Assembly: GCA_002718585.1 (NCBI GenBank)
Contig: PBFG01000019.1
Location: forward strand, 33,086-97,085
DNA from: Fidelibacterota bacterium
GTDB taxonomy: Bacteria > Fidelibacterota > Marinisomatia > SCGC-AAA003-L08 > D37C17
Reading direction: 5' to 3'
Length of the DNA: 64,000 bases
The translations under genes and the position numbers were made by a program. The notes below the pieces were generated by a model that saw nothing but the letters and a program-made list of their open reading frames with translations, did no database searches and was not told the origin of the DNA. Positions 1 through 64,000 of the stretch are shown here, in pieces; position 1 is the first letter of the stretch, and every line of letters starts with the position of its first letter.

Positions 1-1208
1 TAACTGGTCTGTTTTTTTCTATTTTATTTTCTAGCTCAGAAATAGCACTTATATCTGCGAATAAATTGCAAATTGATGTTTGGATAAAACAGAAATATAA
101 ATTTGCTAACCTTACACGCTTCATAATTAAAAATAAATCAAAATTTTTAATTGTTGCTCTTATTGGTACAAATTTAGCAAATATTTTAGCATCATCATTT
201 GCTACTGTTTATCTAATTCAGATTATTAGTAAATATAATATTTTACATGAAAATATAGTTTTTTTACCAATTGCATTAATTATTTTAGTTTTTGGTGAAA
301 TCCTGCCAAAAACTATTATTAGAGAATATTCTAACATAATGCTGTTAGTATTTTCCCCGATTCTTTATTTTTTTTATGTGATATTTTACCCTATAGTTTA
401 TGTATTCGATAAAATTAATGTAGTCAATAACAATGTTGTAATAAGTAAAAAAGACCTTATTGAAGAAAAAAGAAATGAATTTGAGGGTATATTTCATAAA
501 GGCGACCAATCTATCAATATTGATAAAGAGCAACATAGTATTATTTCAAAAATTTTTGATTATAGGGACCAAATTGTTAAAAATGTTATGACTCCTACGG
601 ATGAAATATCTTGTATTTCATTTAATGCTGACCTAGATGATTTAGCTCATAAATTTATTGATTCTGGTCACTCAAAACTTCTTGTGTTTGATGAAAATTT
701 AAACAATGTTAAGGGAATCATTTATATTTACGACCTCTACTCTAAACCAATAAGCCTCAAAGATATAATTAGGAAAGTTATCTTTATTTCAGAGGATAAA
801 TTAATTGAAGATTTAATGAAAATTTTCAAAAAAAACAATCAATCAACAGCTATAGCAATAAACTCCAAAGGCGATACAACAGGACTAATCACAATTGAGG
901 ATATTTACGAAGAAATTTTTGGAGAGTTTGATGATGAATTTGATTATAAGAATATTCAATCTTTTATAAATAAGGATGGTTCAATAACAACCAATGCTAA
1001 AATAAGTATTGAAGATTTTAATAAAAAATATAATAATATTATTCCTAATGGTGACTACGAAACTATTGGAGGGTATATCATTAAAGAAATTGATAGAATC
1101 CCAAATGAAAATGAGCACATCTTTTTAAATATAGGTCATATAATAATTAAAAAAGCAACAGCTAGAAGAATTGAACAAATTCAAATTTTTATTAACCAAT
1201 ATGATTAA
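1..1208 (+). CDS. Hemolysin-like / CNNM family protein (DUF21 TM domain, CBS pair, CorC_HlyC C-terminal domain); 5' end runs off the window
   Basis: The frame is open from the window edge. Upstream of the tracked TTG it reads ..FSSSEIALISANKLQ.., typical of the DUF21 N-terminus. Hydrophobic N-terminal helices, a central CBS-like region and a CorC/HlyC-like tail (GLITIEDIYEEIFGEFDDE). Confidence 0.8.
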   Translation, partial: TGLFFSILFSSSEIALISANKLQIDVWIKQKYKFANLTRFIIKNKSKFLIVALIGTNLANILASSFATVYLIQIISKYNILHENIVFLPIALIILVFGEILPKTIIREYSNIMLLVFSPILYFFYVIFYPIVYVFDKINVVNNNVVISKKDLIEEKRNEFEGIFHKGDQSINIDKEQHSIISKIFDYRDQIVKNVMTPTDEISCISFNADLDDLAHKFIDSGHSKLLVFDENLNNVKGIIYIYDLYSKPISLKDIIRKVIFISEDKLIEDLMKIFKKNNQSTAIAINSKGDTTGLITIEDIYEEIFGEFDDEFDYKNIQSFINKDGSITTNAKISIEDFNKKYNNIIPNGDYETIGGYIIKEIDRIPNENEHIFLNIGHIIIKKATARRIEQIQIFINQYD

Positions 1209-2379
1209 TTTCCTCAGTTAGTTTTTTAAACCATTCTACATTATAGTCAAAAGGTTTACCACCTTTTATAAAACTAAAATCAATAAGTTCTAACTGATCT
1301 TTTAAGCCAATAACTCCACTTTTGTTTCCTTTAATGGCACATTTTACTGCTAAAGAAGCACTATCTTTTATCAATTTTAAATCTTCTTTATTTGGCTTTG
1401 CAGATCTTGCAAAATAACCACTTTTTTGCACAAGAACTTTATCAGCATTTAACTCTTTCTTAAAAATATTTGAAAACCATTTCCCTGGATTTATCTCATC
1501 TAAACGAACATGCCCAAATGCATCGTATTTAATATCTTTTTTATTTGATTTCATGTCGCTAATAATTTCATTTAATCCAGCACCCTCACTAAAAAAAATA
1601 TTTACGCAATCATATTTATCCATAATTTTTCTTAGCCTAATGAATTCTTTTTTAAAATCATAATCAAGTTCAGGAATGTATATGCCATGAATGCCCCACT
1701 TAACTTTATCAATAAATATTTCTGGAATAAATACTTTATATTTTAAGCTCTCTTGATATAAAAATGCACTATATGCTGTTAACCATCCACAATTTCTCCC
1801 CATAACTTCATGAATAATTAATTGCCTAGTACTGGTCGTATTTTCATTTACTATATTTTCAAAAAATAATTTTGTTTGTTCAGCTGCTGTAACAGCACCA
1901 AGTGTTTGATTTATTGGAAAAACATCATTATCTATAGTCTTAGGCATTCCAATAACTCTTAATTTATAATTATTATTAAATAAAAAACCAACTAGATCTC
2001 CTGCTGTTGTATTTGTATCATCACCTCCAATTGTATGTAAAATATCGATATTATCATTTTTTAATTGATTAGCAGCAACTTCAAGTGGATTTTGTCCTTT
2101 TTCAATGTAACCTTTATCTTCACAATCCTTAATATTTGTTAATTTTACCCTACTATTACCAAGGAAAGACCCTCCAAAGGAATACAATGCCTCTGAATTA
2201 AAATTATTTGGTATATTTATTTTATTATTTGTTAAAAGTCCTCTGTATCCATTTAAATATCCAATAAATTCGAAATCTACATTTTCAATTTTATTGTATT
2301 CACTGATAAGAGCACAAATCGATGAAGAAAGACAAGGCGCAATACCACCTGCAGTCAAGAAACCTATTTTCAATTTCAT
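1192..2379 (-). CDS. pfp: Phosphofructokinase, probably pyrophosphate-dependent (PPi-PFK)
   Basis: PFK family motifs FLTAGGIAPCLSS, GGDDTNTTA (GGDD rather than the GGDGS of ATP-PFK), MPKTIDNDV and HEVMGRNCGWL. Confidence 0.8.
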   Translation of the reverse strand: MKLKIGFLTAGGIAPCLSSSICALISEYNKIENVDFEFIGYLNGYRGLLTNNKINIPNNFNSEALYSFGGSFLGNSRVKLTNIKDCEDKGYIEKGQNPLEVAANQLKNDNIDILHTIGGDDTNTTAGDLVGFLFNNNYKLRVIGMPKTIDNDVFPINQTLGAVTAAEQTKLFFENIVNENTTSTRQLIIHEVMGRNCGWLTAYSAFLYQESLKYKVFIPEIFIDKVKWGIHGIYIPELDYDFKKEFIRLRKIMDKYDCVNIFFSEGAGLNEIISDMKSNKKDIKYDAFGHVRLDEINPGKWFSNIFKKELNADKVLVQKSGYFARSAKPNKEDLKLIKDSASLAVKCAIKGNKSGVIGLKDQLELIDFSFIKGGKPFDYNVEWFKKLTEEINHIG

Positions 2380-2501
2380 GTAATTACCTAATAGTTTTAA
2401 TTAAATTTAATTAATATTATGATTTATGTAATAATTAATCAAAAGATTATATACATATTTTTGTAAATTTATATATGTTTTTTTTAATAAAAACTAGCTA
2501 A

Positions 2502-5168
2502 ATGAAAAATTCCGATAAAAAAACTGATTTAGATCCAATTGAAACCCGAGAATGGATTGATTCAATAAAATCATTGATTCATCATTCAGGCTCAGAAAGA
2601 GCTCATTTTATTTTAGATAAGTTAATTTCTTATACTCGAAGAAATGGTATTAGAATGCCTTTCCAAGCTAATACTGATTACGTAAACACAATTCCTCTTG
2701 ATGAACAGGAACCATTTGGAGGCGACAGGGCAATAGAAAGAAGAATAAAATCTATTATTAGATGGAATGCTATGGCAATGGTAGTAAGAGCTAATATTAA
2801 AAATGATGGAATTGGAGGTCATATTTCATCATTTGCATCTTCAGCAACACTTTATGAAGTAGCCTTCAATCACTTTTTTAAAGGCCCTAATAATGATAAA
2901 GGTGATATTATTTTTTTCCAAGGGCATGTTTCACCTGGTATTTATTCGAGATCTTTTTTAGAAGGACGATTAAGCGAAAAAGATTTAGAAAATTTCAGAC
3001 TTGAAAGTGGTAAAGATAAGGGTTTATCTTCTTATCCACATCCATGGCTAATGCCAGAGTATTGGCAGTTTGCAACTGTTTCAATGGGATTAGGACCTAT
3101 AATGGCAATTTATCAAGCAAGATTTATGCATTATCTTAACGATAGAAAAATCACCAATAGTGAAAGTAGAAAGGTATGGGCATTTTTGGGTGATGGTGAA
3201 ATGGATGAGCCAGAATCATTGGGTGCTTTGACTCTAGCATCAAGAGAAAAGCTTGACAATTTAATTTTTGTCATAAACTGTAATTTACAAAGATTAGATG
3301 GTCCTGTCAGAGGCAATGGTAAAATTATTCAAGAGCTTGAAGGTGCATTTAGAGGCGCTGGTTGGAATGTCATTAAAGTCATATGGGGTTCTAATTGGGA
3401 TGAATTATTTGAAAAAGACCATAAAGGTTTAATAAGAGATAGATTAGATAAATGTGTTGATGGTGATTTCTTAAAATATATTGTTGAAGGTGGAGAGTAT
3501 TATAGAAAATATTTTTGGTCTGAAAATGAAGAACTCCTTAAGCTTGTTGAACATTTATCTGATAAAGAACTTGAAGAATTACAAGTTGGAGGCCATGATC
3601 CAGCTAAAGTATACGCAGCATATCATCAAGCAATTAATCATAGAGGTCAACCTACTGTGATATTGGCTCAAACAATTAAAGGTTACGGATTGGGAGAGGC
3701 TGGTGAGGGAAGAAATATTACTCATCAACAAAAAAAACTTAATGAAAAAGAACTATTAAACTTTAGAACACATTTTAATATTCCAATAAGTGATACTGAT
3801 TGCATAAAAGCACCTTTTTACAAGCCCCTTTTGGACAGTGATGAAATAATTTATTTAAAAGAAAGAAGAGAAAAACTTGGTGGTTTTTTACCACAGAGAT
3901 CTAATAATGCAGAGTCTTTGAAAATACCTGATATAAATATTTTTGAAGAATTAATGAAGGGTTCGGATAATCGTGAGGTATCTACTACAATGGTTTTTGT
4001 TAGACTAATAACCTTACTATCTAAAAATAATGATTTAGGTAAAAATATTGTACCAATTATTCCTGATGAAGCTAGGACATTTGGTATTGATCCCCTTTTT
4101 AGAGAGTTGGGAATATATTCTCATGTAGGACAAAAATATGACCCGGTTGACTCTGAACAATTTTTATATTATAAGGAAGCAAAAGATGGCCAAATACTTG
4201 AAGAGGGTATAAGTGAAGCAGGTGCCATCTCATCTTTCATTGCTGCAGGAACAGCTTACTCAAATTATGAAGTTAATTTAATTCCTTTTTTCATTTACTA
4301 TTCAATGTTTGGATTCCAAAGAGTCGGTGACTCAATTTGGGCTGCATCAGATATGAGAACAAGAGGATTCTTAATTGGAGGAACTGCTGGTAGAACTACA
4401 CTATCGGGAGAAGGTCTACAACATCAAGATGGTCATAGTCATTTAATGGCATCTGCTGTTCCAAGTATCAGGGCTTATGACCCTGCATTTTCATATGAAA
4501 TTGCTACAATTATTCATCATGGCTTGAAAGAAATGTACGAATGGCAAAATGACATGATATACTACATTACTGTTGAAAATGAAAATTATACACACCCTCC
4601 ACTAGGAAATGCTGATAAAGATGGAATAATTAAAGGCTTATATGAACTTAAGCCTCACTCAGGAAATAGCGATTTAAAAGTTCAGCTTTTAGCTTCTGGG
4701 CCGATGGTAAATGAAGCAATTGAAGCTTCAAAACTTTTATTAGAAGATTGGGATATTGATGCTAGTGTTTGGAGTGTAACAAGTTATTCAGAATTGCATA
4801 AAGAAGCTGAAGATGTTAGAAGATGGAATATTTTACATCCAGAATCAGAACCAAGAAAATCCTTTATTGAGAAAAAAATTATAAATGAAAATGGTCCTGT
4901 TATAGCAACGAGCGATTATGTGAAACTTGTAGCTGAACAAATCCTGCCTTATATAAACTGTCCTTTCGTTGCTTTAGGAACTGATGGATTTGGGAGAAGT
5001 GATACCCGTGATAAATTAAGAGATTTTTTTGAAGTCAACAGATATTATATTATCCTTTATGCACTAGACAAACTATTTATTGATAAAAAGATAGATAAAG
5101 AATTAGTTTCTAAATGTATAAAAAAATATAAAATTGACATTGATAAACCTAATCCAAATAAGGTTTGA
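2502..5168 (+). CDS. aceE: Pyruvate dehydrogenase E1 component, homodimeric type
   Basis: 888 aa. N-terminus DPIETREWIDS and the ThDP motif GDGEMDEPES..NCNLQRLDGPV. Followed by E2 and E3 genes. Confidence 0.93.
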   Translation: MKNSDKKTDLDPIETREWIDSIKSLIHHSGSERAHFILDKLISYTRRNGIRMPFQANTDYVNTIPLDEQEPFGGDRAIERRIKSIIRWNAMAMVVRANIKNDGIGGHISSFASSATLYEVAFNHFFKGPNNDKGDIIFFQGHVSPGIYSRSFLEGRLSEKDLENFRLESGKDKGLSSYPHPWLMPEYWQFATVSMGLGPIMAIYQARFMHYLNDRKITNSESRKVWAFLGDGEMDEPESLGALTLASREKLDNLIFVINCNLQRLDGPVRGNGKIIQELEGAFRGAGWNVIKVIWGSNWDELFEKDHKGLIRDRLDKCVDGDFLKYIVEGGEYYRKYFWSENEELLKLVEHLSDKELEELQVGGHDPAKVYAAYHQAINHRGQPTVILAQTIKGYGLGEAGEGRNITHQQKKLNEKELLNFRTHFNIPISDTDCIKAPFYKPLLDSDEIIYLKERREKLGGFLPQRSNNAESLKIPDINIFEELMKGSDNREVSTTMVFVRLITLLSKNNDLGKNIVPIIPDEARTFGIDPLFRELGIYSHVGQKYDPVDSEQFLYYKEAKDGQILEEGISEAGAISSFIAAGTAYSNYEVNLIPFFIYYSMFGFQRVGDSIWAASDMRTRGFLIGGTAGRTTLSGEGLQHQDGHSHLMASAVPSIRAYDPAFSYEIATIIHHGLKEMYEWQNDMIYYITVENENYTHPPLGNADKDGIIKGLYELKPHSGNSDLKVQLLASGPMVNEAIEASKLLLEDWDIDASVWSVTSYSELHKEAEDVRRWNILHPESEPRKSFIEKKIINENGPVIATSDYVKLVAEQILPYINCPFVALGTDGFGRSDTRDKLRDFFEVNRYYIILYALDKLFIDKKIDKELVSKCIKKYKIDIDKPNPNKV

Positions 5169-5207
5169 TTTTATGTATATTATGGAAACAATTTAATATA
5201 AAATTAT

Positions 5208-6557
5208 ATGAGTTTTATTCTACCAAATATAGGTGAAGGTATTGATAATATTTCAGTAAGCGAAATTCTTGTTGAAGAAAATCAGAAAATAAAAGCTAAT
5301 GATTCAGTTTTACTTGTTGAAACGGACAAAGCATCAATGGAAATACCCATTGACAAGGATTGCATTATTGAGAAAATTTTAGTTCGAGAGGGGGATACTA
5401 TCTCTCCAGGACAAAAAATACTTGAAATAAAAAATATTGATATTAAAAATGATCTTGTATATCAAGAAAAGAATATATTGCAAAAAGATGAATCTAAATC
5501 TTTAGACTCTAAAGAAAACACTCCCCCATCTAACTTTGAAAATCAATCTAAGAATGAAATAACAGATAAAATTGATACTGAAAGCACATCAAATTTATCA
5601 GATGATGATTCAATATCACAAAAAAGTATTCGATTAGAAAATGTAATTCCTTCACAAACAAAAAGGGAAACGAGTGATAGTATTAATGCAAGTCCATCAG
5701 TTAGGAAATTTGCGAGAGAATTAAATTGTAATATTAAAAATATTTCTGGCTCTGGGCCAAATAACCGTATAACTAAAGAAGATGTATTAAACTATACTAA
5801 TGGTAATGATTCCATTGTAAAAGATACTCCTAAGAAAAGTTTAACAGATCAATTTTTATCTTTAGGTCCAATTAAAAAAGTTAGTTTAAATAATGTTCAA
5901 AGTACATCTGCTACTAGATTACATAAATCATGGACTAGCATACCTCATGTAACTCAATTTGATGAAGTTAAAATAGATGATCTGAGCGATTTGATAAAGT
6001 TATTAAAAAGAATCAACAAAAATCCAAAATCAAAAGTTTCGTATATTCCTTTCTTTATTAAAGCTGTTTATTTAATACTTAAACAACTAGAAATTTTTAA
6101 TTCATCATTAGACCATGATGGAAATACTGTTATTAAAAAATATTATTATAATATTGGTTTTGCTGTCGATACACCCAGAGGTCTTTTTGTTCCAGTTATT
6201 AAAAACGTAGATAAAAAAAGTATTAAACAAATAACAATAGAATTTAATAGTTTAATTAATAAAGCTATGGATAATAAATTGACAATAGATGATATGACCG
6301 GTGGCTGTATAACTATTTCTAGTCTCGGCAATATATCAGGCAAATTTTTCACACCTATTATTAATTCACCAGAAGTTGCTATCTTAGGAGTTTCGAAAAT
6401 ATTTAAACAAATTGTTGAACGGAATGGAAAATTACGTTCTCAAAGTATGCTGCCAATATCTTTATCATATGACCATCGAGTTATTAATGGAGCTGATGCA
6501 GCTAAATTCACAAAACTTTTTGGTGAAATTATTAATAAAACCTCTCTTTTAAAATAG
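5208..6557 (+). CDS. aceF: Dihydrolipoamide acetyltransferase E2 (single lipoyl domain)
   Basis: Lipoyl attachment motif ETDKASMEIP, a subunit-binding domain (SPSVRKFARELN) and the catalytic tail SYDHRVINGADAAKF. Confidence 0.9.
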   Translation: MSFILPNIGEGIDNISVSEILVEENQKIKANDSVLLVETDKASMEIPIDKDCIIEKILVREGDTISPGQKILEIKNIDIKNDLVYQEKNILQKDESKSLDSKENTPPSNFENQSKNEITDKIDTESTSNLSDDDSISQKSIRLENVIPSQTKRETSDSINASPSVRKFARELNCNIKNISGSGPNNRITKEDVLNYTNGNDSIVKDTPKKSLTDQFLSLGPIKKVSLNNVQSTSATRLHKSWTSIPHVTQFDEVKIDDLSDLIKLLKRINKNPKSKVSYIPFFIKAVYLILKQLEIFNSSLDHDGNTVIKKYYYNIGFAVDTPRGLFVPVIKNVDKKSIKQITIEFNSLINKAMDNKLTIDDMTGGCITISSLGNISGKFFTPIINSPEVAILGVSKIFKQIVERNGKLRSQSMLPISLSYDHRVINGADAAKFTKLFGEIINKTSLLK

Positions 6558-6569
6558 ACTTTTCTAAAT

Positions 6570-7991
6570 TTGAATAACACTAACAATATAAAAAGAAAAA
6601 TTGTAGTTATTGGTTCTGGACCAGGTGGATATACCGCTGCATTTAGAGCTGCAGATTTGGGTTTAGATGTTACTTTAATAGATAAAGATAAAAATTTAGG
6701 AGGTGTTTGTTTAAATAGAGGCTGTATCCCATCCAAAGCCTATCTGCATTTAGCAAACGTAATACATGAAGCAGATGAATCAAAAAATTTTGGTGTAACT
6801 TTTGAAAAGCCAAAAATAGATATCAAAAAAATATTTAAATGGAAAAATTCCATAGTTAATAATCTTAATTCTGGAATAGAAACACTTGCAAGTCAAAGAA
6901 ATATCAAAGTTATCAATGGCCTTGCTTCTTTTTTATCTGCAAATAAATTATCAGTGAAAGATAATCAAAATAAGATAATTAATATTAATTTTGATTACTG
7001 TATAGTTGCTACTGGATCATCTCCTTCAAAACTAAATTTTAGTGCTAATGAATCTCCTAATGTGATTAATTCTACCGAAGCACTTTCGCTTAATGAAATT
7101 CCAAAAAAAATGTTAGTAATTGGTGGAGGATATATAGGCCTTGAGTTAGGAAGTGCTTTCCAATCTTTTGGAAGTAGGATTACTGTTGCTGAATTTTCAT
7201 CTAGACTTTTACCAATGGCAGATAAAGATTTGGTTAATCCTTTATTTAAATGTTTAAATAATAAATTTGAAAATATATTTTTATCAACAGAAGTTATTAA
7301 TTTGAAAGAAGTTAAGAATATGGTTAATGTTGAATTCAAAAATAATGATATAATTTTCCAAGATTCGTTTGATAAAGTTTTAGTTTCAGTTGGTAGAACC
7401 CCTAATACAAAGTTTTTAAATCTAGAAAAAGCAGGAATTAAATTAAGCGAGAGAGGCTTTATACCTGTTAATGATAAAATGAGAACAATAACTCCCAATA
7501 TTTATGCTATTGGGGATATTGTTGGTGATCCAATGCTCGCTCATAAAGCAACTCACGAAGGTAAGGTTGCAGCAGAAAATATTGCTGGACATAACTCAGT
7601 TTTTGATCCAATTGCAATTCCATCTGTAATTTACACAAATCCAGAAATTGCATGGGCAGGCTATACTGAATCAGATTTAAGAAATAAGAAAATTAAGTAT
7701 AATAAAGGTATATTCCCGTGGTCAGCAAGCGGGAGAGCAATGACTAATGGTCATGCAATAGGAAAAACAAAAATACTAACATCTGAAGATAATTCTAGAA
7801 TACTTGGTGTAGGCATATCAGGAAGTAATGCTGGCGAGCTTATATCAGAAGCAATGCTTGCAATTGAAATGGGTGCAAATATTGAAGACATAAGTTTAAC
7901 AATTCACCCCCACCCTACACTAAGTGAAACTTTTGCAAATGCCTCGGAAGTTCTAACAAAAACAATTACAGATTTGTACATTAAAAGTTGA
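6570..7991 (+). CDS. lpdA: Dihydrolipoyl dehydrogenase E3
   Basis: FAD motif GSGPGGYTAAFRAA, redox disulfide GGVCLNRGCIPSK and C-terminal HPHPTLSE. TTG start and TGA stop. Confidence 0.93.
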   Translation: MNNTNNIKRKIVVIGSGPGGYTAAFRAADLGLDVTLIDKDKNLGGVCLNRGCIPSKAYLHLANVIHEADESKNFGVTFEKPKIDIKKIFKWKNSIVNNLNSGIETLASQRNIKVINGLASFLSANKLSVKDNQNKIININFDYCIVATGSSPSKLNFSANESPNVINSTEALSLNEIPKKMLVIGGGYIGLELGSAFQSFGSRITVAEFSSRLLPMADKDLVNPLFKCLNNKFENIFLSTEVINLKEVKNMVNVEFKNNDIIFQDSFDKVLVSVGRTPNTKFLNLEKAGIKLSERGFIPVNDKMRTITPNIYAIGDIVGDPMLAHKATHEGKVAAENIAGHNSVFDPIAIPSVIYTNPEIAWAGYTESDLRNKKIKYNKGIFPWSASGRAMTNGHAIGKTKILTSEDNSRILGVGISGSNAGELISEAMLAIEMGANIEDISLTIHPHPTLSETFANASEVLTKTITDLYIKS

Positions 7992-8779
7992 AAAAAACAA
8001 CTTTAATTAATGGTGATACCATTTTTTGTATAAATTCTTTAGAAGCTCAAATGCTCCATGAGCATATTACAGGCTATTTTGATGACTTTATTAATCTAGA
8101 ACAATCAGATATAATACTTGATATAGGAGCAAATATTGGTATTCTTGGTTTAGATTTATCTAAAAAATATCCAATGATTAACATTCATTCCTTTGAACCT
8201 ATTGATGATATTTTTTCAGTCCTTAAGGCAAATACAGTTTTAAGTAAGAATAAAAACTTTAAATCTTATAACTTTGGAATTTCTGATAAAAGTGAATCAA
8301 TTGAGTTAACGTATTTCCCAAATGCTCCTGCTTTATCAAGTGCAAATGATGAAATATGGAACTCTAAAAAAGATTTAATTGAGGCCTTTGATGGTAGCAT
8401 ACAGAATGCTCCCTCTAATTGGTGGTGGAAAAAGTTCATACCAAAATTTACCTATGCTTTTTTCGTAAAAAATCTTATAAGAAATAAGAAAAAAATTACC
8501 TGTAAACTTAAACCACTTTCTAAAGTAATTGAAGAATTATCACTAAAAAAAATAGATCTTTTAAAAATTGACTGCGAAGGGAATGAACATAAAGTTATTA
8601 ATGGAATCAAAGAAGAAAATTGGTTAATAATAAATCAGTTAATTATTGAAATAAATGATATTGATGGTCGCTTGAAATATATTGAAAACAAATTAAAAAA
8701 ATTAGGATTTAAAATCAAAATCATTCAAGAACCTGCACTTGAAAAAACTAATCTATATAATCTTTTTGCTAGAAAATAA
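7988..8779 (+). CDS. FkbM-family SAM-dependent methyltransferase
   Basis: DIGANIGI SAM-binding motif and KIDCEGNEHKVINGI, typical of FkbM. The start overlaps the lpdA stop, so the exact start is uncertain. Confidence 0.7.
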   Translation: MKKTTLINGDTIFCINSLEAQMLHEHITGYFDDFINLEQSDIILDIGANIGILGLDLSKKYPMINIHSFEPIDDIFSVLKANTVLSKNKNFKSYNFGISDKSESIELTYFPNAPALSSANDEIWNSKKDLIEAFDGSIQNAPSNWWWKKFIPKFTYAFFVKNLIRNKKKITCKLKPLSKVIEELSLKKIDLLKIDCEGNEHKVINGIKEENWLIINQLIIEINDIDGRLKYIENKLKKLGFKIKIIQEPALEKTNLYNLFARK

Positions 8780-8798
8780 TTATTTTAAAATAGATAAA

Positions 8799-9164
8799 AT
8801 GTCCTCAAAAAAAATCAATTTAAAACAAAAATTTTCAAAATTTACAGAATATTGGTCACCAAAAATTATTGCACAGATGAATGATTATCAGTTTAAAGTC
8901 GTTAAAATTAAAGGTGAATTTACATGGCATAATCATACAGATACAGATGAAACATTTTTAGTAATTGAAGGAGAAATGTTCATAGAATTTAAAGACCATG
9001 AGGTGAAATTATCTAAAGGTGAAATGTATGTTGTCCCTAAAGGAGTTGAACATAAGCCTCATGCAGAAAAAGAATGTAAAATTCTTATTATTGAACCTAA
9101 AGGTGTAATTAATACTGGTGACGCAGGTGGTGATTTAACAGTTGATAAAGAAACATGGATTTAA
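8799..9164 (+). CDS. Cupin-domain protein
   Basis: Small beta-barrel signature HNHTDTDETFLVIEGEM...VVPKGVEHKP. I prefer the internal ATG at 8799 over the tracked start at 8739, which lies inside the upstream gene. Confidence 0.6.
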   Translation: MSSKKINLKQKFSKFTEYWSPKIIAQMNDYQFKVVKIKGEFTWHNHTDTDETFLVIEGEMFIEFKDHEVKLSKGEMYVVPKGVEHKPHAEKECKILIIEPKGVINTGDAGGDLTVDKETWI

Positions 9165-9178
9165 TAAATAAATCGTTA

Positions 9179-10402
9179 TTATTTTATTATATATGATTCT
9201 CTAACTAATCTTTCTCCAATTTTTAAATTATTTAAATCATTGGAAAAGAGCCTTAATATTACATCCCCTTTACTTATTTTATCATTATTTTTTTTAAAAA
9301 ATTCTGCACCTGAATTATTATCTCTAGTACCTTTTAATTTATTAATATAATTAACAGCATCTCCAATTTTTTTTGTATCTATAAATTTAATATTTCCAGA
9401 TTCATAAGCTTTAATCTCTATACAATCTGTGTAGTCACAATTAATACTATTAATATCTCCACCATGTTCATATACCATCTTTTCAAAAATCTCATATGCT
9501 TTACCATTATTAATAACATCAATCATTTTTTGTTTTGAATTATCTATTTTTGCTAACGAGCATGCAACCCTACCAAGTTTGAAAACAACATCCATTAAAT
9601 CATCGGGGCCCCTACCTCTTAAGCAATAAATTGATTCAATTACTTCGCAATTTAGTCCAGAGAAATTTCCTAGAGGTTGAGTCATATCGGTACCTAAATA
9701 TTTCACATCAACATTAAAGTTTTTACCAATCAAAGATAATAATTCTCCTAATCTTTGACCTTCTTTTTTAGTTTCTAAAAAAGCACCATTACCATATTTA
9801 ATATCTAACACTAAACCATGAATACCTTCAGATATTTTCTTACTCATTATACTTCCACATATGAGAGGTAAGGATGCAATAGTATTGGTTTTATCTCTCA
9901 ACGAATATATTTTACGGTCAGCAGGACAAATTTCATTGGTTTGCCCTATAATAGAGATGCCTACTTTCTTAACAATTTTTTTAAATTTATCTAAATCAAT
10001 TAAGCCATTATATCCAGGTATAGATTCAAGTTTATCCAAAGTACCACCTGTATGACCTAAATGTCTACCGACTACCATTGGTACGAAGCACCCACATGCA
10101 ACTAAAATAGGACCTAGAATTAAAGAGACCTTATCACCTACGCCTCCTGTTGAATGTTTATCAATGACATATCCATCAAGGTTATCAAATTCAACTTTTT
10201 CACCAGAATTAATTATTGATTCAGTATAGAGCACTGTTTCATCAATATTCATTCCATATTCAAAAATTTCTTTTAGCCATAAAGTCATATTTTTATCATC
10301 TATCTCATCATTTAAATATGACTGCACTATAAAACTGATTTCTTTTGAGCTATAAAATTTGTTATTTTTTTTATACTTAATTAGTTCTTGAAAATCAATC
10401 AT
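9179..10402 (-). CDS. deoA: Thymidine / pyrimidine-nucleoside phosphorylase
   Basis: Family motif DKHSTGGVGDKVSL plus a glycosyltransferase family 3 core and C-terminal domain. Confidence 0.88.
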   Translation of the reverse strand: MIDFQELIKYKKNNKFYSSKEISFIVQSYLNDEIDDKNMTLWLKEIFEYGMNIDETVLYTESIINSGEKVEFDNLDGYVIDKHSTGGVGDKVSLILGPILVACGCFVPMVVGRHLGHTGGTLDKLESIPGYNGLIDLDKFKKIVKKVGISIIGQTNEICPADRKIYSLRDKTNTIASLPLICGSIMSKKISEGIHGLVLDIKYGNGAFLETKKEGQRLGELLSLIGKNFNVDVKYLGTDMTQPLGNFSGLNCEVIESIYCLRGRGPDDLMDVVFKLGRVACSLAKIDNSKQKMIDVINNGKAYEIFEKMVYEHGGDINSINCDYTDCIEIKAYESGNIKFIDTKKIGDAVNYINKLKGTRDNNSGAEFFKKNNDKISKGDVILRLFSNDLNNLKIGERLVRESYIIK

Positions 10403-10448
10403 AAAAAAATATCTATCTTAATTAAACAAAGATACTGAATCTATATCA

Positions 10449-11897
10449 TTAGGTTCCACAAAATGTTTTATAAGTTTCATCAAAGCCATCAGGAGTAGTT
10501 TGAAACCTATCAAGATTTACACCATATTCATACGTATTAGCCATTTGATGTAATATTTTATCAAATTCCTCTTTATTACCGTTTATTGCATTATTTAAAG
10601 CAGATTCTACTAAATGATTTCTTGGAATATAAATGGGATTATTTTTTTTCATTATTATTAGACTATTTTTATCATTTTTAACTCTTTCTTTCCACTTTTT
10701 TAACCAATTTTTAAAATCAGAAGATTGAAATAATAAATCTTTATTTGATTTATTTAATGTTAAACTTAAAAAGGTATTCGTATAATCTGCCCTATGCAAT
10801 TCCATGAGTTCTAATAAATCGTTGATAAATTGCTCATCTGATTTTTCAGGATTTGTTATTCCAATTTTACTAAACATCATGCTATACCAATTATTTGAAA
10901 AATAAGCAGAAAACTCATCTAATATATTTTGAGCTAAATCAATAGCTTTATTCTGATCTTTATGAATGAAAGGTAAAAGAGTACCTGCAAAAACTGATAA
11001 ATTCCAATAAGCTATTTTGTGCTGGTTTCCGAAAGCATATCTACCATGTCTATCAATTGAACTAAAAACGGTTTTAGGATTATATTTATTCATGAACGCG
11101 CAAGGTCCATAATCAATTGTCTCTCCAGTAATAATCATATTATCTGTGTTCATGACTCCATGTATAAATCCAACTCTAATCCAACTAATAACCAAATCAA
11201 TTTGTTTTCTCATAACAGTCTTCAATAAATCAGTGCATGGTGAATCACTACCAGATATATCTGGATAATATCGTTTGATAACATAATCGATAAAATCTTT
11301 AAAATCCTTTTGCGAACAAAAATGTTTTGCGTATTCAAAAGTTCCCACTCTTATATGACTAGATGAAACTCTGCTTAGGATCCCTCCATTATTAATTGTT
11401 TCTCTAAATACACTTTCACCAGTATTAATAACCGCTAAACTTCTGGTGGTCGGAATATTTAAAAAATACATTGACTCACTCATTAAATATTCTCTGAGCA
11501 TTGAACTCAAGGTCGCCCTACCATCACCTGCTCTAGAAAAGGGAGTTTGGCCAGAACCCTTAAGCTGAATATCAAAAAATCTGTTATCTAAAGCTTTTTG
11601 TTCCCCAAGTAAGATTGCTCTACCATCTCCAAGCATTGTAAAATTACCAAATTGATGTCCTGCATAAGCTTGTGCGATGGGATTTGAGTTATTTGGTAGG
11701 ATATTTCCTGACAAATAACCAGTAATCTTACTAACATCATTATTTAGAAATTCTAAATTTAGCTGTTTTGAAAGCTTTTCGTTAAAATATACTAATTTAG
11801 GATTTTTAACTTTAATAGGTTTAATTTTCTTATAGAATGAACTTGGAAGTTCTATATAACTATTTTGAAGGCTCCAGTTTTCGTTTGTTGTTTTCAT
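10449..11897 (-). CDS. selO: Protein adenylyltransferase SelO/YdiU (UPF0061)
   Basis: Motifs AGHQFGNF..LGDGRA, GSGQTPFSRAGDGRA and HGVMNTDNM. It ends ..FCGT with Cys at the antepenultimate position and has no in-frame TGA. Confidence 0.88.
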   Translation of the reverse strand: MKTTNENWSLQNSYIELPSSFYKKIKPIKVKNPKLVYFNEKLSKQLNLEFLNNDVSKITGYLSGNILPNNSNPIAQAYAGHQFGNFTMLGDGRAILLGEQKALDNRFFDIQLKGSGQTPFSRAGDGRATLSSMLREYLMSESMYFLNIPTTRSLAVINTGESVFRETINNGGILSRVSSSHIRVGTFEYAKHFCSQKDFKDFIDYVIKRYYPDISGSDSPCTDLLKTVMRKQIDLVISWIRVGFIHGVMNTDNMIITGETIDYGPCAFMNKYNPKTVFSSIDRHGRYAFGNQHKIAYWNLSVFAGTLLPFIHKDQNKAIDLAQNILDEFSAYFSNNWYSMMFSKIGITNPEKSDEQFINDLLELMELHRADYTNTFLSLTLNKSNKDLLFQSSDFKNWLKKWKERVKNDKNSLIIMKKNNPIYIPRNHLVESALNNAINGNKEEFDKILHQMANTYEYGVNLDRFQTTPDGFDETYKTFCGT

Positions 11898-11921
11898 ATG
11901 ATTGTTACTATACAGATAGTA

Positions 11922-12311
11922 TTAATTCATCAAAATTCCGTTTTCATTCCAACGACTCATCTCAGATACCTTTTTATCATCTTTGTATAAAACTTTTGAT
12001 TTTATATTACCATTTTCATAAAAGGTTTTTTCGAACCCATTTTTTTTGTCAAATTCATAGATAGTTATAGATTTTATTCTTCCATTTGAATAGTATCTTA
12101 TCCACTCACCATGTATTTTTCCGTAAAAATATTCAACAGTATTAATAATATTTCCTTCTTCATCCCAATATTTAGATAATCCATGCTTTTTACCATTTTC
12201 TTTCTCAAATGAATATCTCATTTGATTATTATCGTAAAAAGATTTTTCGATATTTGGACTTGTTGAACATGAGAATAATAGAATGATAGAAACTAATAAA
12301 AATGTTTTCAA
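11922..12311 (-). CDS. MORN-variant repeat lipoprotein (YwqK-like)
   Basis: Lipobox LLFSCS. Repeated Y-x-NG-x-(K/E) units (YYSNGRIKS, FYENGNIKS, WDEEGNII). Confidence 0.6.
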   Translation of the reverse strand: MKTFLLVSIILLFSCSTSPNIEKSFYDNNQMRYSFEKENGKKHGLSKYWDEEGNIINTVEYFYGKIHGEWIRYYSNGRIKSITIYEFDKKNGFEKTFYENGNIKSKVLYKDDKKVSEMSRWNENGILMN

Positions 12312-12353
12312 AATATTCTCCTAACTGACGAGTTGATTTTTATACAAAAAATG

Positions 12354-12427
12354 TGGCGGCGCAGGGACTCGAACCCCGGACACCCGGATTATGATTCCGG
12401 TGCTCTAACCAACTGAGCTACGCCGCC
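12354..12427 (-). tRNA. tRNA with CAU anticodon (elongator Met, or Ile2 if lysidine-modified); CCA not encoded
   Basis: The reverse complement reads GGCGGCGTAGCTCAGTTGGTTAGAGCACCGGAATCATAATCCGGGTGTCCGGGGTTCGAGTCCCTGCGCCGCCA. It folds as a cloverleaf with anticodon loop AUCAUAA. It lacks the initiator features (C1:A72, GGG/CCC anticodon stem). Confidence 0.85.
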
Positions 12428-12434
12428 TTTGAAA

Positions 12435-13883
12435 TTAATTATTTAATAAATGATAAATTAATCTAACTGCAACACCAGTAGCACCAACTTTCGGTTGATA
12501 ACTAGGTTCTGTTGGTCCCCAAGCTGTTCCAGCAATATCTAAGTGACACCATGGAGTATCACCAACAAATTCTTTCAAGAAAGCACCTGCAGTAATTGTT
12601 CCAGCACCAGCTTTACCTAAATTTTGGATGTCAGCATATTTACCTTTGATATCTTTTGAATATTCAGGCCAAAGTGGAAGTTCCCAAACTTTTTCATCGG
12701 TTGCTTCACTTGATTTTTTAATTTTACCAATTAATTTTTCATCATTTCCCATTAAACCTGTTGCTCGATGACCAAGTGCAACCAAAACTGCTCCTGTCAA
12801 TGTAGCAAAGTCTATCATAAACTTTGGTTTATAATTTTTATTTACATATGATAAAACATCAGCTAAAACTAATCTGCCCTCAGCATCTGTATTTAAAACC
12901 TCAATTGTTTTTCCATTATATGCAGTTACAATATCACCAGGTCTTTGAGCATCACTTCCAGGCATATTTTCTGTGGATCCTATTGCAAATAGAATATTTA
13001 CCTTAGGCTGAAGTATGGAAACTGCGTTCATTACGCCCATAACAGTTGCACTTCCACACATATCAAATTTCATTTCATCCATTCTTGCACCTGGTTTCAA
13101 AGAAATTCCACCAGTATCAAATGTCAAACCTTTTCCAATTAAAGCAATCGGCTTATCAGATTTAGAACCACCATTATATTCAACAATAATCATTTTTGCA
13201 GGTTCTTTTGCTCCCCTAGCTACACCATAAAAACTACCTAACCCCATTTTTTCAAATTTGCTAACATCAAAAATCGTACATTTCATATTCTTTGCTTTAG
13301 AAATTCTTTTTGATTCATTAGCTAAATAAGTAGGTGTTAATATATTCGCTGGATGATTACCTAAATCTTTTGCAAAATTTACACTATTTGCAATAACTGC
13401 TGAAGCTTCTAAAGTTTTCTTATCACATGTACCCAAGACAGTAACCTTCTTTAATGAATTTGGTTTAGAATCCATAGTTTTGTAATCTAGAAACTGATAA
13501 TTACCTAAGACAATGCCTTCATATAATGAACCTGCAAACTCATTTTTATCAAGTTTTAAAGATTTAGAATCCAATGAAATATTTTTTACACTAAGTTGAT
13601 TAGCATAACTTGCAACAGCTGCACCTATTTCTCTAAATCTTAAATTAGTGGCATTTTTCTTTTTACCAAGACCAATTATTAAAATTCTTTTTAAATTATC
13701 TCCATAAACTAAAATCTTTTTCTTGTAATCGCCCTTAAATGATTCAATTGAAATAGCATCATCTAAATTTTTACCAAAAGAGTTTGTAAATTTTTCATTC
13801 TTGTATAGTCCACAAACTATTAAATCTGTTTTATGTGATTTTAAAGTTTCAGTTGATTTAGTAAAATTGATAAGATTTTGCAT
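12435..13883 (-). CDS. pepA: Leucyl aminopeptidase (M17)
   Basis: M17 signature NTDAEGRLVLAD, GKGLTFDTGGISLKP and MKFDMCGSA. Confidence 0.9.
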   Translation of the reverse strand: MQNLINFTKSTETLKSHKTDLIVCGLYKNEKFTNSFGKNLDDAISIESFKGDYKKKILVYGDNLKRILIIGLGKKKNATNLRFREIGAAVASYANQLSVKNISLDSKSLKLDKNEFAGSLYEGIVLGNYQFLDYKTMDSKPNSLKKVTVLGTCDKKTLEASAVIANSVNFAKDLGNHPANILTPTYLANESKRISKAKNMKCTIFDVSKFEKMGLGSFYGVARGAKEPAKMIIVEYNGGSKSDKPIALIGKGLTFDTGGISLKPGARMDEMKFDMCGSATVMGVMNAVSILQPKVNILFAIGSTENMPGSDAQRPGDIVTAYNGKTIEVLNTDAEGRLVLADVLSYVNKNYKPKFMIDFATLTGAVLVALGHRATGLMGNDEKLIGKIKKSSEATDEKVWELPLWPEYSKDIKGKYADIQNLGKAGAGTITAGAFLKEFVGDTPWCHLDIAGTAWGPTEPSYQPKVGATGVAVRLIYHLLNN

Positions 13884-13993
13884 TTTTTTAATTCTCCACT
13901 TATTAAAATGATATATTATTCATAATTTATTTTATGAAATCTATCTATTATTTATACTATAATACAACATATTAAGTTGAAATTGGAGCAAAT

Positions 13994-14866
13994 ATGAATA
14001 TTAATAAAATGTTACCATCAGATACCTTTAAAAATAAAGTAGTTTTGATAACTGGGGGAGGAACTGGTTTAGGTAAATCCATTGGACATCATTTATTGGG
14101 ACTAGGAGCAAAACTAATTATTACAAGCAGAAAAAAAGAAGTAATTGAAAAAACTGCAAATGAGTTTAACAAAGAATATCCTGATTCTACATTATTTGTT
14201 GCTGGTGATGTTAGAGAAATTGATGATGTTGAAAATGTTATCAATATGGGATTTGTTAAATTTGGAAAAATTGATATGCTCATTAATAACGCTGCTGGTA
14301 ATTTTATTAGCCCTACAGAACGTCTTTCAACAAATGCATTTAGCGTTATTATTGATATAGTTTTAAAGGGAACTTGTAATTTTACAATAACACTTGGCAA
14401 AAAATGGATTAAGGATAAAATAGATGGTAATATTCTAAATATTGCAACCACATATGCCATGACAGGGTCAGGTTACGTTGTTCCATCTGCAGCTGCAAAA
14501 GGTGGAGTATTAACATTTACAAAATCAATTGCTGCTGAGTGGGCAAAATATAACATAAGATGTAATGCTGTTGCGCCAGGACCTTTTCCAACGAAAGGAG
14601 CCTGGAGCAGGCTTGTTCCTCCTGGATTTTCGAAATTTATAGATTTGAAAAAGAGAGTTCCATTAAAGAGAGTTGGAGAACACGCTGAACTTGCTAATTT
14701 GTGTTCTTATTTGCTTTCTGATTATTCTGCTTATATAACTGGTGAAATAATTACAATTGATGGAGGAGAATGGATTTATAATGCAGGTCAGTTTAGTAGA
14801 CTAGATAAAATACCTTCAAAGCTTTGGAGCTTAATAGAGAAAACAATTAGGAAAAAAAATAAATGA
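13994..14866 (+). CDS. SDR-family oxidoreductase, 2,4-dienoyl-CoA reductase-like
   Basis: ITGGGTGLGK dinucleotide motif and NNAAGNF. The length and C-terminus resemble DECR/peroxisomal enoyl reductases. Confidence 0.8.
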   Translation: MNINKMLPSDTFKNKVVLITGGGTGLGKSIGHHLLGLGAKLIITSRKKEVIEKTANEFNKEYPDSTLFVAGDVREIDDVENVINMGFVKFGKIDMLINNAAGNFISPTERLSTNAFSVIIDIVLKGTCNFTITLGKKWIKDKIDGNILNIATTYAMTGSGYVVPSAAAKGGVLTFTKSIAAEWAKYNIRCNAVAPGPFPTKGAWSRLVPPGFSKFIDLKKRVPLKRVGEHAELANLCSYLLSDYSAYITGEIITIDGGEWIYNAGQFSRLDKIPSKLWSLIEKTIRKKNK

Positions 14867-15228
14867 TAGTTTACAGATCTTTTAGGATCCATTCATCTCG
14901 TTACTTACCAAATTTAGATGATGATCATATATGTAAAAAAATGCATGGACATACATTTAATATCACAGTTTATATTAAAGGTTTTATTGATGAAAAAACA
15001 GGCTTTGTTATAGATTTTTATGACATAGATGTAATGTTTAAAAAATACATACATAAAAATGTAGACCATAAAGTTTTAAATGATGTTGATGGACTGGAAA
15101 ATCCTACAAGCGAAAATCTTTCAAAATGGATTTGGAATAATCTAATTTCTCATCTTCCAAACTTATATAAAATTGAAGTTTCAGAAGATTTTGGTACAGG
15201 TATAATTTATCAACCATCTAATGAATAA
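14863..15228 (+). CDS. queD: 6-carboxy-5,6,7,8-tetrahydropterin synthase
   Basis: CxxxHGH motif (CKKMHGHTFNITV), 121 aa, overlaps the queC-like gene. Confidence 0.85.
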   Translation: MIVYRSFRIHSSRYLPNLDDDHICKKMHGHTFNITVYIKGFIDEKTGFVIDFYDIDVMFKKYIHKNVDHKVLNDVDGLENPTSENLSKWIWNNLISHLPNLYKIEVSEDFGTGIIYQPSNE

Positions 15229-16003
15229 AACTGCTGTAATAAGCTTTAGTGGTGGGCTTGATTCAACATCATTACTTCTGCATCTAATTAATAAAAAATA
15301 CGATATCTACGCTCTTTCATTTAATTACGGTCAAAAACACATATTAGAATTAGATAAAGCAAAAAAAAACATTAAATATTTTAAATCAAAAGGAATTGAG
15401 ATTAAACATAAAATTTTAGATATTTCAGATTCATTTGATATCCTTCAATCTTCTCTGACTAATTATAAAGAAAAAATCCCAAAAGGTTATTACAAAAATG
15501 AAAATATGAAGAGTACAGTTGTACCAAATAGAAATGCTATTTTTAGCTCTTTTTCTTATGCATGTGCTCTATCAATACATAAAAAACTTGGTGTAGATGT
15601 AGATATTGCACTTGGAGTTCATTCAGGAGATCATGAAATTTATCCTGACTGTAGATTAGAATTTTATGAAAAATTATTCGAAGCATTTAAAATTGGTAAT
15701 TGGGACTCTCATAACATAAAATATTATTTACCCTATTTAGATTTTTCAAAGTCAGATATTATTAATGATGCATTAAAAAATTGCAAAAAACTTAAACTAG
15801 ATTTTAATACAATTTTTAATAATACCTTAACAAGTTATAGTCCAGATAAAACTGGGTCATCAGATGGTAAAACCGCATCTGATGTTGAAAGGATTCTTGC
15901 ATTTCACAAACTAAACCTTATTGATCCAATCAAATATAACTTTTCCTGGGAAGAAGTTTTAAAAAATGCATTAAGTTTTGAGAAAGATTTTAAAAAAAAA
16001 TAA
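15221..16003 (+). CDS. queC: QueC-like PP-loop ATPase (7-cyano-7-deazaguanine synthase homologue) lacking the zinc-binding cysteines
   Basis: PP-loop SFSGGLDSTS, VPNRNAIF and YPDCR. The C-terminal segment TLTSYSPDKTGSSDGKTASDVER sits where canonical QueC has C..CxxCxxC. Confidence 0.75.
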   Translation: MNKTAVISFSGGLDSTSLLLHLINKKYDIYALSFNYGQKHILELDKAKKNIKYFKSKGIEIKHKILDISDSFDILQSSLTNYKEKIPKGYYKNENMKSTVVPNRNAIFSSFSYACALSIHKKLGVDVDIALGVHSGDHEIYPDCRLEFYEKLFEAFKIGNWDSHNIKYYLPYLDFSKSDIINDALKNCKKLKLDFNTIFNNTLTSYSPDKTGSSDGKTASDVERILAFHKLNLIDPIKYNFSWEEVLKNALSFEKDFKKK

Positions 16004-17104
16004 TTATTCTACAAAGCCCTTCCAATTTTTCATATAATTTATAAATTGAGGATTTAATTTTGCTCTAGATAATCTAGAAATCGAATAAGGTGGTCTTTTA
16101 GGATTATAATCTAAACTTGACACTTTATTAGCCCAATTGGGATGTCCAATTGCAACTCTTCCTACTCCTACAAGATCTGCTCCTTGCCTCAATAGTTTAT
16201 GTGCATCAGAGCTTGACCATACGCTACCTGTGCTAATTATTGTTGGTAAATCTGTATAACTTTGAGTTATTACCTCAGTTAATGTTCTGTTATTATTCTT
16301 TAAGGACTTTGATTTAGCAAATACATCCCAACATGATATATGAATGAAATCCAAATTCATTTTTTTTAGTATACCCACCAGTTCAATAGTATCTTTTAAT
16401 TCAATACCGATACTATCTATTTCTGGTGAAATACGAACACCAATAATAAAATCATCTGGAACATTATTTCTAATAGAATTAAAAATTTCAATTAATAGCT
16501 TTGATCTATTTTTTAAATCACCACCCCATTCATCTTTTCTTAGATTAGTTTTCTTACCTAAAAATTGTGATATCAGATATCCATGAGCTCCATGAAGTTC
16601 TATTCCGTCGAATCCAGATTCATAACACATTAATGCGCTATTTTTGAAATCATCAATTATTTTTTTAATATCATTATGAGATGCAGGTTTTGTCTTCCCA
16701 GTGTTTGATTCACTGCAGTCTAACTTACTTGCAGATATAGGTACAGATCCTGTAATCTTTTGAGGAGATTTCATGCCACCATGAAATAATTGAGCTATAA
16801 CAATGCTTTTTGTTTCATGTATTAAAGATGTAAGATTTTTTAATTGCGGGATTTGATAATCTTCAAATACTCCAAATTCACCATTCCAAGCTTTTCCTTC
16901 TTTTGATACATTAGTGGCTGCTGTTGTTATTATTCCAAATCCACCTTTAGCTCGTTCTAAAAGCCAGGTTATTTCATCATCTGATAAAGTACCATCATCA
17001 TGGCTTTGCATATTGGTCATAGCTGCTAGGACTGTACGATTTTGGATTTGAAGATTGGTCCTTGAAAAAATATAATTATCTGATATTTTTAATTTAAAAT
17101 TCAA
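16004..17104 (-). CDS. NADH:flavin oxidoreductase, Old Yellow Enzyme family
   Basis: OYE-like motifs AAMTN, FDGIELHGAHGYLISQFL and GADLVGVGR. Confidence 0.85.
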   Translation of the reverse strand: MNFKLKISDNYIFSRTNLQIQNRTVLAAMTNMQSHDDGTLSDDEITWLLERAKGGFGIITTAATNVSKEGKAWNGEFGVFEDYQIPQLKNLTSLIHETKSIVIAQLFHGGMKSPQKITGSVPISASKLDCSESNTGKTKPASHNDIKKIIDDFKNSALMCYESGFDGIELHGAHGYLISQFLGKKTNLRKDEWGGDLKNRSKLLIEIFNSIRNNVPDDFIIGVRISPEIDSIGIELKDTIELVGILKKMNLDFIHISCWDVFAKSKSLKNNNRTLTEVITQSYTDLPTIISTGSVWSSSDAHKLLRQGADLVGVGRVAIGHPNWANKVSSLDYNPKRPPYSISRLSRAKLNPQFINYMKNWKGFVE

Positions 17105-18001
17105 TCAAAAATCATTTTTATTGTCAATCTCTTCAAATAAGTTATGTATGACAAGAACACATAATCCAATAAGCAATGCACTAATAATTAATGATAGATT
17201 TATTATGCCTGTCACACCAAAAGAAATTCTAATAATAATCGTGGAAACAATAAATCCTGAATTTCTAATGATTTTGTGAAAACTTTGACTATAAAAAAAT
17301 GATAGTAATAAAATTATAATGTCTACAAAAATTAAAATATTGAAGAAGTCTTCAAAAAAGATTTGGTTTAAATCGGTCATTTGAAAGCTATTTCCAATTG
17401 AAAATAAACCCAAACTCCAGGAGTAGAATGAATACAAAGCCATCAAGAAAAATAAAGGTATTAATAATGCGGCAATAAACTCTTTTTGAGCAACAAATCT
17501 TCGGAGGCCTTTATTTTCTATTAATATTTTTTTATTTTTGTTTCTTATAACATTTCTATTAAATAAGTAAACTATAAAAAATAAAATTAAAGAGGCTATT
17601 AAATCATAAAATATTTGAGAATTAATAACGGTATTTAAATTAATATTTGATGTATCAAATGAAGCAATATCTTTAAAAAATCTCCTAAAAACGATTAATG
17701 TTATAATCTCGTATTGTTTGGAAAGATAAAAAGTGAATGATTGTGGTAAATAATAAACTAATAAATAGACCTCATATAGAAGTATAAAACTAAATGGCGT
17801 ATAAATTGCAACAATAGCATTATTTAATAGATCAGACGAAAAATTTAGTCCCAATAGTGAATTTTGTGATGCGATTATTAAACCTAGATGAAGAATAAAA
17901 CTGAATAACGCAATGTTCAATATTATTTTTTCAATTAGATTTTTTGATCTTGATGAAAAAAATAAATTATGAAAATCATAATTTTTAAAATTATTAATCA
18001 T
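17105..18001 (-). CDS. Polytopic membrane protein, function unknown
   Basis: Long ORF with several hydrophobic helices, tightly abutting its neighbours. I recognised no motif. Confidence 0.5.
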   Translation of the reverse strand: MINNFKNYDFHNLFFSSRSKNLIEKIILNIALFSFILHLGLIIASQNSLLGLNFSSDLLNNAIVAIYTPFSFILLYEVYLLVYYLPQSFTFYLSKQYEIITLIVFRRFFKDIASFDTSNINLNTVINSQIFYDLIASLILFFIVYLFNRNVIRNKNKKILIENKGLRRFVAQKEFIAALLIPLFFLMALYSFYSWSLGLFSIGNSFQMTDLNQIFFEDFFNILIFVDIIILLLSFFYSQSFHKIIRNSGFIVSTIIIRISFGVTGIINLSLIISALLIGLCVLVIHNLFEEIDNKNDF

Positions 18002-18002
18002 A

Positions 18003-19175
18003 TTAATTAATTTTCCTTTTACTAATTGTTATTTTATAATTTCTTTTCATAGCTTGACTATAAAACTCTTTACCTGTTAATGCTTTTTCAATAGGAAAAG
18101 TTCCGCTATTTAAGTTACCATTCATTATATGTTGCATTACAATTGAAGCATGCCATCCAGTCCATTTTTCCATTGCCATTAAATTTGTTTTATCATCGTA
18201 AGTTTCTAAAGCATCAATCAATACCTCAGCTTTCTTACCATTTAGTATTCCTTTGGCTTTTACTCGCATTATACATATATCATTATAATCTTTAGTATCT
18301 AAATGAGGTTCAAGTAAATGATGATAAAAATCTCTAGGTACAATTTTATGTCCATTAAAAATAATCTCATCTTCATTAAATAAACCCAATTCTCTATATG
18401 CCTTCATCCACTCCCAATGCCCCAAATATCTTAGTGTTTTATTTTCAAGAACCTTTAATTTATTTTGAAAAGTCCATGGCATCGTGGATAATCCACCTGA
18501 AGTAACAGATGCTTCAAGACTTCCAATATCTGCTCCAAAATCTATTACCTCATAATCCTCAAAACAATTGACCTGTTCAATTTTTCCGTTTCTAATAAAA
18601 AATGCATGAGAATCGTATTCATTTGTGAGTCCAGCAATATTAAAAAATAAAGAATAGTTCCAAGGCCTAAGAGGATTTTGAGGTAATCCTCCATCCCATA
18701 TACGAACTTCATGAGCTTCATCTAATTGCTCAATTGCAAGTAATCCCATTGAAACATTCATTCCAGGCCCCATTCCACAATCTGGTACTATAGTTATTCC
18801 ATTCTTTTTAGCCTCATTATCGAAATTAAGTTGTTTAATTACATTACCTGTATGACCTCCTAAATCAACCATCGAGCATGCTGTTTCAATTGCCAATTCT
18901 GTAAGCATTAGATTGTATTTATAAGGTACAGAGCTAAGAAAAATATCAACTGAACCAAGTAATAGTTTTAATTGATCAATTTTATTAAAATCAATTATAG
19001 ATTGTTGAATTTTTACACCATTCGAAACTGAATCAATTTTTTTTAAACATTCATCAATAGAATTTTGATTACAATCTAATAATGTTAATGTTTCAACGTC
19101 TGCATGAACTAATAAATCATAAGCAGCAGCAGTACCTTGGCGACCGGTTCCTATAATACAATATTTTTTTTTCAT
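18003..19175 (-). CDS. Saccharopine dehydrogenase-family NAD(P)-binding protein
   Basis: N-terminal Rossmann motif IIGTGRQGTAAA. The size and C-terminal domain resemble saccharopine/carboxynorspermidine dehydrogenases. Confidence 0.75.
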   Translation of the reverse strand: MKKKYCIIGTGRQGTAAAYDLLVHADVETLTLLDCNQNSIDECLKKIDSVSNGVKIQQSIIDFNKIDQLKLLLGSVDIFLSSVPYKYNLMLTELAIETACSMVDLGGHTGNVIKQLNFDNEAKKNGITIVPDCGMGPGMNVSMGLLAIEQLDEAHEVRIWDGGLPQNPLRPWNYSLFFNIAGLTNEYDSHAFFIRNGKIEQVNCFEDYEVIDFGADIGSLEASVTSGGLSTMPWTFQNKLKVLENKTLRYLGHWEWMKAYRELGLFNEDEIIFNGHKIVPRDFYHHLLEPHLDTKDYNDICIMRVKAKGILNGKKAEVLIDALETYDDKTNLMAMEKWTGWHASIVMQHIMNGNLNSGTFPIEKALTGKEFYSQAMKRNYKITISKRKIN

Positions 19176-19248
19176 AAACTTTTTGATATATATTAAATTA
19201 GAATGAAATTTATTATATTAATTTTAAACATAAATAAAGGCTTCCTCA

Positions 19249-21720
19249 ATGAAAAAAATAATTTTAAATCTTATTTTAATAATGAATCTTTCCCTTTTTG
19301 GTTTAAATGATTACTCAAATATTTGGGGAGGACTTTCAGTTAGTTTATCAGATGACCTTGATGCCATGTATTTAAATCCAGCGGGATTTGGTGTAGATAG
19401 AGGCAAGCAATCAGGCTTTAATATTCAACAAGGAAACTTTAATAGCAACCATACTAACTATCATATTTTTTCATCAATATATAGATGGGAATCAGGCTTT
19501 GGATTTGAAAGTAGATATGATGAGATTAATAAATATCATTGGTCCTTAGGATATGGTACAAAAATTTTAGATAAATTATATTCTGGTTTTACAATTAATA
19601 AATCCGATGATTATTCATTCGGAATGCTATATAGATATTCAAATAATTTATCTACAGGATTTACACTATTTTCCAATAATAAAAACACTTTTAGAAAAAT
19701 TAGATATGGACTTGCTATTAGACCATACTCACCAAAATTCACTTTAGGATTTGATAAACTCATCAATTATAATGATGATTGGAAAAAAGACAATTCTACT
19801 GATTATTATTTTATAAACTTTGATATTGCAAAAGGCTTTAATATTGGAATAAATAAATATGAAGGAAAAAATTATTCTCTAAGTTTATCTATAAATCTCG
19901 GAAATAAAGGAGTGGTTATAAATAATTATTCACCAAATCAATCTACAAGTTCTATAACGGCTAATGGTATAGGTTTTTTCAATTACTCACAAAAACAAAA
20001 ATCAGATATTAATTTAATAAATCTTAAAATTAATAATTATGTAGAATTAGATCTTCAAGGCATTTTTATAGAAGAGAAACCTGTTAAAAAATCTGCTTTA
20101 AATTTTGAGATTAATCTTCTTCCATTTAGAAATAATAATTTAAAAGCTATTCAATTAAGGGATTTCATAGAAAAAATTGATGAAATCATTAAAAAAGATA
20201 ATATTAATGGTTTGATAATTAATTTGGGTAGAGTTCAAGCAGGATTTGGAAAGAGAAAGGAAATTTTTAAATCATTAATGAGATTAAAAGAATCTGGCAA
20301 AGAAATTATTGTATTTTGTGAAAAAAATGATATAAGTAATATGGATTACTATATTATTTCAATGGCTGACTACATTTATACTACACCGAATACATCAGTT
20401 GACTTAAAAGGTATAAATATGGAAATGACTTTTCTAAGAGGACTTTTAGATACAGTTTCCATTGTTCCAGAAGTAGTCAGAATAAGTCCTTACAAAACTG
20501 CTGGTGACCCCTTAATTAATGAAAAAATGTCAAAAGAAATGGAAGAGAACTATGGCCAACTCATGAATGACTTTTACTCTATTCTAACAAATGACTTGTC
20601 TAAATCCAAAAATTGGTCAAAAGAAAAAACAATAAAAATTATCGAAAACGGTCCGTATTATTCCAACAAAGAAGCTATAAATGCTGGTCTCATAAACAAG
20701 TCATTATATCCAGATCAGTTTGATGAGTTAATAAATTTAAAAAAAATAAATAAAATAAAATGGTCTGAAATTCAACCTAATAACTACTACATTGAAGAAT
20801 GGACTCCAGAAGATACGCCCAAAATTGCAATTATTTATGCTGTTGGAGGAATAGTATCAGGTGATAGTAATCCCAGTCCTTTAGGTTCTTCTATAATGGG
20901 TGATAAGACAATTAGAAGAGCAATTATTGAAGCCAGAGAAGATAAAAATATTAAAGCTATAATTTTACGTATAGATAGTGGCGGTGGTTCTGTACTTGCA
21001 TCTGATATGATTTGGAGAGAAATTAATAGAACAATTAATGATACATCAGGAAATAAGAAACCGATCATAGTTTCAATGTCAGATGTCGCAGCTTCTGGGG
21101 GGTATTATATTGGATGTGAAGCAGATAAAATTTTAGCTGAATCTTCCTCTATTACAGGTTCAATCGGAGTAATATGGGTTAGATTAAACTTTTCTGATTT
21201 ATTAAAAAGAATAGGTATAAAATTTGATGGCTTGAAAAGTAATAAAAATGCAGACTTTTTGAGTGGTTCTCATTTGATGACTGAACAAGAAAAAAATAAA
21301 ATTTTTAATGTAATAAATGAATCCTATAGTGATTTTAAAGAAAAAGTCATAAATGGTAGAGAAAACCTTAATGATATTGATCAATTAGATGAAATTGCAC
21401 TAGGTAGAATTTGGTCTGGGGATTCAGCTAAACAACATGGACTAATTGACGAAGTTGGAGGTATAGTAGAAGCATTAGAATCAGCAAAAGAACTTGCAAA
21501 TATTAGTTTAACTTCCGATATAAATATCGAAGAGTTTCCAAAATCAGAACCATTTAGTTTTCTAAAACTTTTTAATGATGAAAAATCTGTCTCCATTTTA
21601 AAATTTGATGATTTTTTACCAATTGATTTAGCAACAAAACTTAGTACTCTTAATTTATTACCTGTTCTAATAGATAATGAGCTACAATTACTTATGCCAT
21701 ATCAAATTATAATTAATTAA
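19249..21720 (+). CDS. sppA: Signal peptide peptidase SppA (two S49 domains) with an extra N-terminal domain of about 250 aa
   Basis: S49 motifs RIDSGGGSVLASD and SDVAASGGYYI, with a duplicated ClpP-like fold. The N-terminal part is rich in alternating aromatic/Gly and Asn, looking beta-rich, and contains YLNPAG. Confidence 0.8.
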   Translation: MKKIILNLILIMNLSLFGLNDYSNIWGGLSVSLSDDLDAMYLNPAGFGVDRGKQSGFNIQQGNFNSNHTNYHIFSSIYRWESGFGFESRYDEINKYHWSLGYGTKILDKLYSGFTINKSDDYSFGMLYRYSNNLSTGFTLFSNNKNTFRKIRYGLAIRPYSPKFTLGFDKLINYNDDWKKDNSTDYYFINFDIAKGFNIGINKYEGKNYSLSLSINLGNKGVVINNYSPNQSTSSITANGIGFFNYSQKQKSDINLINLKINNYVELDLQGIFIEEKPVKKSALNFEINLLPFRNNNLKAIQLRDFIEKIDEIIKKDNINGLIINLGRVQAGFGKRKEIFKSLMRLKESGKEIIVFCEKNDISNMDYYIISMADYIYTTPNTSVDLKGINMEMTFLRGLLDTVSIVPEVVRISPYKTAGDPLINEKMSKEMEENYGQLMNDFYSILTNDLSKSKNWSKEKTIKIIENGPYYSNKEAINAGLINKSLYPDQFDELINLKKINKIKWSEIQPNNYYIEEWTPEDTPKIAIIYAVGGIVSGDSNPSPLGSSIMGDKTIRRAIIEAREDKNIKAIILRIDSGGGSVLASDMIWREINRTINDTSGNKKPIIVSMSDVAASGGYYIGCEADKILAESSSITGSIGVIWVRLNFSDLLKRIGIKFDGLKSNKNADFLSGSHLMTEQEKNKIFNVINESYSDFKEKVINGRENLNDIDQLDEIALGRIWSGDSAKQHGLIDEVGGIVEALESAKELANISLTSDINIEEFPKSEPFSFLKLFNDEKSVSILKFDDFLPIDLATKLSTLNLLPVLIDNELQLLMPYQIIIN

Positions 21721-21761
21721 ATTTGTTTGACTTTTAATAGTAACATATATAAATTTTTAAC

Positions 21762-22421
21762 ATGAATAAACTTATTTCTCTATTTATAGTACTTACTTCA
21801 TTGGTCTTTTCACAAGATAGAAGTATTATTTTTAGTACTGGTACACCTGATTCAACATCTGGGTTTTTAATTGATAATACTAATTCTTATGCAAATAGAT
21901 TCTCCGTTAATGTAGATTTTGTTTTAGAGGCTATGAATTTTTTCATGACATCAGAAAACCAGGAAAATTCAAATATTCATATATCAATTAGGGAAGATTT
22001 AAACGGAATACCTGGTGAACTTGTATCTGAATTTTCTGAATGGAACTATACTATTGATTTTGATCATCCATTTAACTACAATCTTATTCAAACCACAAAT
22101 TTGTGCGTTTATCTAGATAGCGGAAATTACTATTGGTTTGTTATAGAGGCAGCTGACAATTTAACTGAAGTTTCATGGATATATTCAAATTCTCCTTTAT
22201 ATCAAATAGCATCAAGCCAAGATTCAGGTATTTCATGGCAAACTGATGTTTCTTATGCTGGTGCTGGTTCAATTTTTGGAGAACAAATATATGTTCAAGA
22301 ATCATCAGAGGGTGATTTGAATTCAGATTTTACAACAAATGTTGTAGATATTGTTTCACTTGTAAGCTACGTACTTGGAGAATCTTCATTTGATCAAGAA
22401 CAGTTAATAATAGCAGATTAA
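21762..22421 (+). CDS. Secreted protein of unknown function ending in a dockerin-type repeat; it terminates at a TAA inside the second dockerin repeat
   Basis: Signal peptide MNKLISLFIVLTSLVFSQ and dockerin repeat GDLNSDFTTNVVDIVSLVSYVLG. The frame continues past the TAA into 22422..23051. Confidence 0.55.
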   Translation: MNKLISLFIVLTSLVFSQDRSIIFSTGTPDSTSGFLIDNTNSYANRFSVNVDFVLEAMNFFMTSENQENSNIHISIREDLNGIPGELVSEFSEWNYTIDFDHPFNYNLIQTTNLCVYLDSGNYYWFVIEAADNLTEVSWIYSNSPLYQIASSQDSGISWQTDVSYAGAGSIFGEQIYVQESSEGDLNSDFTTNVVDIVSLVSYVLGESSFDQEQLIIAD

Positions 22422-22460
22422 AATAGAGACGGTCTTATTAATGTAGTTGATATTGTTGCA

Positions 22461-23051
22461 ATGGTTAGCATTGTTTTGAGTCCACCACTCCAAGTATCTG
22501 ACTTTAACCTGGAAGACATTAATCCTGCATCAAATTACTATAGTCAAGAAATTGGACCTTCATTTTTTTCAGGACAAGTATCAGCTTACTATTTTGGGAA
22601 ACAAGGCTGAACTACATGTAAAGCCCGGTTCGGGATTCTTAATGATTTATATAATGAGTTACTTGCAGAAGGTATAGATGATGTTAAGATAATGGGTATC
22701 AATGGCTTTCAGTACATTGAAGATAGTGTTGATTGTATGATATGTAATGATGAGTGTACCTCTAATACATGTTCATCGGGACCTAGAGTATTATCGTGGT
22801 CTCAAGATTATGATGATGGATTAAATTGTTTAGATGAAAATCAAGGTATATGCGAAGCATTAGATGGCGATGGTGACGTTTGGGAATTAATGGATGCTAC
22901 CTTAAGAGATTTTGTTATAGTTGATAGAAATGGAAATGAATTTGCAAGAGTTAACTTGACTTATAACAACCCTGATCCGACTGAAATTGGAGAATGTACT
23001 GGTAACTATCAAAAAATTAAAGATTTAATTCTTTCAGCCCGCAACAGATAA
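22461..23051 (+). CDS. Thioredoxin-fold protein with in-frame TGA (candidate Sec) in a UxxC motif; true start uncertain (first ATG after the TAA is used here)
   Basis: Same frame as 21762..22421. It reads ..VSAYYFGKQG-TGA-TTCKARFG.. and joins the tracked ORF 22692..23051. It is paralogous to 27683..28342 and 28458..29111. Confidence 0.5.
22621..22640 (+). promoter_or_regulatory. SECIS-like hairpin downstream of TGA 22608
   Basis: AAG-CCCG-GUU-CGGG-(AUU bulge)-CUU. The loop G lies 20 nt after the U of UGA. It is built from GC-rich codons (gcc cgg ttc ggg) in an AT-rich gene. Confidence 0.5.
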
Positions 23052-23131
23052 TTATTGTCTTTTACCTTTATAAAACTTTAGATTAACCAGTCCGAATTAA
23101 CCTATTTAAGTATTAAAGGAGTATAATAAAT

Positions 23132-23776
23132 ATGATAGTAACTAAACCAGCACCTGAATTTAAGACACAGGCTGTTATGCCTGACAATTCAATACAAGAA
23201 GTAAAATTATCTGATTATAAAGGCAAAAAAGTTGTTCTTTTCTTTTATCCTTTAGATTTTACTTTTGTTTGCCCGACAGAATTATTAGCATTTGATAAAA
23301 GACTTTCTGAATTTGAATCTAGAGGCGTTCAAGTTTTAGGTTGTTCTGTTGATTCCAGATGGAGTCATCTTGCCTGGAAAAATACTGATGTAAACAAAGG
23401 TGGTATTGGTAATGTTCAGTATCCAATATTACAAGATTTAGATAAATCAATCGCTAGAAGTTTTGATGTTTTAGTTGGATCAACTCCTGCTACAGTGTAC
23501 ACTCAGGATACAGAAGTGGATACCACTGTTGGGGGTGGTGTTGCACTTAGAGCATCATTTTTAATTGATGAAGAAGGAATAGTTAGGCACGCAGTGATAA
23601 ATGACCTTCCACTTGGAAGAAATATTGATGAAATGGTTAGAATGGTAGATGCTTTAACTCATCATCAAAAACATGGTGAAGTTTGTCCAGCTGGTTGGAA
23701 AGATGGTGATAACGCCATGGAAGAGTCCCCAGATGGAGTTTCAAGTTACCTATCTGATAACGCAGATAATTTATAA
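23132..23776 (+). CDS. Typical 2-Cys peroxiredoxin (AhpC/Prx1 family)
   Basis: Peroxidatic motif FFYPLDFTFVCPTE and resolving motif GEVCPAGW. Strong RBS aaggag. Confidence 0.9.
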   Translation: MIVTKPAPEFKTQAVMPDNSIQEVKLSDYKGKKVVLFFYPLDFTFVCPTELLAFDKRLSEFESRGVQVLGCSVDSRWSHLAWKNTDVNKGGIGNVQYPILQDLDKSIARSFDVLVGSTPATVYTQDTEVDTTVGGGVALRASFLIDEEGIVRHAVINDLPLGRNIDEMVRMVDALTHHQKHGEVCPAGWKDGDNAMEESPDGVSSYLSDNADNL

Positions 23777-23785
23777 GGAGATTTA

Positions 23786-24217
23786 ATGAAAAAAGAAATA
23801 GTATATGCACATTGTGATGGACCTTGCGGAATTTACGATCCTGCAAGTGCTAGAATAGCAGCCGAAGCTGTGCTATCAATGACAAAAAAAATGTTAGAAC
23901 TAAAAGTTCCAGAAGATTCTGAAGCCATGGCTCATTATACAAATACAATGAGTCGATATGCTAGTATTAAAGAAGAAGAAGCTCAAAAATGTAAGGACGA
24001 AGTACTTATTCTTTGGACAGATTTTTTTAAACCTGAACATTTAAGTTCTCATCCAGATTTACATACTTTATTTTGGAATACAGCTAAATTATGTAGTTCT
24101 TGTAAGGTGGAGATTTCCATTGATCATGCAAATGAATTATTAGATCATGTTCATAAGATTCATGATTTATTTTGGTCCGTAAAAAATAGAAAAATTGATT
24201 GGTATACTGCTGGATAG
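23786..24217 (+). CDS. sodN: Nickel superoxide dismutase precursor
   Basis: Ni-hook HCDGPCGIYDP immediately after a short propeptide MKKEIVYA. About 140 aa, four-helix type. Confidence 0.92.
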   Translation: MKKEIVYAHCDGPCGIYDPASARIAAEAVLSMTKKMLELKVPEDSEAMAHYTNTMSRYASIKEEEAQKCKDEVLILWTDFFKPEHLSSHPDLHTLFWNTAKLCSSCKVEISIDHANELLDHVHKIHDLFWSVKNRKIDWYTAG

Positions 24218-24225
24218 ATTAAACA

Positions 24226-24543
24226 ATGGTTGAATTTTTACATTTCTTTGTAAAGGGTAATAGTATGCTACCTGCCCTGAAAGATGGTGATTCGATAAAA
24301 ATGATGAAATTTGATAATAATATTAATATTAATGTTAATGATATTGTCGTTTTTGAACACCCTTTCAAAAAAAAATGTAAATTAATCAAAAGAATAAAAA
24401 AAATAACCAAAGATAATAAAATTTTCGTTCAGGGTGATAATACCAATTACGAATCTAGTAATGACAGCCATAACTTTGGTTACATTAAAAAGAAAAGTTT
24501 AATTGCAATAAGAAAGGAAATAAATGAAATTACTTGCTCCTAA
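24226..24543 (+). CDS. sodX: NiSOD maturation endopeptidase (S26 signal-peptidase-like)
   Basis: VKGNSMLPALKDGD serine protease motif and GDN..S.DS tail. Located directly downstream of sodN. Confidence 0.8.
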   Translation: MVEFLHFFVKGNSMLPALKDGDSIKMMKFDNNININVNDIVVFEHPFKKKCKLIKRIKKITKDNKIFVQGDNTNYESSNDSHNFGYIKKKSLIAIRKEINEITCS

Positions 24544-24877
24544 AAAAGCTTTATCATTAAATGCGTTTGTATTAATAGTCATAGGACTACTGAGTTATGT
24601 TGTGAACAATTTCACACCAACCGCCTTAATACCAGTAATATTTGGTATTTTGTTATTAATCTTGTCATATTTGTATGATAAAAATAATAAATTAGTAGCT
24701 CATATTGGTGTTGTACTAATTTTATTAGTATTTATCAGTTTATTCAAGCCTCTTACTAGCCAAATTGATAAAAATGATCTATTTGGAATTGTTAGAGTTT
24801 TCTTGATGCAATTGGTTTCGCTTTATGCAATTGTATGTTTTGTTTCAAGTTTTATTAAAGCTAGAAAAGAAATATAA
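24524..24877 (+). CDS. Small membrane protein (about 4 TM)
   Basis: Hydrophobic 117 aa ORF overlapping the sodX end. No motif recognised. Confidence 0.5.
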   Translation: MKLLAPKKALSLNAFVLIVIGLLSYVVNNFTPTALIPVIFGILLLILSYLYDKNNKLVAHIGVVLILLVFISLFKPLTSQIDKNDLFGIVRVFLMQLVSLYAIVCFVSSFIKARKEI

Positions 24878-24900
24878 AGATTTTTTAAATATAAATTTTC

Positions 24901-24981
24901 GGAGAGGTGGACAACGGCTGTCGAGCGGTCTTGAAAACCGTCGCCCCTATGGGGTTGCAGGTTCGAATCCTGTCCTCTCCG
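24901..24981 (+). tRNA. tRNA-Ser (anticodon UGA)
   Basis: GGAGAGG acceptor paired with CCUCUCC, anticodon loop CUUGAAA, long variable arm (GCCCCUAUGGGGU) and T-loop GGTTCGAATCC. Confidence 0.88.
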
Positions 24982-24993
24982 CAATAATTCAAT

Positions 24994-25079
24994 GGAGAGT
25001 TGGCAGAGCGGTAATGCAGCGGATTGCTAATCCGTCGTGATGTAACAATCACGCGCGAGTTCAAATCTCGCACTCTCCG
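24994..25079 (+). tRNA. tRNA-Ser (anticodon GCU)
   Basis: GGAGAGU acceptor paired with ACUCUCC, anticodon loop UUGCUAA, long variable arm (GUGAUGUAACAAUCAC) and T-loop AGTTCAAATCT. Confidence 0.88.
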
Positions 25080-25095
25080 CTCGGAGCATATAGAA

Positions 25096-25123
25096 ACCCC
25101 TTGTAATAGCGAGGGGTTTTTTG
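25096..25123 (+). terminator. Rho-independent terminator after the tRNA-Ser pair
   Basis: ACCCCT-tgtaatagcg-AGGGGT stem followed by a T-run (ggggttttttgttt). Confidence 0.7.
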
Positions 25124-25253
25124 TTTATAAACTACGATTTAATAGACAATCAAACTAAATTGCGAATATAATTGATGATTAACACACAAAGAAATAGAAA
25201 AACAAATAAAGCGAACCAACTCAACATATATAAGATAACTTTTTTAAGTTTTT

Positions 25254-25463
25254 TCACGATAATAGCCACAAATAAAAAATTATAGGTGATAACATAGAAC
25301 AAGTTAATATAAATATACCTAAATTCATTCTTCGTCTGTAATAGATATATTTTTGAGGATCTGTTGTTTTTTTAATTCGATCTTTCGCAACTGCAATACC
25401 AGATATCAAAACATATAAAATCCATAATACAGCAAGTATTGGTATTATTATTAAAAACTTCAT
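25254..25463 (-). CDS. Small membrane protein, unknown
   Basis: 69 aa with two hydrophobic helices. Overlaps the upstream small ORF by 4 nt. Confidence 0.4.
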   Translation of the reverse strand: MKFLIIIPILAVLWILYVLISGIAVAKDRIKKTTDPQKYIYYRRRMNLGIFILTCSMLSPIIFYLWLLS

Positions 25464-25654
25464 TTTTTATCTTTAAATAGATAGATTGCAAAAAAAGAAA
25501 CTAAAGAAACAGCAATCCAAATAAATCCACCGTTATCTAAATTTTGAAGTGCCTTAACAATGCAATAAACCCCACCAATAAAAGATAGCCTCTGTGCAGT
25601 ATTAAGTTCTTTGTAAAAGTCAAACATATCTAAAATTAAAAAAGATTTAAACAT
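25460..25654 (-). CDS. Small membrane protein, unknown
   Basis: 64 aa with two hydrophobic segments. ATGA-type overlap with the next ORF suggests translational coupling. Confidence 0.4.
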   Translation of the reverse strand: MFKSFLILDMFDFYKELNTAQRLSFIGGVYCIVKALQNLDNGGFIWIAVSLVSFFAIYLFKDKK

Positions 25655-25875
25655 TAATAAATAAATATTATAAATAATTTTATCCTAAATGAATTTTAAT
25701 TTAATAAACATATTTAAATATCAATAATATATATATATTATAATGATTATATAAACCTTTTTATTAGATAATAAATAACCATTTTTTTTATTATTTTCAA
25801 AAACAAAATTGAAAAATTATACTTTTAAAGTAACCTTTGATTAGTAAATAATTATGCATTTTCTTAATTTTATTA

Positions 25876-26208
25876 ATGATTTTTAATGATTCTTTTTACT
25901 TTATAATTTTATTTTTAATTGCGATTACATTCTTTTTTTTAGTAAAATTATTTTTCAACTACATAAAATTAAAATCTATTACTAAAGAACTTGAAAGCCT
26001 TTTAACTAAAGAAGATGAATTTTCAGTTAAATTAATAGATAAGAAGACTGAGTACTTAAACTTTCAAAAAAAAGTTCATAGAGGCAATATTTTTATATTA
26101 TTGTTGTTTGGTATTCCATTTTCTTTAGCTATGATACTTATCTCACCAATATGGTTCTTAATTTCTGGCTTTATTTTTTATATTTTCATTTCCTATAATA
26201 AAAAATAA
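25876..26208 (+). CDS. Small membrane protein, unknown
   Basis: 110 aa with N- and C-terminal hydrophobic helices flanking a charged segment. Confidence 0.4.
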   Translation: MIFNDSFYFIILFLIAITFFFLVKLFFNYIKLKSITKELESLLTKEDEFSVKLIDKKTEYLNFQKKVHRGNIFILLLFGIPFSLAMILISPIWFLISGFIFYIFISYNKK

Positions 26209-26277
26209 TTTTAAAAATAGAAACTATCCCTATCATTAAGAGTACAAATAATATATCTTATTTTGAAAGGATCAATT

Positions 26278-27153
26278 ATGAATTTAATACATCAAATTTC
26301 AATGATTATTTTCATTCCTTCTATATTATTTTCTTCGAATAAATGCTGCAGTTATGAAAAATGTGAAGGATATAAAACTAAAATCTCAAAAGATGTATCA
26401 GAATTTAAATTTGGAAATAATAATTATAGACTAATTGTTGATGTTTTTGACACATACAATGATTTTCATATTTCTCATGATTTATTCATTACTTACAAAG
26501 TATATAAAAACAATCAACTGATAAATGATATCGTTAAAGATGATAATACAATTAAAGGAGACTGTAATAATTTGAATGGTGGTGAATATTCTATTGAGCT
26601 TATAGAAGATGATAAAAAATACATTGGTTGGATTATATATTCACCATATTACTGTGGAGCTTCTTCCAGTGCAGATTGGGGCACAATAATCATACCATCA
26701 AAGAATGAAAATAACTATGTAAAGTCAAAAACTAAAATTTGGAGTAATTCATTTCAATTTTCAAAAACAACAAATGGTTTGAATTTTTATTACACTAAAC
26801 AGAGTTGGAATCAAGGTGGAACGTGGTCAAGTATCTATATACCTCTGAAACTACATTATGATCAAAAAAGTAATGTTATATTTTCTAAAAATATTGAAAT
26901 CGAGGATATAAATTTCTTAAAAAATAAATCTTTTCTAGGTTTATTTATGTCTGGATTTGAATCTTACAATACAGATTTAATGGATTATGCTGTTAAAAAT
27001 TATTTTAGTGAAAAAGAATTAGATTGGTATGAAAGTTATTTTGGAACTAAACATAGGTCACATACATCAATAGTTGATATTAAAAATAAAGAAATAATAC
27101 TGCACGATTGTTCAAAAAATAGTTTTTTAAAAATTATTAATGATTTAAAATAA
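26278..27153 (+). CDS. Hypothetical secreted/lipid-anchored protein
   Basis: The ATG at 26278 is preceded by aaagga. Signal-like N-terminus MNLIHQISMIIFIPSILFSSNKCC. No motif recognised. Confidence 0.5.
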   Translation: MNLIHQISMIIFIPSILFSSNKCCSYEKCEGYKTKISKDVSEFKFGNNNYRLIVDVFDTYNDFHISHDLFITYKVYKNNQLINDIVKDDNTIKGDCNNLNGGEYSIELIEDDKKYIGWIIYSPYYCGASSSADWGTIIIPSKNENNYVKSKTKIWSNSFQFSKTTNGLNFYYTKQSWNQGGTWSSIYIPLKLHYDQKSNVIFSKNIEIEDINFLKNKSFLGLFMSGFESYNTDLMDYAVKNYFSEKELDWYESYFGTKHRSHTSIVDIKNKEIILHDCSKNSFLKIINDLK

Positions 27154-27183
27154 TTTGTATTGACAAACACATAATTTCAAATA

Positions 27184-27399
27184 TTAGTTAATGATTAACT
27201 TTGTTATATCATCAAGAATAATGTAACCAATAAACATTAAAAATACTGATATTATTCCAATCAATCTTAAGGCATTTTTAGAAAACTTATCTCCTACAGA
27301 CTTAATTAATAACTGGCTAACAATTGCAATAAAAAAACCTGCAAAAATTATAAACCAGCTTAATACCTTAAATCCTTTTGCTGAAACTAAAACGTCCAT
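27184..27399 (-). CDS. Small membrane protein, unknown
   Basis: 71 aa with two hydrophobic helices. Confidence 0.4.
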   Translation of the reverse strand: MDVLVSAKGFKVLSWFIIFAGFFIAIVSQLLIKSVGDKFSKNALRLIGIISVFLMFIGYIILDDITKLIIN

Positions 27400-27420
27400 T
27401 TTATATTTTGGTAAAGCTAT

Positions 27421-27600
27421 CTAAAGAAAGCTTTTAGACATCAGGTAAACTATTATTATGAAAACTGCAAGGAGACCGACTGTAACTAAAAACTGTACAT
27501 ATTTTGGAAACTTAACATTTTTTTTCCAAACTTGGTTGATAGATTCTATAAACAAGCCTGTTACGGCAATAAAAGCTATAATTACTATTAACTTAGTCAT
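27421..27600 (-). CDS. Possible small membrane protein (59 aa, below the ORF-track cutoff)
   Basis: Hand translation gives MTKLIVIIAFIAVTGLFIESINQVWKKNVKFPKYVQFLVTVGLLAVFIIIVYLMSKSFL, with two helices. Confidence 0.3.
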   Translation of the reverse strand: MTKLIVIIAFIAVTGLFIESINQVWKKNVKFPKYVQFLVTVGLLAVFIIIVYLMSKSFL

Positions 27601-27682
27601 TCAATAAATTAACAATTTATAAAAGTTATTTACTAGGTTAAATTAATTTTGTTTTTCTCAAATAATCATTTATATTTCATCT

Positions 27683-28342
27683 ATGAAAAGATATATTTTG
27701 ATATTATTATTTTCAAATCTACTTGCAAATGTATTTGAATATTCACTTTTGGATTACAATACGACATCCCCTACCCATCAACTAGATGTTTGGTACCCGG
27801 AATATTCTAATCACATTACAATGCATTATTTTGCAACTCAAGGATGAGCGGGCTGAACCGCAACATTTGGACAGTTGTCCAACTTTCAAGAAGAATTAAA
27901 AAACGATTATGGCTTCGAAAATGTTGTAATCATAGCAATTGGCCAAACTAATATTAGTAGTTTTAATAATAGTTTTTGCGCAAATTCTGATTTACCTCTA
28001 GTCATGGATGAATTTCCTGAGCTTCCAATTAGAGAACAATTTTCGCCTTATGGCGAATCACATGATTTTATAATTGTCGATTATGATGGTAATTATTTAG
28101 ATCACATTAACTTTTTAAGTTTAGGAAATATTGAAAAAAATTATATAATCGACGTACTAGAAGATAATTACAACCAAATAGTTTTGGGTGATGTTAATGG
28201 TGATACATTCGTTAATATTCAAGATGTCATTTTACTCGTTAATATGATACTTAGTAATTCATCTGATAATGTAGATGTAAATGGAGATGGCTCTACTAAT
28301 ATTTTGGATGTTATACAGATAGTTAATATTATTTTAAATTGA
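27683..28342 (+). CDS. Secreted thioredoxin-fold protein with two in-frame TGA codons (candidate UxxU redox motif) and a C-terminal dockerin pair
   Basis: The ATG at 27683 gives MKRYILILLFSNLLANV.. and ITMHYFATQG-TGA-AG-TGA-TATFGQL, in frame with tracked ORF 27875..28342. Dockerin repeats GDVNGDTFVNIQDVILLVNMIL and VDVNGDGSTNILDVIQIVNIIL. Confidence 0.55.
27867..27882 (+). promoter_or_regulatory. SECIS-like hairpin downstream of TGAs 27845 and 27854
   Basis: UUGGAC-AGUU-GUCCAA, a 6 bp stem. The loop G lies 20 nt after the second UGA and 29 nt after the first. Confidence 0.4.
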
Positions 28343-28417
28343 ATCAATTTTTTATTCTAATTTTTAAAATTTAATTAAATCTCTTGTATTTAATTCAATT
28401 ATCACCTTAAATTAAAA

Positions 28418-28432
28418 CGTGCAAAACGTGCA
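28418..28432 (+). promoter_or_regulatory. CGTGCA-N3-CGTGCA direct repeat upstream of the 28458 gene
   Basis: cgtgcaaaacgtgca is a GC-rich island in an AT-rich spacer, 26 nt before the ATG. The same motif occurs twice upstream of proteorhodopsin. Confidence 0.35.
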
Positions 28433-28457
28433 ATTAAAAATTTATGGAGAATTTTAT

Positions 28458-29111
28458 ATGAGAGTTTTTTTAATGTTATTAATAACATCTTTTAGTTTTA
28501 GTCAATACGCTTACAGTCTAACTGATAATAATAGTTCATCTGATTATTACCTAGAAAATGTCGGTCCAGAATATTTTGAAAATCAAATAACCATGCATTA
28601 TTTTGGAAGCTTTACATGAGGTCTGTGTAATTCGCGGTTCGCGCAATTAAACACCTTATATGAGTCCTTACTTGATAGTGGATATGACCAAGTTAAACTT
28701 ATTGGAATAGGCTACAGTTATCAATCTAATTCTTACAGTAATTGGTCAAATTCAAATGAATTCTCATCAGTTTGTTATGATGATAGCAACAATCCTACTT
28801 TTAATAGCTGGGGAGCGAGTCAAAGAGATTTTTATGTTTTAGACCACGAAAAGAATCTTGTCCTGGAACAAAATATTTCTGGAGGATTACCTGATAATCT
28901 TGAATCCCTAATCATTAACCTAATAAGCGATATACCAAACGAAATAATTAATGGTGATTTTAACCAAGATGGAGTATTAAATGTAGTAGATGTTGTTTCA
29001 ATTATTAATTTAGTTTTAACTAATCAATATAATGAGATTGCTGATGTTAATAGTGATAATTTATTAAATGTAGTAGATATTGTAATGCTAGTTAATCTAA
29101 TAATATCCTAA
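28458..29111 (+). CDS. Secreted thioredoxin-fold protein with in-frame TGA (candidate Sec, UxxC) and a C-terminal dockerin pair
   Basis: MRVFLMLLITSFSFSQ signal peptide and ITMHYFGSFT-TGA-GLCNSRFAQL. The frame stays open to the TAA at 29109. Dockerin repeats GDFNQDGVLNVVDVVSIINLVL and ADVNSDNLLNVVDIVMLVNLII. The ORF track reports only the part before the TGA. Confidence 0.6.
28629..28648 (+). promoter_or_regulatory. SECIS-like hairpin downstream of TGA 28617
   Basis: AAUU-CGCG-GUU-CGCG-(C bulge)-AAUU. The loop G lies 20 nt after the U of UGA, with the same CGGUUCG core as the hairpin at 22621. Confidence 0.5.
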
Positions 29112-29116
29112 TATTT

Positions 29117-29773
29117 TTATTGATTGTTTAGATCACTGAAATCAATTGTTATATACAATCTTCTGTATTTCTCATCATAATATGGAGATCGATGTACGAG
29201 TCCCTGACCTTTGTTTCCTGACCATAGTTCACCCTTTAACAAAGCAACATCACCTATAGCTAAATGCTTAATATCTGTTTTACTCGAAAATAAGCCATCT
29301 TGGTCTTTACTAAATTTTTGATTAAATTTTAGTTTTCTCCTATCAATTAAATCATTTGGCAGCCATTCTGTACCTGGTCCATAATATGTTGTCAGCAATC
29401 TACATTTTAAATAATCAACATGAAATCTAGGACATGTTGCATTTGTTGAAATACCCATTCTTAACCAAACTTTCTTCAGTTCAAACATATTACAAAATAA
29501 TTCGGATAAATTAGATATATCATTAAATAAAAATATTTTATTTTGAGATTGACCTAATCTATTAACTAGAGCTTCATTTATTTCGTTATACTTGAGAACT
29601 TTTGAAAAGTCAAATTCTAAATTATCATTAATTATTTCTTCTGCACCAAAAGATATTGATTCATCCAATTTCCTTTTCCATAATGAAATATTATTTTTGT
29701 TATCAAAAATTTCTGATAGAACTATGGATTTTCTGTTAAAAATATTTTTTCTTAAAATTGTTTTATTAATCAC
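29117..29773 (-). CDS. Conserved hypothetical protein, DUF1826-like (frequent partner of COG0523 GTPases)
   Basis: Overlaps the upstream COG0523 gene by 4 nt. The family assignment is from memory of the pairing and of CPRFHVD..HRSP-type motifs, and is tentative. Confidence 0.5.
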
Positions 29774-30969
29774 GAAATTTCATTCCATTCAGGAAATGGA
29801 TCATTAAATGTTTCCCAATGTTTTCTACCCATTAATAAGTCATCCGTAGATAATAAACAATCATCAAGGAGTTTAATAATTTTATTTTTTTCTAAACCTT
29901 GACCGATAAAAACTAATTCTTGACGCATGTCACCAAATGGTTCTACCCATTTTTCATCTATAAAATCTAATGTTTCTTGGTCTTCAGGCCAACGTTCTTT
30001 TGGTATCGCTTTCCAAAACATTCCAGCAAAACCATGGTGAGCTATTCCCCCCGCTTGATTCCAACTTCCCGCAAACATGGGCCGTGATGCGAGCCAAAAA
30101 AAACCTTTTGATCTAATTAATTTTCCAGCAATATCTTTACTGTGTAAAAAATTATGAAATTTTTCAGGATAAAAGGGTCTTCGAGCTTCGTAAACAAAAC
30201 TACTTATGCCATACTCTTCTGTTTCTGGTATATGTTCTCCATTCATTTCCTGCATCCATCCGGGTGCTTTTTGAGCTTTTTCAAAATCAAATAATCCAGT
30301 GTTTAAAATCTTATCAATTTTAATTCCTCCGTTTGAAATTGGAATGATTTCAGCATTTGTATTTAAAGTTTTTAAAATAGAAACTAATTTATTTATTTTT
30401 TTCTGATTCACTAAATCAATTTTACTAATTAGAATTATATCAGCAAATTCAACCTGATCGACTAATAGGTCCGCTACACTTCTATGATCATCTTCTCCCA
30501 GTGACTCACCAACTTCTTGAAGATATTTTGCTTCATCATAATCCTTCAAAAAATTTACTGCATCTACAACAGTTACCATTGTATCTAATTTAGATACATC
30601 TGAAAGCGATGTACCATTTTCATCTTCAAATATAAATGTTTCTGCAACTGGTAAAGGTTCAGATATACCCGTTGATTCAATTAATAAATAATCAAATTTA
30701 TTAGATTTAGCTAATTTGGAAACTTCGACTAATAAATCCTCTCTCAAGGTACAACATATACAACCATTACTCATTTCTACTAATTTTTCTTCTTTGTAAT
30801 CAAGTGAAACATCTTTTTGAATCATACTTTGATCTATATTAATTTCACTCATATCATTCACTATAACAGCAACTTTCTTTCCTTCTCGATTATTTAATAC
30901 ATTGGTTAATACTGTTGTTTTTCCTGCTCCTAAAAATCCTGATAGAACAGTTACAGGTAATCTCTCCAT
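29770..30969 (-). CDS. COG0523-family G3E GTPase (CobW/ZigA/YjiA-like zinc metallochaperone)
   Basis: P-loop GFLGAGKTT, metal-binding [10 protein letters not shown] (CxCC), ESTGISEP and a CobW_C-like tail. Confidence 0.88.
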
Positions 30970-31018
30970 TAATACCTCCAGGTTATTAAAAAAAAATTAT
31001 ATTTAAATTAAAAGTTTA

Positions 31019-31033
31019 TGCAACTAAGTTGCA
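31019..31033. promoter_or_regulatory. Perfect 7-1-7 palindrome TGCAACT-A-AGTTGCA, candidate operator for the COG0523 operon
   Basis: Read directly from the sequence. It lies 50 nt upstream of the COG0523 start codon, in the divergent intergenic region. Confidence 0.4.
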
Positions 31034-31072
31034 ATTATTATTTATCCAAATAAATAAAAAAATAATTAAAAC

Positions 31073-31146
31073 TGCACGCTATGCACGTTTTTTTTTATTG
31101 CATATTTAATTTTAATCTTTTTAAATTACGCCGTGCTTTTCGTGCA
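31073..31146 (+). promoter_or_regulatory. Two inverted copies of the CGTGCA-N3-CGTGCA motif upstream of proteorhodopsin
   Basis: tgcacgctatgcacg (31073-31087) and cgtgcttttcgtgca (31132-31146), separated by 44 AT-rich nt. The second copy ends 37 nt before the ATG. Confidence 0.35.
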
Positions 31147-31182
31147 CATAGTAATTACTAAATAATTTAGGAGGTAAACTTA

Positions 31183-31872
31183 ATGGAATATTTAACATGG
31201 CTGGTTCCCGGCCACGAAAATTTCTTAGTAAGTTTCTCATTTTGGTTTGCAACAGCAATGATGCTTGCCGCAACAGCCTTTTTTTACGTTGAGAGAAGGG
31301 ACGTTAATGCTAAGTGGAAAACTTCACTTACAGTAGCAATGCTTGTTACAGGAATCGCATTTTGGCATTATTTATATATGACAGATTACTTTTTCGCAAC
31401 AGGTAACTCACCAATCGTCTTAAGATATGTTGATTGGTTAATAACAGTACCATTACAAATTGTAGAATTTTACTTGATACTTGCAGCAGTAACTACAGTA
31501 TCAAAATCATTATTCTGGCAATTATTAGTAGCATCACTTGTGATGTTAGTTGGTGGATTCTTAGGAGAAGCAGGATTAATGGCTAGAATGCCTGCCTTTG
31601 TAATAGGAATGCTTGGTTGGTTTGGAGTCTTATACCTTATATTCATGGGTGAGGCAGCAAAAGCTAACGACGCCAGTGGTAATGAAGCTGGACAAAAAGC
31701 ATTTAGTGCTTTAAAATGGATTGTACTAGTTGGTTGGGCAATGTATCCGATCGGCTACTATTTAGATGGTACAGGACATACAACAGATATCGTTTATAAC
31801 TTTGCTGACTTAGTTAATAAAGCAGCTTTTGGCCTTGTAATTTGGGCTGCAGCTAAATCAGATAAATCATAA
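31183..31872 (+). CDS. Proteorhodopsin, proton-pumping (DTE motif), blue-tuned (Gln at position 105)
   Basis: RYVDWLITVPLQIVEFYLIL gives D97, T101, Q105 and E108 by alignment to green PR. Schiff-base Lys is in FADLVNKAAFGLVIW and His is in AFWHYLYM. Strong RBS aggagg at 31169. Confidence 0.93.
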   Translation: MEYLTWLVPGHENFLVSFSFWFATAMMLAATAFFYVERRDVNAKWKTSLTVAMLVTGIAFWHYLYMTDYFFATGNSPIVLRYVDWLITVPLQIVEFYLILAAVTTVSKSLFWQLLVASLVMLVGGFLGEAGLMARMPAFVIGMLGWFGVLYLIFMGEAAKANDASGNEAGQKAFSALKWIVLVGWAMYPIGYYLDGTGHTTDIVYNFADLVNKAAFGLVIWAAAKSDKS

Positions 31873-31881
31873 ACGCCACCG

Positions 31882-31915
31882 AAAAAGGGAATTCGTTTTT
31901 TGAATTCCCTTTTTC
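31882..31915 (+). terminator. Rho-independent terminator/attenuator after proteorhodopsin
   Basis: AAAAAGGGAATTC-gtttttt-GAATTCCCTTTTT, a perfect 13 bp stem with a T-rich 3' side. Confidence 0.7.
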
Positions 31916-31923
31916 ACTTAACG

Positions 31924-32886
31924 ATGAATTATAAGATTTTAAACCAAAAAATTTCTTTTATATTTCTTCGAGTAACTTTTCTATTATTTGCCATTGCAGC
32001 TGTAGCACCTAATTTTAACAATTTAATACTTAACGACTACTTTTGTTCCTTTCTCATACTGACAATTGGATTATCTCATGGAGCTTTAGATAACCAAAAA
32101 GGTAAAATTGTCTTAGATTTTTTTAAATCCAATAAAATGTCGCTGTTTTATATTGCTTATGTGGCTTTTTCAATTATTGCAATCAGTTGCTGGTATAACT
32201 TTCCAACGATAAGCTTACTGACATTATTAATTATTGGACCCTATCACTTTGGTAAGGATGATTGTGATCTGTTTAAGATTAATAAATTTAGTTTTAGAAA
32301 TATAATTTTTTTTGTTAAGGGCACTGTAGTTATAAGTGCCCCACTTCTGTTTAATTTTAATGAAACAATTGATATATTTAAAATACTTTCATCAGATTCA
32401 AATTTTTTAATATCATCATTATTATACTTAAATGAAAATAATTTAATTTTATTTTTTGTATTATTTGGTTTTATCAGTTCAATATATCTTCCAAGAGATT
32501 TTTCAATTAAATTTTTATTGTACGTTGAATTTACATCTATTATTCTTTTAAACTATTTATTTAAGCCCTATGCAGCATTTACAATATATTTTTGTTTTCT
32601 TCATTCAATGAGGCATATAATTGTCTTGAATAAAAGCTTAAACTTATTAAAACCAAAAAATAAAAAACCAAAAACTTCAGTTTTTAATATATTCAATAAT
32701 TTTTATAAGCATGCATTAAAGTTAACTTTAATTTCATCCTTTATCTTTCTATCATGCATGTATGTGAGTTCAAATCTACTTTACGTTGATGATACTCTAT
32801 TAAAGATAATTTTTCCAGGCTTAGCTGCATTAACTCTACCTCATATAATTTTAGATTTCTTGTATGAAAAAATAAAAGCTTATTAG
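31924..32886 (+). CDS. blh: Brp/Blh-family beta-carotene 15,15'-dioxygenase (retinal synthesis)
   Basis: Polytopic membrane protein with four conserved His contexts (LSHGALD, GPYHFGKDD, FLHSMRH, LPHIILD), directly downstream of the rhodopsin. I prefer the ATG at 31924 because the tracked TTG at 31900 lies inside the terminator stem. Confidence 0.8.
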   Translation: MNYKILNQKISFIFLRVTFLLFAIAAVAPNFNNLILNDYFCSFLILTIGLSHGALDNQKGKIVLDFFKSNKMSLFYIAYVAFSIIAISCWYNFPTISLLTLLIIGPYHFGKDDCDLFKINKFSFRNIIFFVKGTVVISAPLLFNFNETIDIFKILSSDSNFLISSLLYLNENNLILFFVLFGFISSIYLPRDFSIKFLLYVEFTSIILLNYLFKPYAAFTIYFCFLHSMRHIIVLNKSLNLLKPKNKKPKTSVFNIFNNFYKHALKLTLISSFIFLSCMYVSSNLLYVDDTLLKIIFPGLAALTLPHIILDFLYEKIKAY

Positions 32887-33269
32887 TCTTTACTGATATA
32901 ATAAGCTAATCCGATCAAAACAAATTGTAGTGGTAACCTTACCCATGAAGCCATAAATGGAGTAATATTGATTAGTTTCTGAGGTACTTCATTAAATGCC
33001 AAGTATATATTAGCTGGATAAACTACAATTAACAGAATAATTAATGCATAGCATGCATATTTTCTATATTTTTTAAATAGTACCAATAATCCCAAAAATA
33101 TTTCAAAAAAACCACTCAGATAAACTAGTTCTAATCCAACAGAGTTTAAATACGGAGGTATAATATGTAAAAACCATCTAGGTTCTAAAAAATGTTTGAT
33201 TCCAACATTAACATAAAATATTGACATTAATACTAGTATTATATTTTTTATGGTTATCATATTATACAA
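32883..33269 (-). CDS. DoxX-like small membrane protein
   Basis: 128 aa with 4 TM helices. The resemblance to DoxX-like/COG4270 proteins is tentative. Confidence 0.45.
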   Translation of the reverse strand: MYNMITIKNIILVLMSIFYVNVGIKHFLEPRWFLHIIPPYLNSVGLELVYLSGFFEIFLGLLVLFKKYRKYACYALIILLIVVYPANIYLAFNEVPQKLINITPFMASWVRLPLQFVLIGLAYYISKD

Positions 33270-33322
33270 TTTATTACAAATTCATATTTTTTTTCTTTAG
33301 ATAATAAATATTATATTAAAAT

Positions 33323-34867
33323 ATGAAAATTTTACTTCTAAATACAATTATATGTTTTTCTTTATTATCAGCTGCTTTAGTAGATGATGAAATCTCATTA
33401 AAAGTAGCTCAAAATACTTTTATAAAATACCACCCCTCTAAAAATATTGATGAGTTTAATATTAAGAGTATTGATATCATTAAAAATCAAGATGATTCAT
33501 TAATTAAAATTTATCAATTAAACCCTACAGGTTTTATAATGGTATCTCTAGAAGATAAGACACTTCCTGTTCTTGCATATGGTTTTGAATCTAATTTCAA
33601 ATTGGTTGATATGCCAGATAACTTATCTTACATCATTAATTTATATAAAAATCAAATAATAGATGCTAGAAACTCTATTTCTGTCAGATCACAAGAAATA
33701 GAATCAGAATGGAACTCACTAATTACACCAAATAATAATGAAATTGATAGAGAAAGTTCTAGAAATGTAAGTCCACTTATAGATGCTAGATTTGATCAAG
33801 GTGGTGCTTGGAATAATGCTTTAATACAATTTGGCTTTAATGGTCCTGTTGGATGTGTAGCAGTATCTATGGCCCAAATTATGCACTACTGGGAATATCC
33901 AGAGCAAGGATCAGGTTCTAATTCATATGTTGAAGATGATTATGGTATTCTTGAAGCAAATTTTGGTCAAGCATTCTATGATTACAGTAGCATGGCAAAT
34001 ACTTATGCTACTTCTGCTTCTCAATTACTACTTCATCATTCAGGAATTTCGGTTAATATGGACTATGCAAATTCGGGTTCTGGAGCATATGTAACTGGTT
34101 CTTATCCCTCAGCTCAGTATGCATTAGAAACCTATTTTTTATATGATGATGGAGTTTATGCTGTAACAAAAGATAGCTATACAACCTCAGAATTTAGAGA
34201 TTTTCTTATTAATGAGCTAGATAACAATAGACCTATTTTATATAGTGGTTATAGTGATACTTACGGAAATGGTGGACATGCTTGGAATGTTGATGGATAT
34301 CAAGGTAATAGTGTTCATTGTAATTGGGGCTGGGGTGGTTCTAATAATGGATATTTTAATTTAAATACTATGGGTGGTTTTGAAGCAGACCAAACTGCTT
34401 TGATTAATCTAATTCCTCAGTCATATACTAATCCGTTAGCTTTATTTGAATATGAAATTGACGAGATGACTGCTATTTTTATAGACTTATCAGAATTTGT
34501 TAATGAAACCCAAATAAGTAGTTGGAACTGGGATTTTGGCGATGGCAATAGCGTTTCTAATAGCTATAGTTATGCTGAACACTCATATTCTAATCCTGGA
34601 GAATATGAAGTAAAACTTACAGTTACTAATATTTATGGACAAACAGGTGCTGAACATTCTGAGCTTATTCAAATAGGATCTCCTATTCTACCAGGTGATA
34701 TTAATATTGATGAACTAGTTAACATTTTAGATGTAGTAATGTTAATAAACTTTGTTTTGGGTTCAGTTAATCCTAGTGATGCAGAATTCAACTCTGGTGA
34801 TTATAATTTAGATGGTTTTCTAAATGTCCTAGATGTTGTATTGATTATTAACTTAATCCTTGATTAG
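33323..34867 (+). CDS. Secreted C10-family cysteine peptidase (streptopain-like) with Spi-type prodomain, PKD domain and C-terminal dockerin pair
   Basis: Catalytic Cys in GCVAVSMAQIMHYW and His in GGHAWNVDGY. PKD signature WNWDFGDGN...YEVKLTVTN. Dockerin repeats GDINIDELVNILDVVMLINFVLG and GDYNLDGFLNVLDVVLIINLIL. Confidence 0.85.
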   Translation: MKILLLNTIICFSLLSAALVDDEISLKVAQNTFIKYHPSKNIDEFNIKSIDIIKNQDDSLIKIYQLNPTGFIMVSLEDKTLPVLAYGFESNFKLVDMPDNLSYIINLYKNQIIDARNSISVRSQEIESEWNSLITPNNNEIDRESSRNVSPLIDARFDQGGAWNNALIQFGFNGPVGCVAVSMAQIMHYWEYPEQGSGSNSYVEDDYGILEANFGQAFYDYSSMANTYATSASQLLLHHSGISVNMDYANSGSGAYVTGSYPSAQYALETYFLYDDGVYAVTKDSYTTSEFRDFLINELDNNRPILYSGYSDTYGNGGHAWNVDGYQGNSVHCNWGWGGSNNGYFNLNTMGGFEADQTALINLIPQSYTNPLALFEYEIDEMTAIFIDLSEFVNETQISSWNWDFGDGNSVSNSYSYAEHSYSNPGEYEVKLTVTNIYGQTGAEHSELIQIGSPILPGDINIDELVNILDVVMLINFVLGSVNPSDAEFNSGDYNLDGFLNVLDVVLIINLILD

Positions 34868-35065
34868 TTAATTTTTTCCAATATTCTTTATTCTGTTATA
34901 AATATATATTAATATAAATAATATTAAGAAAAATACAATCACGTAACCAATTATATATAGCCCTACAATAAAAAGTATAATTGCAGAAAAAGGTTTTATT
35001 ACACTAAAAAAAAATATTTTTATTTTCTCTAAAAATGACTTATTTCTAATATCTAAATCTTTCAT
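34868..35065 (-). CDS. Small membrane protein, unknown
   Basis: 65 aa with one long hydrophobic stretch. Confidence 0.35.
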   Translation of the reverse strand: MKDLDIRNKSFLEKIKIFFFSVIKPFSAIILFIVGLYIIGYVIVFFLILFILIYIYNRIKNIGKN

Positions 35066-35071
35066 AATTAT

Positions 35072-35102
35072 AAAAAAAAACCTCTGTAAAAGAGGTTTTT
35101 TT
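35072..35102. terminator. Bidirectional rho-independent terminator downstream of the cox operon
   Basis: A-run, CCTCT-gtaaa-AGAGG stem, then a T-run (aaaaaaaaacctctgtaaaagaggttttttt). Confidence 0.65.
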
Positions 35103-35123
35103 AATTAATTTTGCTTCAACTAA

Positions 35124-36053
35124 TTACCATTCTTCTTCTTCTTCTTCCTCAGGCTTGTTATTTACTAGCCATTCCTCAAAATCTTCAGGTTCATGAACTT
35201 GCATATAACCTTTCATAAAATAATGAGAATTCCCACATAATTGTGCACATGCTATTTGATAACCTCTATAATAAGAATCTCTAACACTTTCAGGAAGCAT
35301 ATCATAAGTATCCTGATCTTTATCTAATTTATTATTATAACGAACAGGATCATTTTCTTTTAAATATTCCAAGTATTCATCACTAGATTTTGTTGCCGTA
35401 AAGTAAATAGGTATTTCCATTCCAGGAATTGCATCTTGTTTGACTCTCATCTCTGGTAAAGCAAAACCATGAATAACGTCTCTAGACGATAATCTTATCT
35501 TTATCTGCTTTCCTTTGGGTATATGAAGCTGATTCATTGTAACGATATCATCAGCACCATAACCTTGCCTACTTAGCCCAATAAAATTTTGAGCTCCATC
35601 ATCTACTGAATCAGCATAAGTTTGACCAAAAACGCCATCTTCGCCTGGATAGTGGATATTCCACTGAAACTGTTGAGCTATGACTCTAATTTCTATTTCA
35701 GAATCATCTTTTACTTCTAATTTTTCATACTTTAAATCATAATATCCAGGGATAGCCAAAGCAAATAATAAGAATAGCTCAAACCCTATGACCCCAAATT
35801 CAGCATACTTAGAAAATTTACCCCTCAACCCTTGATGAGAAGCTTTTGGATTATTCTTACTAGAAAATCTTATTAAAACGTAAACCAAAAAAACACCCCA
35901 AAAAACAAATAAAATCAACATCAACATATGAACCCATCCATTTAAAACATCAGTTTTAAAACCAAACATTGAGCCATCATATGGAAAGCTAAGAAATGTA
36001 TCACTTATAAACTGACCAATTTTATCTATTATGTTTATTTCTACTTCTTTCAT
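35124..36053 (-). CDS. coxB: Cytochrome c oxidase subunit II (CuA), no fused cytochrome c, poly-Glu C-terminal tail
   Basis: CuA ligands HGFALPEM...CAQLCGNSHYFM. Two N-terminal TM helices. It ends NNKPEEEEEEEW. Confidence 0.9.
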   Translation of the reverse strand: MKEVEINIIDKIGQFISDTFLSFPYDGSMFGFKTDVLNGWVHMLMLILFVFWGVFLVYVLIRFSSKNNPKASHQGLRGKFSKYAEFGVIGFELFLLFALAIPGYYDLKYEKLEVKDDSEIEIRVIAQQFQWNIHYPGEDGVFGQTYADSVDDGAQNFIGLSRQGYGADDIVTMNQLHIPKGKQIKIRLSSRDVIHGFALPEMRVKQDAIPGMEIPIYFTATKSSDEYLEYLKENDPVRYNNKLDKDQDTYDMLPESVRDSYYRGYQIACAQLCGNSHYFMKGYMQVHEPEDFEEWLVNNKPEEEEEEEW

Positions 36054-36265
36054 TTAACTCCGCCTTCTATTTCATAAGCTCTTGCTCTTTTAACTAAAAC
36101 AAAAATACTAGCAGCAATACTGGATAAAACAAAAACAACAATGGATAATAAAAATAAAATACCATTATTCATACCTTCAGTAACAGGATGTTCAGGTGCA
36201 CCATAACATACAGCACATGCAAAAATATTTTGAATTAAAAAAATTGATAAAACTATATATTTCAT
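36050..36265 (-). CDS. Small signal-peptide/TM protein with a CxxC motif inside the cox operon
   Basis: MKYIVLSIFLIQNIFACAVCYGAPEHP followed by a TM helix. I prefer the internal ATG because the tracked start overlaps the upstream ORF by 38 nt. Confidence 0.45.
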   Translation of the reverse strand: MKYIVLSIFLIQNIFACAVCYGAPEHPVTEGMNNGILFLLSIVVFVLSSIAASIFVLVKRARAYEIEGGVK

Positions 36266-36266
36266 A

Positions 36267-36464
36267 TTAAAGATTCTTATATTTGTTAATAAAATTTTTT
36301 CCATAAATAACTAATAGTATTGAACTAACGATACTAAGAGCTATGTAGGATATATAAGCACTATCTGCATAAAAGTCCCACATTAAATAAGACCAAGAAC
36401 CAAAGTAAATCATTAATAAAACTGCAAAAGAAACAAAAATTATATGAAATAATCTTAGAGACAA
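36267..36464 (-). CDS. Small two-helix membrane protein inside the cox operon
   Basis: 65 aa hydrophobic ORF packed between coxIV and the CxxC microprotein. Confidence 0.4.
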   Translation of the reverse strand: MSLRLFHIIFVSFAVLLMIYFGSWSYLMWDFYADSAYISYIALSIVSSILLVIYGKNFINKYKNL

Positions 36465-36467
36465 GTT

Positions 36468-36833
36468 TTAATGCCCTCCTTTTTTGTTATAGTCTAATTC
36501 GTCGGAATCAAGGTGTTGCACATTTTCATAAGAACCATTTCCATATCCAACACTATTATTGTACCACATTATAGGCATAGCTAATAAAACAAAAAAGAAT
36601 AACATTGTAAATATCAGAGTACCATAAATCCATTTTCTCTCATCATTTAAATGCATAAAATGTGATGCAACTAAATATCCTTTAACACATGCAATTAATA
36701 AGCCAACTGCTAAGCCCATTGCATGCGAAGAAAAATGGATGTAGGATACACCCACAGTCGCTACTGTAAGTACTAATAATGCTATAAAAACATTTCTATA
36801 AATTTTAATATGATGTTTAATATCTTCACTCAT
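36468..36833 (-). CDS. Cytochrome c oxidase subunit IV (prokaryotic CtaF/CoxIV family)
   Basis: N-terminal HIKIYRNVFIALLVLTVATV, typical of bacterial subunit IV, with three TM helices. Located after coxIII. Confidence 0.75.
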   Translation of the reverse strand: MSEDIKHHIKIYRNVFIALLVLTVATVGVSYIHFSSHAMGLAVGLLIACVKGYLVASHFMHLNDERKWIYGTLIFTMLFFFVLLAMPIMWYNNSVGYGNGSYENVQHLDSDELDYNKKGGH

Positions 36834-36849
36834 AAGAATACCTCAATTA

Positions 36850-37440
36850 TTACAATAAATAAAGTGCTGGAAATAAAAATATCCAAACAAGATCTACAAA
36901 GTGCCAATACAAACCTATGACTTCAATTCTATTTGTAAACCTTTCTGGTTCACTATCCCACATTTTTATTCCTGGGCCTATTAGATACAAAAAAACTGCT
37001 ACTCCACCTAGTACATGAAGAACATGTAAACCAGTCATAGTAAAATAACAAGCAAGAGATGTACTTGATGAGGGGAATAAACCATGTTCAAATTTTGAAG
37101 CATATTCAAAGTATTTAACAATCAAAAAACCAAAAGAACAAAGCAAAGTTATTCCAAGATATAACTTAAATTTATTTAAATCTTTTAGCTTTAGAGCAAC
37201 CCATGACATCACCATGGTAACACTAGAGGTAATTAATAAGACAGTGTTTAATGTAGCTAAAGGAATATTTAATACAGTTTTAATATCGAACCAGTATGGG
37301 TTACTTGTTCTAAGCATTATATAGGCAGAAAATAATGCACCAAATAACATTACTTCAGATGCTAAAAATAACCAAATTCCTAACTTGGCATTATATAGAC
37401 CAGTATCAGGTCTTAATTCTTCGTTATATGGGATTTGCAT
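36850..37440 (-). CDS. coxC: Cytochrome c oxidase subunit III
   Basis: Short (5 TM) subunit III form with the [20 protein letters not shown]-terminus. Confidence 0.9.
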
Positions 37441-37451
37441 TAATATAACTC

Positions 37452-39131
37452 CTAATCTTTTTCATTTTGTGGCAAATAGTCTGTCTCAGAATCAGGAACA
37501 CTGTAATCATATGCACCTCTGTAAACATTTGGAACTTTTTCAAAGTTTCCATGTCCAATAGGAGGAGAAGGTGCAGCAACCCATTCTAAAGTTGTACATC
37601 CCCATGGATTTGGATCTGGGTTTTTCTCTGTTTTCTTAAGTAAAGTCATAACAATATTGACTATAAAAGGCAACTGTGCAATAGCTAGTCCCCACGATGC
37701 ATACATCATAAAATCATTATATTGAATAACATTTTGTGTATGTGCATAAGATTGGCCTCCATCTGCAAGCCTTCTTGACATACCTGCCAAACCCTGAAAA
37801 AACATTGGCATAAAGAATAAATTCATAAAAATGAAGGAGAAAATAAAATGTACTTTACCAAGAATTTCGTTTAGAGGTTTACCTGTAATTTTAGGAAACC
37901 AAAAATAAATACCAGAAAAAATTGCAAAAATTGTACCTGGAGCAACAACATAGTGGAAATGACCAATAACATAATATGTATCATGCAATGGAATATCTGA
38001 TAATGGTAAACCAAGAGGTAAACCTGTTAATCCACCAATACCAAACATTGGTATAAAGCTTAAAGCAAACAACATAGGAGTATTGTATCTTATAGATCCA
38101 CCATATAAAGATAAAATAAAACACGTTAAAAGTATTACTGATGGTACAGAAATAATCATTGTTGTTATTGCAAAAAAATTACTCATCCCCTGACCCATAC
38201 CAGTTAAAAACATGTGATGCGCCCATACAAGAAATGACATAAAACCTAAAAATATAACAGATTTAACCATTAAACTGTAACCCCATAAAGGTTTTCTTAT
38301 ATTATTTGAAATAACTTCAGCAATTATTCCCATTGCAGGTAAAATTAAAACATAAACTTCTGGGTGTGCTAAAAACCAAAACAAATGCTGCCAAAGAAGA
38401 GGACTACCTCCTCCAGAATTTGACATCATTTCTCCACCAACCACTAAACCTGTAGGAAGAAAAAAACTGGTACCTGCAACTCGATCCATTAATTGAAATA
38501 TTCCAGCGACTTCAAGTGGGGGAAATGCAAGAAGTAAAAGAAAAGATGTTACAAGTTGAGCCCAAACAAAAAATGGTAATCTCATCCAAGTAAGACCAGG
38601 TGCCCTAAGTTGGACAATAGTAACGATAATATTAACAGATCCCAATAGAGAAGATGTTATAAGAAATATCATGCCAATGAGCCAAACAGTTTGACCCGTA
38701 GTTGCAATATCAGCCAATGGAGGATACGAAGTCCAACCTGAATTTGCAGCACCTCCAGGTAAAGTAAAACCATAAAGCATCGTAACGCCACCTAAAAAAT
38801 AGGTCCAATAACTAGCCATGTTTAACTTAGGAAATGCCATATCTGGAGCCCCTACTTGCAAAGGAACTAAATAGTTACCATATGCACCAACTATAACTGG
38901 TACAATTCCTAAAAAAACCATAATTGTTCCATGCATTGCACCAAACGAATTATATGTATCTGGAGAAATTGTTCCTGAATGCACATGTTGATATCTCATG
39001 ACAATCATTAGTACAAAACCTAACAACATAAAAAATAATGCAGTTACTCCATATTGTATTCCAATCCATTTATGATCTTGTGAAAATATATATTTCGTCC
39101 AAAAACTTTCTTGGTGGTGCTCGTCGCTCAT
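37452..39131 (-). CDS. coxA: Cytochrome c oxidase subunit I (heme-copper oxidase, A-type)
   Basis: [18 protein letters not shown] and GHFHYV motifs; 12 or more TM helices. Confidence 0.95.
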
Positions 39132-39146
39132 AATTCTCCTATTAAA

Positions 39147-39479
39147 TCAATCAATTATTGTATCAAATCTTTCTTCGTACTCATTAGTATTTACCATTCT
39201 AATGGCGTCCCAGGTTAACTTGGTACATACTTTTGCGCAAATCTGACATCCTATACACTCATTTTCTCTAACATGTACTGGAGGAATTGGAGGCCATGTG
39301 TATTTATCAGCTGGAACAGGTTCAATACAATCTACAGGGCAAAAAGGGATACAAGCCTGACAACCTGTGCAATTATCTTCATCTACCCATGCAATTTTTT
39401 TTGGGCGTGTTTTCTTAGTATTTACCTTCTGGGGTAACTCAGGAACTTGCTTTAAGTGATCATATACTTTGGATGCCAT
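39147..39479 (-). CDS. 2x[4Fe-4S] ferredoxin-like protein, first gene of the cox operon
   Basis: Two cluster motifs, CTGCQACIPFCP and CIGCQICAKVC. 15 nt upstream of coxI. Confidence 0.85.
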   Translation of the reverse strand: MASKVYDHLKQVPELPQKVNTKKTRPKKIAWVDEDNCTGCQACIPFCPVDCIEPVPADKYTWPPIPPVHVRENECIGCQICAKVCTKLTWDAIRMVNTNEYEERFDTIID

Positions 39480-39663
39480 TGCTATAATTTAATAATATTT
39501 CTATTGTTTTAAAACAAACTTTTCAATCATATAGCCCATCATAAAAAAGGCTATACCTATGATAAAACTTTCATAACTCATTCTACTTGGAAATGATATA
39601 TATAAACTTACACCAATAATGGTCATACCTGTAAATTCTAATATTTTTGCAACATAAAAAATA

Positions 39664-40152
39664 TTAATTATCCTTATTTTTTAACTTATTATCCAGTTCA
39701 GTACCAACAATGGATAGTATATCAGAATTTTTAATAAGTGACTTATGAGATAACAAAATAACTTTTAAAAAATGTATTAGACTAAGGAGAAAAATAGAAT
39801 GATGCCAATACTTACTTAAAACCTTTGTTTGTACACCACCTCCAAGCACAAAAGCTGTTCCTACCAAAAGAATATTTAGTGTTAGGGGAGGAAATAAATC
39901 ACTCTTAATTTTCAAGACGTCTTTATAAGTATCCTTGTTTAAATCATATTTTATTATTAACTCTTTAACTTTTTTTCCTGCTCCAATGAGATAAAACATA
40001 ATAAGAGTTTGTGTAAACATGTATAATATAGTTGACACAAAAGAAAACGAAATATAGTTTGCATTTAAAACATTAAATCGAAAAATCCATTGAAAGCCAT
40101 TTAGAGATAATGAAATAAAAGATAAAAACATTAATATATAAAAAATAATCAT
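39664..40152 (-). CDS. Polytopic membrane protein, unknown
   Basis: 162 aa with about 5 hydrophobic helices. No motif recognised. Confidence 0.45.
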   Translation of the reverse strand: MIIFYILMFLSFISLSLNGFQWIFRFNVLNANYISFSFVSTILYMFTQTLIMFYLIGAGKKVKELIIKYDLNKDTYKDVLKIKSDLFPPLTLNILLVGTAFVLGGGVQTKVLSKYWHHSIFLLSLIHFLKVILLSHKSLIKNSDILSIVGTELDNKLKNKDN

Positions 40153-40231
40153 ACGTAAATTTAATATATAAAGTTGTAATGGTAGTATATATTTTGGTAA
40201 ATTATTATATAATTAATGGAGAATTTAAATC

Positions 40232-40957
40232 ATGTTTAGAATTTTAATATTAATATCTGTAGTTTCTTTCAACTTTTTTGCTGGAACAATAGAAGGCACT
40301 GTTTCATATGCTGGGAAAAATAGAGCAGCAAAACCTCTGAAAATGGATTCAGATCCAATCTGTGGCTCTTCACATAAAATCGCACCAGTTAAAGAAGATT
40401 TTATATTGAATGAAGAAAATAAATTTAAAAATGTAATTGTTTGGCTCAAGGATATAAAATTTGATGGAGAACTATCTAACGATACTGGTTTGATTGATCA
40501 AGTAGGTTGTATTTATACACCCCATGTCAATGCGTTTACAACAAGTCAAAAAGTTTTAATTAAAAATAGTGATAAAACTCTTCACAATGTTAATTCTCAG
40601 TCAAAAGTCAACGAAAGCTTTAATTCGGCTCAACCAGCTGGCGTACCTGAGATTGAAAAAACTTTTTCTAAAGCTGAAGAACCATTTTACGTAAAATGTG
40701 ATGTTCACCCATGGATGAAAGCATGGATAATGGTTGCTGATCATCCTTTCTTTGCAATAACAGACGAAAATGGAAACTTTAAAATAGATAATGTTCCAGC
40801 TGGAGAATATGAAATCATATTTTGGCAAGAAAAACTTTCAAATTTACCAAAGAAAAAATATGTCGAAGCTGACAATACTTTAAAGATAAAAGTGCTAGAT
40901 GAGGGCTCAACAGTAGCAGATTTTGAGTTTCAAAAACCCGTTAAAAAGAAAAAATAA
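40232..40957 (+). CDS. Secreted cupredoxin-like type-1 copper protein with carboxypeptidase-regulatory-like beta-sandwich segments and a poly-Lys tail
   Basis: Signal peptide. Candidate T1Cu ligands are His in DKTLHNV and C-x2-H-x2-M in KCDVHPWM. ENGNFKIDNVPAGEYEI is CarbopepD_reg-like. It ends QKPVKKKK. Confidence 0.65.
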   Translation: MFRILILISVVSFNFFAGTIEGTVSYAGKNRAAKPLKMDSDPICGSSHKIAPVKEDFILNEENKFKNVIVWLKDIKFDGELSNDTGLIDQVGCIYTPHVNAFTTSQKVLIKNSDKTLHNVNSQSKVNESFNSAQPAGVPEIEKTFSKAEEPFYVKCDVHPWMKAWIMVADHPFFAITDENGNFKIDNVPAGEYEIIFWQEKLSNLPKKKYVEADNTLKIKVLDEGSTVADFEFQKPVKKKK

Positions 40958-40963
40958 TTAATA

Positions 40964-41812
40964 ATGAAATATTTTTCTCTAAAAAGATTAATCTTATCGT
41001 TAGTCTTGTGTATTATTTCGTGTAAAACAAACCCTAATTATAATGTTACAGGTGTTATATTAGATAAAAACTTAAATAAAAGAGTTTTTAAAATAGATCA
41101 TGATAAAATTCCAGGTTTTATGGAACCTATGATTATGGACTTAAATGTTCATGAAAAAGTTGATATGGATAATTTTAATATACTTGATAGCGTAAGTTTT
41201 AACCTAATTATGACTGATGATTCACATTATACAATAAACTTTAAAAAAGTTGGCACTCGAATAGAATCTGATAATCATGAAGAACTATGGCAAGATGATT
41301 TGTATTCACCAAAGCAAATTGGTACAAAATTTGATAATTTTACATTTTCTAAAACTAATAATGAGCAGTACTCCCTTTATGGTAACAATAAAGATTATAC
41401 AATCATTTCTTTTATTTTTTCTAGATGTCCAATTCCTAACATGTGTCCTGCCGTTATTTCAAAGAATCAATTTTTAGCTAAAGAATTTGATAACCGTAAT
41501 ATTGATTTTTTAATTTTAAGTTTTGATTACTTGTTTGATACGCCTGAAATTCTCAAAAAAAATTATGGTTCAATTGAAGATAAATTTCCTAATATAAAGT
41601 TTTTATCAAGTACCAATCACTACAATGATTTAATACAACTGACAAAACAATCTAATGTTTCTTTTGGTGGTGTTGAAGATAATAATATTGGACATACAAT
41701 GATTACTTTAATCTTAGATAATAATAAAAAATTAATAAAATCATATCAGGGTATTGATTGGAAGCCTTCAAATTTTAAAAGAGATTTAACAAATTTTATA
41801 AATTTAAACTAG
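40964..41812 (+). CDS. SCO1/SenC-family copper chaperone fused to an N-terminal CusF-like Cu(I)-binding domain (lipoprotein)
   Basis: Lipobox ISCK. CusF-like HDKIPGFMEPMIM. Thioredoxin-fold FIFSRCPIPNMCP and a downstream His (NIGHTM). Confidence 0.8.
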   Translation: MKYFSLKRLILSLVLCIISCKTNPNYNVTGVILDKNLNKRVFKIDHDKIPGFMEPMIMDLNVHEKVDMDNFNILDSVSFNLIMTDDSHYTINFKKVGTRIESDNHEELWQDDLYSPKQIGTKFDNFTFSKTNNEQYSLYGNNKDYTIISFIFSRCPIPNMCPAVISKNQFLAKEFDNRNIDFLILSFDYLFDTPEILKKNYGSIEDKFPNIKFLSSTNHYNDLIQLTKQSNVSFGGVEDNNIGHTMITLILDNNKKLIKSYQGIDWKPSNFKRDLTNFINLN

Positions 41813-42471
41813 TGGACAAATCCTTTTTTCTTGACAACCATTTACTGGTATCAGGTATTTTATTAATAATAATTTCAGTAATCTTGTTTTTAGTTAAAAA
41901 AACTACCACTTTATACAAAATATTATTTTTTTCTCTTTTAATCAACTTCTTATCATTCTACTTAACTCTAATTTCCAATAATCTTTTTGACTTCACTATT
42001 CATCTACCAATTCATCTTTGCTATTTAACAGAATTAGGTATCTTAATTAGTTTAATTTTTAAAAATAAAAAGTTTTATCCAATTCTTGCTCTAAATAGCT
42101 TAGGAGGTGGTATTAGCGGCTTAACTAATTCTAATTTAGTACTTAATTCTTATTGGATAGAATTTTCTCATTTATATTTATCTCATATTAATCTAATTTT
42201 TTTCTTTATAATTGTATACAAAGAAAGATTTACAATTAATAAAAAAATGTTTTCTACGAGTATCTTAATTAATGGATCTGTGTTCTTTTTTTCTGCAATA
42301 TTTAATAAAATTTTTGGTTCTAACTACTGGTTCACTGTAAGTAGACCAGAGGGAAAAAATTTAACGCTTTTATTTTCTGATTGGCCTGATTATTTAATTG
42401 GTTTAATCATAATTGGATTATTTTCATACTATGCAACCTTTATAATTTTAAAAAAGAATAGATCTATTTAA
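41812..42471 (+). CDS. Integral membrane protein, unknown
   Basis: 219 aa with about 7 TM helices. The GTG start overlaps the Sco stop. Confidence 0.5.
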   Translation: MDKSFFLDNHLLVSGILLIIISVILFLVKKTTTLYKILFFSLLINFLSFYLTLISNNLFDFTIHLPIHLCYLTELGILISLIFKNKKFYPILALNSLGGGISGLTNSNLVLNSYWIEFSHLYLSHINLIFFFIIVYKERFTINKKMFSTSILINGSVFFFSAIFNKIFGSNYWFTVSRPEGKNLTLLFSDWPDYLIGLIIIGLFSYYATFIILKKNRSI

Positions 42472-42474
42472 AAA

Positions 42475-45400
42475 TTACCATTCCTCATCTTCGAAATCAT
42501 CCTCTTCTTCATCAGCATCGAATTCATATCCATTTATTTTGAAATATTCTTTAACAATTGTAGATATATCTGTAGGTCCTTCAATACTATAAATATAATC
42601 TGTCAAGCCTTCAAGCATAGCTTGTCTATCTCCATCTAAGCTTATGAGATCTTTACCCCATGTTTCTAGTGCATTATCAAGAGATAGAGCTATAGAATCA
42701 GGTATGTAAGGAGCTGGCATTTTAGTTCCTGGCATTATAGCTTGTGGATTATCGAGCCACCTAACAACCCAATCATGTCGTAGCCTTTCTTTTGTCATTG
42801 CAAGATTTGGTGCCCAAGTCTCAGGAGTTTGTTTTGGAAACTGATCTCCATAAAAGTGACAATTATTACAGGCTCCAAATTCATGTAACTTAGCTCCAGC
42901 TTTAAATTTAGCTGAATTGATATCAACAGCGAATGAATCCTCAATTAATAGGCTTCTTTCATCTAGGTGCTGAAAAGCCTTGATAATTGAATTCCATTGG
43001 CCATCAGTAAATTTAAAAGCAGGCATTCTTACTTGTAAATGAGGTCTGATAGTAGCGGGATTTTTAAAGAAATTAAATAACCAATCAGGCTGAGTTTTAG
43101 CACCTTGGGTATTTAAATTGGGTGGCGCATTTTCTATTTTACCAATAACATCAACCATGTGACCACCAAAGTTTTCTATAACGTGACATCCTTGACAATT
43201 ATATTGGTTAATTAATTTATAACCTTCAAAAACTGACTTATCATCAACTAAATTATAAGTAATTTTACTATCCGCAATTTTTACATTTGTAAAACCTAAA
43301 ATTGCAGTTACAATTGCTTCGATTTCTTCAGGTTTGAAATAAAAGTTAGGCATTCGACTTTTATCTTCATGTGCAACAATTTTATGTTTATCAAAAATTC
43401 TAGGATTAGCTAACTTTTGTTCAAACCATGCGTGAGTTGTATGATCAATATCATGGATATGACCAAAATCTAATTTACTAACAGGGACAGATCCCTCATA
43501 AGTTAGTTCAGCACCAATAGGCTTTCCATTTTCATATCCATCCATATCATGGCATGTATAGCATCCGTAATAATTTATACTTTTTTTAGCTACATATTCA
43601 TCAATTGCAGCATCACTCATGCTACTCAATCTTGCATCAACCTCAACTTTAGGAAATGATTTCATCATCCATCTTCTGGCAATATTATTTAGCTCTTCTC
43701 TATCTTCCACTACTGCAATTTCATCTTCAAATTCTTCGTTTTTGAAGGTTAAAAGGTAAGCTGTTATGTCTTTTGCCTCTTCATGGGTTAGTCTTAAATT
43801 CGGCATTTTCGTATCAGGCCAATACTTTTCAGGATGTTTAATCCAATTATAAATCCATTTTGCATCAGATTTAGATCCCATACCAATCAAATTAGGACCT
43901 TGATACTTTAATAGAGTATATCTATCCATTTTCTCGTACCCAACACCAGATGTATCAGGTTCATAGCCATGATTAGATATATACATTTCGTAAGGGACAT
44001 CTACGTCTCCTAATTCTGTAGATTCTGTGTTAATAACATGACATCCTTGACATCCAACTGCATTAAATAATTTTTGACCATTTTCTGCATTTCCAATAAA
44101 TTCACTGGAATTATCAAAATCTTTTTTATCACCATCAGGATATAAATATTCAGTTATTGCATAAATTGCAGCATTACTTCTTTTAACAGATTCTTCATCT
44201 GAGTTATTTGACTGATCAAAGAAGTGTGGCATCCACGTATTGTACCTAAAACCTTGCGGATTTTTAATCCATTTTTTTACCCAATCTTTATCTAATTTTT
44301 CATCTAAATGAGTTAAAGGTGGACCACTTTTCCCCATTGCTTGGTATGACTCAATATGATGACAATTATTACATCCTGATTGATCAATTAACATAAGTCC
44401 TAAAGCTAGTTTCTCACCACCCGCAAGAATTGGATCGGCCTCATGGCATTTAAAACAACCTGCTTGAGTGTATTTTGTTGGTAACATTGGTTGTAACCAA
44501 TGATGCATTTTTTTCCAATCATATTTTTCTTCCCATTCTTTTTTTTGTTCTGGAGAACCAGGCATATGAACTGATGATACAAACCCCGTACCTCTTCCCC
44601 TACCAGAATGACAGCTCGTACAACCGTATTGCTCAAATGGATGAGGTGATGAACTAGATACAAATAAATCAAGATTAGGATGACTAGTGAATGGCTGAGG
44701 TGCATCTTTATAGTCTGGATTACTTATACCTAAGTGGCAACTTGTACATCTATCGACACTTGGTACTTGAGCAAAATTAACGTCATATTTTATATCGTGA
44801 GCAACAACTTGATTAACCTTATAATAAGGATCCATAAAATCTAAAATAGGTAAATCCCTTACCAAATCACCGAGTTGATTCATAAATGTCATTTTAGTTC
44901 TATCAAGTTTTAAAATTCTATTATTTATTAAATTTACTTCTTTTAAATATTCATTTAATTCGTCTTTCTTATTTTTAAGTTCCAAGCCCATATTTTTAAT
45001 TGTAGATTCAATATCAAGAACTTGCAATTCATATTTCTCTTTAGTGATTTTAAGATTTTTCATTACTTCTAATGTTTCATAATACTTTTCCTTATACTCA
45101 AATTCATGACCGTGATGATGTTTATTTTTATCTTCTTTGGATGTATTTTCATCTTCATAATCATGATGGTAATTATTAGAGTGAACGATTTCGTCCTCAT
45201 AAAGATATTTTAGTTCATCAGCTTCCGCTTTTTTAAATAAATAATCCATATTTGCTTTATAAAATAAGCCTTTAACATATTCTAAATTTAATTCAAGGGA
45301 GTCAATTTCAACCATTTGAGCATTATATTTATCAAGCTCAAGATTATATTTTTCTTCGAATTCTACGCGTTGATCTTGAACATCAGATAAAGCTGATTCA

Positions 45401-45582
45401 AGTTTTTTATTAGATACTTCTATTTCGAGTTTTCTAAACTCTCTTTGATACCTTTTAAATTCATCATCATTATCATGATAAAATATCCATACGTATGATA
45501 AAAAAAATAGAATGCTTGATATTGCAAACCATTTATTTAATTTTTTTATATTGAAGTATCTTTCGTCGTTCTTATGAGCCAT
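42475..45582 (-). CDS. Membrane-anchored octaheme c-type cytochrome with a long coiled-coil stalk; terminal gene of the Rieske/cyt b operon
   Basis: Eight CxxCH motifs (CTSCH x2, CFKCH, CNNCH x2, CQGCH x2, CYTCH). N-terminal TM helix followed by about 200 aa of E/K-rich heptad-like sequence. It ends DADEEEDDFEDEEW. Confidence 0.85.
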   Translation of the reverse strand: MAHKNDERYFNIKKLNKWFAISSILFFLSYVWIFYHDNDDEFKRYQREFRKLEIEVSNKKLESALSDVQDQRVEFEEKYNLELDKYNAQMVEIDSLELNLEYVKGLFYKANMDYLFKKAEADELKYLYEDEIVHSNNYHHDYEDENTSKEDKNKHHHGHEFEYKEKYYETLEVMKNLKITKEKYELQVLDIESTIKNMGLELKNKKDELNEYLKEVNLINNRILKLDRTKMTFMNQLGDLVRDLPILDFMDPYYKVNQVVAHDIKYDVNFAQVPSVDRCTSCHLGISNPDYKDAPQPFTSHPNLDLFVSSSSPHPFEQYGCTSCHSGRGRGTGFVSSVHMPGSPEQKKEWEEKYDWKKMHHWLQPMLPTKYTQAGCFKCHEADPILAGGEKLALGLMLIDQSGCNNCHHIESYQAMGKSGPPLTHLDEKLDKDWVKKWIKNPQGFRYNTWMPHFFDQSNNSDEESVKRSNAAIYAITEYLYPDGDKKDFDNSSEFIGNAENGQKLFNAVGCQGCHVINTESTELGDVDVPYEMYISNHGYEPDTSGVGYEKMDRYTLLKYQGPNLIGMGSKSDAKWIYNWIKHPEKYWPDTKMPNLRLTHEEAKDITAYLLTFKNEEFEDEIAVVEDREELNNIARRWMMKSFPKVEVDARLSSMSDAAIDEYVAKKSINYYGCYTCHDMDGYENGKPIGAELTYEGSVPVSKLDFGHIHDIDHTTHAWFEQKLANPRIFDKHKIVAHEDKSRMPNFYFKPEEIEAIVTAILGFTNVKIADSKITYNLVDDKSVFEGYKLINQYNCQGCHVIENFGGHMVDVIGKIENAPPNLNTQGAKTQPDWLFNFFKNPATIRPHLQVRMPAFKFTDGQWNSIIKAFQHLDERSLLIEDSFAVDINSAKFKAGAKLHEFGACNNCHFYGDQFPKQTPETWAPNLAMTKERLRHDWVVRWLDNPQAIMPGTKMPAPYIPDSIALSLDNALETWGKDLISLDGDRQAMLEGLTDYIYSIEGPTDISTIVKEYFKINGYEFDADEEEDDFEDEEW

Positions 45583-45583
45583 A

Positions 45584-46702
45584 CTAAATATTAAAGAACC
45601 ACTCAGGGATTCCGATTATGTATTTAAGATTAAAAAACCAACGAAGGTACATTTTTATAGGAAGGGACAACATAGATAAGCCTAAAATCATCAAAAACGT
45701 ATATCTAGTAGGACCATATGCTTCATACATCTTTTTCAAAACTGTTTTTGCAAGTAAAACAGGTACGACAAATAAGTAAATACCCGTAACCAAGAAACCT
45801 ACTGACTCTCTGAGCAATATATTACTTGGTAAAGGTTGGCCCAAACCAATAACCCAAAAATATTCTGATAAATTAACATTATTTAATACTTCAAGTTTGT
45901 GAGGGTCCCAATATTCAAATGGTCCGAAGAAATTCCAATTAGGACCTCTAAAGAATGTACCGATAATAATTAAATAGACCCATAAAACTACCCATCCATA
46001 CATGAAAATAAAGTATCCTACCCTACGTTCTTTAAAAGAATAATAGCCATCTCCTTTTTTATTAATATCTACATAAGGTATAGCGCACATACCAACAATT
46101 ATCAATGTGGGAAAAATAACTCCAGCCAACCATGGATCGAAGTAAACAAGCATCTCTTGTAATCCCAAGAAATACCATGGAGCTTTGGAAGGATTAGGAG
46201 TTGCAGCAGGGTTAGCAGGTTCTTCCAAAGGAGCTGGTACTAATATGGACCAAACAATTAAAAAAACCATAAATAAAATCAAACATATAAATTCAATATA
46301 TACCAAATCAGGCCAAACCAAAACTTTATCTTCAGGATCATGGTATTCCATTGGTTTTTTACCTTCATCAAGTCTTGCATCATTTATGTAAGATTTTTTC
46401 ATAGCATACCAAGTAAAAAATGCCATACTATAAACCATAAGAACAATTGGGAAATTATCGCCCTTCATTAATATGATTTTAAAATTAGGATCTTGATAAC
46501 CTAAAACAAAAAAACCTGTGATGAGAATAAACTGAATCAAACCACCTGTGTTAGTCCAAAGCTTATCAATTCTTAGCTTTCTATTTATTCTATCAAACCA
46601 ATCAGTAGGTGGAAAAACGAATGGAAATATAGCTGTAATTAAAGTAAATGATATTGTTGGAGTAGATAAATAATCTATTGTATTTTTTAACGTTTCAATC
46701 AT
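45584..46702 (-). CDS. Cytochrome b C-terminal-domain / subunit IV-like membrane subunit (extended)
   Basis: Located directly after cyt b6. Contains SKAPWYFLGLQEML where the PEWY Qo-site motif is expected. Extra TM helices compared with PetD. Confidence 0.75.
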   Translation of the reverse strand: MIETLKNTIDYLSTPTISFTLITAIFPFVFPPTDWFDRINRKLRIDKLWTNTGGLIQFILITGFFVLGYQDPNFKIILMKGDNFPIVLMVYSMAFFTWYAMKKSYINDARLDEGKKPMEYHDPEDKVLVWPDLVYIEFICLILFMVFLIVWSILVPAPLEEPANPAATPNPSKAPWYFLGLQEMLVYFDPWLAGVIFPTLIIVGMCAIPYVDINKKGDGYYSFKERRVGYFIFMYGWVVLWVYLIIIGTFFRGPNWNFFGPFEYWDPHKLEVLNNVNLSEYFWVIGLGQPLPSNILLRESVGFLVTGIYLFVVPVLLAKTVLKKMYEAYGPTRYTFLMILGLSMLSLPIKMYLRWFFNLKYIIGIPEWFFNI

Positions 46703-46705
46703 ATT

Positions 46706-47500
46706 TTATAAAGGTCCTGAGATTCCTCCATCTTTTCTAATTCTCCAGAAATGAACTGCCATAAAAATCATTGCAATAAATGGAACAGCAATACAGTGAA
46801 GAACATAAAATCTCAATAAAGTTGCTTCACCTACAAATCTTCCTGCTAATAATGCAAATCTAACGTCAGAAGCAGAATGAATTAAATTTATATCTCCAAT
46901 AGCAAGTAAAGAAGCACCTGGGCCTTCAGAACCTAGGAAAGGTGTTGCTCTAGCCATATTAGTTCCAACAGTCACAGCCCAAATTGCTAATTGATCCCAA
47001 GGAAGAAGATAACCTGTAAAACTTAGCAAGAGAGTAAGAGTCATTAATATAACACCAACAGCCCAATTAAATTCCCTTGGTGGCTTATAAGATCCAGTCA
47101 TAAAAACTCTGAGCATATGAAGCCATGTTGTCAAAACCATACAATGCGCACCCCATCTGTGAATTTCTCTCATTATACCTAGAGGAACTTGTTCACCTAA
47201 ATCTATAATATCAGTAAATGCATATTCTACAGTAGGCCTATAATAAAACATTAATAAAATTCCTGTAATTGTAAGAACTACAAATAAGAAGAAGGATAAT
47301 CCACCCATACACCATGTATAACCAACCTTTACTGCATGTCTTGGTAAACGTGCTGGATGTAAGTGTAAAAAAACATTTCCTAAAACAGCATACATTCTTT
47401 GCCTTCTGGTTCTAGGAACTCCTGATCTAAAAATAGATTTCCATACAGGAGAATTTCCTACTTTATCTAATAATGATTCTTTTTTCTTATCTTCTGGCAT
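46706..47500 (-). CDS. Cytochrome b6-type subunit (N-terminal four-helix domain, split cyt b)
   Basis: Heme-ligand pairs are H-x13-H (HRWGAHCMVLTTWLH) and H-x14-H (HCIAVPFIAMIFMAVH). The 14-residue spacing is the b6/Bacillus type. Confidence 0.88.
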   Translation of the reverse strand: MPEDKKKESLLDKVGNSPVWKSIFRSGVPRTRRQRMYAVLGNVFLHLHPARLPRHAVKVGYTWCMGGLSFFLFVVLTITGILLMFYYRPTVEYAFTDIIDLGEQVPLGIMREIHRWGAHCMVLTTWLHMLRVFMTGSYKPPREFNWAVGVILMTLTLLLSFTGYLLPWDQLAIWAVTVGTNMARATPFLGSEGPGASLLAIGDINLIHSASDVRFALLAGRFVGEATLLRFYVLHCIAVPFIAMIFMAVHFWRIRKDGGISGPL

Positions 47501-47518
47501 ATTTTTCCTTTAAATTCA

Positions 47519-48193
47519 CTAAACTTTCAAAAATGATTCTGTTCTATTCCATTCACCTTTTTCATAATTAAATTTCTTTGTTTTATCAACTAAAATTTGA
47601 CCATCATTGGATAAAACAATTCTATATCTTTCTAGTGGCCTTGGAGCTGGGCCTTCAAAATGCATGCCTGATGAACGAAATCCACTACCATGGCATGGAC
47701 ATTTAAATTTCCTATCTGCTTCCAGCCAATTAGGAGTACACCCTAAATGAGTACAAACTGTTGACAGAGCAATAATTTTTTCATCATCTCTTACGATCCA
47801 AACATTATGAGATTTTTTAAATCTTAGGTCTACTTTACCAGCTTCAAAGTCATTTGGAAAACCTATTTTAAAGCTTTGGGGTGGCTCAAATAAAACATTT
47901 GGAAACAGAAATCTTATTATGACAGTAAAAAATCCTCCTGTCGCCCCAGCAAATGCTAACCATCCAAGTGTCAACCAATTTAAAAAAGATTTCCTGTTAA
48001 TTATTTGACCAAAAGATAAGTCTTTATATTTATCAACAGGAAATTTATTATTGAATATTTCTAAAATTTCTCTGGCTAAATAATTTGGATAAATACCATT
48101 TCGCTTTGATTTGATATCATCGCATATAGAGTACCAATCTGTTTCACTTTTTGCTTGAATCAGAGATTGTTTCTCTTCTTTTGTAAGTTTCAT
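47519..48193 (-). CDS. Rieske [2Fe-2S] subunit with a cytoplasmic N-terminal extension of about 60 aa
   Basis: Cluster boxes CTHLGC and CPCHGS. Weak Tat-like NRKSFL before the TM helix. Confidence 0.9.
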   Translation of the reverse strand: MKLTKEEKQSLIQAKSETDWYSICDDIKSKRNGIYPNYLAREILEIFNNKFPVDKYKDLSFGQIINRKSFLNWLTLGWLAFAGATGGFFTVIIRFLFPNVLFEPPQSFKIGFPNDFEAGKVDLRFKKSHNVWIVRDDEKIIALSTVCTHLGCTPNWLEADRKFKCPCHGSGFRSSGMHFEGPAPRPLERYRIVLSNDGQILVDKTKKFNYEKGEWNRTESFLKV

Positions 48194-48254
48194 TTATTTA
48201 TTTTTTTACCGTAAATTAAATTTTAACAAAAAATCAACTATTCAAATTTAATAA

Positions 48255-49142
48255 TTATTTATAATAATTAGTAAGTGTTTTCAATGCAAATTCTCTAATT
48301 TGTATATTTTTATCATTTTTTGATAAAAAAGTCAACTTATCTTTGAATCTGTCATCTACTAGTTTTTGAGTTACTGCAATAGCTATGTAGATAGAATTAT
48401 CTACTTCATCTACATTTACTCCAGTCCCATTGGCCTTGGATGGAAACAAACTGTAATAATCTCTATCTAAGAGATTAATAATAATACTAATTCCTGAATC
48501 ATCGTTCATTTTTGCAAGAGCAATTGCTGAATCCCATCTTATATTGGGTTCTTCGTAATCTAGCATATCAATTAATATTTGCTTATATTTCGAATCACCA
48601 ATTACTCCTAATGATATGATTGCAGCAAGTTTTTCAGAATCATGAATCGAATTCTTAATTATCAATTCTAAAGTCGAACAACTTTCTTTAAATTGTAACA
48701 TTCCTAATGACTGAATTGCAGCTATTCGATTAGTTAAATCTTCATCTTCATTCAATCCTTCTAACAAATAGGGACCAAAAGAATAGTCTTTAGTCTTTCC
48801 CATTGCCAGAGCTAAATAAGTTCTAACTCTTGAATCATCATATTTTGATTTTTCATACAAAAAAATCATTTTATTATTAAAAAGTTCTTTATTAATGACC
48901 TCAGACTTATCAAGCATGTTAGATAATTCGAAAGCAGATTGCCACCTTTTGGTAGAAGATCCCGATTGTATATTATCTAATAGGTCAATTGGAGTACTTT
49001 TTTCATATGTCAAAAATTGGAACATAAAAAAGAATAAAGCTCCAAAAATAGCTATCATAAATGGAATAAGAAAAAAAGAATAAAATAGAGCATAAACTCT
49101 ACTCGGATTCTCATTTATATTATCTTTTAAATTCTCACTCAT
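48255..49142 (-). CDS. Membrane-anchored HEAT-repeat protein
   Basis: N-terminal TM helix and repeated HEAT/PBS-lyase-like units (RIAAIQSLGML, KLAAIISLGVIGD, IRWDSAIALAKMND). Confidence 0.7.
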   Translation of the reverse strand: MSENLKDNINENPSRVYALFYSFFLIPFMIAIFGALFFFMFQFLTYEKSTPIDLLDNIQSGSSTKRWQSAFELSNMLDKSEVINKELFNNKMIFLYEKSKYDDSRVRTYLALAMGKTKDYSFGPYLLEGLNEDEDLTNRIAAIQSLGMLQFKESCSTLELIIKNSIHDSEKLAAIISLGVIGDSKYKQILIDMLDYEEPNIRWDSAIALAKMNDDSGISIIINLLDRDYYSLFPSKANGTGVNVDEVDNSIYIAIAVTQKLVDDRFKDKLTFLSKNDKNIQIREFALKTLTNYYK

Positions 49143-49145
49143 TTA

Positions 49146-49283
49146 TTACTCTTTTTTTTTAAGTAAATGGCTAACTATTTTATTTAACTTTCTTACTTCC
49201 TTTTTAAGATTTATTATTTCTTTGACAAAAAAAAGAAATGTAAACCCCAATAAAGATAATAGTAGAATTAAATTTGACTTCAC
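49146..49283 (-). CDS. Possible 45 aa single-TM microprotein
   Basis: Hand translation gives VKSNLILLLSLLGFTFLFFVKEIINLKKEVRKLNKIVSHLLKKKE. Its GTG overlaps the stop of the upstream micro-ORF (GTGA). Its stop lies 3 nt before the HEAT gene ATG. Confidence 0.3.
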   Translation of the reverse strand: MKSNLILLLSLLGFTFLFFVKEIINLKKEVRKLNKIVSHLLKKKE

Positions 49284-49393
49284 TTATCTTTAGTTTCCTT
49301 GTCATATAAATCATATCCCAGTAAAACTGGAAATAAAAACAATATCACAATACTTATGGATAAAAACAATATTATCCAATTTAAGTTTTCCAT
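49280..49393 (-). CDS. Possible 37 aa single-TM microprotein
   Basis: Hand translation gives MENLNWIILFLSISIVILFLFPVLLGYDLYDKETKDK. Coupled to the next micro-ORF. Confidence 0.3.
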   Translation of the reverse strand: MENLNWIILFLSISIVILFLFPVLLGYDLYDKETKDK

Positions 49394-49415
49394 AAGCCAA
49401 ATTAGTGTCAACCAT

Positions 49416-49769
49416 TCAAAATTCATTATTTAGTTTTGCTCGAAATGATTCAACTAGCTTTATACTTTCTTCAACAACTCTAATTGAATCTATATTATTG
49501 TTTTTTTTATGATATCTTAAAATCTTATTTTGCGTTTTGAGATAATTGTTAGTTTTAATCAATTCCTGCTTATTTAATTTATTAATAATTTGGTTAAAAT
49601 CATCGTATAAATTATCAAAATTTTCAGGTAATTTAATTTTACGTTGTTTAACTTTTCTTTCAAAAAATTCGTCAAACTCATTATCAATATATTCAACTGT
49701 AACTTCAGAGTTATTTTTTTTTACTATTTTTAAAAAAATACATGGATGTGAATAAGCTTTTTTTCTCAT
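49416..49769 (-). CDS. Hypothetical protein
   Basis: 117 aa charged, helical-looking ORF. No motif recognised. Confidence 0.4.
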   Translation of the reverse strand: MRKKAYSHPCIFLKIVKKNNSEVTVEYIDNEFDEFFERKVKQRKIKLPENFDNLYDDFNQIINKLNKQELIKTNNYLKTQNKILRYHKKNNNIDSIRVVEESIKLVESFRAKLNNEF

Positions 49770-49899
49770 TTAAAAATATACAAATACCACAACAAAATAT
49801 GCGATGGTCAATAAAGTACAAATTAATATGGCAATTGTTCGATTTAACAAAGAATATGCTTTATTATAAATGAAATTAATATTTAAATTTAGATAGATT

Positions 49900-50736
49900 A
49901 TGGATACACTTACAATAAATTATAATGACAAAAATTTTAGAGAAGAATTCGTTCACTCATTACATAATACTGGCTTTGCAGTCATTAATGACCATCCAAT
50001 TGACCAAAACCTAATTAATGAAGTATATGATGATTGGTCTATTTTTTTTAAATCTGAGAAAAAGCATGATTATTTATTTGATTATGAGAAACAGGATGGC
50101 TATTTTCCTTTCAAATCTGAAAATGCAAATGATAGTGAAAGAAAAGATTTAAAAGAATTTTACCATATTTATCCTTTATGGGGTAGATATCCTGACTTTT
50201 TGAGTAAAAAAAGTTTAGTGCTTTTTGAAGAAATAACAAAATTTGGTAATATTCTTCTTGAAGCTTTAGATATTTTTTCACCTAATGAAATAAGAAAACA
50301 TTACAGTGAGCCTCTTAATAAAATGTCAAAAAGTAGTGATCAAAATCTTATGAGGGTTATTCATTATCCGCCTCTTAGAGATTCAGACCACCCAGATGAA
50401 ATAAGGGCAGCTGCACATACGGATATAAACTTAATTACTTTATTAATCTCAGGTTCACAACCTGGCTTGCAAGTTATGGATAAAAATAAAAATTGGGTTG
50501 ACATTAAATCTAAAAAAGGACAGATTGTAATTAACACTGGAGATATGTTAAAAGAATGTTCAAATGGCTATTTCCCATCAACTGTCCATCGTGTAATAAA
50601 TCCAGAAATTAAAAAAAATGTTTCTAGGTTTTCTATTCCATTATTTTTTCACCCTAGAGGAGATGTTGTTTTATCAAAAAAATATACTGCTGATGAATAT
50701 TTGTTTAAAAGATTAAAAGAAATCGGACTTAAATGA
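49900..50736 (+). CDS. 2-oxoglutarate/Fe(II)-dependent oxygenase (isopenicillin N synthase family)
   Basis: Facial triad context AAHTDINLITLL ... STVHRV and the RFSIPLFFHP tail. Confidence 0.8.
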   Translation: MDTLTINYNDKNFREEFVHSLHNTGFAVINDHPIDQNLINEVYDDWSIFFKSEKKHDYLFDYEKQDGYFPFKSENANDSERKDLKEFYHIYPLWGRYPDFLSKKSLVLFEEITKFGNILLEALDIFSPNEIRKHYSEPLNKMSKSSDQNLMRVIHYPPLRDSDHPDEIRAAAHTDINLITLLISGSQPGLQVMDKNKNWVDIKSKKGQIVINTGDMLKECSNGYFPSTVHRVINPEIKKNVSRFSIPLFFHPRGDVVLSKKYTADEYLFKRLKEIGLK

Positions 50737-51116
50737 TAAAAAAGCTATTTTTTCTATTATTCATTTTAGTGTTGAGTTGCAGTAAAAATAATCAGGAAGA
50801 CACAAAAAAAAACTTTCCATTTGTTAATAGCTACTCCGCAGATTTAAAAAATGGAAGAAAAGTCTTCAATAAAGCATGTATCACTTGTCATCTTTATGGT
50901 AGTGGAGGTTCCATTATGCTTAATGATAGTCTTTCATGGTCACGAGTAATATCAAAAAAAAATAAAATTGAAATTTATTCCAATGTTTATAATGGTTATA
51001 TGGGTGAGAAAGGACCAATGCCTTATAAAGGTGGATGCATTGATTGTTCAGATGAAGATTTATTAGATGCTATCGAATATATTTTATCTGTTAATGGTCT
51101 CAGCGTGGGTAATTGA
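50733..51116 (+). CDS. Lipoprotein class I cytochrome c (c5-like)
   Basis: Lipobox LSCS, heme motif CITCH, Met ligand region GPMPYKGGC and the c5-type disulfide C..C (GGCIDCSDEDL). Confidence 0.8.
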   Translation: MIKKLFFLLFILVLSCSKNNQEDTKKNFPFVNSYSADLKNGRKVFNKACITCHLYGSGGSIMLNDSLSWSRVISKKNKIEIYSNVYNGYMGEKGPMPYKGGCIDCSDEDLLDAIEYILSVNGLSVGN

Positions 51117-52109
51117 AAATTTTATTTGAACTAAAATCAGAACAATTAATGCTGCCATACCTTGATGAATAACACCCAAAACAACAGGTACTTTCAACAG
51201 CAAGGTCATTATACCTAAGTAAAACTGAATAATAAAAGCCATAAAGAGCATACCAGTAAACTTATTATAAAATTCCTCTTGTGTTTTTATAAAATACCAA
51301 CCAGCATATACCATTATAATTATTGCTAAAAATCTATGTGAAAATTGAAAAGTTTTCATATTTTCTAAAAAATTCATATAAAATGGTTGAATTGCCATCA
51401 GACCGTCTGGTATTAGCTTACCCTCCATCAAAGGAAAAGTATTCCATAATAATCCTGCTTTAGTTCCTGCAATAAAAGCACCAAAAAGAACCTGAATCAA
51501 ATATAAAATAAAAATTACATTTATATGCTTTGATAGGTAGTGATTATTTATTCTTCCAGCACTTTTATGACTTAAAGTAAGTTTTATCCATAGGGTATAA
51601 CCAAATAAGAAAAAAGCAGAAATCAAATGTGCTGATAAACGATAATGACTAACATGAGGGTTGTTTACTAACCCACTTTTAACCATAAACCAACCTAAAA
51701 TACCCTGAAAAATCACTAAAAAGATTGCAAATAACATTGGTTTTATTAGCCTATCAGGTAATTTCTTTTTATATAAAAATAAAAGAAAAGGAATTATAAA
51801 TACTAAGCCAATGATTCTTCCAAAAATCCTATGCAAATATTCCCAAAAAAATATTTTTTTATAACCTGATAAATCCATCTGCCTATATTTATTGATTTTT
51901 TGATATTCAGGAAATTTCTTATACTCTTCGAATGATTCAATCCATTGACTTTCACTTATCGGAGGAATTATGCCCATAACAGGTTTCCAATCTACCATTG
52001 ATAAACCAGATTGGGTTAAACGAGTGGCTCCTCCAATTAAAATCATTATAAAAATTAAGATAAGACATGAATTCAACCAAAATTTTATATGTAAGTTATT
52101 TTTTTTCAT
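51084..52109 (-). CDS. ctaA: Heme A synthase (COX15/CtaA)
   Basis: GGATRLTQSGLSMVDW..PP..W..F..YKKFPEYQ N-terminal signature, 8 TM helices with paired His. Confidence 0.85.
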   Translation of the reverse strand: MKKNNLHIKFWLNSCLILIFIMILIGGATRLTQSGLSMVDWKPVMGIIPPISESQWIESFEEYKKFPEYQKINKYRQMDLSGYKKIFFWEYLHRIFGRIIGLVFIIPFLLFLYKKKLPDRLIKPMLFAIFLVIFQGILGWFMVKSGLVNNPHVSHYRLSAHLISAFFLFGYTLWIKLTLSHKSAGRINNHYLSKHINVIFILYLIQVLFGAFIAGTKAGLLWNTFPLMEGKLIPDGLMAIQPFYMNFLENMKTFQFSHRFLAIIIMVYAGWYFIKTQEEFYNKFTGMLFMAFIIQFYLGIMTLLLKVPVVLGVIHQGMAALIVLILVQIKFSITHAETINR

Positions 52110-52984
52110 AAAAAAAGTGTATCAAAAATTATTAATAACATTAATAACGGCAAATAAATAATTGAAAAAATAAAAAGTTTTTTAATTTTTCTACTTGATT
52201 GTTCAAATAAAATATTTGCTGAATGAATTAAAAAAACTACTCCTAAAATCACTGCTCCAAACATATAAATAAAAGACGTAAGATTTAATAAATAAATACC
52301 AATAGAGGATCCGATTAAAGCCATAACAAAAAATACAATTTGGAATAATGTAGAATCTAAATTTTTACTTATTGAAGGAAGCATTTTAAATCCAGCATTC
52401 CTATAATCATCTTTATATATTATTGCTAATGATAAAAAATGAGGTATTTGCCAACAAAACAATATTAAAAAAAGGATTAATGCAGGCGAATTAATTTCTC
52501 CAGTAGCAGCTGTCCATCCTCCAACCGGAGGTAATGCCCCTGGAAAAGAACCAATAACTGTATTCCATTTTGACCTTGTTTTCGATGGTGTGTAAATACA
52601 TACATAACTAAATATTGTTAAAAAAGAAATTAGTGATGTTACAGAATTAATAAAAAAATAGAGATAAAGACATCCAGTAATCCCAAGAACTAATCCTAAA
52701 AAAAGAGCAAAATTTTTATTAATTCTATTTTGAGGCAAGGGTCTAGCGACTGTTCTTTTCATTTTCAAATCAAGATCAGATTCTAAAAATTGATTCAGAA
52801 TAGCTGATGAACTAGAGGTAAGTGAAATTCCAATAATCAAATGAAAAAAAATAATTATACTTGATAATTCTATCATTTGTAATTCAACAAACCTCAAACC
52901 TAGATAATAACCTAAGTATGCAGTTATAATTACTAAAATTGTAATTCTAACTTTAATCAAGGTCAAAATATCTTTAAATAACAT
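52106..52984 (-). CDS. ctaB: Protoheme IX farnesyltransferase (heme O synthase)
   Basis: UbiA-family motifs (DLDLKMKRTVARPLP, CWQIPHFLSLAI). Overlaps ctaA. Confidence 0.9.
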   Translation of the reverse strand: MLFKDILTLIKVRITILVIITAYLGYYLGLRFVELQMIELSSIIIFFHLIIGISLTSSSSAILNQFLESDLDLKMKRTVARPLPQNRINKNFALFLGLVLGITGCLYLYFFINSVTSLISFLTIFSYVCIYTPSKTRSKWNTVIGSFPGALPPVGGWTAATGEINSPALILFLILFCWQIPHFLSLAIIYKDDYRNAGFKMLPSISKNLDSTLFQIVFFVMALIGSSIGIYLLNLTSFIYMFGAVILGVVFLIHSANILFEQSSRKIKKLFIFSIIYLPLLMLLIIFDTLFL

Positions 52985-52986
52985 AT

Positions 52987-54903
52987 TTATAATCTTTTAC
53001 TTTCATATTCTTCTAAGCAAGAAAAGTTTACAATTGAATCTTTGTTTGAAATTTCTTGACCATTTATAATTTGCTTTACAGCAATTTCTATTTTTTTCCC
53101 ATTAATTGTGTACGGAATATCTTTTACTTCTAAAATTTTAAATGGTACATGCCTGGGTGAACAACTATTTTTTATATCTTTCTTTATCTTACTAATAAAA
53201 TCATTTTTCAGAACTATATTATTTTTCATCTTAACAAATAAAATTATTTTTTCATCATCATCATATAATTTACCTACTGCTAGGGAATCATCAATAAAAT
53301 CTATTTTTTCAACAATTTCATAAATTTCTGAAGTTCCTATTCTAACTCCTCCAGGATTTAATGTAGTATCAGACCTCCCATAGATGATTACACCACCATT
53401 TTCATTAATAGAGATATAATCTCCATGTTTCCAAATATTTTTATAATCTGAAAAATAAGTTGATATAAATTTTTTATTTTTAAAATCATTCCAAAATCCA
53501 ATTGGCATTGATGGAAAAGGTTGATCACATACCAATTCACCTTTTGTATTTAATCGATGAAATCCATCTTTGTCAAAACTTTTTACACTCATTCCTAAAC
53601 CAATACATTGCAATTCCATTTTTCTTACAGGTAAAATAGGGTTTCCCAAAGCAAAGCAAGATATAATATCTGTGCCACCAGAAATAGAACTTAATTGAAT
53701 TTTATCACTCCACTTTTCATATATATAATTAAAATTATCTGAAGAAAGCACTGAACCTGTTGACAATATTGACTTCAATAACTTAAAAGGAAACTTTCCT
53801 GGGTTAACATTATAAGACTCTAATGCAGATATATACTTTGCACTAGTTCCTAAAACATTTATATCAATTTCATCTAACTTATTTAATAAACTATCTTTAT
53901 GAGGATAAAATGGATTACCGTCATATAAAACAATTGAAGCACCAACTGCTAAACTGCTTACCAACCAGTTCCACATCATCCATCCGCAAGTTGAATAGTA
54001 AAAAATTTTATCATTTTTTTTCAAATTTACATGTAAAAGATGCTCTTTATTGTGTTGAACTAGAGTACCACCTACTGAATGAACAATACTTTTAGGCTTA
54101 CCTGTTGTTCCAGATGAATACATTATGTAAAGGGGGTGGTTAAAATCAACTTGCTCAAAATTTATTTCATCACAATCATTACCTGTAAGCTTATCCCAAT
54201 TAGATAATCCAATATTTAGATAATTTGCAATAAATACATTTTCTATTGAAGAAAGAGAACTTACTATTTTATTTAATTTATTATTGTAATTAACTTCTTT
54301 ACCTTTGTAATAGTATCCATCAGAAGCAATAATAATCTTAGGATTTATTTGCTTAAATCTATCAAGAACCGCATCAGTTCCAAAGTCAGGAGAACAGGAA
54401 GACCAAACAGCACCAATACTAGTTGCAGCAAGCATTGATATAATTGCTTCAGGTAAATTGGGAATGAAACCAGCTATCCTATCTCCTTTTCTAATTCCCA
54501 GGCTCCTAAAACTATGTGCAACTTTTGCTACTTCAGAGTAAAGTTCATTAAATGTTATCTGAGTTTTTACTTTATTCTCACCGAAAAAATGTATAGCAAT
54601 ATTATCATCTTTATTTTTAAGTAGATTCTCAGCATAATTTAACTTTGAATTTAAAAACCACTTTGTTTTCCAAATTCTTTTATCTTTTTTAATGATATTT
54701 GTAAATTTTTGAGAATATTTAATATTTGAGAAAATCCAAACTTCTTCCCAGAATTTTTCTAGTTCACTTATAGACCATTTATATAAATCATCATAACTAT
54801 CAAAATTATGACCATATTTATGATTAATATTTTGTGTAAATCTAAATAAGTTTGATTCTTTTATATTCTGAGCAGAGGGTTTCCACAAAATTTTATTTAT
54901 CAT
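52987..54903 (-). CDS. Acetoacetyl-CoA synthetase (acetoacetate-CoA ligase)
   Basis: AMP-binding motif MYSSGTTGKPK and the AACS-type N-terminus (LWKPS...NL..F........F.SY.DLYKWS...EKFW). Confidence 0.85.
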   Translation of the reverse strand: MINKILWKPSAQNIKESNLFRFTQNINHKYGHNFDSYDDLYKWSISELEKFWEEVWIFSNIKYSQKFTNIIKKDKRIWKTKWFLNSKLNYAENLLKNKDDNIAIHFFGENKVKTQITFNELYSEVAKVAHSFRSLGIRKGDRIAGFIPNLPEAIISMLAATSIGAVWSSCSPDFGTDAVLDRFKQINPKIIIASDGYYYKGKEVNYNNKLNKIVSSLSSIENVFIANYLNIGLSNWDKLTGNDCDEINFEQVDFNHPLYIMYSSGTTGKPKSIVHSVGGTLVQHNKEHLLHVNLKKNDKIFYYSTCGWMMWNWLVSSLAVGASIVLYDGNPFYPHKDSLLNKLDEIDINVLGTSAKYISALESYNVNPGKFPFKLLKSILSTGSVLSSDNFNYIYEKWSDKIQLSSISGGTDIISCFALGNPILPVRKMELQCIGLGMSVKSFDKDGFHRLNTKGELVCDQPFPSMPIGFWNDFKNKKFISTYFSDYKNIWKHGDYISINENGGVIIYGRSDTTLNPGGVRIGTSEIYEIVEKIDFIDDSLAVGKLYDDDEKIILFVKMKNNIVLKNDFISKIKKDIKNSCSPRHVPFKILEVKDIPYTINGKKIEIAVKQIINGQEISNKDSIVNFSCLEEYESKRL

Positions 54904-55762
54904 TAATTAGTTTTCCTAATTGAAATACATACTGCCAAGCGTCTTCAATATTATTTGATTCTATACTAGACTTTATTAATTCTAAAGTTTCATTTTCTGA
55001 TATTTTATTTTCATCAATTTGAAATGCAGGTATTTTGTTAATTGAAGCTAGTTTTGCTAATTGATTACCAGTCAGATTAGATTTGAGAATAAAATCTGGC
55101 AATTCATCAAATCCTATACCTTCATGTTTTGGTTTTTTGACTTCAAACAATCCTTTTTTAGAATCTGTATACCAACCTCCACCATTACGGGCAATTGCAT
55201 CAAATTTATACGGATTTATCTGATTATTATCATCAATGACCTCTTCAGAAACATGAAAGTTGACAACTTCTCCAAGAATTAAGTTACCACTTGCTTTTTT
55301 ACCACCAAGTTCAATAATATCATATAACTTACATTCCATAATAAAATATGAATCTGATACGCCAAAAGGTTTTATTATTTTAGATTCGTATTTTTTCAAG
55401 CCAGTTTTTATAAATTCATCAATACCTTTATCAAATTCGCAGGATGATAAACTTATTTGTTCAACCATATGACTGTTAATAATGGATATGGTGAATTCTT
55501 TAGTATCTCTAATATTTAGCAAAGTATCCTTTGGCAATCCAGTCCTTCCACTCAATGCAGGAGAAAAACCAACAATTGGTGGATTAGCCCCAAAGGCATT
55601 AAAAAAAGAATAAGGTGCTAAATTAGAATTACCATTATTATCAACAGAACCAACCAATGCAATTGGCCTTGGAGAAATCCCAGAAATAAGAAGATGATAT
55701 ATACTTTTAATATCTAATTTTTTAGAATTAAACTCTTTAAAATTCATTATTTTTTTAACCAA
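54893..55762 (-). CDS. Flavin reductase-like (FMN-binding split-barrel) domain protein with a C-terminal extension
   Basis: ISPRPIALVGSVDNNGNSNLAPYSFFN, typical of the Flavin_Reduct family. Overlaps both neighbours. Confidence 0.65.
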   Translation of the reverse strand: MVKKIMNFKEFNSKKLDIKSIYHLLISGISPRPIALVGSVDNNGNSNLAPYSFFNAFGANPPIVGFSPALSGRTGLPKDTLLNIRDTKEFTISIINSHMVEQISLSSCEFDKGIDEFIKTGLKKYESKIIKPFGVSDSYFIMECKLYDIIELGGKKASGNLILGEVVNFHVSEEVIDDNNQINPYKFDAIARNGGGWYTDSKKGLFEVKKPKHEGIGFDELPDFILKSNLTGNQLAKLASINKIPAFQIDENKISENETLELIKSSIESNNIEDAWQYVFQLGKLINDK

Positions 55763-56901
55763 CTATATGGATAATCTTTATCAATATTACTTTCTGTATC
55801 ACTTAATACATACAAAGGATTAAAAGTATCAACCATCACTGCAAGTTCGTCAGTACTTTTTTTCCCTATTGAATCCTCGTATTTACCAGGCTGTGGTCCA
55901 TGTGGAAGTCCCATTGGATGATAAGTAATAGATCCTAAACTAATTCCTGACCTAGATACAAAATTTCCTTTTGAATAAAAAATAACTTCATCAGAATCGA
56001 CATTTGAATGAGGATAAGGCGCAGGGATAGCATCAGGATGATAGTCAAACAATCTTGATACAAAAGAACAAATAACAAAACCTTTAGACTGAAATGTTTG
56101 ATGAACAGGAGGAGGTTGATGAATGCTCCCTGTGATAGGTTCAAAATCATTTATATTTAATATCCATGGAAAATAAAAGCCATCCCAGCCAATAACATCA
56201 AATGGGTGATTATTATAAACAAATGATTTAGTTCCTTCCCTAAATTTAACTAAAATATTAAATTTACCTTTCTTATCAACAGGATTTTTCAGAACAGGAG
56301 TTTTTATATCTCTCTCACAAAAAGGAGAATGTTCTAATAGCTGTCCAACTCTATTTCTATATTTTGCTGGAGTCTCTATTGGTGATTTAGAACAAATAGT
56401 TAACCCTGAAACATGTTTTGTTTTGAGTTCAAATTGATAAATTACACCTCTAGGTATAACGATATAATCTCCTTCAACAAATTGCATATTTCCATAATTT
56501 GTTTTAATTATTCCATTTCCAGACTGAATATATACTAACATATCACTATCACCATTTCTGCGAAAAATATTTCCATTTAAATCTGATTTAACTGATTTTA
56601 ATTCTAAATATAATCTTGAGATTTCAACATCTTTATTATAGAGTAATGTATGGTTAGACTTATTTGATAAAAAATGATAGGGTTTATGATCATTTTTTTT
56701 ATACTTATATTTTTCAGAACAACTTTTAAATTCTCCTAATTCTTTTACCTGAGTAGGCATGTTTAGGTGATATAAATTTGTATATACATATGAAAAGCCT
56801 TCTCTGCTTACGAGCTCCTCAAAATATATACCTCCATTAGGATTTTTAAAGATGGTATGTCTTTTCTTTGGAATAGTTCCTCGTGTTTGATAAAATGGCA
56901 T
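55747..56901 (-). CDS. hmgA: Homogentisate 1,2-dioxygenase (short bacterial form)
   Basis: N-terminus MPFYQTRGTIPKKRHT, cupin core and HPMGLPHGPQPG. Located next to hppD. Confidence 0.85.
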   Translation of the reverse strand: MPFYQTRGTIPKKRHTIFKNPNGGIYFEELVSREGFSYVYTNLYHLNMPTQVKELGEFKSCSEKYKYKKNDHKPYHFLSNKSNHTLLYNKDVEISRLYLELKSVKSDLNGNIFRRNGDSDMLVYIQSGNGIIKTNYGNMQFVEGDYIVIPRGVIYQFELKTKHVSGLTICSKSPIETPAKYRNRVGQLLEHSPFCERDIKTPVLKNPVDKKGKFNILVKFREGTKSFVYNNHPFDVIGWDGFYFPWILNINDFEPITGSIHQPPPVHQTFQSKGFVICSFVSRLFDYHPDAIPAPYPHSNVDSDEVIFYSKGNFVSRSGISLGSITYHPMGLPHGPQPGKYEDSIGKKSTDELAVMVDTFNPLYVLSDTESNIDKDYPYSWLKK

Positions 56902-56911
56902 AATTTCTCCT

Positions 56912-58027
56912 TTAAAGGTTACCTCTTCTAGACTGTTCTAATTCTATTGATTCAAAAAGAGACTGAAAATTTCCTTGACCAAAACCTTTTGATCCTCTTC
57001 TTTGAATTATTTCTATAAAAAGTGTTGGTCTGTCTTGTAAAGGCTGAGTAAATAATTGTAATAAGTATCCTTCTTCATCATTATCAATTAAAATACCCAA
57101 ATCTTTTATAATTTTAATATCTTCTTTTATTATAATTTTCTTTTTTGCTAAAAGCTCATAATACGTATCCGGAAGTTTTAAAAATTCTAATCCATTTTCT
57201 CTCAATGATTTAATTGTTTCTAGAATATTTGTACTTAATAAAGCAATATGCTGAACACCTGGACCTTCGTTGAAATCTAAATATTCTTCAATCTGAGATT
57301 TTTTTAAACCCTCAGCAGGTTCATTAATAGGTAATTTGACCTTCCAATTAGCAGATCTTACCACAACACTTTTCAATGCTGAATATTTTGTTGAGATATC
57401 TGTTTCATCAAATCTAACAAATGCAAAAAAACCAAAAACTTTCTCATAATAATCTTTCCAAAAGTCCATCTTGTCTAATTCTACATTCACAACAACATGA
57501 TCGATTAAATCAATTTTAGTATCATTTGCTGGGGTCTGCTTATTTTTTAAAATAAAACCTGGAGCCCAAGAATTATAATCATCATTATTAATAATGGAGT
57601 GTATACAATCTCCATAAGATTTTAAAGATGCTTTAGTAAATGAACCATTTTTATCATTAATGTGTTTAAAATCATCAGCTAATATTCCACCTCTTCTTAA
57701 ACAACCTTCAAATGCATCTCTAACAGATTTAACCTTAAAAGAAACATCATAAACACCATCTCCATGTTTTTTTAACCACGATGAAATAGGGTGATTAGAT
57801 TTTAAAGGAGAAGTAAGAACGAAAAAAACATTATTTTTTTTTAAAACATATGATACTTTATCTTTTACACCAGTTTCAGGACCTGAATATGCATATTCAG
57901 TGAATCCAAAAATTTTTTTATAAAACTCTTTAGATTGCTTTGCATTACCAACATAAAATTCCAAATGATGAAAATCAATATCTTCAAAATAATCGACGCC
58001 CTTAAATTCACTAGTAAAATATGCCAT
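56912..58027 (-). CDS. hppD: 4-hydroxyphenylpyruvate dioxygenase
   Basis: Two VOC modules, GPGVQHIAL, and the C-terminus FIEIIQRRGSKGFGQGNFQSLFESIELEQ. Confidence 0.92.
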   Translation of the reverse strand: MAYFTSEFKGVDYFEDIDFHHLEFYVGNAKQSKEFYKKIFGFTEYAYSGPETGVKDKVSYVLKKNNVFFVLTSPLKSNHPISSWLKKHGDGVYDVSFKVKSVRDAFEGCLRRGGILADDFKHINDKNGSFTKASLKSYGDCIHSIINNDDYNSWAPGFILKNKQTPANDTKIDLIDHVVVNVELDKMDFWKDYYEKVFGFFAFVRFDETDISTKYSALKSVVVRSANWKVKLPINEPAEGLKKSQIEEYLDFNEGPGVQHIALLSTNILETIKSLRENGLEFLKLPDTYYELLAKKKIIIKEDIKIIKDLGILIDNDEEGYLLQLFTQPLQDRPTLFIEIIQRRGSKGFGQGNFQSLFESIELEQSRRGNL

Positions 58028-59118
58028 TATTTTCTGTAATACTCCTTAATTTTTTTCATAAAAAAATAATTTTCTTCCTTCAAACCAATTGTAACTCTTA
58101 TACATTTAGGTAGGCCAAAATTTATCAAGTCTCTTATAATAATTCCATTTTCTAATAAAAATTGAACTAATTTTTGAACTTCGTTTCTATTATCTAATAC
58201 TATTGTAATGAAATTTGCAACTGATGGAATGTAATTTATATCTAATTTATTTAAATTTTTAGTCATTAATTCTAATTCTCTTAAATTTAATTCAATAGTT
58301 TGCAACAAATGACCTTCATCTTCTAAAGCAGCTAATGCTACTTGTTGAGAAATTGATGATGGTTCAAATGGAAGTTTAACTTTCATGAGGTTATTAATAA
58401 GTTCATTGTGAGCAAAACCATAACCAACTCTAAATCCCGCCAAACCATGTACTTTTGAAAAAGTTCTTAAAGTTATAACATTATCATATCTATATTCCAT
58501 TGAATCTGGATAATCATATACATGTGCAGCATATTCGAAATATGCCTCATCTAAAATAACTAAAACTCTTTTGGGAACTTTTTTAATAAAATTATCAAAT
58601 TCATTTTTATTAATATAAGTTCCCGTAGGATTATCAGGATTTGCTATGTAAATGATTTTTGTATTCTCATTAATTTGACTGCATATAGATTCTAAATCAT
58701 ATTTGTAATTTTTTTTTGGAACCCATATAACTTTTTTTCCGCTAGCATTAGCTAGGACTTTAAAACCTATGAACGATTTTTCAGCAGATATTAATTCATC
58801 TTTATCTTTTAAGAAAGTTCTCATTATTGATGACATAATACCCTCACTTCCACTACCCAAAATGACATTTTCAACTTTCAAATCAAACTTTTTAGCTAAC
58901 TTTTTGCGTAATTTCATACCAGAAGCATCAGGATACCTATGTGAGTTTTTTAAATCATTGAGAGATAAACCAATGGATTTCAATGAAGGTCCTAAAGGAT
59001 TTTCATTTGAAGCTAACTTTATAATTTTTTCTAAATTATACTCATTTTTAACTGAATCAATAGTTCTTCCAGGCTTGTAGGGTAATAAATTTTTAATATG
59101 TTTGGGAACAAGTGACAT
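58027..59118 (-). CDS. hisC: Histidinol-phosphate/aromatic aminotransferase (class II PLP enzyme)
   Basis: LASNENPLGPS, NPDNPTG and the RTFSK PLP-lysine motif. The operon context suggests tyrosine transamination. Confidence 0.85.
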   Translation of the reverse strand: MSLVPKHIKNLLPYKPGRTIDSVKNEYNLEKIIKLASNENPLGPSLKSIGLSLNDLKNSHRYPDASGMKLRKKLAKKFDLKVENVILGSGSEGIMSSIMRTFLKDKDELISAEKSFIGFKVLANASGKKVIWVPKKNYKYDLESICSQINENTKIIYIANPDNPTGTYINKNEFDNFIKKVPKRVLVILDEAYFEYAAHVYDYPDSMEYRYDNVITLRTFSKVHGLAGFRVGYGFAHNELINNLMKVKLPFEPSSISQQVALAALEDEGHLLQTIELNLRELELMTKNLNKLDINYIPSVANFITIVLDNRNEVQKLVQFLLENGIIIRDLINFGLPKCIRVTIGLKEENYFFMKKIKEYYRK

Positions 59119-59252
59119 AAATCAATTTAAATTTTTCATATTTAATTTAATATTTATATAAATTAAATGTAAACTTTCAAATATAATAAAAAACAATAAA
59201 TTTAGTGGATATAAGCAAATTATTTTCTCATTAAGAAATACCAATAGTAAGA

Positions 59253-60140
59253 TTAAGTTTCTTTAAGTAATTTTCGTTCGGCCGCTAAAACTGTATTACT
59301 TAAAAGCATTGTAATCGTCATTGGTCCAACCCCACCTGGTACAGGGGTTATTGAATTAACTTTACCAATTATATCTTCATAATCGACATCACCGACTATC
59401 CTATATCCTTTTTTTGAATCATCTTTTAATCTATTGATACCAACATCAATTATGTCAACACCATTCTTTACCATATTTGATTTCAAGAATAAAGGTATTC
59501 CTATTGCAACAATTATAATGTCTGCTATGCGGGTGTATAATTTTAAATCTGGAGTTCCTGTATGACATATAGTTACTGTTGCGTTTCCAACTTCAAATTT
59601 TTGAGATAATAAAGCCATTAATGGCTTACCAACTATGTTACTTCTTCCTAAGATAACAACATGTTTTGACCTAACATTAATTTTATAAAATTTTAAAATT
59701 TCAAGACATCCATAAGGTGTGCAAGGTATAAAATTTGGAGTACCAATCAATATTTTACCAACATTTATTGGATGAAAACCATCAACGTCTTTATTAGGGT
59801 CTATTGAGCTTAGAATTTTTTTCTCATCTAAATGTTTTGGTAATGGTAATTGAACCAAAATACCATGTATATTAGAATCTAAATTAAGTGAGTCTATAAA
59901 ACTGATTAAATCTGACTCTGTTATAACACTATTTTTTTCATAAACTATACTTTTACAATTATGCTTAGTAAAAATTTTATGTTTAGTATTGACATAAATT
60001 TTGGAAGCCGGATCATCTCCTACTAAAATAGCTGCAAGGGTTGGTACAATATTTTCTTTTTTTAATAAATCTATTCTTTTACCTATAAGCTGCTTATGTT
60101 TCTCAGCGACAGGATGACCACTTAAGATTTTTACACTCAT
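59253..60140 (-). CDS. folD: Bifunctional 5,10-methylene-THF dehydrogenase/cyclohydrolase
   Basis: VGDDPAS..YV, HGILVQLPLP, GRSNIVGKP and VPGGVGPMT motifs. Confidence 0.93.
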   Translation of the reverse strand: MSVKILSGHPVAEKHKQLIGKRIDLLKKENIVPTLAAILVGDDPASKIYVNTKHKIFTKHNCKSIVYEKNSVITESDLISFIDSLNLDSNIHGILVQLPLPKHLDEKKILSSIDPNKDVDGFHPINVGKILIGTPNFIPCTPYGCLEILKFYKINVRSKHVVILGRSNIVGKPLMALLSQKFEVGNATVTICHTGTPDLKLYTRIADIIIVAIGIPLFLKSNMVKNGVDIIDVGINRLKDDSKKGYRIVGDVDYEDIIGKVNSITPVPGGVGPMTITMLLSNTVLAAERKLLKET

Positions 60141-60439
60141 TTAATTTTATCAAGTTTATCTTCGATTAAATCGAGAATTAACTTGGACTTTTTCTCAATT
60201 TTATCAATTTTCTTTTTATTATCACTTTTATGAAGAAAAAGTTCTCCTGCAATTTCTAAGCAAGTAAAAACTGCAATTCTTAATTGTTGTGAATTACTGT
60301 CAATTCCACTATTGATAACCTCCTGCATTTTCTTTTCAACATATTGAGTAATCTCAACCATATTAGAATTACCAGATGTTTTGAGAAGGTAATCTTGACC
60401 CAGAAGTTTTATTTTATGTACTTTTAATTTTTTTTGCAT
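60137..60439 (-). CDS. zapA: Cell division protein ZapA-like
   Basis: 100 aa. Its N-terminal beta segment (KIKLLGQDYLLKTSG) plus C-terminal coiled coil, and its position after pheT, match many bacteria. Confidence 0.65.
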   Translation of the reverse strand: MQKKLKVHKIKLLGQDYLLKTSGNSNMVEITQYVEKKMQEVINSGIDSNSQQLRIAVFTCLEIAGELFLHKSDNKKKIDKIEKKSKLILDLIEDKLDKIK

Positions 60440-60445
60440 AGTTTC

Positions 60446-62821
60446 TCATCTTTGTTTAGCGTTTAATTTATTTAATAGATTATCAAGTACTAATTTAATT
60501 TCTTTATCTACTTCACTAGATTTTAAAGTTCTTTCAGTTGATTGAAATTTTAAAGAATAACCCATACTTTTTGTATTTTTATCAAAATTCTTATCATCAT
60601 AAATATCAAATAGTTTAATATCTCTTAATATTTTAGTTGATGATTTACGTATTACATTTATTATATCATCATGTGTAATTGAATGTGGTACTAAAATTGC
60701 AATATCTCTATTAATTGATGGATATGAAATAGTTTTCTTATAAGAAATTTTAAGTTTATCATAAAAAACATTTACTTTATCCAATTCAATATTACATATT
60801 ATTACACTTCTTTCTAGATCGTAATAACTTTTAACGCTATCATTAATTTCTATGATTTCGCCTACATTTTGTCCATTTAAAATTATTGAAATTTTATAAT
60901 TACAATTGTTATCGATAGTATCAATTTTGTAACTAATTTTATTGAATCCTAAATTATGAAATATCATCGAAATATCACCTTTTACATTGGACAAGTTAAA
61001 AGGTTTTGTACCGCTCCAGGATTTTATTTTATCTCCTAAATATCCTAAAGATAAAATTCTTCTTTCAGTAGATAAATTATATTTTTTCTTACTATAAACA
61101 TTTATTGAGCCTATTTCATAATACTTCAAAAATTCGGATTCTCTCTTTTCATTAAAAGATAATGCTTTTAGAATTCCGGGGGTTAAGGTATTTCTTAAAT
61201 ATTCCATATCTTTACTTAATGGGTTCATTAACCTTATTGCATTTTCATTTGAAAAAGTTGTTTCTTTTTTATTATATAAGCTGTTAGAATAATGTTCATT
61301 AAAACCATTATTTGATAAAATTGTTCTTAATTTATCTTCTATAAGATTTTCATCTCTGAGTAAACTATTTATCGAAAATTTGAAATTCATATTAGATTCT
61401 ATAGAATCATAGCCATAAACTCTTGCAACTTCCTCAAATAGATCTACTTCTCGTTCCAAATCATTCCTGTAAGAGGGAATAAAACATTTAAAATAATTTT
61501 CTTTATCATAAAATTTTATTCCTAAATAATTAAAAATATTTTTGATTTCTTTGTTAGCCAGTGAAGTACCTAAAAAACTATTACATTTCGAAACATCAAA
61601 CTCAATACATTTATTTGATTTACTTTTACATTTATCTATATAATTAAAACTTATTACTGCTTTTTTACAATCACTTAAAAGTAAATAAGTAAATTTATCC
61701 ATTACATGAATAACATTTTCGTAATCGATACCTCTCTCAAATCTCTTAGATGCTTCCTTAGCATAATCATATTTTTTTGATGTTTTTCTAATATTAATTT
61801 CATTAAATACAGCACTTTCAAGTAATATATTAGTTGTTTTTGATGTAACCTGACTTTCCAGACCTCCGATTACACCTGCAATTGCTACAGGACCACTATT
61901 ATCAGCTATAACAATATCATCTGATGTTAATTTGTTCTCATCATTATTCAAACAAATAATTTTTTCATTTTCATGTGCTCTTCTAACTTCAATTTTATTT
62001 CCGTTTAATTTATCATAATCGAATGTATGTAATGGTTGTCCTAAATCAAACATAATATAATTTGCCAAATCAACAATGTTATTGACACTTTTTTGACCAA
62101 TAGATTCGATACTTTTTTTCAGCCACAATGGACTTTCTTTAACTTCCACATTCTTAATTAACCTGCAAGCATATCTTGGACAAAGATCATAATCATCAAT
62201 AGTAACGTCAACATAATCTAAAATATCAAGTTTACTTTTTTTAAAATCAAACTTTTCTTTTTTAATTTTTAAATTTTCAATAATAGAAAGTTCCCTTGCT
62301 ATACCTAAGTGACTAAAGCAATCACCTCTATTAGGAGTGATATCAAAATCAAAAATTGAATCTTCTTCAATTTCAAGTTCACTAGCTAATTTTTGTCCAA
62401 CTTCTAAATTATTGTCCAATATCATAATTCCATCGTGATTCTCACCTAAGCCTAATTCCTTTTCTGAACATATCATACCATATGAATAAATACCTCTTAT
62501 TTTAGTTTTCTTTATTTTAAAATCACTTATATGAGATCCGATTTTTGCGATAGGAACTAAAATATTTTCTTTCACATTGGGAGCACCACATATAATAGTC
62601 AAATTGGATTCACTTGCTATATCTACTTGGCAGACTTTTAATCTATCAGCATCCGGATGCTTAATACATTCTACAACTTTTCCAACGATTATATTAGAAT
62701 CTAACGAATTAATTAAATGATAATTGCACTCTAATCCCAGGTGTGTAAAATAATCAACTAATTCTGAATTAGTTTTATCTGATTCAATATAATTGTTTAA
62801 CCAATTTCTTGATATTTTCAT
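60446..62821 (-). CDS. pheT: Phenylalanine--tRNA ligase beta subunit
   Basis: 791 aa with tRNA-binding, B3/B4, B5 and FDX-ACB-like regions (HPDADRLKVC, ITPNRGDC). Overlaps pheS. Confidence 0.95.
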   Translation of the reverse strand: MKISRNWLNNYIESDKTNSELVDYFTHLGLECNYHLINSLDSNIIVGKVVECIKHPDADRLKVCQVDIASESNLTIICGAPNVKENILVPIAKIGSHISDFKIKKTKIRGIYSYGMICSEKELGLGENHDGIMILDNNLEVGQKLASELEIEEDSIFDFDITPNRGDCFSHLGIARELSIIENLKIKKEKFDFKKSKLDILDYVDVTIDDYDLCPRYACRLIKNVEVKESPLWLKKSIESIGQKSVNNIVDLANYIMFDLGQPLHTFDYDKLNGNKIEVRRAHENEKIICLNNDENKLTSDDIVIADNSGPVAIAGVIGGLESQVTSKTTNILLESAVFNEINIRKTSKKYDYAKEASKRFERGIDYENVIHVMDKFTYLLLSDCKKAVISFNYIDKCKSKSNKCIEFDVSKCNSFLGTSLANKEIKNIFNYLGIKFYDKENYFKCFIPSYRNDLEREVDLFEEVARVYGYDSIESNMNFKFSINSLLRDENLIEDKLRTILSNNGFNEHYSNSLYNKKETTFSNENAIRLMNPLSKDMEYLRNTLTPGILKALSFNEKRESEFLKYYEIGSINVYSKKKYNLSTERRILSLGYLGDKIKSWSGTKPFNLSNVKGDISMIFHNLGFNKISYKIDTIDNNCNYKISIILNGQNVGEIIEINDSVKSYYDLERSVIICNIELDKVNVFYDKLKISYKKTISYPSINRDIAILVPHSITHDDIINVIRKSSTKILRDIKLFDIYDDKNFDKNTKSMGYSLKFQSTERTLKSSEVDKEIKLVLDNLLNKLNAKQR

Positions 62822-63837
62822 TTTTTAAATTGCTCCAAAAATTTAAAATCTCCTTCGTACAGAAGCCTAATATCATCTATTCCATATTTAAGCATTGCAA
62901 TTCTCTCAATTCCTAAGCCAAAAGCAAAACCACTATATCTATCAGAATCATATTCAACTGATTTAAACACTTCTGGGTCTACCATACCACATCCTAAAAT
63001 TTCTAACCATCCAGTACCTTTAGTTATTCTATAATCAGATTCAGAATTTAATCCCCAATAAACATCCATTTCAGCGCTAGGTTCAGTAAATGGGAAATAA
63101 CTGGGTCTAAATCTAGTTTTAACATTTGAACCAAAAAATTCTTTCGCAAAATATTCTAGAGTACCCTTCAATTCAGAAAAAGTTACATTCTTATCAACAT
63201 ATAGGCCTTCAATTTGATGAAACAAACAATAACTTCTAACACTTATGTCTTCGTTTCTGTATACTCTACCAGGTGATAAAATCCTTACAGGAGGCTCATT
63301 ATTTTTCATAAAGTGAACTTGACTTCCAGATGTATGTGTTCTTAATAACACTTGATCATTTATGTAAAATGTATCTTGCATATCTCTTGCGGGATGATGC
63401 TTAGGTATGTTCAATGCCTCAAAGTTATAATAATCTGTATCAATTTCTGGACCGTATACTGAAGAAAATCCAATTCTATTAAAAATACTTTTAATTTCAT
63501 CAATAATCAATGTTATTGGATGTATACTACCAAATGAATCATAAGATTTCGGTAATGATAAATCAACTTTTAATTTATTTTTGCTGCTGTTTGTAGTTGA
63601 TTGCTTGTCATCTAACTTTGAAGCTATATGATTTTTTAAATCATTAATCTTTTTCCCAAATTCAGATTTTTTGTTTGCGTCAACCTCAGCTAGAAGTGGG
63701 TAAAGAGTATTCATCAAACCTTTTCTACCTAAATACTTATTATAGATTAATTGATTATCTAATTGATTATTTTTTACAGATTTGTAATCAGAATCAAATG
63801 TAGACTTGATTTCTTGTATTTTTTCAGATAAAGACAC
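62818..63837 (-). CDS. pheS: Phenylalanine--tRNA ligase alpha subunit
   Basis: Class II motifs HPARDMQDTFY, RTHTS, FRPSYFPFTEPS and GFAFGLGIERIAM. Confidence 0.95.
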   Translation of the reverse strand: MSLSEKIQEIKSTFDSDYKSVKNNQLDNQLIYNKYLGRKGLMNTLYPLLAEVDANKKSEFGKKINDLKNHIASKLDDKQSTTNSSKNKLKVDLSLPKSYDSFGSIHPITLIIDEIKSIFNRIGFSSVYGPEIDTDYYNFEALNIPKHHPARDMQDTFYINDQVLLRTHTSGSQVHFMKNNEPPVRILSPGRVYRNEDISVRSYCLFHQIEGLYVDKNVTFSELKGTLEYFAKEFFGSNVKTRFRPSYFPFTEPSAEMDVYWGLNSESDYRITKGTGWLEILGCGMVDPEVFKSVEYDSDRYSGFAFGLGIERIAMLKYGIDDIRLLYEGDFKFLEQFKK

Positions 63838-63849
63838 GTAAATTCTATA

Positions 63850-64000
63850 TCAAGATACAGATTTCACAATTGCATCAAATGCATCTTTGTCATTTACAGC
63901 AAGATACGCTAAAGTTTTTCTATTCATCATAATATTTTTATTTTTTAATAAATTAACAAATGTTGAATAATTTAGCCCATGTTCTCTAACTGCAGCATTA
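63850..64000 (-). CDS. rplT: 50S ribosomal protein L20, C-terminal part (5' end beyond the window)
   Basis: The reverse-strand translation [49 protein letters not shown] matches the L20 C-terminus. Conserved rplT-pheS order. Confidence 0.85.

Follow-up and report, generated by a model that had tools for sequence, protein, structure and literature searches.

Repeat elements flank the proteorhodopsin promoter

The window, the whole 64,000-nt stretch of Fidelibacterota DNA analyzed here, carries a proteorhodopsin gene followed by blh, and a divergent COG0523-DUF1826 operon (29117–30969, minus strand) on the other side of an intergenic spacer (Table 1). The blh gene lies 27–51 nt 3' of the rhodopsin gene and is probably co-transcribed with it. 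Within the spacer, two inverted copies of a tandem hexamer, CGTGCA-N3-CGTGCA, face each other across 44 nt (31088–31131) of nearly pure A/T. On re-reading the window, the sequences, coordinates, and A/T-rich spacer given in the original prediction were all as described. The proximal copy is separated from the proteorhodopsin ATG by 36 nt. The distal copy sits just 5' of the proteorhodopsin -35 box, faces the COG0523-DUF1826 operon at a distance of 103 nt, and is also kept in G001, a genome of the same genus (G numbers denote individual genomes).

Table 1. Coordinates of genes, operators, and predicted promoter elements in the window
Feature	Position	Strand	Details
Third exact operator, CGTGCAAAACGTGCA	28418–28432	+	25 nt before the ATG at 28458
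Thioredoxin-like/dockerin protein	28458–29112	+	In-frame TGA at 28617–28619 (U-x-x-C)
DUF1826 gene	29117–29773	-	Pfam DUF1826
COG0523, CobW-type GTPase	29770–30969	-	Pfam cobW, CobW_C
Distal operator, tgcacg-cta-tgcacg	31073–31087	-	CGTGCATAGCGTGCA on the minus strand; read from the sequence and by pattern search
Predicted -35 hexamer, TTGCAT	31098–31103	+	Proteorhodopsin promoter; read from the sequence
Predicted -10 hexamer, TAAATT	31122–31127	+	Read from the sequence; 18 nt after the -35
Promoter-proximal operator, cgtgct-ttt-cgtgca, CGTGCTTTTCGTGCA	31132–31146	+	Two direct repeats of 9-bp period facing the proteorhodopsin gene
Proteorhodopsin gene	31183–31872	+	229 aa; Pfam Bac_rhodopsin, E = 3.7e-47
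blh, beta-carotene 15,15'-dioxygenase (retinal synthesis)	31924–32886	+	Pfam BCD, E = 1.1e-44

A further exact operator, missed by the original prediction, precedes the gene for a thioredoxin-like protein, which matches Pfam Thioredoxin_8 below the cutoff and also matches Dockerin_1. The in-frame TGA of this gene is followed by a hairpin and the genome encodes a tRNA-Sec; the product is a probable selenoprotein and, judged by its upstream site, a putative member of the same regulon.

A predicted sigma-70-type promoter lies between the two facing copies. Its -35 hexamer was absent from the output of a strict consensus promoter scan; in an alignment of 60 non-redundant sites, TTGCAT or TTGACA recurs 32–36 nt 5' of the operators, the consensus directly before the operator is the -10-like tttaaAttAaAt, and sigma-70-like -35/-10 pairs spaced by 17–18 nt stand immediately 5' of the sites. 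Every site in the genome is located 3–5 nt 3' of a sigma-70-like -10 box. The proximal operator begins 4 nt past the predicted -10 box and should therefore cover the predicted transcription start.

The repeat marks a genome-wide set of promoters

With up to one mismatch, CGTGCWNNNCGTGCA occurs three times in the window against 0.01 expected, a count reached by none of 100 shuffles, and these three sites account for all but one of the six CGTGCA hexamers that the window contains. The 69 CGTGCA hexamers in the 1.46-Mb genome include six same-strand pairs at exactly 9 nt, compared with 0.0016 expected (approximately 0.002 tandem CGTGCA pairs genome-wide by chance). A genome-wide pattern search, as proposed with the original prediction, showed that the motif is not randomly distributed: all ten sites with up to one mismatch are intergenic, although approximately 93% of the genome lies within open reading frames of at least 120 aa, and the repeat period is exactly 9 in every site. 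A weight-matrix scan returned ten sites at 22.9 bits or more, the next match scoring 15.3 bits in coding DNA; this separation is support rather than independent proof because these sites also served to train the matrix. Counts for the reversed pattern, ACGTGC-N3-ACGTGC, are unusable as a null because it overlaps the true sites. Eight of the ten sites share the orientation of the downstream gene, the crtI sites running opposite to theirs, and the distance to the start codon is 9–57 nt. No intergenic copy of a CGCTCA-type operator, the variant seen in some relatives, was found in this genome, so the CGTGCA type alone is used here. These data confirm that CGTGCA-N3-CGTGCA is a real cis-element.

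Eight loci of this genome bear the element, six of them as a single site. The isoprenoid and pigment genes among them are proteorhodopsin-blh, crtIBZY with idi, and dxs and ispH; cofactor synthesis is represented by hemACDEFHYB and sufABCDS; and the remainder are a peroxidase operon, an operon whose last gene is photolyase-related, and the thioredoxin-like selenoprotein candidate. The regulon also takes in an FNR-like reductase, COG0523, and a TonB-dependent receptor, and cupredoxin genes in relatives. At the suf operon, just 15 nt, among them a GGAG ribosome-binding site, lie between the site and the ATG.

Most related genomes carry the element before their proteorhodopsin gene

Phylogenetic footprinting, another check suggested with the original prediction, located the element 5' of the proteorhodopsin gene in 9 of 11 relatives, across three families of the order, as either CGYGCA-N3-CGYGCA or CGCTCA-N3-CGCTCT. 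It lies 26–36 nt from the ATG in eight of these relatives and about 90 nt away in G035. The proteorhodopsin genes of G011 and G024 have no site; G011 nonetheless has the regulator described below. At many promoters two sites, or a site and a half-site, flank the -35/-10 region. The paired sites are inverted in this genus and direct in G033, G029, and G037, with a variable centre-to-centre distance of 55 to 68 nt. DNA looping, or a tetrameric regulator acting across the pair, is a possibility. The reading of the repeats as operators is supported by their regulon-wide, conserved, and promoter-proximal placement.

In relatives, a LitR/CarH-type protein is encoded behind the same sites

In relatives, the same sites are directly followed by the gene for a regulator of approximately 285 aa with CarH/LitR architecture, here called class B. 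Sites lie immediately 5' of this gene in G001, G004, G007, G010, G011, G013, G016, G017, and G033, usually laid out as the same inverted pair as in the window, a position that is autoregulatory. All relatives with at least two intergenic exact sites have a class-B gene, the present genome being the sole exception, and the motif is absent from genomes that lack the gene.

The N terminus of class B is a MerR-type winged helix-turn-helix (Pfam HTH_17, 28 bits; MerR_1, 23 bits), and the class-B profile matches CtMerR (PDB: 8jbs), a validated CarH-type photoreceptor, from end to end (E = 2.6e-22). In the AlphaFold model (pLDDT 85, pTM 0.82), the helix-turn-helix is followed by a four-helix bundle and a Rossmann-type fold like that of cobalamin-binding domains. 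Foldseek agreed with this assignment: its best matches were Thermus thermophilus CarH (PDB: 5c8e, 5c8d) and 8jbs, with a TM score of 0.79 and an rmsd of 2.8 Å. Pfam B12-binding scores only 23 bits on class B against a cutoff of 32. On the basis of the predicted structure, class B is a member of the LitR/CarH family in the broad sense with a CarH-like fold.

The cobalamin signature of class I CarH comprises GxxW/Wx9EH, a lower-ligand His, and GxxxP (PMC11796333). In all class-B sequences the Trp of GxxW/Wx9EH gives way to K, L, E, or a different residue, and the EH pair survives only in family f1, to which this genome belongs; elsewhere it is EY, AY, AF, or ES. The lower axial His of (E/D)xHxxG is missing in all 49 class-B sequences shown, where the loop reads E(N/D)(D/N)(I/L/V)PD(L/I) with Pro in its place, and GxxxP is replaced by GS(H/N)(A/T)(E/S), with no Pro. 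Class B also has an 8-residue insertion with a conserved CxxxCC. Four cysteines (C163, C218, C222, and C223 in the 286-aa G001 protein, encoded on PANV01000027) are invariant or nearly so among 37 sequences; the model locates them within strands beta1 and beta3 or following these strands, where the Rossmann sheet has its cofactor edge.

Among 52 Marinimicrobia loci, the neighbors of the class-B gene include a DNA photolyase at 31 and a photolyase-related DPRP protein at 25, together with SDR, SRPBCC, NmrA-like, and glutathione-peroxidase genes; several of these families correspond to operator-bearing genes in the present genome. Three genomes, G007, G017, and G029, encode class B alongside class A, the canonical CarH-like type. 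As far as its sequence distribution indicates, class B is restricted to Marinimicrobia, where it is present in at least 53 species-level genomes.

No class-B gene was found in the present 93%-complete assembly by tblastn with two orthologues as query, nor did the 8.8-kb regulator region of G001 give a blastn match in this genome. Contig C12 of this genome (G000) ends, at position 19269, exactly where its synteny with G001 contig C27, at 93% identity, breaks off. The regulator-bearing island is a further 11 kb away, and the absence therefore looks like an assembly break rather than a loss. That this organism has the class-B binder is thus an inference.

The recognition helix covaries with the operator

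The class-B helix-turn-helix matches that of BldC (PDB: 6ama/6amk; E about 1e-8), and BldC residues T27, R30, W31, G44, H46, and R47 are conserved in class B: K-T-V-T-R-W of BldC aligns with S-T-V-R-R-W, and the wing GGHR is retained. BldC binds 9-bp direct repeats head-to-tail with the consensus AATTxxxxC (PMC5859096), with which the operator unit AAAACGTGC agrees. By sequence comparison, class B therefore appears equipped for BldC-type recognition of 9-bp head-to-tail repeats.

In a set of 57 regulators, the residues of the recognition helix vary together with the operator sequence: ..RRW is paired with CGTGCA and ..KRW with CGCTCA. For the 42 regulators with S-T-x-K-R-W, xGCTCA-N3-CGCTC precedes the gene in 37 cases and CGTGCA in none; the 15 with S-T-x-R-R-W comprise 13 with CGYGCA-N3-CGYGCA and two with hybrids. 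The sequences are related, so this covariation represents few independent evolutionary events. The variable R/K residue adjoins the equivalent of the guanine-contacting Arg30 of BldC.

A model for repression and its alternatives

We consider it probable that a class-B LitR/CarH protein represses these promoters through CGTGCA-N3-CGTGCA operators and responds to a light or photo-oxidative signal other than canonical adenosylcobalamin. In this model, each element would be an operator of two 9-bp head-to-tail repeats bound by class B through its MerR/BldC-type winged helix-turn-helix, which is joined to the four-helix bundle and the B12-binding-like Rossmann domain. Because the operators lie 3–5 nt past a sigma-70-type -10 box, bound class B should cover the transcription start and repress. 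The proximal copy would be the main proteorhodopsin operator, and the distal copy may serve the divergent COG0523 promoter, aid the binding of a second dimer, or both. A single class-B protein would control all eight operator-bearing loci.

The signal is most likely light or light-generated oxidative stress, to which the gene context, mainly the photolyases, points. Canonical adenosylcobalamin sensing is excluded from the proposal because the cobalamin-ligating residues are missing; sensing may instead involve the cysteine cluster or a partner protein. Class B lacks all residue-level hallmarks of a cobalamin photoreceptor, so the argument for light sensing is drawn from its family, neighborhood, and regulon.

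An iron, Fe-S, or metal signal would account equally well for the suf, hem, COG0523, TonB-receptor, and cupredoxin genes among the targets. In that case the same protein, acting at the same operator, could monitor Fe-S, iron, metal, or redox status in the manner of SufR, IscR, and SoxR. Its four cysteines, at the place of the former cobalamin pocket, would bind a thiophilic metal or an Fe-S cluster, and proteorhodopsin, cupredoxins, and TonB receptors would be induced as an iron-sparing response. We regard this as rather unlikely, though several features favor it: complete suf and hem operons, ispH, the FNR-like reductase, COG0523, and the TonB-dependent receptor all fall in the regulon, cupredoxin genes join it in relatives, all the cobalamin signature residues are gone from class B, and the near-invariant cysteines are at the cofactor edge of the sheet. 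However, photolyase genes adjoin the regulator in most of the 52 loci, and the regulon also contains crt, blh, rhodopsin, the DPRP photolyase-like gene, and a peroxidase, content that is classic for LitR/CarH light regulons (PMC9758184, PMC9304148). The smaller regulon of G041, a K-type genome (..KRW/CGCTCA), consists of photoprotection-type genes with no suf or hem.

Other binders and other functions of the repeat fare worse. An Rrf2 (IscR-like) regulator with a C-x5-C-x5-C motif is encoded in this genome (C25:5440–5835) and ends 42 nt 5' of the suf-operon site; it is also directly 5' of the sufA site in G001. It is a very unlikely binder and was rejected on co-occurrence: a homologue is encoded by 34 of the 41 relatives, and by 21 of the 22 genomes of high quality, and many of these genomes are motif-free, so the gene does not co-occur with the motif. 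In a comparison of the Rrf2-suf spacer that covered two loci among relatives, the Rrf2 gene of G015 was found to run straight into sufB with no site between them. Rrf2 proteins are symmetric dimers that bind palindromes, whereas the operator is a direct repeat, and the Rrf2 gene itself has no upstream site. The original prediction had also offered a leader RNA in which the inverted copies pair (6 + 5 bp around a 44-nt loop). Such a structure controlling rhodopsin translation or termination, or a 5' UTR RNA-protein motif, is highly improbable. The orientation of most sites with the downstream gene and their closeness to start codons would fit an RNA element, and the minimum-free-energy fold of 31065–31185 does pair the two copies as predicted, but chance does as well: 47 of 200 shuffles matched it (z = -0.57; overall, the fold z-scores were -0.57 and -0.16). 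No Rfam match was obtained at E <= 1, the inverted layout is not conserved (the copies before proteorhodopsin in G033 are direct), most loci have one copy only, and the crtI sites are reversed. In addition, the predicted -35 and -10 boxes lie between the two copies, which puts the distal copy outside the rhodopsin transcript. That the repeat is itself the promoter element of an alternative sigma factor we consider scarcely credible; the sites are directional and at a fairly constant short distance from start codons, but a sigma-70-like -35/-10 pair is already present immediately 5' of them, they occur in both orientations and also as auxiliary copies 5' of the -35, and at suf the 15 nt between site and ATG leave almost no room for a transcription start downstream. 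We know of no sigma factor whose spacing matches a 9-nt period. A sigma-54 promoter was likewise rejected, since the GG/GC spacing of its -24/-12 elements misfits that period and sigma-70-like boxes lie upstream.

Discussion

The preferred reading, repression by class B, places these operators next to several known systems. Class B shares its three-part architecture and fold with class I CarH/LitR (T. thermophilus CarH, 5C8D/5C8E; Chloracidobacterium CtMerR, 8JBS); both appear to use tandem direct repeats at sigma-70 promoters, with an operator at their own gene, and both regulons include carotenoid and photolyase-type genes. They differ in that class B is without GxxW/Wx9EH (the EH being kept in f1) and GxxxP, has Pro for the lower-ligand His, and carries the 8-residue CxxxCC insertion. 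The class I operator has three to four 11-bp repeats (nnnnTnnACAn) overlapping the -35 or -10 (PMC9304148), whereas that of class B has two repeats of 9-bp period, (A/T)3-CGTGCA, past the -10; the class-B site lies over the predicted transcription start and the CarH site over the -35 (PMC9304148). The predicted class-B targets further take in proteorhodopsin, the heme and suf genes, and the MEP pathway.

Myxococcus xanthus CarA, a B12-independent CarH paralogue, has likewise lost Wx9EH. CarA recognizes related operators, and it coexists with a canonical CarH-like paralogue much as class B does with class A in three genomes; unlike CarA, class B is of independent origin, is confined to Marinimicrobia, and has a cysteine insertion of its own. 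Streptomyces BldC (6AMA/6AMK) resembles class B in its helix-turn-helix and its 9-bp head-to-tail repeats, whose unit in both cases combines an A/T-rich segment with a C-G base pair, but BldC has 68 residues and no sensor domain, controls development, and may bind sites with many repeats. Class II LitR (Pseudomonas PplR/PmlR, with a short-LOV partner) resembles the proposed class-B repressor in belonging to the LitR family and acting independently of B12; its targets are photolyase, cryptochrome-like, pterin, and lipid genes, and its partner protein senses light (PMC9758184). It keeps only the helical bundle, whereas class B is predicted by AlphaFold to have a whole Rossmann domain, and its operator, TGTACA-N12-TGTACA, differs from that of class B. 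No LOV gene was found among the recurrent class-B neighbors (photolyases, SDR, SRPBCC, and similar) at the 52 loci, a result based on domain scans of part of the neighbors.

To our knowledge, the regulation of proteorhodopsin in abundant uncultured ocean heterotrophs is largely uncharted, and we know of nothing on SAR406. In the literature searched, we found no papers tying Marinimicrobia to CarH and nothing usable on diel expression of the SAR406 rhodopsin. The present analysis gives a defined 15-bp operator and a named candidate repressor for SAR406 (Marinimicrobia). The predicted regulon would tie rhodopsin to the supply of retinal, carotenoids, and isoprenoids, to heme and Fe-S synthesis, and to photoprotection. 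The pairing of R or K in the recognition helix with TG or CT in the operator appears to be a natural specificity switch.

Class B would be a CarH-fold subfamily that cannot use the known cobalamin photochemistry, and it may be relevant to the design of optogenetic tools and to efforts to find new photoreceptors and redox sensors. We tentatively raise the possibility that it represents a new sensor class on the CarH scaffold, its pocket rebuilt on the four cysteines, which would hold an Fe-S cluster, a metal, or a redox-active disulfide. If so, singlet oxygen, reactive oxygen species, or Fe-S status would act via 9-bp BldC-type operators to jointly induce light harvesting (proteorhodopsin, retinal, carotenoids, and the MEP pathway), heme and Fe-S synthesis, and photorepair. 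Such B12-independent "light" regulation in the B12-poor ocean would have evolved independently of Myxococcus CarA and Pseudomonas class II LitR.

A non-random, intergenic element

Two inverted CGTGCA-N3-CGTGCA elements had been noted at the proteorhodopsin promoter, and both lie exactly where they were placed, separated by an A/T-rich spacer of 44 nt. A pattern search of the window recovered a third, perfect copy, making three sites against 0.01 expected, and five of the six CGTGCA hexamers in the window belong to them. The window spans C21:33086-97085, and the whole assembly (1.46 Mb, 27.8% G+C, 35 contigs) contains 69 such hexamers, with six same-strand pairs spaced exactly 9 nt where 0.0016 are expected. 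With one mismatch or fewer allowed there are ten sites genome-wide, all intergenic, in a genome about 93% covered by ORFs of at least 120 aa. A weight matrix, trained on the same sites, scored these ten at 22.9 bits or more and the next match, a coding one, at 15.3 bits. Counts, intergenic placement and matrix separation indicate that the element is real and non-random. The distance from site end to start codon is 9–57 nt, and eight of the ten sites are oriented toward the gene. The suggestion that the inverted copies form a leader RNA structure was rejected; their reading as operator sites is supported, and a candidate regulator can now be named.

Features discussed in the text (window positions unless a genome, contig or locus is given)
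Feature	Position	Details
Distal operator	31073-31087	tgcacg-cta-tgcacg; minus strand, reading CGTGCATAGCGTGCA
Proximal operator	31132-31146	cgtgct-ttt-cgtgca; plus strand, 36 nt before rhodopsin ATG at 31183
Third operator	28418-28432	perfect copy
Predicted rhodopsin -35	31098-31103	TTGCAT
Predicted rhodopsin -10	31122-31127	TAAATT; 18-nt spacer after -35, operator 4 nt further
Palindrome	31019-31033	TGCAAC-TAA-GTTGCA
First thioredoxin-like paralogue	27683-28342	G-U-A-G-U at redox motif; two in-frame TGAs, UxxU
Second thioredoxin-like paralogue	28458-29112	T-U-G-L-C at redox motif; carries operator
tRNA-Sec gene	G000 C1:27495-27587
DHH phosphoesterase-dxs operon	G000 C7:29900-38651	site-bearing
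Contig end at island boundary	G000 C12:19269
Regulator island in relative G001	G001:C27:1-11033	11 kb
Contig-end tandem repeats	L128 10067-10439; G000 C12:1-107; G000 C24:34461-34597	short period, ~18 nt

Some relatives have several exact copies per genome; the others have none. Of 11 rhodopsin genes from relatives, nine carry the element upstream, 26–36 nt before the ATG in eight. The inverted pair in G001 is identical in layout to that of the window, and G033 has two direct copies 53 nt apart. The remaining forms are CGCGCA-cat-CGCGCA plus a half-site further upstream (G029, G037), CGTGCA-aaa-CGCGCA (G019), CGTGTA-aaa-CGTGCA (G007), CGCGCA-taa-CGCGCA (G013) and CGCTCA-ttt-CGCTCT at ~90 nt (G035); no site was found upstream of rhodopsin in G011 or G024. 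Sites at hemA, sufA and the FNR-like and NmrA-like genes are likewise retained in G001, and the one at hemA also in G019 and G024.

Operator position within the predicted promoter

Sixty non-redundant sites from the genome under study (G000) and its relatives were aligned. The consensus immediately 5' of the site is tttaaAttAaAt, and TTGCAT or TTGACA is repeatedly found 32–36 nt upstream, which amounts to a predicted sigma-70-type promoter whose -10 ends 3–5 nt ahead of the operator. Rhodopsin transcription would thus start inside the operator's first hexamer.

A single site is present at six of eight loci. Paired sites, where present, bracket the -35/-10 region in inverted or direct orientation, 55 to 68 nt centre to centre, and this variability argues against DNA looping with a fixed geometry. 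The pairs are compatible with an oligomeric CarH-like protein that binds cooperatively as two dimers, or with two back-to-back promoters that have one operator each; the minus-strand copy in the window is preceded by ATGCAATAAAAAAAAA, likewise at the regulators' promoters.

The perfect palindrome in the stretch that separates the COG0523 start from the distal operator is the sole such site in the genome, has a counterpart in G001 (TGCAAC-TAT-GTTGCA) and was also picked up by a terminator scan. It is a candidate operator of a second regulator, perhaps of Zur type, and COG0523 may then be under dual control.

Operons behind the sites

Downstream operons were called from ORFs, and key members were verified with Pfam. 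Sites precede proteorhodopsin with blh; the divergent COG0523-DUF1826 pair; a thioredoxin-like protein gene with an in-frame TGA; sufA-B-C-D-(E)-S; hemA-C-D-E-F-H-Y-B; an operon of DHH phosphoesterase, dcd, ispH, pdxS, pdxT and dxs; one of FNR-like reductase, pirin, MFS transporter and a photolyase-related (DPRP) gene; and one of an NmrA-like gene, two small proteins and glutathione peroxidase. Two tandem sites, both CGTTCA/CGTGCA hybrids, separate a TonB-dependent receptor from crtI-crtB-idi-crtZ-crtY. Because dxs and ispH of the MEP pathway lie inside an operator-controlled operon, isoprenoid precursor supply appears to share its regulation with the carotenoid, retinal and rhodopsin genes.

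The thioredoxin-like gene is one of two tandem paralogues encoding secreted proteins with dockerin-type C-termini. In both, each TGA is followed by a hairpin. A tRNA-Sec gene is present in the genome, and both proteins are probably selenoproteins.

A LitR/CarH-family candidate regulator

In relatives, sites lie directly 5' of a gene for a 281–294-aa protein (class B), usually as an inverted pair ~40–50 nt apart, like the G000 rhodopsin promoter. Pfam detects MerR/HTH_17 and, below threshold, a B12-binding domain. An eight-member profile matched CtMerR (8jbs) end to end (E = 2.6e-22); experiments have established CtMerR as an adenosylcobalamin photoreceptor of the CarH type (PMC11796333). The HTH matched Streptomyces BldC (6ama/6amk; E ~1e-8). 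An AlphaFold model from a 37-sequence alignment (pLDDT 85, pTM 0.82) has T. thermophilus CarH and 8jbs as its best structural matches. By predicted architecture and fold, class B is a LitR/CarH-family protein.

The order has two paralogue classes, and the published light-sensing signature (GxxW, EH, GxxH, GxxxP) is retained in class A. In class B the signature Trp is replaced, Pro occupies the lower-ligand His position, the GxxxP proline is missing, and there is an 8-residue insertion, (Y/F)(L/M)C(D/N)xQCC. Invariant residues specific to class B (C163 in strand beta1; N165, E167, P171 and D172 in the following loop; C218, Q221, C222 and C223 in the loop after beta3) are placed by the model at the cofactor edge of the Rossmann sheet. 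Two signature peptides scanned against one genome per species gave 53 loci, all in Candidatus Neomarinimicrobiota/Marinimicrobia (SAR406) MAGs/SAGs or unclassified marine MAGs.

Class-A CarH paralogues with the canonical signature are co-resident with class B in several genomes, and their promoters carry CGCTCA-N3-CGCTCA or CGCGCA. G033 has a third, more divergent paralogue (HTH ..SLKRW, no His) with CGTTCA-taa-CGTTCA upstream. The loci of these paralogues are L064 (G019), L067 (G029), L068 (G017), L071 (G007) and L069 (G033). Divergent from the regulator (L012, L015, L024, L038) is a gene for a 140–156-aa membrane protein, which has no Pfam match and starts 156–171 nt past its operator, leaving a long leader.

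Class B is linked to the operator by four independent lines, which support it as the candidate regulator. Sites occupy the class-B gene's own promoter, an autoregulatory position, and the gene is present wherever a relative has two or more exact sites in intergenic DNA, the exception being the G000 assembly. Recognition helix and operator also change together: with S-T-x-K-R-W, xGCTCA-N3-CGCTC lies upstream of 37 of 42 regulators and CGTGCA upstream of none; with S-T-x-R-R-W, 13 of 15 have CGYGCA-N3-CGYGCA and two have hybrids. The residue that changes is the equivalent of BldC Thr29, adjoining Arg30, which in the structure of BldC on DNA specifically contacts the guanine of YpG (PMC5859096). 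In both operator types Arg30 would contact the invariant CA/TG step, beside which the variable TG/CT bases would lie. Lastly, the unit AAAACGTGC shares the period and layout of BldC, whose protomers each bind one 9-bp direct repeat, head to tail (consensus AATTxxxxC; PMC5859096), and class B keeps the residues that BldC requires to bind DNA and to make its head-tail contact (T27, R30, W31, G44, H46, R47). The Rrf2 regulator adjoining suf was rejected as the binder: 34 of 41 relatives have it, and its occurrence does not follow that of the motif.

Absence of the regulator gene from the assembly

The class-B gene was not found in the 35-contig G000 assembly. Contig C12 is collinear with G001 contig C27 along its full length (93% identity) and ends exactly at the boundary of a photoprotection island that in G001 holds a UV-endonuclease-like gene, an SDR gene, a small membrane protein gene, the class-B regulator, a Lon-N-like gene, a glyoxalase-like/VOC gene and a photolyase. 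The position of this contig end and the ten kept operators argue that the regulator is present in the organism despite the assembly gap. Nor does G000 have the class II-type photolyase, SRPBCC or VOC genes that adjoin the regulator in other Marinimicrobia. Many offset blastn matches among contig ends point to a short-period tandem repeat there, probably the cause of the assembly breaks.

Signal and regulon

Among 52 class-B loci, 31 have a DNA photolyase neighbour and 25 a DPRP gene; SDR, VOC, SRPBCC, NmrA-like and glutathione-peroxidase genes are other neighbours. In G041, a K-type relative (..KRW/CGCTCA), the regulon is small and of photoprotection type. Gene content of this kind matches that of LitR/CarH regulons elsewhere (PMC9758184, PMC9304148). 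Family members that work without B12 rely on different inputs: class II LitR on a short-LOV partner (PMC9758184), and CarA on singlet oxygen together with CarS. Taken together, neighbours, K-type regulon, regulon match and precedents favour light or photo-oxidative stress, which we regard as the probable signal. The suf, hem and metal-related members would suit Fe-S, iron or metal status instead, a signal we think rather unlikely. Under light or photo-oxidative control, sensing would proceed via the Cys site or a partner protein, not cobalamin photolysis. In the Marinimicrobia family of G000 the predicted regulon has grown to take in proteorhodopsin, crt, MEP, hem and suf genes. Compared with known LitR/CarH systems, the one proposed here would have a new subclass of sensor domain, an operator grammar of 9-bp units like that of BldC and a regulon whose content, proteorhodopsin included, is new; it belongs to an uncultured, globally abundant lineage.

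Follow-up and report, generated by a model that had tools for sequence, protein, structure and literature searches.

The CuA subunit of an aa3-type oxidase (CoxII) and the octaheme cytochrome c of a Rieske/cyt b complex end alike in an uncultured ocean bacterium (Marinimicrobia/SAR406; genome 1.46 Mb, 28% GC): each closes with an acidic run and a terminal tryptophan. The same kind of element thus occurs on an electron-donating and an electron-accepting complex, facing the compartment of the carrier. We propose, with a probability of about 0.5, that through these (D/E)n-W ends both complexes dock the same electron carrier, most likely the secreted cupredoxin encoded between the two operons. Positions refer to the window, the whole 64,000-nucleotide stretch of DNA analyzed here, counted from its first letter.

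Acidic, tryptophan-ended tails on two respiratory complexes

The genes of the two complexes and the tails they encode are arranged as follows.

35124-36053, minus strand: coxII, CuA subunit, 309 aa, no cytochrome c domain (Pfam COX2, NCBIfam CoxB)
35127-35150, minus strand: acidic tail of CoxII, EEEEEEEW (translation, homologue ends and pLDDT)
36050-36304, minus strand: 84-aa two-TM protein with a CxxC motif (ORF call, two hydrophobic segments)
36468-36833, minus strand: coxIV (Pfam COX4_pro and COX1 matches across the coxIV-coxIII-coxI block)
36850-37440, minus strand: coxIII (member of the same block, 36468-39131)
37452-39131, minus strand: coxI (Pfam COX4_pro and COX1 matches across the block)
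42475-45582, minus strand: octaheme cytochrome c of the Rieske/cyt b complex, 1035 aa (CxxCH motifs, Pfam cytochrome c domains)
42478-42519, minus strand: acidic tail of the octaheme cytochrome, DADEEEDDFEDEEW (translation and homologue ends)
45584-46702, minus strand: subunit IV-like C-terminal part of cyt b (Pfam Cytochrom_B_C, Cytochrome_B and Rieske matches in the block)
46706-47500, minus strand: cyt b6-like N-terminal part (same block of Pfam matches)
47519-48193, minus strand: Rieske protein (Pfam Rieske)
48255-49142, minus strand: membrane-anchored HEAT-repeat protein, upstream of the Rieske gene (Pfam HEAT_2)

Direct translation confirms the matching ends described in the earlier note: CoxII terminates in ...KPEEEEEEEW (full end VNNKPEEEEEEEW, then stop) and the octaheme cytochrome in ...DADEEEDDFEDEEW (full end FDADEEEDDFEDEEW, then stop). 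CoxII itself scores 38.3 bits against Pfam COX2 (cut-off 22) and matches NCBIfam CoxB with E = 3e-34, under the equivalog cut-off. The CuA ligand pattern tested, H...C-x3-C-x3-H-x2-M, is present as HGFALPEM and CAQLCGNSHYFM. Hydrophobic segments span residues 36-66 and 83-105; in the AF2 model, residues 31-62 and 79-110 form helices ahead of a β-barrel domain of the periplasmic cupredoxin fold. No CxxCH motif occurs in CoxII, in keeping with the earlier observation that it carries no fused cytochrome c domain. The gene for the 84-aa protein overlaps the coxII start with its 3' end and recurs in 10 of 20 related clusters, with zero family matches in Pfam and NCBIfam, while coxIV, coxIII and coxI are kept in 17-20 of the 20. 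In the octaheme cytochrome, residues 279-905 contain eight CxxCH motifs, and the sole hydrophobic segment, at 17-36, is its N-terminal membrane anchor; the gene comes after those for the Rieske protein and the split cyt b in 19/20 clusters.

Both tails lie in the periplasm, CoxII's because two TM helices precede the CuA domain and the cytochrome's because a single N-terminal anchor is followed by eight haem c sites; the alternative of a cytoplasmic location is thereby dismissed. Disorder is predicted for the CoxII tail, where pLDDT in the AF2 model is ~60 at residues 301-309 and below 50 at 307-309.

A census of the whole genome (ORFs of at least 60 aa, n = 2173) recovered a [DE][DE]W end in these two proteins only, and just three ORFs have at least six D/E within their last 10 residues. 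Among the 1378 ORFs that reach 100 aa, 12 have tryptophan as their last residue. Under independence, ~0.03 ORFs would be expected to combine an acidic end with a terminal Trp, vs two observed, 7 kb apart; the acidic tails exceed chance.

Conservation and spread of the acidic tail

The ends are very strongly conserved in the orthologue survey that had been suggested as a check: an acidic run plus W closes 112 of 118 CoxII homologues and every octaheme homologue (120/120), so that the terminal Trp is retained in 232 of these 238 close homologues. Conservation reaches homologues at ~48-55% identity. Within the tails D and E interchange and codons change synonymously, which shows that charge is under selection rather than a DNA repeat. 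Looser acidic or aromatic ends are frequent in more distant CoxII relatives.

The tail is also found elsewhere: a Mo/FeS/NrfD complex has it on its c554-like tetraheme cytochrome, in genomes devoid of the cupredoxin, CoxII and the octaheme cytochrome, and a lipoprotein has it too; the cupredoxin therefore cannot be its sole partner. All of these tail bearers are exported proteins. Acidic, Trp-ended C-termini also occur on many unrelated bacterial and archaeal proteins, often cytoplasmic ones.

A cupredoxin with a lysine tail lies between the two operons

The carrier candidates and a neighboring gene are encoded on the plus strand.

40232-40957, plus strand: secreted two-domain type-1 cupredoxin, 241 aa (AF2 fold, Foldseek, invariant ligands)
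40934-40954, plus strand: basic tail of the cupredoxin, KPVKKKK (translation and orthologue ends)
40964-41812, plus strand: CusF-like plus SCO1/SenC-like copper chaperone candidate (Pfam CusF_Ec and SCO1-SenC, lipoprotein-like N-terminus)
50733-51116, plus strand: monohaem cytochrome c5-like lipoprotein, an alternative carrier candidate (weak NCBIfam c551/c6, lipobox LSC)

By its predicted fold and its ligands, the 241-aa protein is a cupredoxin outside the PF00127 sequence family. Its AF2 model (pLDDT 88) has a cupredoxin core inserted in a CarboxypepD_reg-like β-sandwich, and its top PDB matches in Foldseek are pseudoazurin, plastocyanin and amicyanin (probability 1.00, target-normalized TM-score at most 0.73). 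The copper-ligand residues H118, C156, H159 and M162 show no variation among 55 aligned orthologues, C[DN]VHxWM is found in 120/120, with CDVHPWM conserved, and the N-terminus features a signal-like segment. Searches of Pfam and NCBIfam returned no cupredoxin match, just sub-threshold matches of CarboxypepD_reg type, and a genome search with PF00127 (Copper-bind) found other loci and not this gene. The copper chaperone candidate that follows it is present in just 5/20 clusters.

The C-terminus QKPVKKKK and its stop codon, at 40931-40957, were likewise verified by translation. Orthologues end in K in 116 of 120 cases and in KK in 109, and the lysine tail is the only consistently positive region of the protein (mean +3.6). 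The folded body is neutral to acidic, leaving the tail and a few conserved lysines as its basic parts, and net charge of the mature protein is -2 here and from -10 to +14 among orthologues. The earlier claim that no other protein in the window has such tails holds for the acidic ends and fails for the lysine end: 13 ORFs of the genome have Lys/Arg-rich ends, another of them lying within the window (13994-14866), and K is the last residue of 23% of ORFs. Since such ends are not unusual in a 28% GC genome, the lysine tail is notable only through its conservation in orthologues. It is kept in DNA of 40% GC, in a K10 cupredoxin adjoining a CoxII that ends in ...DSDDEEGW.

Across several families, the cupredoxin gene lies between the Rieske/cyt b and oxidase operons in 19/20 clusters, and the cupredoxin is found in 37 of 38 CoxII-bearing genomes vs five for cytochrome c5. 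A sister class (family f20) keeps the order Rieske/cyt b–octaheme–cupredoxin and has neither kind of tail, its octaheme cytochrome ending in ...YILQLGG and its cupredoxin in ...AKFSPKS. Lysine and acidic tails thus appear to covary, a pattern with very few independent evolutionary events behind it. Some acidic-tail genomes have weakly basic cupredoxin ends (e.g. ...GPQKN, ...RPNNSH), and one 100% complete genome (G030) has both acidic tails with neither a cupredoxin homologue nor a PF00127 protein detected.

A docking model and its alternatives

We infer from these sequence patterns that the (D/E)n-W ends may be short linear motifs for docking, conserved and flexible. The octaheme cytochrome, by which electrons would leave the Rieske/cyt b complex on the periplasmic side, would bear one copy and CoxII, by which they would enter the oxidase, the other, so that donor and acceptor would offer the same handle to one small shuttle. 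Both tails would recruit the two-domain cupredoxin, whose (K/R)P-x-KKK tail could provide the complementary charge together with the conserved lysines K155 and K163 beside the copper loop, and electrons would pass from octaheme cytochrome to cupredoxin to CuA. That the terminal Trp hardly ever varies points to a defined hydrophobic pocket that would receive it, beyond charge attraction. The docking reading needs qualifying, because the body of the cupredoxin is not basic, because G030 has no cupredoxin and because other periplasmic proteins carry the tail as well.

Alternatively, the tails may bind no shuttle but a structural partner: the opposite complex, or a scaffold, for which the HEAT-repeat protein is a candidate. 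They would then keep quinol oxidase and terminal oxidase together in one periplasmic assembly, joined in other lineages by other redox modules. We regard this as rather unlikely, although it draws on several findings: the near-invariant Trp argues for a specific pocket, the tail is portable among unrelated periplasmic proteins (the tetraheme cytochrome, the lipoprotein), G030 retains both tails without the cupredoxin, and the HEAT-repeat gene is co-encoded in 14/20 clusters. The acidic domain of Paracoccus cytochrome c1, moreover, reportedly serves to form supercomplexes rather than to transfer electrons. Against this, the HEAT protein is itself acidic in its soluble part (pI ~5 in every homologue examined), no partner with a basic surface emerged, and covariation with the lysine tail of the cupredoxin is left unexplained. 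It is less probable that the tails are handles for a different or additional carrier, cytochrome c5 or another basic protein, with the lysine tail serving some other end. Polybasic ends are a common membrane-binding device, and the tail of the cupredoxin could instead bind anionic membrane lipids and so hold the protein at that surface; acidic tails do occur in genomes without the cupredoxin, and the cytochrome c5-like gene adjoins ctaA/ctaB in the window. However, that gene is in none of the 20 clusters examined, the mature lipoprotein has a net charge of only ~ +1, the genome's second small cupredoxin (contig C19) is strongly acidic, and the lysine tail is missing exactly where the acidic tails are missing. 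Of the two basic shuttles put forward in the earlier note, cytochrome c5 is thus disfavored, also by its presence in just 5/38 CoxII genomes, and the cupredoxin is supported by its fold, ligands, conserved KK end, synteny and tail covariation.

A bulk physicochemical role with no defined partner, be it solubility, binding of cations (Mg2+/Ca2+ or metals) or repulsion from the membrane, would fit the acidic Trp-ended C-termini of unrelated, often cytoplasmic proteins and the looser ends of distant CoxII relatives. We consider it very unlikely given the terminal Trp of 232/238 close homologues and the mere two tail-bearing proteins genome-wide; bulk charge needs neither a terminal aromatic residue nor restriction to electron-transfer subunits. 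Least probable is a signal for sorting, processing or quality control, such as a C-terminal propeptide or a tag for a periplasmic PDZ-type protease or chaperone, which would be read during maturation of the cofactor subunits and would be missing from the finished complexes or have no function there. In Paracoccus and Rhodobacter, CoxII is known to be processed at its C-terminus, PDZ domains recognize aromatic residues at the end of a chain, and every tail bearer is exported. Known sorting signals, though, either place a hydrophobic helix and a basic cluster after a signature motif or form a folded C-terminal domain of ~80-100 aa. The tails, 8-15 residues long with no hydrophobic segment, basic cluster or folded domain beyond, lack the signatures of LPXTG/sortase, PEP-CTERM/exosortase, GlyGly-CTERM/rhombosortase and T9SS substrates, and the sorting tag suggested in the earlier note finds no support. 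Maturation machineries also differ between CoxII and c-type cytochromes, no candidate reader enzyme is conserved across the clusters, and the complementary lysine tail with its covariation would go unexplained.

Comparison with known systems

Acidic-aromatic C-terminal motifs are familiar from the SSB C-tail (...DDDIPF), the ...EEY/F end of tubulin/EB1 and the acidic region of WASP with its conserved Trp. In each a disordered acidic run has, at its end or within it, an aromatic residue that fits into a pocket of a basic surface, and several client proteins have one motif in common. These examples differ from the tails described here in being cytoplasmic and functionally unrelated. We know of no such motif on periplasmic respiratory complexes, nor is one described in the literature searched, where we found no paper on shared acidic Trp-ended tails.

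On the complex III side, extra acidic and poorly structured elements are known in the hinge protein QCR6/UQCRH and in the acidic domain of Paracoccus cytochrome c1. It is an accepted principle that one positive face of cytochrome c docks to negative surfaces, periplasmic or in the intermembrane space, of both bc1 and the oxidase (PMC8361435). The scheme proposed here would likewise have a single carrier use a site common to donor and acceptor. It differs in that the negative element is a short Trp-ended terminal peptide of the same form on both complexes, and in that the candidate carrier is a predicted copper protein with its positive charge concentrated in its own tail rather than on a face of its fold. 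Where bc1 has cytochrome c1, the counterpart of complex III here has an octaheme cytochrome.

Charge-guided docking is also known among type-1 copper carriers, e.g. the lysine ring of pseudoazurin. With pseudoazurin, amicyanin and plastocyanin the present protein shares the core fold, the His/Cys/His/Met ligands and an amicyanin-type C-x2-H-x2-M loop. Unlike them, it has its core inserted in a CarboxypepD_reg-like β-sandwich, no Pfam Copper-bind match, a conserved poly-Lys tail and a gene linked to Rieske/cyt b–octaheme and aa3-type oxidase operons. AcoP of Acidithiobacillus ferrooxidans is similarly a cupredoxin encoded among respiratory genes, and interacts with a multihaem cytochrome and the oxidase (PMC4059628, PMC5982212). 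It is, in contrast, a green copper protein with one domain and a membrane anchor, from an acidophile, and complementary charged tails are not described for it.

The CoxII tail exits exactly where caa3-type oxidases bear a cytochrome c domain, with an acidic Trp-ended peptide in place of the covalent haem domain. In caa3-type enzymes this fusion to the C-terminus of CoxII holds the donor module beside CuA. If the docking reading is true, the tail would constitute a non-covalent means of capturing a free carrier at the same position.

Acidic, tryptophan-ended tails on two electron-transfer subunits

Two electron-transfer subunits encoded in the window, CoxII (the CuA subunit of the oxidase) and the octaheme cytochrome c of the Rieske/cyt b complex, end in acidic runs closed by a tryptophan. 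These tails are a real, selected and flexible periplasmic motif. The window corresponds to C21:33086-97085 of a source genome assembly that measures 1.46 Mb at 27.8% GC, and near-identical proteins in public databases carry the label Candidatus Marinimicrobia (SAR406). The genes concerned are arranged as follows:

within 35-49 kb, minus strand: HEAT-repeat membrane protein, Rieske protein, split cytochrome b and 1035-aa octaheme cytochrome c (42475-45582)
within 35-49 kb, minus strand: oxidase operon, in the order ferredoxin, coxI, coxIII, coxIV, 84-aa protein, coxII (35124-36053)
between the two operons, plus strand: 241-aa secreted protein (the cupredoxin, 40232-40957), CusF/Sco-like protein, TMEM164-family protein

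Translation gives ...VNNKPEEEEEEEW as the C-terminus of CoxII and ...FDADEEEDDFEDEEW as that of the octaheme cytochrome; these ends, and the QKPVKKKK of the cupredoxin, were reported exactly in the earlier note. Among the 2173 genome ORFs of at least 60 aa, an end of the form [DE][DE]W occurs in these two proteins only, and just three ORFs have at least six D/E among their last ten residues. Tryptophan closes only 12 of the 1378 ORFs of at least 100 aa, and about 0.03 such acidic, W-ended proteins are expected by chance. The earlier statement that no other protein bears such tails therefore stands for the acidic ends but not for the basic ones: 13 ORFs have basic C-termini and 23% of ORFs end in K, so the lysine tail of the cupredoxin is notable through its conservation only.

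The acidic tails are retained among orthologues. Of 118 CoxII homologues that have the CuA motif intact (identity down to 48%), 112 close with W after an acidic run and three more with F; for the octaheme cytochrome, all 120 homologues among the matches listed (identity down to 55%) have an acidic run with W as the last residue. DDW-G-DDDW is a common form, and variants such as GAAGAAGACGAAGACTGG and GATGATTGGGGTGATGACGACTGG show D/E swaps and differing codons. This interchange points to selection on the peptide rather than on a repeat, and rules out GAA-repeat slippage as the origin of the tails. Exact tail DNA patterns were also searched in the phylum, where reversed-pattern controls gave essentially no matches. 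Among more distant CoxII, the full motif is found in only 7 of 125 representatives of 50%-identity clusters, with looser acidic or aromatic ends recurring. Some relatives encode a second oxidase, whose CoxII has another conserved Trp-rich end, ...WGW(Q/V/E)WKE(L/V)(K/L), after an acidic stretch:

L157:4418-5224, second-oxidase CoxII with WGWxWKE end
L162:3343-4218, second-oxidase CoxII with WGWxWKE end
L166:15703-16632, second-oxidase CoxII with WGWxWKE end

Both tails are placed in the periplasm rather than the cytoplasm. The AF2 model of CoxII (pLDDT 86) has a pair of TM helices, then the CuA barrel, and its final helix spans residues 289-298; the tail that follows (299-309) is of low confidence (pLDDT ~60 for 301-309, and below 50 for 307-309) and is predicted to be flexible. 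The octaheme protein has a single hydrophobic segment at residues 17-36 and haem c sites at residues 279-905, which are necessarily periplasmic, and its tail comes after the last haem domain. The CoxII model, together with the octaheme anchor and haem c sites, thus sets the tails beside the presumed electron-exit and electron-entry modules. Subunit II of caa3 oxidases has a cytochrome c domain fused at its C-terminus.

A lysine-tailed cupredoxin is conserved between the two operons

The 241-aa secreted protein is modeled by AF2 with pLDDT 88, and its top Foldseek matches in the PDB are pseudoazurin, plastocyanin and amicyanin. Residues H118, C156, H159 and M162 are invariant, CDVHPWM being an amicyanin-type ligand loop, and the lysines on either side of the copper loop, K155 and K163, show more than 90% conservation. 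The cupredoxin core (approximately residues 66-170) sits inside a CarboxypepD_reg-like sandwich made up of a strand at 17-26 and residues 172-235, and the Pfam Copper-bind profile does not recognize the protein. The N-terminus is signal-peptide-like and has no lipobox. Orthologues typically end in F-x-F-x-(K/R)-P-x-K-K-K; the last residue is K in 116 of 120, and the last two are KK in 109 of 120. The latter count, with a ten-lysine end in a contig of ~40% GC, rules out the lysine tail as a by-product of AT-rich codons. Positive charge is consistent only in the last nine residues (mean +3.6), the rest of the protein being neutral to acidic.

Across 20 related clusters from several families of the class, the recurring gene order is HEAT, Rieske, cyt b, octaheme, then cupredoxin, then coxI-III-IV-II, with the cupredoxin gene found in 19 of them. 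The Sco-like, ferredoxin and TMEM164 genes are not conserved across these clusters. Of 201 genomes of the phylum, 38 have a CoxII of the window type and 53 have the cupredoxin, which is present in 37 of those 38.

The tails also appear to vary together. A family of another class (f20) keeps the Rieske/cyt b–octaheme–cupredoxin order with no CoxII of the window type; there the octaheme cytochrome ends ...DYILQLGG and the cupredoxin ...AKFSPKS or ...AKFSS, so that neither kind of tail is present. Family f5 is intermediate, with a tailless octaheme cytochrome, a CoxII ending ...DDWEDW and a cupredoxin ending KPKSK, TRTAK or RRRK. In a more distant contig, a CoxII ending ...DSDDEEGW is paired with a cupredoxin ending in ten lysines. 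These sequence contrasts, which represent few independent events, fit a functional coupling of the tails.

Candidate partners and the proposed function of the tails

How electrons pass through the periplasm between enzymes of the complex III and complex IV types is known chiefly from cytochrome c, which docks on folded acidic surfaces. The mechanism best supported for the acidic tails is docking: both would serve as the same handle for one partner, which in aerobic lineages would most plausibly be the Lys-tailed cupredoxin, shuttling from the octaheme cytochrome to CuA. Such a route would be in line with the established view that a carrier docks to both complexes through one face (PMC8361435), and AcoP is a precedent for a cupredoxin that partners an oxidase (PMC4059628, PMC5982212). 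The electrostatic docking to the cupredoxin suggested in the earlier note is favored by the conserved lysine tail, synteny and covariation, but the non-basic body of the protein and the occurrence of the acidic tail in genomes that lack a cupredoxin count against it. The invariant terminal Trp implies a pocket and not charge alone, and an effect of bulk charge fits poorly. A sorting tag, also raised earlier, is a poor match, as the tail does not have the anatomy of known C-terminal sorting signals.

The cytochrome c5-like lipoprotein (50733-51116), the second shuttle candidate of the earlier note, is encoded in 13 of the 201 genomes and in only 5 of the 38 with CoxII, and is missing from all 20 clusters. 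It bears a net charge of about +1, and we therefore reject it as a general shared partner. Further plastocyanin-like (PF00127) domains are encoded outside the window, at C19:23577-23819, C4:1055-1612 and C3:8978-9232 of the source genome; one belongs to a small acidic lipoprotein cupredoxin, and the others lie inside very large secreted proteins (498 aa, 1449 aa). The small cupredoxin on C19 was rejected as a partner, being strongly acidic (1 K+R vs 12 D+E). The HEAT-repeat protein is not supported as a basic reader of the tails, its soluble part having a pI of ~5 in all homologues examined. It is also unlikely that the Lys-tailed cupredoxin acts only as a chaperone for CuA assembly, since it stays beside the octaheme gene in f20 genomes that lack the oxidase encoded in the window, and a Sco-like gene is found in only 5 of the 20 clusters.

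If the docking proposal is correct, these bacteria use a different solution, in which the same short, disordered, acidic, Trp-ended tail on both complexes is matched by the lysine tail of a copper carrier. This would amount to a tail-to-tail tether in very abundant uncultured ocean bacteria with small cells and streamlined genomes, and the use of copper in place of a haem carrier may reflect iron economy. We found no description of the tails or of the two-domain cupredoxin in the literature searched.

Acidic, tryptophan-ended tails on other proteins

A 100% complete genome, G030, encodes both acidic tails, and neither a cupredoxin homologue nor a PF00127 protein was found in it. A c554-like tetraheme cytochrome with an acidic W-ended tail was identified in genomes G111, G127, G199, G012 and G076; CoxII, the octaheme cytochrome and the cupredoxin are all absent from G199, G012 and G076. 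The tetraheme gene is the first of an operon whose further products are, in order, a pentahaem cytochrome, a molybdopterin subunit of 806 aa exported by TAT, a 4Fe-4S subunit, a membrane subunit of the NrfD type, a 412-aa porin-like protein and a cytochrome with 14 haems:

L027:9316-17599 (G111), tetraheme-cytochrome operon; also on L028, L029, L032 and L174

This operon resembles a quinone module of the Qrc/ACIII kind coupled to what may be a porin-cytochrome conduit, and the gene of an EB_dh/DOMON lipoprotein lies directly upstream. In G196, from a family whose octaheme cytochrome has lost its tail, a 185-aa lipoprotein (L208:7896-8453; lipobox LLTAGC, no cofactor motif) ends ...EDDDDDWGDEDW.

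This wider distribution keeps alive a hub or supercomplex reading. A bolder version, which we consider rather unlikely, is that the (D/E)n-W end is a portable periplasmic address motif of Marinimicrobia that plugs different redox modules into one common hub, the Lys-tailed cupredoxin being only one client or reader. The modules would include CoxII, the octaheme cytochrome of the Rieske/cyt b complex, the tetraheme cytochrome of the Mo/FeS/NrfD quinone-interacting complex and the Ig-like lipoprotein, and the hub could be a carrier or scaffold with a basic, Trp-accepting pocket. If so, the respiratory network would be modular and assembled by linear motifs, comparable in its logic to dockerin-cohesin systems, and a portable motif would offer a sequence signature for predicting periplasmic members of one electron-transfer network in metagenomes.

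Outside a respiratory context the motif by itself has no diagnostic value, as most matches listed in a DNA pattern scan of GTDB species genomes (six acidic codons, W and stop) are unrelated, often cytoplasmic LysW-like zinc-ribbon proteins. Among the matches listed from other phyla, acidic ends closed by W are frequent on unrelated proteins, often cytoplasmic ones. Family f25 has proteins of ~115 aa that combine a zinc-ribbon-like motif (CPNCEE...) with an acidic, W-closed C-terminus; they are probably cytoplasmic and unrelated to the respiratory tails:

L030:9616-9951, f25 zinc-ribbon-like acidic-W protein
L031:9923-10270, f25 zinc-ribbon-like acidic-W protein

Further genes of the locus

The 84-aa two-TM protein (36050-36304, minus strand) has a CAVCYG motif and overlaps the coxII start. 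It has homologues in 10 of the 20 clusters, and the distant contig L209 also encodes a small CxxC protein of similar kind upstream of coxII. The 84-aa protein matches no family and may be an extra oxidase subunit or assembly factor. The 110-aa 2x[4Fe-4S] ferredoxin (39147-39479, minus strand) lies directly upstream of coxI, an unusual neighbor for an oxidase operon that is kept there in only 4 of 20 clusters. The Sco1/SenC-like protein (40964-41812, plus strand) has a CusF-like domain at its N-terminus and a variant CPIPNMCP motif, and its gene is overlapped by the start of the TMEM164-family gene (41812-42471, plus strand), which occurs in none of the 20 clusters. The gene of the membrane-anchored HEAT-repeat protein (48255-49142, minus strand) immediately precedes that of the Rieske protein and is conserved in 14 of the 20. 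Finally, within 50733-52984, the genes of the cytochrome c5-like lipoprotein and of haem A synthase (ctaA) are convergent and overlap by 33 nt at their ends, and ctaB comes after ctaA.
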